This document shows positions 1-20,000 of a stretch of DNA of 20,000 nt, piece by piece. The stretch is from the IMG/VR virus record IMGVR_UViG_3300034989_000018; one strand, written 5' to 3'. This DNA comes from an uncultured virus (IMG/VR IMGVR_UViG_3300034989_000018) (Duplodnaviria; Heunggongvirae; Uroviricota; Caudoviricetes). The notes under the pieces were generated by a model. That model searched no databases, was not told the origin of the DNA, and saw only the letters and a list, made by a program, of their open reading frames with translations. Made by a program: the position numbers and the translations under genes. Position 1 is the first letter of the stretch. Every line of letters begins with the position of its first letter.

Positions 1-60
1 GCTTTTGCCCACATACTGTGGTACTTAAATAAACATGAAGGGATTGAAAAATTCAGATGA
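1..60 (+). CDS. 3' end of an upstream gene (partial, AFAHILWYLNKHEGIEKFR*)
   Basis: Frame 1 is open from the window edge to TGA at 58-60, followed by the RBS of the next gene. Too short to assign a function. Confidence 0.5.
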   Translation, partial: AFAHILWYLNKHEGIEKFR

Positions 61-89
61 TTAATTTTAGAAAAGGAGAATAAAAAATA

Positions 90-335
90 ATGAAATTTTT
101 TATATTTTACTGGATAATAGGTTTAATACTAGGATATATTTTAATACCTAAAGCAACTAAAAAATTAAAAAAAGAACATGAAGGATATAGAGATTTTTTT
201 TCAAGATTTGTACAAGATTATGGAGATAATATAATTATTCTCATGATACCGATATTAATAGTATCCTTCATATATCCCTTTATACTTATGTCATCTTTAA
301 TAAAAAAAATAAGAGGGAAAGGAGTAAATAAATAA
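90..335 (+). CDS. Small hypothetical membrane protein (two hydrophobic segments)
   Basis: AAGGAGAATAAAAA RBS upstream; hydrophobic stretches FFIFYWIIGLILGYILI and IIILMIPILIVSFIYPFILM; TAATG overlap with the helicase. Confidence 0.75.
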   Translation: MKFFIFYWIIGLILGYILIPKATKKLKKEHEGYRDFFSRFVQDYGDNIIILMIPILIVSFIYPFILMSSLIKKIRGKGVNK

Positions 336-1990
336 TGCATATATCAATCAAAAGAAAAAGATTATATATAGAATCTGATAATTTAAATAATATCGAGTCT
401 CACCAATTAATCGGTTGGACTCCTAATTATCTTAAGGGATATGCCAGTATGAATCTAGATATACAGGCTCTTTGTAATCTTCTCAAACAAACATCTGAAA
501 AACCAAACGCTACAGAAGAAGTAAAAACATGGTATAAACAGGAAATTGAGAAAAATAAATTAGCTCTAAATCAAAAAAGAGCTAATTTATATAATTTAAA
601 TAAAGAATTAAAAGAATATCAGTTAGAAGCAATAAACTATTTTTTAAACGTTAGGAATTGTATCATAGGTTACGACATGGGTTTGGGAAAAACACTAATA
701 GGTATCAATTGTATTAAAGCAATAAAAGCATACAAGACAATGATAGTATGCCCAAGTTACCTTAAATATTCATGGGGTAAAGAAATTAAAAAATGGTCAC
801 CTAAACTTACTTATACTATTATTGATGGTACACCAGAACAAAAGGAACAACAGTTCAAAGAACACCAGGAACAAAAGAGGATTATCTTAATAATTAACTA
901 TGAACAAATAAGGGTAAAAACTAAGAAAAATGGTAAGGTAATAGAAATTAATGTACATGAGTATATCCAGAAGACTAAATTTGACCTGGTAATTTGGGAT
1001 GAAGCGCATAGATTAAAAAGCAGAGATAGCCATATATCTAAAGGTGCTTATGCTATTAATGCCACAAATAGACTTATGCTAACAGGCACACCAATCACTA
1101 AAAATTCTGGTGAAATTTATGGTCCTTTGAAAATATTAGATAGGCAAAGATTTACAAGCTATTGGACTTTTGTTAAATATTATTGTCATGTATATGAGGG
1201 TTTTAAAGGTCTTGATGTAGGTCATGTTATAAGACCTAAAGAATTTAAAAACTTATTAAATAGATATATGATCAGGAAGTTGAAAGAAGATGTAGCAAAA
1301 GAATTACCTGATAAAGTTTATATAAATATTCCAGTTTATATGAATGACAAGCAAACCAAATATTATAATGATGCACTAGAAGACTATTTAAATCCATCAG
1401 GAGACATAATTGAATCAGATGTAGAAAAGTTTATTAGGATATGTCAGATTGCTCAAAATCCTGTAATTTTAGGCGGACATGATGTATCTTGTGTAAAAGA
1501 TGCAACTATAAATCTTATAGATGATATAGGTGAAAAAAATATAATGGTAGCATGTACATATATAGAAATGTCTAAGAATATTCAAAAATCATTAGAAAAT
1601 AAATATCCTGGAAGAAATGTGTATCTTATAAATTCACAAGTAAGAAATAGACATGAAATAGTAGAAAAATTCAAAGAAGATGATACTGCGATTTTAGTAA
1701 CTACTATTAAATGTTTGGCCGAAGGAGCAAATCTTGATTGCTGTGATTACATCATCTATGATGATATTGAATGGAATTGTGGAGTCAATCTACAATTTGA
1801 AAACAGGATTCACAGAATGACTAGTACCAGGACAAAATTTTATTATTTTATAATTGTACAAAAAACAGTACATCAATATAAACACAATAAGATAATGAGT
1901 GAAAGTAAAAGTGCTAAAGCTGCTCTGGGTGATTCAGATTCAAAAGTAATCAGAAGAATCATGAAAGACTTTAGGAAAGAATTAACATAA
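335..1990 (+). CDS. SNF2-family (SF2) phage helicase/ATPase
   Basis: Motif I DMGLGKT, Ia IVCP, II DEAH, III LTGTP, V AEGANL, VI QFENRIHR. Confidence 0.92.
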   Translation: MHISIKRKRLYIESDNLNNIESHQLIGWTPNYLKGYASMNLDIQALCNLLKQTSEKPNATEEVKTWYKQEIEKNKLALNQKRANLYNLNKELKEYQLEAINYFLNVRNCIIGYDMGLGKTLIGINCIKAIKAYKTMIVCPSYLKYSWGKEIKKWSPKLTYTIIDGTPEQKEQQFKEHQEQKRIILIINYEQIRVKTKKNGKVIEINVHEYIQKTKFDLVIWDEAHRLKSRDSHISKGAYAINATNRLMLTGTPITKNSGEIYGPLKILDRQRFTSYWTFVKYYCHVYEGFKGLDVGHVIRPKEFKNLLNRYMIRKLKEDVAKELPDKVYINIPVYMNDKQTKYYNDALEDYLNPSGDIIESDVEKFIRICQIAQNPVILGGHDVSCVKDATINLIDDIGEKNIMVACTYIEMSKNIQKSLENKYPGRNVYLINSQVRNRHEIVEKFKEDDTAILVTTIKCLAEGANLDCCDYIIYDDIEWNCGVNLQFENRIHRMTSTRTKFYYFIIVQKTVHQYKHNKIMSESKSAKAALGDSDSKVIRRIMKDFRKELT

Positions 1991-2010
1991 TACTTATTGA
2001 ATTAAATTAA

Positions 2011-2070
2011 TTACATTTTTTCAAAAAAAGTGTTGACATTCTGTAAGAAGTATTATAGAATAATAATTGT
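2011..2070 (+). promoter_or_regulatory. Sigma70/sigmaA promoter with A/T-tract UP element, driving the SSB gene
   Basis: TTGACA (2033-2038), 17-bp spacer, TAGAAT (2056-2061); upstream TTTTTTCAAAAAAAG tract. Confidence 0.85.
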
Positions 2071-2113
2071 TCAAGAGAACACAAAAATACTAAAAATATA
2101 AAGGAGAATGAAA

Positions 2114-2857
2114 ATGGCTAAAAAAGACACAAAAATCAATTATATATTAAAAGGCGTGAACACTAACACAATACAATTTTCATGTTTGTTAGATGGTCAA
2201 TACAAATCAAAGAACGGTGATTTTGTAAGGGTGCCTAAAGATGATTATAAACAAGAGTTAAAGCACAATGACAAATTAGAACATAGGGCAGAAATAGTTA
2301 TTAATAATAAATTACCTGATGGTAGTATAAATCCTACCATAAGAGAAATTAAAAATATTATAATTGAACTATGGAAAGAACACAAGATTCCTAAAACTGG
2401 AATTAGCTGTTTTAGAGATGGAGATAAAAAAGCAAAAGAATTAGAAAGTAATGAAAAGAATGGAGATAGGCTTTTAGGTACATATTTTTTAAAAGTTCAT
2501 TCTAAATATGACATAAAATTTTATGACAAATATGTAAGACAATACAAACCAGAAGAAGATGCTGAATTAGATGGGAAATATTGCAATGCAGTATTACAGT
2601 TCAAAAATTATGACAATGGAACAAATATAGGTGTTACATGCTTTATAACTAAAATACAAGTATTTGACCAAAACCCTGCATTTGAATTTGATATAAGTGC
2701 AGAAGATGCCTTCGATGCTGTACAGTTTGGAGAAGATGAAAAAGAAGAAGTTTTACAAAAAGCTGTTGATTCTAAAACAACTAAGTTACCCACATGTGAA
2801 GATTTATTACATGGATTACCATTGGATGATGATGACGATGATTCACCATTTAACTAA
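2114..2857 (+). CDS. ssb: Phage single-stranded DNA-binding protein (DUF2815 / T7 gp2.5-like)
   Basis: FRDGD motif; strongly acidic C-tail ending DDDDDDSPFN with an aromatic residue; position between helicase and polymerase. The ATG at 2114 fits the AAGGAG spacing better than 2108. Confidence 0.75.
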   Translation: MAKKDTKINYILKGVNTNTIQFSCLLDGQYKSKNGDFVRVPKDDYKQELKHNDKLEHRAEIVINNKLPDGSINPTIREIKNIIIELWKEHKIPKTGISCFRDGDKKAKELESNEKNGDRLLGTYFLKVHSKYDIKFYDKYVRQYKPEEDAELDGKYCNAVLQFKNYDNGTNIGVTCFITKIQVFDQNPAFEFDISAEDAFDAVQFGEDEKEEVLQKAVDSKTTKLPTCEDLLHGLPLDDDDDDSPFN

Positions 2858-2881
2858 AGCATTTTAAATAATATAAAATAT

Positions 2882-2918
2882 AATACGTGGGTAACTTAGT
2901 TATCCATGTATTTATTTT
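2882..2918 (+). terminator. Intrinsic terminator after ssb
   Basis: AATACGTGGGTAAC-TTA-GTTATCCATGTATT stem with G-U pairs on the + strand, followed by TATTTT. Confidence 0.65.
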
Positions 2919-2943
2919 AATAAAAAATGGAGGTTTTTTAGAA

Positions 2944-3348
2944 ATGGATGAAAAAAAATATTTTTATGATGTTGATGGATTATTTAAATTAATGAAACCA
3001 TTTAAGACTTCTACAGATAACATTAAATCATTTGACAAAAAAGCAAATAATAGAAGTGCTTGTTTATTCATATCCATTTATCGTGGATACCCTAAGACAC
3101 AAATACGTGTAGACTTATGTAAAGAAAAAAATCATCATGGAGATTTAATAAGTATATCAGATATAATTTACAGGTCGTCAATACCCGGATTATACGAATA
3201 TTGTAATGAAACAATAGAGATAATTCAAAATTGGCAAAAAGGTCATAATCTTATTTTAGAAATAGATAAAGAACTTATTAAGATGGATATAGAAAATATA
3301 GAGAAAGTTAAAGAACTTATTGAGATGAATATCTTAATAAGATATTAA
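2944..3348 (+). CDS. Hypothetical protein
   Basis: GGAGG at 2929-2933 supports ATG 2944 rather than the GTG at 2887, which lies inside the terminator hairpin. Confidence 0.7.
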   Translation: MDEKKYFYDVDGLFKLMKPFKTSTDNIKSFDKKANNRSACLFISIYRGYPKTQIRVDLCKEKNHHGDLISISDIIYRSSIPGLYEYCNETIEIIQNWQKGHNLILEIDKELIKMDIENIEKVKELIEMNILIRY

Positions 3349-3363
3349 AGGAGTTGATATTAG

Positions 3364-6267
3364 ATGATAACAGAAAATTTAAAGTATCAGGTGTTTGATA
3401 CAGAATGTCTTAAAGGTTCTTATTTCTCTTACCAATGGAGAAATGAGAATATGGAAGAATCAAAAATGATAGAGTGCAAAACTGATGAAGATTGCTATAA
3501 ATTCTATAACAATCTCAAAAAAGCTAACAGGGCTATGTATTGCTATTCAATTAACTACGACAAAACCATGCTTAATGCTCTTTGTAAATTCGTTGAAAAA
3601 GGAATTACCGATATTCCGACAAAATTAAGAAGAGTTAACGATTATTTGATAATGGGAGAATTGAACTACTTTAGAATCAATACAGAATTCTGGTGTAATT
3701 ATTATTATAGACTAGAAATTCAATTTGATAATAAAACTGAGTTATTTAAAGAATCAATAAAAAGAATAAGTTTAAATGAAAATGATAAATATATTACATC
3801 TTTTTTAGAAGAATTTCCTTACTTGTTAGGACAATCTAAAGTTTTTAAAAACCTTAATATTATAGATGTTCCTAAAATGCTTTATTACTTCACAATAAGA
3901 AAAGATGGTGTGCTACGAATGAATATATCATTAAAAAAATTACAATTATATGAGGAACAAACTAATATTACTCATGACTTTGAGAAGTCATTTGACTTTG
4001 AAGAGCTTGTAAAAGATGGTAAATATAAACAATTTAAAAAATATGCTTTAAATGATAGTGACTTTCTATTCAGGTATTTTCAAAAAAAATGTCTTCCTAT
4101 CATTGAAAATAGAGTCAAGGCATGTGAGGCAATTAAAATGTTTGATGAATCATTTGAACCTACAGAACGAATGATTCACAGTGAAAATAATACAAACTTA
4201 TTAATTAATGCGTTTTCGCTTAAACAAAAACAAAATGATAAAAAAGTACAATATGAAGATAATACACTTGAATTAGATGAATTAACATATGGTGAAATGT
4301 TAGATGAATTAAATGAATTAACTGAAAAATCAAATGGTACATATGAAACCGAATTTATAAGCGGAGAATTAATACCTGTGGGTACTGATTATTTCATTAA
4401 AGAATTTAATGAAATTATAGAAAAATATGAACACTTTAAAAAACCTAAAAATAAGTTTGGTATAGATTTCAAAAAAGCACTTGAATATAAAGATGTTATT
4501 GATATGACAGAATACATAAAACCCACCGGCTATGAAAAATTTGATAATTTTGTAAAATTTGTTGATATGCATCCTTATGTTACAAAAGATAAAAAATTAA
4601 AAGAATTATACTGTGAATCATACGAAAAAGAGTATATTAATGATGATAAGCAACAAGAACATGAAGGCCAAATACAGGTAATAGTAGATTCATTTGATAC
4701 TTTTAATCTGTTTGGGACTACAGTTACAATAGGTCTTGGTGGTATACATGGAGCAATAGAGAAATACATAAATGAAAACTTATGGCATCTAGATTACAGG
4801 AGTCTGTATCCTAGTATAATTATCTTATTCGAGAAATATTATGGAAAAATAATAAAAATGCCATTATACAAAGCACTCTATAATTTTAGGAACTTTGAAG
4901 TTAAAGTACAACTAAAAGAAATAGATGAAAAAATAAATGCTATCTATACTAAAATAGATGAAGGAGGTAATGATGGAGCAGATATAATGGAATATCAAGG
5001 TGAATTACAAGAATTAGAAGAATCAAAGAATAGATTAGAGTACTTATCTGACGGTTGTAAATTGCTTCTAAATAGCTTATATGGACTAATAAATTCAGAA
5101 TTCAACTTTAGTATATCCCACAAACAATTAGGACGTTTTATATGTTTATATGGTCAATACAGGGTAATCGAATTATGTAAACTAATCATGAAAAATAGTC
5201 CACAAAGTAAATTACCAAACATAAACACTGATGGAATAATAATAGATAATATAGATAAGTTTATCTGTAGTGAAATAGCAATCCAGGATAAACAAGATGA
5301 CATAGTAATTTTAGGTATAAACAAGATTGATAAAATCATACAAAATGATGTAAATAATTATATAAAAATAACAGAAGGTAAGACGAAAACTAAAGGCAAC
5401 GCTTATAGAACAGGTATAAAACAAGCATTCCATAGATTTGAAAAGTTAACATGTAACATAAGTAATGCTTTAAAACTTATTAATCATGAAAAACCAGAAG
5501 TATTGCCTGTTTTATTCCATAATACAGCTGTAAAATCTACTATCAAATTAGAAGATGAAGAAACCAGTAAAAATAAAGTATATTATCTTACTACTCAGGA
5601 CAAAGGTAAAATAGCAATCAAATGGATTGCAAATCCTATTGTATTAACATGGGGAGGAGAATACATGTATTTCACAACAAATAAGGATGATGCAGACCCA
5701 CAGATGTATCTAAAGTTTGCACAAATCACCAAAGATAAGATAATGAACTTCACACTTACAGAAACAGATAATATAAAATATTATCCTTATGAATTAATAG
5801 AAGATACAGATAATAGTAATTTAAAGAAAAAGAAAGACATAAGGAAAATGTTAAATAAAATAGCTAAAGGATTCATTTGTATCAATGGGTTAAATGCTGA
5901 TATTAAACAAATCATGGTCGATGATTTGAAACCAGTAAAAGAACTTAGTAATTACACCATGACTAAGATAATAAATAGTACAGAAGTTAAAGGATTCAGC
6001 CTTAAAAATGATGAAGAATTTACTTGTTTAGCTACAAATAACAAAAAGGATATTAAAAGACTTGATGAACTAAATACATTCAAGGTAACCCATAAATCAG
6101 GACACGTAATGTATGTATTAAAAAATGCAGTATTCATGGACTTAGATAAATATAATAAGGTTAATATAGTAAATGCTGATTATATACCAGTAATCACATT
6201 AGATGGCGAATTCACTTGTAATCTACAGGAAATAAAAGTTTATAGTGAGGAAGGAGTAAAAAAATGA
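3364..6267 (+). CDS. polB: Family B DNA polymerase with 3'-5' exonuclease and a C-terminal extension
   Basis: ExoI VFDTE, ExoII NYDKTML, ExoIII YALNDSD; pre-A GGIHG; motif A LDYRSLYPSII; motif B KLLLNSLYG; motif C NTDGI. Confidence 0.92.
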   Translation: MITENLKYQVFDTECLKGSYFSYQWRNENMEESKMIECKTDEDCYKFYNNLKKANRAMYCYSINYDKTMLNALCKFVEKGITDIPTKLRRVNDYLIMGELNYFRINTEFWCNYYYRLEIQFDNKTELFKESIKRISLNENDKYITSFLEEFPYLLGQSKVFKNLNIIDVPKMLYYFTIRKDGVLRMNISLKKLQLYEEQTNITHDFEKSFDFEELVKDGKYKQFKKYALNDSDFLFRYFQKKCLPIIENRVKACEAIKMFDESFEPTERMIHSENNTNLLINAFSLKQKQNDKKVQYEDNTLELDELTYGEMLDELNELTEKSNGTYETEFISGELIPVGTDYFIKEFNEIIEKYEHFKKPKNKFGIDFKKALEYKDVIDMTEYIKPTGYEKFDNFVKFVDMHPYVTKDKKLKELYCESYEKEYINDDKQQEHEGQIQVIVDSFDTFNLFGTTVTIGLGGIHGAIEKYINENLWHLDYRSLYPSIIILFEKYYGKIIKMPLYKALYNFRNFEVKVQLKEIDEKINAIYTKIDEGGNDGADIMEYQGELQELEESKNRLEYLSDGCKLLLNSLYGLINSEFNFSISHKQLGRFICLYGQYRVIELCKLIMKNSPQSKLPNINTDGIIIDNIDKFICSEIAIQDKQDDIVILGINKIDKIIQNDVNNYIKITEGKTKTKGNAYRTGIKQAFHRFEKLTCNISNALKLINHEKPEVLPVLFHNTAVKSTIKLEDEETSKNKVYYLTTQDKGKIAIKWIANPIVLTWGGEYMYFTTNKDDADPQMYLKFAQITKDKIMNFTLTETDNIKYYPYELIEDTDNSNLKKKKDIRKMLNKIAKGFICINGLNADIKQIMVDDLKPVKELSNYTMTKIINSTEVKGFSLKNDEEFTCLATNNKKDIKRLDELNTFKVTHKSGHVMYVLKNAVFMDLDKYNKVNIVNADYIPVITLDGEFTCNLQEIKVYSEEGVKK

Positions 6268-6722
6268 ATAAAAAAGAGATTTATTGTTTAATAAGATATT
6301 TTGAATTAGAAGCAGGAGAAGATTTTTTTGACCAGAATGAAACTATAATACAGCCATACCAATTAATATTTTGGCTGCTTGGTAAAAAGTACATAACACC
6401 TAAACAATTTAATTTAGCAGTATCAGAAAAATTATTAGGTCTTAATGAAATATTTACAGGATATGAGAAAGAATATGCTATATTTCCTAATGGTGAGGCC
6501 GAAGAAATACCAGAAAAATATAAGTACTACATCATAGCTGAATTAATGCAAGATTGTGAAGTATATCAACATAGACTAAAAAAAATATTAGAAGAACATA
6601 ATTTAGTTATAAATGCTTTAGAAATACCAAATAAACAATGGCATGAATACAGAAATACAGTAAACGATGAATATAAAGAACTCAATAAACTTACAATAGA
6701 AAGGATTAAAAATAATGAATGA
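6264..6722 (+). CDS. Hypothetical protein
   Basis: AAGGAG RBS; ATGA overlap with the polymerase stop. Confidence 0.75.
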   Translation: MNKKEIYCLIRYFELEAGEDFFDQNETIIQPYQLIFWLLGKKYITPKQFNLAVSEKLLGLNEIFTGYEKEYAIFPNGEAEEIPEKYKYYIIAELMQDCEVYQHRLKKILEEHNLVINALEIPNKQWHEYRNTVNDEYKELNKLTIERIKNNE

Positions 6723-6990
6723 CATAGAAAAATATAAGAATAAAAAAGTCTATATAGTCTTTGATGAAGAAGGTAACAGGAAAGCCATTGGAAATGGTAA
6801 AAATATTTATATTTCTGAAGCTCGTATAAAAGGAAGTCTTACTCAACAAACAAAATATTACCTGCACGATGGAATTGAAGAACTTATAAAAAGATTTGGG
6901 AGATATACAATAAGGACCTATGAATTAAAAGATACTGGAGAAGAAATAACAATCGAAGATTTTATTAAAAATGAAATAAAAAAAAACTAA
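6715..6990 (+). CDS. Hypothetical protein
   Basis: Overlaps the previous stop; AAGGA RBS; co-oriented in the operon. Confidence 0.7.
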   Translation: MNDIEKYKNKKVYIVFDEEGNRKAIGNGKNIYISEARIKGSLTQQTKYYLHDGIEELIKRFGRYTIRTYELKDTGEEITIEDFIKNEIKKN

Positions 6991-7016
6991 ATCATATATG
7001 TAAAGGAGGATAAAAA

Positions 7017-7361
7017 ATGAACTATGATGAAGCAATATCAAAAAATATGGATGAATTAAACAATGTTTGTACAGAATTAGACAGACTTATGGGAAGAAAA
7101 AAACATCTACTAATTCAAACAGAAGAATATAAAAGAGAAAAGAATAAAAAAGGATTAATAATTACAGACCATAGCATTGTCAGTTACTTTAAAAGAGTAT
7201 TAGGATTCAATATCGAAGAAATAAAAGAGCGAATAATTAAACAAGATTTAAAGGGACGATACAAGGTAATGGGCGACGGTATTTTCGATCAGGGTGATTT
7301 CAGAGTCGTAGTAAAAAATAATTCTACCATAACTATTTTAAATAAGGAGATTAAAAAATAA
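7017..7361 (+). CDS. Hypothetical protein: N-terminal coiled coil plus ITDH..VSY..RV phage domain
   Basis: AAGGAGG RBS. ITDHSIVSYFKRVLG and the C-terminal VVVKNNSTITIL resemble the TDHAxxRYLER-type small phage domain (recalled, not searched). Confidence 0.7.
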   Translation: MNYDEAISKNMDELNNVCTELDRLMGRKKHLLIQTEEYKREKNKKGLIITDHSIVSYFKRVLGFNIEEIKERIIKQDLKGRYKVMGDGIFDQGDFRVVVKNNSTITILNKEIKK

Positions 7362-7378
7362 ACTGTAAATAAAAAAAA

Positions 7379-7416
7379 TAACATGACTGTTATTATTATA
7401 ACAGTCATGTTACAAT
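7379..7416. promoter_or_regulatory. Perfect 14-bp inverted repeat overlapping an extended -10 (operator and/or minus-strand terminator)
   Basis: TAACATGACTGTTA-TTATTA-TAACAGTCATGTTA (7379-7412); TG-n-TACAAT at 7408-7416; A-run on the left side. Confidence 0.55.
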
Positions 7417-7443
7417 ATAAGAAACTGTAAAGGAGTTAAGATA

Positions 7444-7833
7444 ATGAAAATTAGACAACTGACAAAAGACCATAAAAAATATTATGATGGTAGGTTGAAA
7501 TATATAGCACCTACAAGTAAGTATGAGTTTATAAACTTATTTGATGAGAGAACTGAAGTAGATTTTGAAGAAGTGAAAACCCAAATCATAAAGTTACGTG
7601 AGGAATTCTATGAATTGATGGCAGAACCTACATATACAATAGAATTTAGAAAAGAGCTGTTTGACTTAATAAATGCGGGAATCAATTTAGCTCATTGTCT
7701 TAGCTTGTATTATGATAAAAACCATAAATACAAGAATGATTATGAGATTTATAACCGTCATGTAAATAAAATAAACCGCAGACTATTAAACCCTGATTAT
7801 AACTGGGGAATTAAATTAGAAAAAGAGTATTGA
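7444..7833 (+). CDS. MazG-like all-alpha NTP pyrophosphohydrolase (putative)
   Basis: KLREEFYEL followed by KELFDL matches the EExxE...ExxD signature; AAGGAG RBS. Confidence 0.55.
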   Translation: MKIRQLTKDHKKYYDGRLKYIAPTSKYEFINLFDERTEVDFEEVKTQIIKLREEFYELMAEPTYTIEFRKELFDLINAGINLAHCLSLYYDKNHKYKNDYEIYNRHVNKINRRLLNPDYNWGIKLEKEY

Positions 7834-7899
7834 AATGTATCATTGGTGTATGATAGAAAAAAAGTGTCCAGATGATTGTAAAAGAGAGGATGATAAATA

Positions 7900-8193
7900 A
7901 TGGGAATTATAAAAAAATACGACTTACAATGTGATTTTTGCGAAAATAAATTAAGTGATGATTATAAAGAAGTACAAGAGTTTGATATGATAGGACAAAT
8001 TATGCATTTTGCGAAAGATAATTTATGGGACTATAAAAAATTGAAAGGAATTCAAAAACAAAAATGGAGATGTCCTGAATGTAGAACAAAAAAAGCAGGT
8101 GAAGAAAAAGAAGAAAAAGAAGAAGAAGAAATAAATTATTATTATAAGTTTACAAATTTATTTGAGGGTTCAGAATTTGAAAAAAAGGAGTGA
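7900..8193 (+). CDS. Zn-ribbon protein
   Basis: CDFC ... CPEC cysteine pairs; acidic tail; GAGGA RBS. Confidence 0.7.
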   Translation: MGIIKKYDLQCDFCENKLSDDYKEVQEFDMIGQIMHFAKDNLWDYKKLKGIQKQKWRCPECRTKKAGEEKEEKEEEEINYYYKFTNLFEGSEFEKKE

Positions 8194-8198
8194 TGTAA

Positions 8199-10136
8199 GT
8201 GTACAAAAAAAATAAATATGATAATAAAAGCCTACATTTAGGGCACGACTTATCAAAATTAATATTTAATTTAAATAAATTAATAAATAGGAAAATAAAA
8301 GCAATTGGATTTCCAATTGTCTTCTTTTTATTTTATATGATCCTAAATGAAAAAATAAAAAATTCGACTCTACATAATCATACACATTTTTTAATATTTA
8401 TGATAATACTTATTTATATTATTTGCTACATTACCTCGTTGATCTTGTTAAATGAGTACTATAATATAAAGTTTTTCCATGCAAAAGTAATAACAGGCAA
8501 TCAATATATAAACTTTACTAACTATACTAAATCTAATAAATATGAAAAAATATGGTTATTTACGACTAATGTACCTGTCAAATACTTGATTGCTAATAGT
8601 GATATAGTTGCTAATGTATTAAAAAATCATGTAGTAGAAATTAGACAACGTAAACATAGTTTTACTATGATAGAAATTATTACATCTAGCAAGGTAATTA
8701 ATTATAAGGAACTTGCTAAATTTGGAGATAGTAATATTATAAAATTACAATCAGCCTTTAAATTAAATGGTATAAATATATATAATTGCTCACAAGAACT
8801 TGAACAATACAAAGATACTATTTATTTTGATTGTGATGAAAAAAAATTAAGTTTACTAAAGGTCCTGGATGAAATTAAACACCTTACTGCTATAAGTAAC
8901 ATGACTATATATAGCAATCAGAACACCGACTTTAAGCTAATTATAGAAAAACCTGTCGGAATTATTGATTTTACTGAGTTGCTAATAGAAAGCGACTTAG
9001 ATAAAGAAACTAATATCTTGCTAGGTATAGATAACAATAATAGAGAAATAGCAATAAGTATTTTTGATATATATCATAGTATTGTAGCAGGTAGCACAGG
9101 GTATGGAAAAAGTAACCTAGGACACGTAATAATTAGTAGTTTATTAAAATCAGGTCTTGATATAGTAAATGTTTTACTAGACCCTAAAAAATCCGAACTT
9201 AAAAGGTATCGTGATATTCAAAATGTATTCTATTCAGGTGATAAAAAAGAAATAATTAAAATCCTCGAATTATTAGTAATTGAAATGGATAAAAGAAATA
9301 TCTTATTCGAACAGGATAAATTTATAAAAGATATAGATACATGGAATATAAAAATGAAACATAATAAATTACCTTATATTGTTATCTACATCGAAGAAAT
9401 AGCTGATTTGATTTTATCAACTGACAAAGAACTTAAAAAATCATTTGAAAACTCAATAATAAGACTTACTCAATTAGGTAGGTCTACAGGATTTAGATTA
9501 TTTCTTAGCACTCAATTTCCAAAAAAAGAAATCATTAATACAGTTATAAAAGCTAATTGCGCCACTAGATTTGGATTTGGTACAATTACTAACATAGAAT
9601 CAAGAGTAATTTTAGACGATGATAAATGTAAAGGACTTAACAAAGGACAAATGATTTTACAAACTAATGATATAGAAATAAAAATTAAAGTGCCTTTACT
9701 AAAAAATAATGTTATCGAAGATATTGTTTATTATCTTGAAGACTTGGATAAATTAGCTAAAAAGACCATGAGTATATATTTTATATCGAATATGTCAAAT
9801 ACCCTAAATAACTGTAAGTTAGACGTTAAAAAAGATATACCGAATATACCGAATATACCGAATAATATAAATAAAAAAGTTAATATAAATAAAGATAAAG
9901 TATTACTCATACGAAAATACAATATCGAAAATGAAAAAGATTTGTTAAATTTTTACATAGATTGTAATGAAAATAATCAAATATTATCAGTAGATAAAAC
10001 TTTAAAACATATAAATATAGGTAAAACTAAATTACAAGAGTTCAGAAAAAAATTAATAACAGATGAATATTTAATTGTGGATAATAAAAAAGTATTCTTA
10101 AATAAAAATAAATTAAAAAATTATAAAATATTATAA
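8199..10136 (+). CDS. FtsK/SpoIIIE-family P-loop ATPase with N-terminal membrane anchors and a putative C-terminal wHTH
   Basis: GTG start with AAGGAG; two hydrophobic segments; Walker A GSTGYGKS; LLDPK; Walker B-like IYIEEIADL; GRSTG arginine finger; STQ motif. Confidence 0.88.
   Translation: MYKKNKYDNKSLHLGHDLSKLIFNLNKLINRKIKAIGFPIVFFLFYMILNEKIKNSTLHNHTHFLIFMIILIYIICYITSLILLNEYYNIKFFHAKVITGNQYINFTNYTKSNKYEKIWLFTTNVPVKYLIANSDIVANVLKNHVVEIRQRKHSFTMIEIITSSKVINYKELAKFGDSNIIKLQSAFKLNGINIYNCSQELEQYKDTIYFDCDEKKLSLLKVLDEIKHLTAISNMTIYSNQNTDFKLIIEKPVGIIDFTELLIESDLDKETNILLGIDNNNREIAISIFDIYHSIVAGSTGYGKSNLGHVIISSLLKSGLDIVNVLLDPKKSELKRYRDIQNVFYSGDKKEIIKILELLVIEMDKRNILFEQDKFIKDIDTWNIKMKHNKLPYIVIYIEEIADLILSTDKELKKSFENSIIRLTQLGRSTGFRLFLSTQFPKKEIINTVIKANCATRFGFGTITNIESRVILDDDKCKGLNKGQMILQTNDIEIKIKVPLLKNNVIEDIVYYLEDLDKLAKKTMSIYFISNMSNTLNNCKLDVKKDIPNIPNIPNNINKKVNINKDKVLLIRKYNIENEKDLLNFYIDCNENNQILSVDKTLKHINIGKTKLQEFRKKLITDEYLIVDNKKVFLNKNKLKNYKIL
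9837..9863 (+). repeat. 3 x 9-bp tandem repeat ATACCGAAT (IPN x3) in the FtsK linker
   Basis: Direct reading of the sequence. Confidence 0.9.
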
Positions 10137-10179
10137 CTATAAATCTTAGCTTCCTAAAAATCAATAAAAAAATGCACAC

Positions 10180-10207
10180 AAAAAAAAGACCGTCAATTGA
10201 CGGTCTT
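10180..10207 (-). terminator. Intrinsic terminator between the convergent transcription units
   Basis: Perfect palindrome AAGACCGTCAATTGACGGTCTT (10186-10207) with an A-run on its left, giving a U-tract for the - strand. Confidence 0.85.
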
Positions 10208-10313
10208 AAATATTTAATAAAAATTTAAAACACTGACATATTTTTTTAAATATTACCAACATTAATATAATAGGTAATATAAATATTGTTGCAAACATTA
10301 ATATAATTTTCAT
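10206..10313 (-). CDS. 35-aa hydrophobic peptide MKIILMFATIFILPIILMLVIFKKICQCFKFLLNI (not in the ORF track)
   Basis: ATGA overlap with the upstream stop; AAGGAG 8 nt upstream of the ATG; stop lies in the terminator arm; single TM helix followed by KK. Confidence 0.7.
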   Translation of the reverse strand: MKIILMFATIFILPIILMLVIFKKICQCFKFLLNI

Positions 10314-10819
10314 TGCATTTTCTCCTTTACTGATTTAATTTTACTGAAAATGCTTTCTTTATGTACTAAAGTCATAAATTTATTATAAAATGAATCTAAT
10401 TTATCATCATTAAACCCCATAGGATTTCTAACTTGATATTGAACGTCTATTTTATTAGACTCATTAACTGATAAATATTTTTCACAAATTCTGAAATCTT
10501 TAATATATATTGTTTCAAGATGTATTAAAGGTTTCTTTTTTTCAAATGGTGCATCATAATCTTTATTATCTACCATTTCAGTCCAAGAAAATTGTATCTT
10601 TTGTTCTTCCAGTAAATACAGATAATTATTTATATCATGTATTATATATTCTTTCATTTTTTTATTATCATATTCATACGATAACCAATCATATAATAAA
10701 GTTTTCAGTTCTTTAGAAGTCATCGATTTTATTTCTAAATTATCTCTTTCTTTTATAAAATCATTTAACTCTAATACGCATTGCACTAGAGTATCTTTAG
10801 ATATTTTGTTTAATAACAT
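10310..10819 (-). CDS. Hypothetical protein
   Basis: AGGAGG RBS; 169-aa ORF. Confidence 0.8.
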   Translation of the reverse strand: MLLNKISKDTLVQCVLELNDFIKERDNLEIKSMTSKELKTLLYDWLSYEYDNKKMKEYIIHDINNYLYLLEEQKIQFSWTEMVDNKDYDAPFEKKKPLIHLETIYIKDFRICEKYLSVNESNKIDVQYQVRNPMGFNDDKLDSFYNKFMTLVHKESIFSKIKSVKEKMQ

Positions 10820-10887
10820 TTCTTAATCCTCCTAAAATTTTAATATTTACTCTTTAATTTTTTTAAATTTATTTGCCTAAAACAATA

Positions 10888-11139
10888 TTATTTTTCCTCC
10901 TTATTTGCTTTCGATACTATCTTTTTTAAATGATTACATGTTTTCCATGCATCATTTAACTTCCAATCTTTTATTACTTCATAAGTATGTTTTATATAAT
11001 TACCTGTTCTTATATTTATGATAGCTTTCTCTTTATCATAATCACCATCATAAAAATTATCTGTTACTAAATAAATTGTAACACTATCATTTTTCTTTGT
11101 TATCCAGTCACCTGACTTTACTTTTTTTGTATAAGACAT
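10888..11139 (-). CDS. Hypothetical protein (MSYTKK start)
   Basis: AAGGAG precedes the ATG at 11139; the 11253 start in the ORF track overlaps the upstream gene and has no RBS. Confidence 0.7.
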   Translation of the reverse strand: MSYTKKVKSGDWITKKNDSVTIYLVTDNFYDGDYDKEKAIINIRTGNYIKHTYEVIKDWKLNDAWKTCNHLKKIVSKANKEEK

Positions 11140-11221
11140 TTTTATATCTCCTTTTAATTTTATTTTTCTATTAATATAGAAATGCTTATAAGGCGATTTT
11201 AACGCCAAATAAGCTAATATT

Positions 11222-11650
11222 TTATGTACCTGATACCATATCACATAAATCATTATATGCCTGTATATAATAATGATCTTTGTTTAAATCTTTATACTCT
11301 TTTAAATCTTTTTTATAGTCTATTATCTTTAAACAAATTTCTTCAAATGTTATTTGGTCAATTTCAATATCAACAGTCAGATAATAATTTCTTAAATTCT
11401 TTACTGTTGAAGTATCTAATAGTTGTAATGTATAATCACGTACTAAGTTATATATAGATAACTTAGTACTCTCTTGCTGCTTTTTATTACCTGTCAATAT
11501 TACTTGTATATCTTCTGTTACTTCAAATAGTTTCTTATGTTTATAATGACTATGGAGTTTGTCATAATAATTCTTGTAATTTGATTCTAAAATTGCACAT
11601 TCGTTATAAATTTTAAAATAATCTTCACCTTTCATTTTTATTTTACCCAT
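11222..11650 (-). CDS. Hypothetical protein
   Basis: GAGGAGGAG RBS; 142 aa. Confidence 0.75.
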   Translation of the reverse strand: MGKIKMKGEDYFKIYNECAILESNYKNYYDKLHSHYKHKKLFEVTEDIQVILTGNKKQQESTKLSIYNLVRDYTLQLLDTSTVKNLRNYYLTVDIEIDQITFEEICLKIIDYKKDLKEYKDLNKDHYYIQAYNDLCDMVSGT

Positions 11651-11690
11651 TATTCTTCTCCTCCTCTATTTTAGATAATGATGTTAACAT
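11643..11690 (-). CDS. 15-aa micro-ORF MLTSLSKIEEEKNNG (not in the ORF track)
   Basis: Preceded by the array-consensus AAGGAGAATAAAAAAC-ATG leader; stop overlaps the start of the next gene. Confidence 0.5.
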   Translation of the reverse strand: MLTSLSKIEEEKNNG

Positions 11691-11791
11691 GTTTTTTATT
11701 CTCCTTTTCCTTTTTTTATAATTAATCATATATAAGATATTGTGAATATCTTTATATATGATTGAAATAACTTAGCAAGCTTTTAAACTTA

Positions 11792-12130
11792 CTAAGCTAA
11801 TAAATTAAACTGTTTGTCAAAATCTAGATCACTTAAAGAAATTAATTCAAATTCCAGCTTCTTTAGTTGCCTTAAATTATATGTTTTACTAGTATCAATC
11901 TTAAAGCCAAAATCAAGCCGATTTAACAAATTATTAATTGATTCTAGTATTTTATAGTATTTATATATTTCTTTAAGTTCTGTGTTTAATTTTAGCCTTG
12001 ATTCATATATTAAAGTTAATAAAGATTTTGACTTAAAATTAATAATAGAACCATTTAAAACCATTTGTATATGAGTTTTATCAAGTTCTATTATTGTTAG
12101 AATTTTTAATATTAATTCTACTCTCATCAT
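11792..12130 (-). CDS. Hypothetical protein
   Basis: AAGGTG RBS; 112 aa. Confidence 0.7.
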   Translation of the reverse strand: MMRVELILKILTIIELDKTHIQMVLNGSIINFKSKSLLTLIYESRLKLNTELKEIYKYYKILESINNLLNRLDFGFKIDTSKTYNLRQLKKLEFELISLSDLDFDKQFNLLA

Positions 12131-12159
12131 AAAAACACCTTTTAATATGATTTTTATTT

Positions 12160-12444
12160 CTAAATTATTTCTAAACCTGAATAAGATATTAAATAAACTT
12201 TATATTTATTAAAACTTCTTATAGGTGTATTATAATCCCATTCAAAATTTAAGAACTTATTTAAATTATTAAAATTTTCTTTAAATATTTTATACATATT
12301 TTTTTCTTCCATCATTTCAAAACTTAAATAATAGTCATTTGTATGTATTGAAATATTATGTATAAATGTAAAATCATTAAGTGTATTTTTTATTTTATTC
12401 ATATCTTCAAAAACTTTTTCTTTACTAATTTGTGTCTTACTCAT
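12160..12444 (-). CDS. Hypothetical protein
   Basis: GGAGGAGG RBS. Confidence 0.75.
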   Translation of the reverse strand: MSKTQISKEKVFEDMNKIKNTLNDFTFIHNISIHTNDYYLSFEMMEEKNMYKIFKENFNNLNKFLNFEWDYNTPIRSFNKYKVYLISYSGLEII

Positions 12445-12463
12445 TGTTTTTAGTCCTCCTCCA

Positions 12464-12796
12464 TTATTTTATTTCGATATATAATTTATTATCAAGTGAA
12501 TATCTCCATGCATATTCATTGCAGATGTAAGAAAAATAAGCAATACCAATTTCCCAAGATTCATGAGAAAACATATTACTATTTGTCCATTTGTCTCTAG
12601 TGTTGTAGTAGTTCAAATGATCTATTAATGTCATTTTAGCATCAATATGATTTTCACATCTGTAATAATTTTCAAACATTTTTATTTCAAAGTGTTCAAA
12701 AATTTTTTCATCAATTTTTTTTAAGCATGTTCCAAAATGCTCAGATGATAGTATTTCTACTATCATACCGTTTTTCAATTGTTCTATTAATCTCAT
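12464..12796 (-). CDS. Hypothetical protein
   Basis: AAGGAGATAAAAAA leader. Confidence 0.8.
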   Translation of the reverse strand: MRLIEQLKNGMIVEILSSEHFGTCLKKIDEKIFEHFEIKMFENYYRCENHIDAKMTLIDHLNYYNTRDKWTNSNMFSHESWEIGIAYFSYICNEYAWRYSLDNKLYIEIK

Positions 12797-12874
12797 TGTT
12801 TTTTATCTCCTTTTTATTTTTTATTTTTTTATTGAAACAAGTGATCACGCTTTGACACGTGATTACCTTAGATA

Positions 12875-13501
12875 CTAGATTATCAAATAATTATTTTCCA
12901 ATTGTGCATATCTTTCATGTAAATCATCTAGATTGTACAATTTTTCATTTAATACTTCAGAATCTTTAATTAAACGCCATCCTAATGGATGACTTTTTTC
13001 ATTGTCAATTCTTTTGATTTGATAACCAAAAGAATTGAATCTTTTTTCTAAATTATCAATATGATCATTAGCAGTTATGTAAAAACTAGGATGTTGAATT
13101 TCAAATGATTCTTCGATTAATTCTATGTCTATTAATCCATATTGCCAATTTTCATTTTGTTGTTTAAAATACTCTCTTATCTCTCTCTTTGAAAGATTTA
13201 AAGTATCTTTAACATTATTCACTGTTTCTACTTCATAATTTGTAAAATCTATAAAGTAGTCAATTCCTCCTGTATTCCCTAATTTAATTCCTTTTTGTCC
13301 TAGTTTATAATTTAATTTTTTTGTAGAAATTAAATAATAAACATCCCAAATGTTTCTTCCTCTGTTATTTCTTCTAGTTGTGTATGCTTCTAACCTAATT
13401 AAATAGGCTAGAATGTTTTTTGTTTTTTTGCCTTTAACAGCATATATTATGCTATTAGAAGTTTCCTTATTGTTTTTTATTGATGTTATTTTTTCAATCA
13501 T
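12875..13501 (-). CDS. Hypothetical protein
   Basis: AAGGAGATAAAAAA leader; 208 aa. Confidence 0.8.
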   Translation of the reverse strand: MIEKITSIKNNKETSNSIIYAVKGKKTKNILAYLIRLEAYTTRRNNRGRNIWDVYYLISTKKLNYKLGQKGIKLGNTGGIDYFIDFTNYEVETVNNVKDTLNLSKREIREYFKQQNENWQYGLIDIELIEESFEIQHPSFYITANDHIDNLEKRFNSFGYQIKRIDNEKSHPLGWRLIKDSEVLNEKLYNLDDLHERYAQLENNYLII

Positions 13502-13567
13502 TATTTTTTATCTCCTTTTTTTTATTGAAATACCCTTGTAAACTTTGATATTCACAAGGATAAAAAT

Positions 13568-13882
13568 TTAAAAATCTTTGTGGTAATTATCGAGGATATG
13601 AGATATTTTAAATTTAAAGTCTACTGTTATATAAACTATATATTTAAAATAATCATAGTCCTCCATATATTCATTCTTATAAAAGTGATGTTTATGATAG
13701 TGTTCTTTTATTATAAGAACATTATCATCTTTAAATATAATGATATTATCTTTATATTCATATTCACTATATTCTATTGGTTTTAATTCTGGCATATCTG
13801 CCTTATCTTCAACAATTACAATATCATCAATTGATTCTTTTAAATTAATTGATTTTAATATTTCCTTTAATTTAATTTTCAT
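13568..13882 (-). CDS. Hypothetical protein
   Basis: AGGGAGAATGAAAA leader. Confidence 0.78.
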   Translation of the reverse strand: MKIKLKEILKSINLKESIDDIVIVEDKADMPELKPIEYSEYEYKDNIIIFKDDNVLIIKEHYHKHHFYKNEYMEDYDYFKYIVYITVDFKFKISHILDNYHKDF

Positions 13883-13967
13883 TATTTTTCATTCTCCCTT
13901 TTATTTTTATTTTTATTGAAAAAAATTACTGCAATGTGATTTACAGTAATTTTGGTTACATTAGTAT

Positions 13968-14768
13968 TTAAGAGTATTTAAGTTCTAATAATTCATCTCG
14001 AAAATAGATTGAAACATTCTTTCTACCATGTCGTATTACCTTAGTATGATTATATTTCATGGTGGACAATAGATTCATTAAACCTGTTGTACTTTGTTTT
14101 AAATTAGTACCACCTATTTTAACGAACTTCTTATCACTAAGAAATTGCAATGATAACAAGTATTCTTGTATCATTTCATCATAATTATCTTTGCCATATT
14201 GCATATAGTTTAAAACTTCAAGTATATTCTTGATATTAAACCAATCTGAATCATGCAAAAAATGATTGTTTACGATTTTTAAGTTTTCTAACTCAAAGCT
14301 AAAATGAGTTGAAAACTCATTATAATTTTGATAACAATTAATCTTGTTATCAAAAATATTCTCAAAATCATAATCAAATTTTAACATTAATGAATTTTTG
14401 TAGGCTACAAATAATTCATTGAATAACATGTCGTATTGACCATAACCACCATTTTTAAAGTCATAATTATTAATATCAATTTTGTATTTAGACAATATCC
14501 ATTCAAATCTATTGATGAATACTTTTAATGTACTATCAGTTAAAAGCGGTTTGTCTAAAGAATTATCTAAGTCTTGCCTTAAGTCCCAGACTATATAATC
14601 TCTTATTAATTCTTTAAAACTCAATCTATCAGACTTTGATTCAATATAATAATTAGTTGAATTAACCTCAACATAATCAACCATTATACAATCATTTAAT
14701 CGTCGTCCTAAATGTCTACCATTTTTAAAACCTATATTTACATTATTTGTTAGTTTTAATTCATTCAT
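13968..14768 (-). CDS. Hypothetical protein
   Basis: Consensus AAGGAGAATAAAA leader; 266 aa. Confidence 0.82.
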   Translation of the reverse strand: MNELKLTNNVNIGFKNGRHLGRRLNDCIMVDYVEVNSTNYYIESKSDRLSFKELIRDYIVWDLRQDLDNSLDKPLLTDSTLKVFINRFEWILSKYKIDINNYDFKNGGYGQYDMLFNELFVAYKNSLMLKFDYDFENIFDNKINCYQNYNEFSTHFSFELENLKIVNNHFLHDSDWFNIKNILEVLNYMQYGKDNYDEMIQEYLLSLQFLSDKKFVKIGGTNLKQSTTGLMNLLSTMKYNHTKVIRHGRKNVSIYFRDELLELKYS

Positions 14769-14849
14769 TTTTTTTTATTCTCCTTTTATTTTTATTTTTT
14801 ATTGAAAAAGGTAGTCACAACTTGACTTGTAAATACCTTAGATTATTAA

Positions 14850-15080
14850 TTATCTTATTTTTTCAAAAATTGAAAAAAAAGATTTTTCAAGATTTTTATT
14901 GGCAAATTCTAAACCATCTATATCTTCTATATCTTCTACCCCTATCCAGGTATAAGAATTAATTTCCCAATCTGCCAAACCTTCACAAAAATTTTCTTCT
15001 TCTTCATAAGTAAGAAATATATTTTCAATAATGTTACTTCCATTAAATGTTATTACTGTTAATTTAGGATTCATATTCAT
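14850..15080 (-). CDS. Small acidic hypothetical protein
   Basis: Consensus leader; rich in E and D. Confidence 0.78.
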   Translation of the reverse strand: MNMNPKLTVITFNGSNIIENIFLTYEEEENFCEGLADWEINSYTWIGVEDIEDIDGLEFANKNLEKSFFSIFEKIR

Positions 15081-15135
15081 TGTTTTTATTCTCCTTTTTT
15101 ATTTTTATTTTTTAGAAAGGGACTTACATCCCTTT

Positions 15136-15573
15136 CTAAATTGGTTCTTCGTCGCTATAGTAATAATCCAGTTGTTCTTTAATATTGTTTATATCAATGA
15201 TTTGTTTTTGACTATATAAAATATAGTCAAACAAAGCATCCTCTTCTGTTTCTGTCTCTTCTTTATTAATCACCAAATTTAAATCACTGATGTCGAAATT
15301 CATATCGAAATCATAAATTATAATGCGTTGATTATCTATTGCTTGGTTTCTTTCATTAGTGGACAATGATTCTGTTTCCAATTGTCCAGTTTTTAAATTT
15401 AAAATTGCATAACCATGCTTGTATCCTTTGTTAAAGCCTTCCCAAGCTTTTTTCAAGATTTCTATTTCATCTAATTGATTAATCAAAGACAATATATCGT
15501 CCTTGGTTAATACCTCAATTCTTTCATTTTGTCCTAGCCCGGTTCCTTTTGCTTTTATTGTTGTTTTTTTCAT
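15136..15573 (-). CDS. Hypothetical protein (acidic C-terminal half)
   Basis: Consensus leader; TAG stop embedded in the downstream hairpin arm. Confidence 0.8.
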   Translation of the reverse strand: MKKTTIKAKGTGLGQNERIEVLTKDDILSLINQLDEIEILKKAWEGFNKGYKHGYAILNLKTGQLETESLSTNERNQAIDNQRIIIYDFDMNFDISDLNLVINKEETETEEDALFDYILYSQKQIIDINNIKEQLDYYYSDEEPI

Positions 15574-15657
15574 CTTTTTTTATTCTCCTTTTTATTTTTA
15601 AGTCCAGTGGACTATTAGTAAAAAGTAATCACGCTTTGACACGTGATCACTTGAGAT

Positions 15658-15990
15658 TTAATTAGTTTCAATCAATAAAAAACCTTCGTCCTTGACGAAG
15701 TATTTTAAACAAGGTATTCCTTTGTCTTCAATCTGTTTTCCGTTCTTATAGTGACCTAAAAATACTAGGTCTTCTTTTAATCCATTAACTAATCGATATC
15801 TTAAGATACCTATTGTATTAATTTGATACATGTATTCAGTATCATTTACTATATGATACCTATTAAATAAGCAATTCATATGATCATATATATTGCTTTC
15901 TAATGTACTGTTATCCAAGTATTCCTTAAATACTTTGGATAATTTCATAATCTTTTTGTTTGTTAAATTATTAATATCTTTTTTTGTCAT
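15658..15990 (-). CDS. Hypothetical protein
   Basis: Consensus leader. Confidence 0.8.
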   Translation of the reverse strand: MTKKDINNLTNKKIMKLSKVFKEYLDNSTLESNIYDHMNCLFNRYHIVNDTEYMYQINTIGILRYRLVNGLKEDLVFLGHYKNGKQIEDKGIPCLKYFVKDEGFLLIETN

Positions 15991-16059
15991 CTTTTTTTAT
16001 TCTCCTTTTTTATTTTTAGTAATCAATAACCAAGCTTTAACACCTGGTTATCAAAAAAT

Positions 16060-16539
16060 CTATACTACTATCCTTTTTTTATTTAATTTATCATTTTCAT
16101 ACTTTTTACTACCATATGTCGACCGTATTTGTTCCATTGACCATTCTTTTCTATTTCTAGAAAAGCACCAATCTGGCCTATAATACCATTGTTTCTTTCT
16201 TGCAGCCCATCTAAATTTTAATGACTTCAAAAGGTCTTTTATTGGCCTTGTATTTCCTGATAGCCATATATACCAATTGCAAATTTCGATTTCTATATCA
16301 TTAAATTTAATCAATTGGGTTACGATATCTTTAAATATTTCAGCTTCATATACTTGACTATCTGCTTTTTTAGTTGACTTTTTATCTTTTAAGTCCTTAA
16401 TAGCCCTGTCATATTGACTATTAATTTCTTTGATAATACTATCATCAACATTTTTATTGATATCTGGATGATATTGTTTGACCAGTTTCCTATAAATATT
16501 TTTGATATCATCGATATTTGTACAATCTTTAAAATTCAT
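16060..16539 (-). CDS. J-domain (DnaJ-like) protein
   Basis: IKNIYRKLVKQYHPD...IKEINSQY is a J-domain with an intact HPD motif; it is followed by a W-rich C-terminal domain (WLSGNT..IKDLLKSLKFRWAARKKQWYY). Confidence 0.88.
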   Translation of the reverse strand: MNFKDCTNIDDIKNIYRKLVKQYHPDINKNVDDSIIKEINSQYDRAIKDLKDKKSTKKADSQVYEAEIFKDIVTQLIKFNDIEIEICNWYIWLSGNTRPIKDLLKSLKFRWAARKKQWYYRPDWCFSRNRKEWSMEQIRSTYGSKKYENDKLNKKRIVV

Positions 16540-16620
16540 ATTTTTTATTCTCCTTGTTTAAAGTCACTAGGACTATTATTTAAAAAAGCAATCACGCTTT
16601 GACACGTGATTACTTGTAAC

Positions 16621-16881
16621 TTATATTTTTTTAATATATATCCATCTGTCGGGTATCTCTGTTTCAACCACGGGACTTATCCCGTGTTTGTCAAAATTTA
16701 CATTTTCATGGATTTTAGTAATTTTATATCCATCAATTTGTTTCGTATTAAAGCCTTTTGAAAGTTCCGTTATTATTTCTTCCAGGGCATTTTCAGGATT
16801 ATAGAACCCTTGCCCATTTAAATATGAAAGAAAAGAACTTTCATATCCTAAATTACATATTACTATTTCGTATTTTTTCAT
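16621..16881 (-). CDS. Hypothetical protein
   Basis: Consensus leader. Confidence 0.78.
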   Translation of the reverse strand: MKKYEIVICNLGYESSFLSYLNGQGFYNPENALEEIITELSKGFNTKQIDGYKITKIHENVNFDKHGISPVVETEIPDRWIYIKKI

Positions 16882-16988
16882 AATTTTTTTATTCTCCTTT
16901 TTTTTTAAGTCCAGTGGACTATTATTTAAAAAAGATATTCACAAAATGACTTATGAATATCCTGGTAATTTATTTATGATAATACTGA

Positions 16989-17417
16989 TCAAAAAAATCC
17001 TTTCATATTATTTTTGCATTTTTTTGAAATGCTATTAAATTTATTAAATTCAATCTTAAATAATAAATTATTATGTAAATTCTTGATGTTTCGCATTGTA
17101 TCAAGATAATAACTTTTAAGCTCTTGTTGATAAAAATGTTTAAAACTATTATAGAGTAAATTTAATTCACAATAATTTAATTGATCTATATCTTTATGAT
17201 TTTTTCTAATTTTCATAACATGAAAATTAATGTAATAATGATTTTTTTTCTTTTTATCAAGTACGCTAAAAAAATTGACTTTTTCTTTATTACAATAGCA
17301 TATTGTAATTTTATTTGTATCGATGCATTTTAGTACATCTTTCAATGACATTAATCCATTTTCAAAATCCATTTGATTTAATATGGATTTTTGTATTTGT
17401 TTTAATGTTTTTTTCAT
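16989..17417 (-). CDS. Hypothetical protein, paralog of 18439-18891
   Basis: Shares MKKTLKQIQK.ILNQ.DFEN, NHYYIN, YQQE and LHNNL.FKIEFNK with that gene. Confidence 0.85.
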   Translation of the reverse strand: MKKTLKQIQKSILNQMDFENGLMSLKDVLKCIDTNKITICYCNKEKVNFFSVLDKKKKNHYYINFHVMKIRKNHKDIDQLNYCELNLLYNSFKHFYQQELKSYYLDTMRNIKNLHNNLLFKIEFNKFNSISKKCKNNMKGFF

Positions 17418-17515
17418 AATTTTTTTTATTCTCCTTTTAATTTTTATTTATTAAAAAAGATATTCACAAAATAACTTATGAATATCCTGGTATATTTATT
17501 ACTTTTGAATTTGAA

Positions 17516-17890
17516 TCATCTATCCATTAATATTAATTCAATCTTTTGCTGTATCTCAATATCTTTATCAAGATCATTATTTCTTTCTTCATCCCTTTTT
17601 AATTGATGTATTGATTCATTATCTGGGATATTTAATACACCCTCTAAAGTACTTAATAAAGGCATTAAAGCGTGAATTATTGACGCACTATCATTTACTC
17701 GTTCTTGATAAAGAGCTTTCAAAATAAACCTTTTTCCCTCATTTTTATTGAGTACTTCCAAACATTCTTTCATTTTATAAAAACTTGTCCTATAAAGCTC
17801 TTTTGATTCTTTATAAGAATCAAGTAATCTTAAATATCCCTTATTATCTATTGTTTTCTCTTCTTTAATTATTCTTTTTGGTGTTTTCAT
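17516..17890 (-). CDS. Hypothetical protein
   Basis: Consensus leader. Confidence 0.8.
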   Translation of the reverse strand: MKTPKRIIKEEKTIDNKGYLRLLDSYKESKELYRTSFYKMKECLEVLNKNEGKRFILKALYQERVNDSASIIHALMPLLSTLEGVLNIPDNESIHQLKRDEERNNDLDKDIEIQQKIELILMDR

Positions 17891-17973
17891 TTTTATTCTC
17901 CTTTTTTTTTAAGTCCAGTGGACTAATAAAAGGTAATACAAATTTGACTCTATATTACCCTAAGCAAAAACTT

Positions 17974-18360
17974 TTAATGATATTTCATTATGTACAAACA
18001 ACGATTTTTTAAATAATTCGTTATATAATATTCAAGTTCACAAAATGTTAAATCATAATTTTCAAATGTTTTTAAAAATTCATATTGAATATATATCCAT
18101 GACTTAACATATAATTTCTTGCCATTTATAGGATTTTTATAATCTATTGCATACATTGCCTTTAAATATTTACTATTATTATCATTAGTATCATATTTTA
18201 TTTGATTAGTCGGTATTACTTGACTATGGTTCAAATTGCTTTTGTATACTTTATATCCATTAGATATAAAAGAATTTTTGTATCTTCTTATATTATCACC
18301 ATCTGAAATATCAAATAACATTATTGTTTTCTTTGTTCTTAATTTATTTATTGTTTTCAT
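17974..18360 (-). CDS. Hypothetical protein
   Basis: Consensus leader. Confidence 0.8.
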   Translation of the reverse strand: MKTINKLRTKKTIMLFDISDGDNIRRYKNSFISNGYKVYKSNLNHSQVIPTNQIKYDTNDNNSKYLKAMYAIDYKNPINGKKLYVKSWIYIQYEFLKTFENYDLTFCELEYYITNYLKNRCLYIMKYH

Positions 18361-18438
18361 TTTTATTCTCCTTTATTTTAAGTCCAGTGGACTAGTAAAA
18401 AGCAATCACGCTTTGACACGTGATTACCTGGTATTAGT

Positions 18439-18891
18439 TTATTTATAATAATACATATTGTCTCTACATTTTTTAGATACATTTGGATATTTATTAAATT
18501 CAATCTTGAATGATAGATTATTATGTAATCTATCTAAATATTTCATATTATTTAGATAATAATATTTCATTTCCTGTTGATATAAGTGATTAAAACAATT
18601 GTAAATTAAGTTTAACTCTTGATAACTTAACTCGATATCTTCATTATGATTTTTTTTAACTTTCATATTTTGAAGATTAATATAATAATGATTACATGTT
18701 TTCTTATCATATACACTAAAATAATTTATATCTTTATATCTATTGCCTATCCTTAGTCTATATTTTTTACAATAAGCTATCTTAACTTTATTTGTATTAA
18801 TATACTTAATATCTTCTAAGTCCATTAATTCATTTTCAAAATCTATTTGGTTTAAAATACCTTTTTGTATTTGTTTTAATGTTTTTTTCAT
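18439..18891 (-). CDS. Hypothetical protein, paralog of 16989-17417
   Basis: End-to-end similarity, roughly half identical by eye. Confidence 0.85.
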   Translation of the reverse strand: MKKTLKQIQKGILNQIDFENELMDLEDIKYINTNKVKIAYCKKYRLRIGNRYKDINYFSVYDKKTCNHYYINLQNMKVKKNHNEDIELSYQELNLIYNCFNHLYQQEMKYYYLNNMKYLDRLHNNLSFKIEFNKYPNVSKKCRDNMYYYK

Positions 18892-18959
18892 ATTTTTTAT
18901 TCTCCTTGTTTTAAGTCACTAGGACTATTAGTAAAAAGCAATCACGCTTTGACACGTGA

Positions 18960-19142
18960 TTACTTGAATATATATACCGGGAAGCCTATCAATCTTAAAG
19001 CTTCTTTAGTAGTCTTTTGATATCTGGGGTATATCTCTATACCGTCAATTGATTGATTAAAATAATAATTACCCGATTTATATTTTTTTATGATGTAACT
19101 CTTATCGGGGTTATACTTATCAACTAAATATAATTTACTCAT
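18960..19142 (-). CDS. Small hypothetical protein
   Basis: AGGAGG RBS; TAA stop embedded in the first array hairpin. Confidence 0.75.
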   Translation of the reverse strand: MSKLYLVDKYNPDKSYIIKKYKSGNYYFNQSIDGIEIYPRYQKTTKEALRLIGFPVYIFK

Positions 19143-19153
19143 CTAATAACCTC

Positions 19154-19378
19154 CTATACTTTTATTATGACTGGCTTTTTACCGGTCAAATTAATTGTAT
19201 TCTCTATAGATGATAATAAAGCAGTATAATACATTGATTTGTGAAAACTCAAGTATTTGTTATTTTTACCGTAAATTACCTTTATTGTATTTCTGCCAAA
19301 TACCATCAATACAGGTATTTTAAAAACTCTATATCTTAATATCATCGCTTTTTGTATCATTCTTTTAATTTTAATCAT
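19154..19378 (-). CDS. Small basic hypothetical protein, first gene of the array
   Basis: Consensus AAGGAGAATAAAAAAC-ATG leader; rich in K and R. Confidence 0.75.
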   Translation of the reverse strand: MIKIKRMIQKAMILRYRVFKIPVLMVFGRNTIKVIYGKNNKYLSFHKSMYYTALLSSIENTINLTGKKPVIIKV

Positions 19379-19419
19379 GTTTTTTATTCTCCTTTAATTT
19401 TTATAGATTATTATTATTT

Positions 19420-19826
19420 AATAGGTATAAAGGAATTGAACCTTTATTAAAGCACCAGCTACCACGATTTTTTTACATTCTTATGTCTGCTAGGGACTAT
19501 CAAAAACCAAATTAACCCGTTAATCCCTCATTATTATGTATTTTAGGAGAAAAATAAAAATTTACTACTACTAAATAAGTTTGATAGACATTGCCTGAGT
19601 TGGCCGAGAATTTGCCTTGTCATCCATATGATATGAATGACTAGAGTTTATTTAGTACTTGCTAGTTGTGTATCCACGATATATTGCTATGTATTCACCA
19701 GATGATCATCTGTCTTGTGGTTCACGCCCATTAGTCGTGGCCTACAAGTAAAGAGTATATTTTTTGTGACCGATATTTACTTTTCAATGTACTGAATGCT
19801 TTGCGTCAATGTATTGCCCCTTGACA
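19420..19826 (-). ncRNA. Putative structured non-coding leader RNA (~400 nt)
   Basis: No RBS-led ORF; visibly more G+C than the flanks; several nested helices; a GGTTCAATTCC T-loop-like hairpin at its 3' end; lies directly downstream of the strong promoter. Confidence 0.6.
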
Positions 19827-19883
19827 ATTATTATTATATTACACTAATTACACAATGTCAATACTTTTTTTGAAAAAATGTAA
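19825..19883 (-). promoter_or_regulatory. Perfect-consensus sigma70/sigmaA early promoter with UP element
   Basis: On the - strand: TTGACA (19861-19856), 17 bp, TATAAT (19838-19833); upstream TTTTTTCAAAAAAAG tract. Confidence 0.92.
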
Positions 19884-19904
19884 AAAATTTTATATCGCCG
19901 TTGT

Positions 19905-20000
19905 AATCTTTATTTTGAGGTTTTTTATTTCTTTTTTTTCAAAATTTTTTTTATTTTTTTTTATTTTTTTATATATAATGAAGAATAAAAAAAAATAAAA
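19905..20000. other. Low-complexity T/A homopolymer tracts
   Basis: Repeated T7-T9 runs separated by single A or C, then an A-run. Confidence 0.7.

Follow-up and report, generated by a model that had tools for sequence, protein, structure and literature searches.

The window analyzed here, a single stretch of 20,000 nucleotides from an uncultured virus of the Caudoviricetes, carries on its minus strand a block of 21 small co-oriented ORFs (families A-T; 10206..19378), counted between 19378 and 10206, where a preliminary description of the same DNA had reported a run of co-oriented genes. In minus-strand order, a promoter (19861-19833) is followed by a leader of ~447 nt, the 21 ORFs and a terminator (10207-10186). 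The initiation region AAAGGAGAATAAAAA-ATG is standard for nearly all of the ORFs, and the Shine-Dalgarno (SD) region at cassette ends is A-rich and very strong. A named domain was found in only one of the 21, which encodes a J-domain protein (16060-16539). Pfam and NCBIfam searches, covering 20 of the ORFs (all except the 35-aa last one), matched no antiterminator family, PF17362 and NusG/KOW included, and found no RNA-binding or nuclease domain; gene F (16621-16881) gave a sub-threshold cold-shock-like match (E = 4e-4). The phage proteins scanned contained no recombinase or integrase domain, and no phage RNA polymerase or sigma factor was present in 30 further phage proteins or in PHROGs scans. 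In our tentative reading, the block of this siphovirus-like phage is a single long polycistronic operon, composed of ORFan cassettes without promoters of their own, that the host RNA polymerase would transcribe from one consensus promoter.

The promoter (19833..19861, minus strand) is a perfect consensus sigma-70 promoter, TTGACA-17-TATAAT (12/12 match). It is the only 12/12 site in the whole window, as the preliminary description had noticed for the minus strand, and the best other minus-strand sites within the block reach 10/12, including one before gene O (12495-12466). The total number of promoter-like sites in the window is at chance level (172, versus 173.3 ± 11.2 in shuffles). The operon promoter is one of a family whose flanks are conserved over ~60 nt and which recurs elsewhere in the phage (G001:C5 8446-8522, 26712-26773 and 60659-60696). 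No promoter enrichment was found in the cassettes, where the best sigma-70 match upstream of the SDs averages 8.37/12, compared with 8.41/12 at 1000 positions taken at random from the block. The shortest cassettes have only 12-15 nt between hairpin and AAAGGAG, too little for a promoter.

Between the promoter and the first gene lies an untranslated, conserved and structured leader RNA (19379..19826, minus strand). The -10 box is 454 nt from the ATG of ORF1, giving a 5′ UTR of ~447 nt, slightly longer than the ~400 nt first estimated. Its column identity with the leader of a related lineage (G015) is 88%, versus ~81% in the surrounding genes, and the consensus fold of three lineages has 104 predicted pairs, nine of which show compensatory changes, although the single-sequence fold z-score is only -1.28. 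An Rfam search of the leader matched no family, and no tRNA or tmRNA was found in it. A CTCTTTA box (19749..19755, minus strand), predicted to be single-stranded, is located directly 5′ of a covarying hairpin within a stretch that is invariant in the three lineages. Its core is identical to the core of the rRNA-leader box TGCTCTTTAAAAA of the carrier genome, which we take to be boxA. The leader box could be considered a boxA-like candidate, as a lead only, since the chance of one sense-strand CTCTTTA in the leader is ~0.06. Further downstream, an invariant TCTCCT (19545..19550, minus strand) is complementary to the standard SD of the operon and is predicted to pair with the SD of ORF1 ~160 nt away (leader positions 278-283 with 440-445); with all of these positions fixed, the pairing shows no covariation. 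At its 3′ end the leader forms a 7-bp hairpin with a T-loop-like heptaloop, GGTTCAATTCC (19427..19447, minus strand), of which a tmRNA model matches only the 11-nt T-loop (E = 1.5).

Two small ORFs precede the first hairpin, as noted before: ORF1 (family A, 19154..19378, minus strand; 74 aa, pI 10.6) and ORF2 (family B, 18960..19142, minus strand; 60 aa, pI 9.6). All four blocks examined start with ORF1, which always comes behind the leader and, together with it, upstream of the first hairpin; it was found in this phage group only. ORF2 is missing from the G015 lineage. The AF2 model of ORF1 (pLDDT 85.5; helix, three strands, helix, strand) predicts a compact alpha/beta fold, for which no structural relative was found in the PDB at E ≤ 0.001.

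The most conspicuous feature of the block is a family of terminator-like hairpins. A covariance model finds 13 copies in the window, all on the minus strand, within the block and at gene junctions. In transcriptional order, these are hairpins 1 (18935..18966; loop GTCAAA, T5, with the ORF2 stop codon inside the stem), 2 (18399..18430; GTCAAA, T5), 3 (17930..17961; GTCAAA, T4), 4 (17457..17488; GTTATT, T6), 5 (16932..16963; GTCATT, T6), 6 (16585..16616; GTCAAA, T6), 7 (16023..16054; GTTAAA, no T run), 8 (15622..15653; GTCAAA, T5), 9 (14808..14839; GTCAAG, T5), 10 (13922..13953; ATCACA, T7), 11 (13531..13562; ATCAAA, T3), 12 (12838..12869; GTCAAA, interrupted T tail) and 13 (11768..11799; TTAAAA, T3, again with a stop codon inside the stem). 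With the unrelated hairpins described below, the earlier figure of about 14 is a fair one. Terminator-like sites in the whole window number 17, versus 3.4 ± 1.8 in shuffles. At the stem base, nine of the 13 copies have a longest T run of 4-7, in agreement with the T4-T7 tails reported for most hairpins, and the other four have one of 2-3; the T content of the sense strand is 31.7%.

A family hairpin has a stem of 12-13 bp, a hexaloop in which two bases never change, and a tail rich in U. Among 34 distinct hairpins, drawn from three phage lineages, each of the 13 stem pairs shows changes in both partners. The proportion of paired stem cells is 95.5%, versus 61.0% in shuffles (none of 500 as high), and falls to 38-46% when the 3′ partner is slid. 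G-U pairs account for 73 of the 442 stem cells (16.5%), and the fold therefore exists on the sense strand only, which argues for an RNA-level element. Every stem position varies, whereas all 34 copies have the same two loop bases, U at position 17 and A at position 19. Columns 35 and 36, right after the stem, are T in all 34 copies, and 33 copies have 4-6 T in the 8 nt starting at column 33. The T run itself is only 2-3 in 12 of the 34 copies and differs in length between orthologous junctions. In 23 of the 34 copies the stem starts within 10 nt of the stop codon.

Other hairpins are also found in the block. One of 12 bp (15111..15140, minus strand), with a GGGA/TCCC core and the loop TGTAAG, is outside the family and is followed by an A run with no T run; further unrelated hairpins lie at about 11763-11724 and 11214-11165. 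Between family hairpin and SD there is a mini-hairpin, AGTCC-ACT-GGACT (15601..15613, minus strand), repeated identically at 16908-16920, 17912-17924 and 18381-18393 (eight two-strand matches for the four sites, versus 0.15 expected) and as variants at 18914-18926 and 16562-16574. It occurs in 17 of the 34 cassettes, where 10-15 nt separate it from the SD, and has a fixed AGTCC/GGACT stem and a free loop of 3-6 nt. The unit ends, as previously described, at a different palindrome, a canonical intrinsic terminator (10186..10207, minus strand) with a 9-bp stem, five GC pairs, a 4-nt loop and T8, which overlaps the stop codon of the last ORF. Terminal terminators are non-family in both lineages whose end was seen. 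The predicted energy of the terminal terminator (-13.8 kcal/mol) is nearly that of the family hairpins (median -14 kcal/mol).

A near-identical copy of the block sits in a 2.0-Mb genome, G001. The hairpin model gives 12 matches there, all on the minus strand of C5:18447-24880, which is the block; no family hairpin was found in the other ~60 kb of the ~70-kb phage or elsewhere in G001. Gene order varies across lineages, but A keeps the first place, and S the last in each of the three blocks seen to their end. The two window-specific genes, C150 and M208, each have flanking cassettes, whose sequence aligns twice in G001. Shuffling of genes among relatives takes place at the cassette borders.

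How does transcription get to the far genes past a series of hairpins that resemble weak stops? The explanation that we put first, though tentatively, is that the family hairpins act in series as partial terminators and as insulators, in an array of cassettes without promoters. Each cassette border is a standard RNA-level punctuation, made of a hairpin after the stop codon, a mini-hairpin in half of the copies and the SD region. The hairpins would act as leaky intrinsic terminators and protectors of 3′ ends, producing nested transcripts and an expression gradient from promoter-proximal to promoter-distal genes, and would insulate adjacent cassettes. Termination could be lowered further by a ribosome on the stop codon close by, if it covered the 5′ arm of the hairpin. 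The conserved borders could double as homology patches for gene gain, loss and reordering. Several observations sit uneasily with simple leakiness. Unless each were very weak, thirteen terminators in a row would let hardly any polymerase through to the conserved distal genes, and since the hairpin energies match that of the terminal terminator, some read-through aid may be needed. The short T runs, differing between orthologous junctions, mean that termination may not be the selected function. Simple leakiness explains neither the two fixed bases of the loop, which suggest that the hairpins share a partner, nor the conserved leader and ORF1 at the operon head.

A serious rival, though a less likely one, is that the hairpins are efficient terminators and that the leader RNA in cis and/or the basic ORF1 protein licenses read-through. 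The first transcripts would then end at hairpin 1, yielding a leader-ORF1(-ORF2) message, and internal read-through would follow as ORF1 accumulates. The preliminary description had proposed such processive antitermination, and the architecture that it implies is present: one promoter, 13 hairpins, a leader more conserved than nearby genes and with compensatory pairs, ORF1 always first, internal hairpins as stable as the end terminator and, in both lineages whose end was seen, end terminators of another type. The single-stranded CTCTTTA beside a covarying hairpin is consistent with it, and because the carrier genome encodes Rho, a long untranslated leader would need protection. A precedent exists in conAn of pLS20, for which a ~456-nt leader and first-gene components are reported (PMC8191782, PMC13401043). 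The molecular part of the proposal fares less well. No match to a known antiterminator family was obtained for the 20 ORFs searched, the model of ORF1 is a compact fold with no structural relative, ORF2 is lineage-variable, the leader has no Rfam family, its box could be a chance match, and the U tails vary. Processive systems are described as ignoring terminator sequence (PMC10325885), and hence the conserved loop is not predicted; the short 9-bp stem of the terminal terminator is also unlike the long-stem terminator reported to resist conAn (PMC10325885). A variant in which the factor recognizes the loop would account for the invariant bases too, as family hairpins alone would be overridden and the unrelated terminal terminator would still stop transcription.

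The loop bases also bear on an explanation that we consider unlikely, in which the hairpins are not terminators but sites where a phage or host protein recognizes the loop, to bind or to process the RNA. Invariant loop bases on freely covarying stems are the pattern expected of a recognized loop, and the mini-hairpin shows the reverse pattern. RNA might be cut in the AU-rich spacer, with the family hairpin protecting the upstream 3′ end and the mini-hairpin the downstream 5′ end; alternatively, translation or stability of all cassettes might be controlled together. The carrier genome has a gene for RNase E/G but none for RNase Y, and the U run is not kept between orthologous junctions, both in line with this explanation. 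However, an enrichment in T and a TT that follows the stem in every copy are what a terminator requires, and the block proteins offer no RNA-binding or nuclease domain beyond the sub-threshold match of gene F. The RNase III sites, as in T7, raised earlier as an alternative do not fit, as stems of 12-13 bp are short for an RNase III substrate.

Two further explanations appear very improbable. Each gene could have its own promoter inside the cassette, the hairpin ending the upstream unit, as in the terminator-promoter units of T4-type phages, which share this design and ORFan association (PMC2839356); some copies allow a reading of TTTACT ... TAAAAA around the mini-hairpin, and gene O has its 10/12 site, but scores upstream of the SDs equal background, hexamer spacing would shift with the mini-hairpin loop length, the shortest spacers are too small, and the scans revealed no phage polymerase or sigma factor. 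Equally improbable is action at the DNA level, with single-stranded hairpins or cruciforms used by a recombinase, primase or replication and the position in the transcript incidental: genes do shuffle at cassettes, and a stem-loop-specific recombination protein has been speculated upon for T4-type phages (PMC2839356), but the G-U(T) pairs lie on the sense strand only, every hairpin immediately follows a stop codon and precedes an SD, and the scanned phage proteins lack a recombinase or integrase domain.

The block can be compared with several known systems. The promoter-early stem-loop (PeSL) cassettes of T4-type phages (Arbiol et al. 2010, PMC2839356; Comeau et al. 2014, PMC4122927) are, as described there, also short conserved intergenic cassettes with a terminator-like stem-loop and an SD at the end, clustered in a block of small ORFan early genes, and close relatives show indels and reordering at them; the homology patches proposed above would work in the same way. 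In contrast, a strong sigma-70 promoter is reported in every PeSL and the stem is a relatively conserved G-run/C-run (PMC2839356), whereas the present cassettes have no promoter, their stems vary and their loop is fixed. The present array is served by one upstream promoter and a 447-nt leader.

conAn, the bipartite processive antitermination system of pLS20-type conjugative plasmids (PMC8191782, PMC10325885, PMC13401043), resembles the block in its long operon with internal terminators, a leader of ~450 nt, small first genes before the first terminator and a large RNA element as the proposed effector (PMC8191782, PMC13401043). Its ConAn1 domain is PF17362 (PMC8191782), which was found in none of the block proteins searched. 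According to these reports, the conAn RNA element follows the first gene (PMC8191782), conAn acts on any terminator sequence and an extra-long stem stops it (PMC10325885); here the candidate RNA element is the leader, one loop is common to the internal hairpins, and the terminator at the end has a short stem. The present block is also in a phage rather than a plasmid.

Lambda-type N/nut and rRNA-operon boxA antitermination rely on a promoter-proximal box beside a leader hairpin, with serial terminators downstream. The promoter-proximal single-stranded CTCTTTA core beside a leader hairpin, the small basic protein encoded first and the serial terminators are similar, whereas the box match is short, no N-family match was found among the ORFs searched, ORF1 is predicted to be folded, and the present hairpins, with 12-13 bp and a hexaloop, occur at every junction and not once per operon. 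Integron arrays have a head promoter, promoterless cassettes in the same orientation and an imperfect palindrome at each cassette 3′ end. The block shares with them the single promoter at its head, one-orientation promoterless cassettes, the imperfect palindrome that closes each cassette and a content that varies between relatives. An integrase was not found among the scanned proteins, and to our knowledge hairpins of 32 nt with G-U pairs and U tails do not resemble attC sites. Cassette shuffling here is more likely to take place by homologous recombination than by an integron-type mechanism.

The window is AT-rich (20-29% GC) and belongs to a siphovirus-like phage. Its plus-strand genes at 335-10136 encode an SNF2 helicase, an Enc34-type ssDNA-binding protein, an FtsK/SpoIIIE-like protein and a 967-aa protein whose PHROG match is to DNA polymerases. 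A copy that is 95-99% identical to the window is found on a 70,288-bp contig (C5) of the 2.0-Mb carrier genome G001. Past the right end of the window, this contig encodes on the plus strand a terminase, a portal protein, a protease, a major head protein and a tape measure protein; genes for an amidase, for a Cro/C1-type regulator and for a D5-like primase come further on. The minus-strand block thus sits between the replication and packaging modules, its transcription opposing that of each. Scans of the phage proteins turned up no RNA polymerase, sigma factor or integrase. The preliminary description had claimed one strong minus-strand promoter, a long series of co-oriented genes and an end terminator of a different type, and all three are present. 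The promoter (19861-19833) matches the sigma-70 consensus at 12 of 12 positions, and apart from this site the promoter-like sequences in the window are at chance level (172 versus 173.3 ± 11.2 in shuffled sequences). It is followed by 454 nt without a conserved ORF, by 21 ORFs of 35-266 aa on the minus strand (19378 to 10206), and by a terminal terminator (10207-10186, minus strand) consisting of a 9-bp GC-rich hairpin and T8.

The hairpins at the gene junctions behind this single promoter, which had been noticed from the sequence alone, are borne out with strong statistics. We aligned 34 distinct copies, of which 13 are in the window, 3 in G001 only, 10 in the IMG/VR contig G015 and 8 in the metagenome contig L033; one more G001 copy was detected later and left out of the alignment. 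All 13 stem pairs show changes on both sides, and 95.5% of the 442 stem cells are paired, compared with 61.0% in shuffles (none of 500 shuffles reached the observed value). Sliding the 3′ partner by 1-3 columns lowers the pairing to 38-46%. Summed over the pairs, 73 of the 442 stem cells are G-U, which would be mismatches on the opposite strand. Every one of the 34 copies has U at loop position 17 and A at loop position 19, and the two bases directly 3′ of the stem are likewise always T. A covariance model finds 13 copies in the window, all on the minus strand and all at block junctions, and has no match in the other ~60 kb of the phage. In the whole of G001 it finds 12 copies, all on the minus strand at C5:18447-24880. 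It is therefore evident that the family is neither a host repeat nor the usual form of the host's terminators. The hairpin family is real, acts at the RNA level and is restricted to this operon, and neither it nor the 447-nt leader is present in Rfam.

All 34 copies have 12-13-bp stems located 3′ of a stop codon, with dG from -8.3 to -17.7. Their median dG (-14 kcal/mol) is close to that of the terminal terminator (-13.8). In 33 of the 34 copies, the 8-nt stretch starting at column 33 contains 4-6 T nucleotides, compared with 31.7% T on the strand as a whole, and 22 copies (9 of the 13 in the window) have a T run of at least 4. The hairpin energies, the T enrichment and these runs count in favor of the hairpins being terminators. 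The T runs of only 2-3 in the other 12 copies, the difference in T tails between orthologous junctions and the low number of GC pairs (2-5 per stem) count against it. The stem starts no more than 10 nt past the stop codon in 23 of the 34 copies, and the stop codon is inside the stem in 4; a distance of 347 in one copy is an artefact of an uncalled ORF. With the stem so near the stop codon, a ribosome ending translation there could cover and thereby mask the 5′ arm of the hairpin.

The junctions share a common layout. A stop codon is usually followed by the 12-13-bp hexaloop hairpin, its T-rich tail, and then either a mini-hairpin (AGTCC, a 3-6 nt loop, GGACT and TAAAA) or an A-rich stretch of the TTTCAATAAAAA type; the cassette ends with AAAGGAGAATAAAAA followed by ATG. 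The exact mini-hairpin is found at four sites in the window (8 two-strand matches versus 0.15 expected), and it or a variant occurs in 17 of the 34 cassettes. We found no sigma-70-like early promoter within each cassette, as the scores are at background: the best match ending 4-60 nt 5′ of each SD has a mean of 8.37/12, compared with 8.41 at 1000 random positions of the block. The sole site upstream of an SD that reaches 10 is at gene O (12495-12466). The spacers between hairpin and AAAGGAG are as short as 12-15 nt, and any promoter hexamers readable around the mini-hairpin would shift their spacing with its loop length. A phage RNA polymerase or N4-type hairpin promoters were rejected, given the lack of a polymerase among the scanned proteins and the variable loop length of the mini-hairpins. 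A boxA was likewise rejected as a feature of the cassette family, its resemblance to the host box being restricted to copies of one stem type.

We then compared the block with its relatives. The relatives available as DNA fall into three diverged lineages, comprising the window with G001, at ~81% identity the two IMG/VR contigs G015 and G016, which have one common block sequence, and L033. The same promoter, leader, ORF1 and cassettes are found in all three. Searches for further relatives yielded little: megablast against phage records returned none, the exact hairpin and leader patterns matched in IMG/VR only two contigs with one block sequence between them, the leader pattern had 0 matches in metagenome contigs, and the cassette pattern and ORF1 relatives had 0 matches in genome contigs. 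Among 14 genomes of the carrier's family, a match was found in G001 only. The cassette pattern identified seven loci in metagenome contigs, two of which (L033 and L036) overlap as one contig and represent a true relative, while the remaining five (L034, L035 and L037-L039) have a single match each.

Clustering of the block proteins gave the gene orders A B C D E C F G H I J K L M N O P Q R S T in the window, A B D E C F G H I J Z K L N O P d Q R f S T in G001, A U G E V H D K L Y a b P Q c S e in G015 and, for the partial block, A B U D H L W K X in L033. Gene A is first in every block, and S closes each of the three blocks that could be followed to the end. Two genes of the window are missing from G001, C150 (18439-18891) and M208 (12875-13501); each is bounded by family hairpins, and the cassette sequence flanking them aligns twice in G001. 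The C150 gene also forms a repeat pair of ~72% DNA identity with its paralogue at 16989-17417 (minus strand; 150 and 142 aa), and only one of the two is retained in G001.

Most block proteins have no recognizable family. Among the 20 ORFs searched, 19 have no PHROGs match at E <= 0.001, and the sole family match is a 159-aa protein (16060-16539, minus strand) with an N-terminal J domain (Pfam DnaJ, E = 8e-6; phrog_15863, E = 4e-36). This gene is found in three of the four blocks, and its product may recruit host chaperones. The 86-aa product of gene F (16621-16881, minus strand) has a cold-shock-like CspD match that is far below threshold (E = 4e-4; 20 bits versus a cut-off of ~150); we mention it because cold-shock proteins melt RNA hairpins. 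Gene F is absent from the G015 block and was not seen in the partial L033 block. The last ORF (10206-10313, minus strand) encodes a 35-aa hydrophobic peptide, with its start overlapping gene S and its stop codon within the stem of the terminal terminator.

The block promoter is a member of a phage promoter family, since it recurs together with ~60-nt flanks on the plus strand at three other sites of the G001 contig. One of these corresponds to window 2033-2061 and the others are at C5 26712-26773 and 60659-60696, giving at least four repeats in the phage. The copies precede different operons (at the SSB gene, on the packaging side and after the primase). Their flanks are T/A-rich on the upstream side and include an inverted TTGACA...TGTCAA pair around the core, and this conservation suggests a common operator or UP element. 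The copy at the helicase/SSB junction lies where G001 has a gene for a Rha-family regulator (C5 7690-8445), which is missing at window 1990-2108. We further noticed a perfect 16-bp hairpin with T8 at 7378-7413, whose orientation is that of a stop signal for the minus strand. Its site is a gap between genes of the plus-strand replication operon, 2.8 kb beyond the terminal terminator, and it could be a back-stop against antisense read-through out of the block. On L033, the divergent region 5′ of the promoter (1500-1870, beyond window position 20000) contains large inverted and direct repeats of a AGCGTGTAAA-type motif between long runs of A/T, and two weak matches to the hairpin model (E = 0.01); the region may serve as origin, packaging site or operator array.

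The leader is more conserved than its surroundings, with 88% identity between the window and G015 compared with ~81% in the flanking genes. The consensus fold of the three lineages has 104 pairs, 9 of them with compensatory changes, and the single-sequence fold is unexceptional (z = -1.28). On the minus strand, an invariant TCTCCT (19550-19545) is predicted to pair with the SD of ORF1, and the fold includes a 7-bp hairpin with a T-loop-like loop (19447-19427). CTCTTTA (19755-19749, minus strand), invariant in the three lineages and predicted to be single-stranded, lies directly 5′ of a covarying hairpin. In G001, TGCTCTTTAAAAA is found 3′ of a hairpin in the rRNA leader and GTTCTTTAACAAA in the 16S-23S spacer, both of which we take to be boxA. 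The phage element matches the rRNA-leader box at 8 of 12 positions beyond the core; CTCTTTA occurs 4 times on the two window strands versus 5.3 expected, so that a single hit in the leader has a chance of ~0.06. Rfam returned one chance snoRNA match in the whole window (E <= 1) and, for the leader alone (E <= 10), just an 11-nt T-loop and a 16-nt hairpin, with no family match. Three other readings of leader elements were rejected. ARAGORN reports no tRNA or tmRNA at the 3′ T-loop, and the Rfam tmRNA model fits only 11 nt; a small leader peptide is not supported, as the 14-codon ATG frame of the window has no ATG in G015; and for kissing between the hairpin loops and an invariant TTTGAT of the leader, a 6-nt complement in 450 nt is by our estimate expected by chance.

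ORF1 (19154-19378) encodes a 74-aa protein with a pI of 10.6, and its relatives in a large protein collection form only 12 clusters (67-100% identity). The predicted structure is confident (pLDDT 85.5) and runs helix, three strands, helix, strand. There was no match for ORF1 in Pfam, PHROGs or NCBIfam, no PDB relative of its model at E <= 0.001 (Foldseek) and no usable protein-atlas match. For ORF1, ORF2 (18960-19142) and all 20 block ORFs searched, Pfam at E <= 0.05 gave unrelated weak matches only.

The best-supported reading, which we put forward tentatively, is that the cassettes of the block form a PeSL-like array lacking promoters of their own, with a phage-specific RNA hairpin as partial terminator and insulator. 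The preliminary description had instead proposed that the leader and/or the first two ORFs license read-through of the serial hairpins. Such antitermination is favored by the leader, by ORF1 and by how stable the 13 serial hairpins are in energy, but its classical, sequence-blind form has the lack of a match to any known factor and the conserved loop against it; we regard it as possible, on the doubtful side. No simple model accounts for the invariant loop, which motivates two further explanations. That the hairpin is a protein-binding site seems unlikely to us. We give even less weight to a phage read-through system in which the leader and the basic ORF1 protein would license the polymerase past only those hairpins with the invariant U-N-A hexaloop. 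The leader would supply the T-loop hairpin, the anti-SD box and the boxA-like core, and all 13 internal stops would be bypassed together, with the unrelated terminal terminator still ending the operon. A reading of the hairpins as antisense promoters was rejected: the loop forms a -35-like hexamer on the plus strand, yet just two sites pair with a -10 box, and the loop variants and G-U pairs favor a sense RNA. RNase III processing sites of the T7/SPO1 type, the alternative raised in the preliminary description, need a long irregular duplex of about two helical turns and do not agree with stems of 12-13 bp.

Arrays of small ORFan early genes are a phage store of host-takeover and counter-defence functions, and to our knowledge their expression and remodelling are known in few model phages only. 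This locus is a clean natural case, in which promoterless cassettes are linked by a standard RNA element, and its statistics are unusually clear: all stem pairs covary, two loop bases are fixed and the element is limited to one operon. Should the loop serve as a recognition mark in regulated read-through, this would represent a new way of running a multi-terminator operon, as well as a compact, portable insulator/terminator set for synthetic operons.

Lambda boxB has a short stem and a pentaloop, whereas the repeated hairpins here have 12-13-bp stems and hexaloops, and the block ORFs have no match to the lambda N family in Pfam or NCBIfam. Neither database gave a LoaP/NusG-like (NGN/KOW) match among the 20 block ORFs. 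The carrier genome G001 encodes Rho and RNase E/G, and RNase Y was not found in it; it is conceivable that the long untranslated leader is shielded from Rho, and that AU-rich spacers undergo RNase E-type cleavage. The pLS20 conAn system has a 456-nt leader and first-gene components (PMC13401043, PMC8191782), with a ConAn1 protein that carries Pfam PF17362 (pXO2-34) and an RNA element located 3′ of the first gene (PMC8191782). PF17362 has no match in the 20 block ORFs. The gap between ORF1 and ORF2 is only 11 nt, so a conAn2-type RNA (GC-rich box and SL1) after the first gene is absent from the window. The conAn system is reported to act whatever the sequence of the terminator and to be halted by an exceptionally long stem (PMC10325885), whereas the stem of the end terminator here is 9 bp. 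Read-through addressed to the loop, if true, would thus be a sequence-selective counterpart of sequence-blind processive antitermination, and would solve the end-of-operon problem differently from the long-stem resistant terminator of conAn. The block resembles PeSL cassettes, which are described as sites of shuffling with a strong promoter inside (PMC2839356; PMC4122927). Here, too, a stem-loop and an SD occur in a conserved intergenic motif beside ORFans, with indels and shuffling at the motifs, but the cassettes are without a sigma-70-like promoter. Should the hairpins be no more than leaky stops, the locus would broaden the PeSL concept, in which regulatory cassettes act as linkers in recombination, to include a siphovirus and a version without promoters.

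Follow-up and report, generated by a model that had tools for sequence, protein, structure and literature searches.

Stem-loops in the spacers between phage genes are known from the PeSL elements, in which a stem-loop is combined with a promoter (PMC4122927). Compact RNA hexaloops have also been solved. In the hexaloop of the neomycin riboswitch (U13-U18), the nucleotides U14-U15-A16 form a U-turn (PMC4105743). We have analyzed a family of hairpins in a phage gene array within a stretch of 20,000 nucleotides (the window), and compared its loop, stem and setting with such elements.

Results

The source phage appears to be siphovirus-like, of an uncultured type and roughly 69 kb in length. On the minus strand of the window some 20 small ORFan genes form an array; 20 were counted on this strand, giving 19 junctions. 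The array was compared with three others, one in a near-identical genome and two in relatives at 71-95%. Copies of the array hairpins occur on contig C5 of a 2-Mb genome, G001. Since this contig represents a free phage genome, either circular or terminally redundant, with a G+C content very different from that of G001, the latter is a carrier that may not be the true host.

The initial annotation had placed a hairpin in almost every spacer of the array. Folding of every junction with RNAfold together with an unbiased hairpin scan found them at the positions given (Table 1). A family hairpin, as defined by two covariance models (R1 and R2), is present at 13 of the 19 junctions, a short-loop relative at one and a degenerate copy at one. 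The remaining four junctions, with spacers of 11, 19, 29 and 68 nt, contain no hairpin. The longer hairpin annotated at 11724 exists, but is of a different kind and stands beside a true family copy. The possible degenerate copy does form a hairpin, although it matches neither model.

Table 1. Elements of the array and its spacers, in window coordinates
Feature	Position	Strand	Bits	Remarks
Promoter	19833..19861	-		perfect sigma-70 consensus TTGACA-17-TATAAT, upstream of array; kept in 4/4 arrays
Structured non-coding leader	19379..19832	-		about 450 nt, between promoter and first array gene
Family hairpin	18936..18965	-	47.6	12 bp, GUCAAA (loop 18953-18948); stop codon of 60-aa gene within 5' arm
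Family hairpin	18400..18429	-	44.3	12 bp, GUCAAA
Family hairpin	17930..17961	-	42.4	13 bp, GUCAAA, closing A-U
Family hairpin	17457..17488	-	39.2	13 bp, GUUAUU
Family hairpin	16932..16963	-	40.8	13 bp, GUCAUU
Family hairpin	16586..16615	-	41.1	12 bp, GUCAAA
Family hairpin	16023..16054	-	40.4	13 bp, GUUAAA; no U tract downstream
Family hairpin	15623..15652	-	45.9	12 bp, GUCAAA
Short-loop relative	15111..15140	-		UGUAAG, or GUAA closed by U.G; followed by A run, not U run; no R1/R2 match
Family hairpin	14808..14839	-	44.9	13 positions with one U/C mismatch, GUCAAG
Family hairpin	13922..13953	-	37.8	13 bp, AUCACA
Family hairpin	13531..13562	-	42.9	13 bp, AUCAAA
Family hairpin	12839..12868	-	45.2	12 positions with one A.C mismatch, GUCAAA
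Family hairpin	11768..11799	-	40.7	13 bp, UUAAAA (GUUAAA in two distant relatives)
Longer AT-rich hairpin, other kind	11724..11763	-		shares spacer with 11768..11799; kept in G001 and M3, other palindrome in L027
Possible degenerate member	11184..11214	-		top GGCG-UUAAAAU-CGCC, 7-nt loop, internal TT/TT mismatch; no model match
Mini-hairpin 2	15600..15613	-		stem AGUC(C)/(G)GACU conserved, loop variable (3-6 nt); between U tract and ribosome-binding site
Mini-hairpin 2, further copies	18913-18926, 18380-18393, 17911-17924, 16907-16920, 16561-16574	-
Ribosome-binding module	15578..15588	-		exact 11-mer GGAGAAUAAAA; at 12 array genes (low coordinates 19382, 18895, 18361, 17891, 17424, 16887, 16543, 15995, 15578, 15084, 14773, 11694)
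Canonical GC-rich bidirectional terminator	10186..10207	.		closes array; loop AAUU, 6 U in row; lacks family loop

The four arrays together hold 45 copies, 32 of them distinct, and all 45 lie on the coding strand. In G001 model R1 found 12 copies, all within C5:18457-24880 and on the array strand, and on genome G002 it found none. When 997 kb were searched with R2, the 54 rows (45 places) scoring at least 33.7 bits fell entirely within the four arrays, and the only rows outside them (about 870 kb) were two weak ones of 24.8 and 22.1 bits. Neither the remaining 60 kb of the phage nor the 2-Mb carrier genome contains the family. Rfam contains no matching family, and targeted full-text searches of the literature found no published description.

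The stems are 12-13 bp in length and differ in sequence yet keep their pairing, as originally proposed, with compensatory changes at 13 of 13 pairs. In an alignment of 16 sequences 96.2% of the cells are paired, a value attained by none of 500 shuffles, and alignments slid out of register gave 37-48%. For the 32 distinct sequences of the four arrays the paired fraction is 95.2% and the covariation score 0.950, against 0.299 for shuffled sequences, with slid controls of 38-46%; the rows were chosen as hairpins, so that this pairing arises partly by construction. Independent support for the family comes from the positional homology of the copies, their strand exclusivity and their specificity.

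Among 31 distinct 30-mers the non-Watson-Crick oppositions comprise 66 G.U, 2 A.C and 5 others, a bias toward G-U on the transcribed strand that is stronger than first counted and persists when the closing pair is left out (49 G.U vs 2 A.C). With RNA parameters the sense strand folds at a mean of -13.5 kcal/mol and the antisense strand at -7.8 kcal/mol, whereas with DNA parameters the strands barely differ (-5.7 and -4.9). The excess of G.U over A.C therefore indicates selection on the sense transcript rather than on double-stranded DNA. Together with the folding energies and the exclusive use of the coding strand, it supports the earlier suggestion that selection acts on a single-stranded fold, and not on a dsDNA operator or cruciform. 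RNA and sense-strand ssDNA are inseparable by sequence alone, but RNA is favored because the hairpins are tied to stop codons and ribosome-binding sites.

The loop had been annotated as eight conserved nucleotides with an RT(C/T)A core. Conservation is borne out, but the loop is better described as a hexaloop in a single register, N-U-Y-A-N-N, with the consensus GUCAAA. Only U2 and A4 are invariant (32/32 rows); G1, C3 and A5 each stand at 74% and A6 at 81%, and the preference for G1 and C3 is strong despite the A/T-rich strand. The closing pair is U.G (17) or A-U (14), never G-C; the base on its 5' side is always a purine, and the pair there always purine-pyrimidine. The GUCAAA consensus is retained over at least nine stem families that have diverged past recognition. 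The four remaining loop positions nevertheless change between orthologous hairpins about as fast as the stems, as in GTCAAG/GTCATT, ATCAAA/ATTAAG, ATCACA/GTCACA/ATCATA and TTAAAA/GTTAAA.

The invariant U2 and A4 stand in the same register as the UNR U-turn that the neomycin riboswitch forms in its hexaloop (PMC4105743). They are most simply explained as such a U-turn, a compact and fast-folding cap, rather than as bases that are read one by one. Because the only two fixed positions are those that define the UNR U-turn, the constraint on the loop may be purely structural. A factor that reads the loop is possible, and the limits on G1 and C3, on the closing pair and on the adjacent purine exceed what a U-turn needs, which hints at recognition. 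Thus, of the proposed RNA structure with a recognized loop, the sense-strand fold stands, but recognition is put in doubt by the four positions that vary between orthologues. The shared loop is not an ordinary terminator trait, as had been argued: in 360 kb of the carrier genome, which may not be that of the host, there are 21 terminator-like hairpins with hexaloops, of which 2 have U2 and A4 and none GUCAAA.

The hairpins begin between -6 and 27 nt past the stop codon, mostly 4-15 nt, in agreement with the annotated position directly after or overlapping it. The T-rich tract said usually to follow is common but not universal, a run of at least four U being present in 23 of 37 contexts. The family has a median energy of -13.9 kcal/mol and a median of three G-C pairs. 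Tail scores, calculated by a rule that reportedly goes back to d'Aubenton-Carafa, are 1.2-3.4, whereas the window's two canonical terminators reach 4.7 and 5.4, and a consensus terminator scan flags only two family hairpins. By these measures the hairpins look terminator-like but weak. Termination is not their common function, since in 14 of the 37 contexts no U run exceeds three, and an A run comes after one copy. The stem length is unusually uniform for terminators.

The spacers also contain repeated modules. The 11-mer GGAGAAUAAAA has 14 matches in the window, where 0.13 are expected, and the AGTCC...GGACT box is absent from five window spacers. There is no consistent -35/-10 combination, the distance from TTTAC to TAAAA ranging from 13 to 17. 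Gene order varies among the four arrays, and the hairpin stays with its upstream gene in most cases (F3 4/4, F4 4/4, F5 3/3, F17 2/2, F1 3/4, F2 3/4). Comparison of the window with G001 reveals two recent indels, both bounded by such modules, namely the 'A-type' hairpin (five near-identical copies in the window) with its U tract, and the UUUCAAUAAAAA...GGAGAUAAAAAA module. The hairpins lie in spacers whose repeated modules are the sites of cassette gain, loss and re-ordering among relatives.

Discussion

We put at slightly better than even the chance that the hairpins are transcript punctuation, acting as weak terminators and/or 3'-end protectors for cassettes that lack promoters within one long early operon. 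The reading as one operon follows from the perfect consensus promoter upstream and the lack of a consistent -35/-10 in the spacers. Host RNA polymerase would make a single long transcript, in which each cassette would comprise a 5' leader module, a strong ribosome-binding site, an ORFan and a hairpin that serves as its 3' border, with no promoter of its own. For unmodified polymerase the hairpins would be weak, leaky intrinsic terminators. We propose in addition endonucleolytic cutting of the U/A-rich spacer, for which we cite the RNase E/G of the carrier genome, which lacks RNase Y and may not be the host. The hairpin would then be a 3'-end barrier shielding the upstream cistron, and mini-hairpin 2 or an A-rich leader would head the downstream message. 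Read-through of about 15 serial hairpins could come both from the weak U tracts and from the close stop codon, where a terminating ribosome would hinder hairpin folding. The conserved structured leader may also carry a boxA-like antitermination site, for which the 7-mer CTCTTTA is weak evidence, its four occurrences in the window comparing with a chance expectation of 5.3.

Alternatively, a dedicated trans-acting factor might dock on the hexaloop and the upper stem. Such a factor, whether a protein of phage or host or a complementary RNA, would choose between termination, cutting and stabilization of the transcript at every cassette border, on the model of boxB with N or the histone stem-loop with SLBP. 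We regard this as rather unlikely, while noting that U-turn loops can act as presentation platforms, as in YUNR antisense loops. The persistence of GUCAAA over diverged stems, the enrichment of G1 and C3 over base composition, the restricted closing and adjacent pairs, the uniform stem length and the absence of the motif from the terminator-like hairpins of the carrier (perhaps not the host) would all suit a docked factor, and U-turns are classic platforms of this kind (PMC4105743). Against it, orthologues differ at four of the six loop positions, and no candidate factor was found. The array proteins have no family match; the first and universally kept array gene gives a small alpha/beta model without significant structural match (best E 0.11), and a conserved protein of 266 aa gave an unusable model (pLDDT 41) and no lead in a protein atlas. 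Docking by a complementary RNA is disfavored by the lack of a conserved UUUGAC element in the leader. A signal at the DNA level, in which the sense-strand ssDNA hairpin is the substrate of a cassette-moving recombination or nicking system like an integron attC or HUH nick site (loop conserved, stem free), seems quite improbable. The layout is indeed cassette-like, with a single promoter, ORFans that lack one of their own, a 3' structured element and an order that is shuffled; a strand-specific fold is a hallmark of attC too, and G.T pairs are tolerated in ssDNA. However, a scan of 93 ORFs yielded no integrase, HUH or other recombinase, the perfect stems lack extrahelical bases and R/L boxes, and the DNA-parameter energies are modest and nearly symmetric. 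Homologous exchange between repeated spacer modules, of which one lies outside the hairpin, accounts for the recent indels, and RNA is indicated by the constant spacing from stop codons and ribosome-binding sites.

A selfish palindromic repeat of REP/MITE type, spread through the spacers and tolerated there, would account for a short multicopy palindrome and the near-identical A-type copies. It is made very improbable by the presence of one copy per long junction in constant orientation directly past the stop, by restriction to a single operon, and by orthologous copies that keep compensatory changes over 71-95% divergence. It is hardly credible, too, that the loop is conserved as the complement of the -35 hexamer of antisense promoters. 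Of 38 contexts, 12 do read TTGACA and 6 TTGACT on the antisense strand, and for one copy a TATATT partner lies at 17 bp. Yet a -10 at 16-18 bp is no more frequent than at random positions, being found in 26% of contexts with at least 4/6 matches and in 10.5% with at least 5/6, against 20% and 6.2% at random. The invariant loop positions fall on positions 2 and 4 of the hexamer rather than on T1-T2-G3, which matter most in a -35 hexamer, and the sense-strand G.U bias is left unexplained. There remain true PeSL units, in which an efficient terminator and a promoter in each spacer, perhaps recognized via the AGTCC...GGACT box with the help of a phage activator, would make every cassette a separate transcription unit. 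The order of stem-loop, U tract, conserved box, TAAAA, SD and ATG resembles the published PeSL figures, and TTTACT fits the T4/PST -35 form TTTACW (PMC4122927). We give this little credence, in view of the variable TTTAC-TAAAA spacing, a would-be -10 that seldom ends in T, the spacers without the box, and a promoter scan that returned 172 sites compared with 173 in shuffles; no sigma factor, MotA-like protein or phage RNA polymerase gene was detected among the 93 ORFs.

The hairpins mark the borders at which small early genes shuffle between related phages. The PeSL elements of T4 likewise lie in spacers where cassettes recombine, but the hairpins of this phage do so without a promoter.

A family of hairpins between the genes of the array

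The A/T-rich phage DNA of the window (20-29% G+C) carries its replication genes and its array of small genes on opposite strands; features with their positions are collected in the table. We folded all 19 junctions among the 20 minus-strand genes, and combined this with an unbiased hairpin scan and two covariance models of the family hairpin, R1 and R2. The initial annotation had reported hairpins in almost every spacer, and both the junction folding and the scan recover them. A family hairpin, matched by R1 and R2, is found at 13 of the 19 junctions, a related hairpin with a shortened loop at one and a degenerate copy at another, while four have no hairpin. The spacers of these four measure 11, 19, 29 and 68 nt, and three are short enough for coupled genes. 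Every family member has the same register, with a stem of 12-13 bp and a loop of six bases. A longer hairpin that had been listed with them at 11724 is present, but it is a second, different element sharing its spacer with a family copy.

The hairpins were correctly placed right after, or overlapping, a stop codon: they start -6 to 27 nt past it, mostly at 4-15 nt. The T-rich tract said to follow them is less regular, with a short run of at least four U in 23 of 37 contexts and a weak or missing tract in 14.

Positions of features in the window and in related loci
Feature	Position	Strand	Remark
Replication module	335-10136	plus	SNF2 helicase, Enc34-type ssDNA-binding protein, DNA polymerase (phrog_1252), FtsK-like ATPase
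Array of about 20 small genes	19378 down to 10310	minus	family match in one gene only
DnaJ-like gene	16060-16539	minus	sole array gene with a family match (Pfam, PHROGs)
Hairpin with shortened loop	15140-15111		related to family
Degenerate copy	11214-11184
Family copy	11799-11768
Different hairpin, same spacer	11763-11724
Structured leader, about 450 nt, window	19379-19832	minus	non-coding
Structured leader, phage contig of G001	L010:5291-5745	minus	non-coding
Structured leader, IMG/VR relative	L027:8260-8775	minus	non-coding
Structured leader, metagenome relative	L098:4055-4565	plus	non-coding
Mini-hairpin 2	18913-18926, 18380-18393, 17911-17924, 16907-16920, 16561-16574, 15600-15613	minus	six copies
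Ribosome-binding site, 11-mer GGAGAATAAAA	19382, 18895, 18361, 17891, 17424, 16887, 16543, 15995, 15578, 15084, 14773, 11694	minus	low coordinates
Canonical bidirectional terminators	7378-7413 and 10186-10207		long U/A runs; close convergent units; without family loop
F6 paralogue, 150 aa	18439-18891	minus	lost or gained relative to G001
F6 paralogue, 142 aa	16989-17417	minus
208-aa gene	12875-13501		lost or gained relative to G001
78-aa protein	L009:3227-3463	plus	phage contig of G001
Repeat clusters	L010:5990-6370		about 25990-26370 in contig C5 of G001

The phage and its relatives

A 2-Mb genome, G001, includes a contig (C5) with a copy of the window DNA that is 93-99% identical and slightly rearranged. 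C5 is 70,288 bp long, its initial 633 bases recur at its end with 98% identity, and it also encodes terminase, portal, protease, major head, tape-measure, endolysin and primase-helicase. The terminal repeat together with this group of genes for structure and replication therefore identifies it as a complete siphovirus-like genome, circular or terminally redundant, of about 69.7 kb. Its G+C content is about 25%, against 35.6% in a 360-kb sample of the remainder of G001. No RNA polymerase, sigma factor, integrase or RegB was found among 93 ORFs scanned. Searches of GenBank phages and plasmids by megablast and blastn returned no similar DNA, and the GenBank phages include only distant relatives at the protein level, with a major head protein of at most 32.8% identity. 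The phage contig also encodes a 78-aa protein matching the Acb2/Tad1 hairpin domain (E 2.7e-11), likely an anti-CBASS/Thoeris sponge. Upstream of the array promoter, in the stretch that separates the array from the structural genes, are clusters of direct and inverted GTGTAAAA / TTTTACAC(G/T)C repeats, which may serve as an origin, an operator or a packaging region.

A pattern search of IMG/VR gave IMGVR_UViG_3300042731_005626 (loci L027 and L189) and IMGVR_UViG_3300037297_000083 (L030), with sequence common to both, and a spacer-pattern search of metagenomes gave contig Ga0316575_10000008 (loci L098 and L120), which at 65,346 bp is probably a complete genome. The L027-type contigs and Ga0316575_10000008 share genes 71-95% identical to those of the window, and have 10 family hairpins apiece. 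With 13 copies in the window and 12 in G001 this makes 45, of which 32 are distinct, and all 45 lie on the coding strand. The set spans three diverged lineages.

In the DNA covered, the covariance-model search that had been suggested finds the family only in these four related arrays. R1 found no copy outside the array in the whole of G001 and none in the only other genome of the genus, and R2 gave just two weak rows (24.8 and 22.1 bits) over about 870 kb of unrelated DNA. Nor does any Rfam family match the hairpin: with the Rfam 15 models run over the whole window, the sole match up to E = 1 was to an unrelated snoRNA model (E 0.68). A 16-mer of the commonest hairpin hit nine loci in IMG/VR, seven of them single chance matches. 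The spacer pattern hit 33 loci in genome contigs, all single unrelated matches, and 81 in metagenomes, with one true relative. IMG/VR locus searches guided by the FtsK-like protein found no relative, and those guided by a conserved 266-aa array protein found no contig beyond one already found.

Conserved pairing and strand asymmetry

Among the 32 distinct copies 95.2% of the cells are paired, compared with 38-46% in slid controls, and compensatory change is seen at each of the 13 pairs. Covariation scores 0.950 where shuffled alignments give 0.299, and none of 500 shuffles scored as high. Stems of unrelated sequence do keep their pairing, as had been claimed. Because the rows of the alignment had been chosen as hairpins, this covariation mainly signifies that positionally homologous elements keep pairing through sequence turnover.

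For the level at which selection acts, the asymmetry between the strands is more telling. The excess of G·U on the transcribed strand, originally a hand count, extends to the full set: non-Watson-Crick oppositions comprise 66 G·U, 2 A·C and 5 others, or 49 to 2 when the closing pair is excluded. The sense RNA is calculated to be more stable than the antisense RNA in 29 of 31 copies, with mean energies of -13.5 and -7.8, while DNA parameters give -5.7 and -4.9. Given the G·U bias, the stability of the sense RNA and the near-equal DNA energies, a dsDNA operator or cruciform is therefore excluded. Selection acts on a single-stranded fold, and of the RNA and ssDNA proposed in the initial annotation it is RNA that is favoured.

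The loop is a hexaloop with two invariant bases

The loop had been described as 8 nt long with an RT(C/T)A core. It is indeed conserved, but the eight bases are a hexaloop plus its closing pair, and only the U and A of the core are fixed; position 1 can also be U and position 3 can also be A. Counted over distinct copies, position 1 is G in 74% (also A, U), position 2 U in 100%, position 3 C in 74% (also U, A), position 4 A in 100%, position 5 A in 74% (also U, C) and position 6 A in 81% (also U, G). The loop is closed by U·G in 17 and by A-U in 14, with no other pair, and the next 5′ base is a purine in every case. Orthologous loops (GTCAAG/GTCATT; ATCAAA/ATTAAG; ATCACA/GTCACA/ATCATA; TTAAAA/GTTAAA) differ only at positions 1, 3, 5 and 6, so that, taken as a whole, the loop changes at about the rate of the stems, with only U2 and A4 fixed.

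All 32 distinct copies have the UNR sequence signature of a U-turn (U at loop position 2, purine at 4). In a U-turn proper the backbone reverses, with hydrogen bonds from U N3-H to phosphate and from 2′-OH to N7. In the hexaloop of the neomycin riboswitch (PDB 2kxm, cited in PMC4105743), the canonical UNR U-turn consists of U14-U15-A16, the bases at 1 and 6 form a non-canonical pair and the one at 5 loops out, according to a passage of that paper. The likeness to the loop described there is one of sequence register (U at 2, purine at 4), and the biological contexts are unrelated. Since U2 and A4 stand in the register of a solved U-turn hexaloop, a structural U-turn is the most economical reading of the loop. 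That ordinary terminators need no such loop had been argued, and host terminator-like hairpins do not share the motif: among 21 hexaloops of such hairpins in the carrier genome G001, U2 and A4 occur together in two and GUCAAA in none. There is still room for a reader of the loop, given the bias towards G1 and C3 and the limited choice of closing pair. Pairing of the loop with the operon leader or the mini-hairpin of the spacers was dropped on inspection by eye; such pairing lacks conservation and does not occur in type-II spacers.

Spacers and ribosome-binding sites

The U run is followed by one of two modules, a second small hairpin (mini-hairpin 2) in six window spacers or UUUCAAUAAAAA in five. 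In mini-hairpin 2 the stem, AGUC(C)/(G)GACU, is fixed while the loop varies from 3 to 6 nt, and UAAAA follows. The spacing varies, which speaks against a dimeric dsDNA operator; after processing the element may act as a 5′ stabiliser. Next come an A-rich stretch, the exact 11-mer GGAGAAUAAAA / GGAGAATAAAA and the start codon. The 11-mer precedes 12 minus-strand genes of the array; it has 14 matches in the window where 0.13 are expected, and 10 in locus L189. It is an exact instance of the strong T4 RegB/S1 cleavage-site consensus, GG*AGRAYARAA, as that is given in a passage of PMC3014915. A search of G001 (phage contig included) and the IMG/VR record found no RegB homologue, so the 11-mer may be merely an S1-friendly strong ribosome-binding site.

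One promoter, a structured leader and weak terminator-like hairpins

The sole convincing promoter of the array, at 19861-19833, is a perfect TTGACA-17-TATAAT that all four arrays retain. The spacers have no consistent -35/-10, since the spacing of the candidates runs from 13 to 17. A promoter scan gave 172 sites against 173 in shuffled sequences, and the candidate -10 boxes lack the final T.

Between this promoter and the first array gene lies a leader that is 81-87% conserved and richer in G+C than its surroundings. It contains several predicted helices with compensatory changes, an invariant UCUCCU predicted to pair with AGGAGA of the first gene, and a tRNA T-arm-like AAAGGTTCAATTCCTTT; searches of the leader gave no Rfam match and no tRNA or tmRNA. 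The leader may be an antitermination or translational control element. An invariant boxA-like ACTCTTTAC has a 7-nt core identical to that of the rrn boxA of the carrier genome (GCTCTTTAAAA) and to the core of the gamma-proteobacterial consensus GYTCTTTAANA, in the form quoted in a passage of PMC5725501. The boxA-like core was noted once, in the operon leader only; the bare core is not rare (4 matches in the window, 5.3 expected), and leader-encoded antitermination via ACTCTTTAC is a lead, not a finding.

The family hairpins are terminator-like but weak. They have a median energy of -13.9 kcal/mol and contain 2-5 G-C pairs. A terminator can be scored by its tail, and by this rule the family hairpins reach 1.2-3.4 against 4.7 and 5.4 for the two canonical terminators of the window, which served as an internal contrast. 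A canonical intrinsic terminator joins a G+C-rich stem directly to a U run; only two window copies pass the terminator scan rule. This raises the question of how a single operon can accommodate some 15 terminator-like hairpins in series; ribosome proximity, weak U tracts or leader-encoded antitermination could be the answer. Starting mostly 4-15 nt past the stop codon, the family hairpin should be hindered in its folding by a terminating ribosome, by extension from established work on coupling.

Cassettes are shuffled, usually with their hairpins

The order of the array gene families (F0, F1 and so on) differs among the arrays: F0 F5 F6 F1 F7 F6 F11 F8 F2 F12 F13 F3 F4 F20 F9 ... in the window, F0 F17 F8 F7 F24 F2 F1 F3 F4 ... 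in L027, and F0 F5 F17 F1 F2 F4 F26 F3 ... in the metagenome relative (M3). The hairpin usually goes with the upstream gene, for F3 (4/4), F4 (4/4), F5 (3/3), F17 (2/2), F1 (3/4) and F2 (3/4), though F7 and F8 are examples to the contrary. The module after the hairpin mostly goes with the downstream gene. Repeated modules flank two recent differences between the window and G001. The 150-aa gene lies between two near-identical (A-type) hairpins sharing about 35 identical bases, and the 208-aa gene between two UUUCAAUAAAAA...GGAGAUAAAAAA modules. Recombination between repeated modules fits both events. Family F6 has two paralogues within the one array, and G001 has one only.

A possible role as RNA punctuation

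On balance we lean towards the family hairpins being RNA punctuation marks of promoterless cassettes, acting as leaky terminators and/or 3′-end barriers. Each would be a leaky terminator in one long early operon, or the U/A-rich spacer would be cut and the hairpin would then form a barrier at the 3′ end; the hexaloop would be a U-turn cap. The carrier genome has RNase E/G and lacks RNase Y.

That a factor reads the loop and acts on the hairpins is a minority possibility that we nevertheless take seriously. The preferred G1 and C3 and the restricted closing pair speak for it, but no candidate protein emerged. Comparison of the array proteins with Pfam and PHROGs gave no family beyond a DnaJ-like domain, and a protein atlas search for loop-binding candidates nothing usable. 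The AlphaFold model of the 266-aa protein (pLDDT 41) is too poor for a structure search, and that of the first array protein (pLDDT 75) has no PDB match at E <= 0.001. A more elaborate proposal, and a speculative one, is that the hairpins are the cis half of a dedicated phage system of 'message punctuation'. At each cassette border a factor would recognise the U-turn hexaloop with its weak closing pair and decide on termination, cleavage or stability for the gene concerned, in concert with the RegB-consensus ribosome-binding sites and the structured, boxA-like leader; the marks would double as exchange points through which ORFan cassettes move between phages. A narrow full-text literature search, without subscription journals, found no hairpin with conserved loop and free stem at phage cassette borders. 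Reading the loop as an antisense promoter is very hard to sustain and was rejected, its -10 being no commoner than in background.

Punctuation or not, the family offers a compact RNA motif, unusually clean in its covariation and not represented in Rfam, with which cassette borders can be located in early ORFan arrays, the hardest part of phage genomes to annotate. If the loop were read by a factor, this would amount to a new system by which phages exert post-transcriptional control.

Comparison with known systems

Like intrinsic terminators and the 3′ stabilising hairpins of operons (REP/BIME at malE-malF), the family hairpin lies in the sense transcript just past a stop codon, often with a U run, and would be expected, as they are, to block 3′ exonucleases and cause partial termination. 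It differs in its shared loop motif and uniform stem length, in having one copy per cassette of a single operon, and in the U tract that is weak or missing in 14 of 37 contexts. The early RNase III sites of T7 (R0.3-R1.3) are also conserved intergenic hairpins punctuating a polycistronic early phage transcript, and their processing leaves a 3′ hairpin on the upstream message. They are irregular helices of about 20 bp, some two helical turns, with an internal loop, whereas the stems here are mostly perfect with a conserved apical loop; at 12-13 bp they are shorter than what is generally held to be a canonical substrate, and a T7-type site was rejected. The boxB of lambda and P22, bound by N protein, combines a 5-bp stem with a GNRA-like pentaloop and lies next to a boxA, with one or two sites per operon. 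Again the loop rather than the stem is informative, in a phage early operon with terminators to read through. With 13-15 sites, a 6-nt loop and no boxA-like sequence beside the array hairpins, a lambda-type nut site was rejected. In Mimivirus a hairpin after almost every gene sets the mRNA 3′ ends, with an RNase III-like enzyme of the virus's own. This 'hairpin rule' is likewise defined by structure and free in sequence, in a eukaryotic giant virus and without a conserved loop.

Integron arrays resemble the present one in having one promoter, promoterless ORFan cassettes in shuffled order, and a strand-specific hairpin of conserved structure and variable sequence. Their attC sites, which end the cassettes, have R/L boxes, extrahelical bases and an integrase. 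Here the hairpins are perfect, 30-32 nt long, without such boxes or bases, and conserved only in the loop; no recombinase was found among the 93 ORFs scanned, and attC was rejected. A recombination signal acting as ssDNA we consider improbable. A selfish palindrome is equally hard to credit, if not slightly more so. REP/RAYT palindromes occur in many copies and both orientations genome-wide, with a RAYT transposase; the present copies are repeated too, but on one strand of one operon and nowhere else in the 69-kb phage or in G001, and this type of mobile palindrome was rejected.

The closest parallel is in organisation. The PeSL (promoter-early stem-loop) cassettes of T4-like phages are reportedly to be traced to Arbiol et al. 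2010. They place stem-loop modules at indel and replacement junctions, with a consensus in the stem (GN-loop-CN, A3-4G3-loop-C3T3-4) (Comeau, Arbiol and Krisch 2014, PMC4122927). Here too, composite intergenic modules (stem-loop, conserved leader with SD and ATG) lie among small ORFans of a hyperplastic early region, the stem-loop immediately preceding the leader of the small early gene that follows, and the modules fall at insertion, deletion and replacement junctions of close relatives. Between stem-loop and SD, however, there is no sigma-70 -35/-10 at about 17 bp; spacings run from 13 to 17, and five window spacers have no box. Conservation is in loop and geometry with a free stem, an extra mini-hairpin has a fixed stem, and the phage is an unrelated, siphovirus-like one. 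True PeSL units are about as hard to credit as a selfish palindrome. PeSL-like modular shuffling nevertheless occurs outside T4-like phages, and without promoters.
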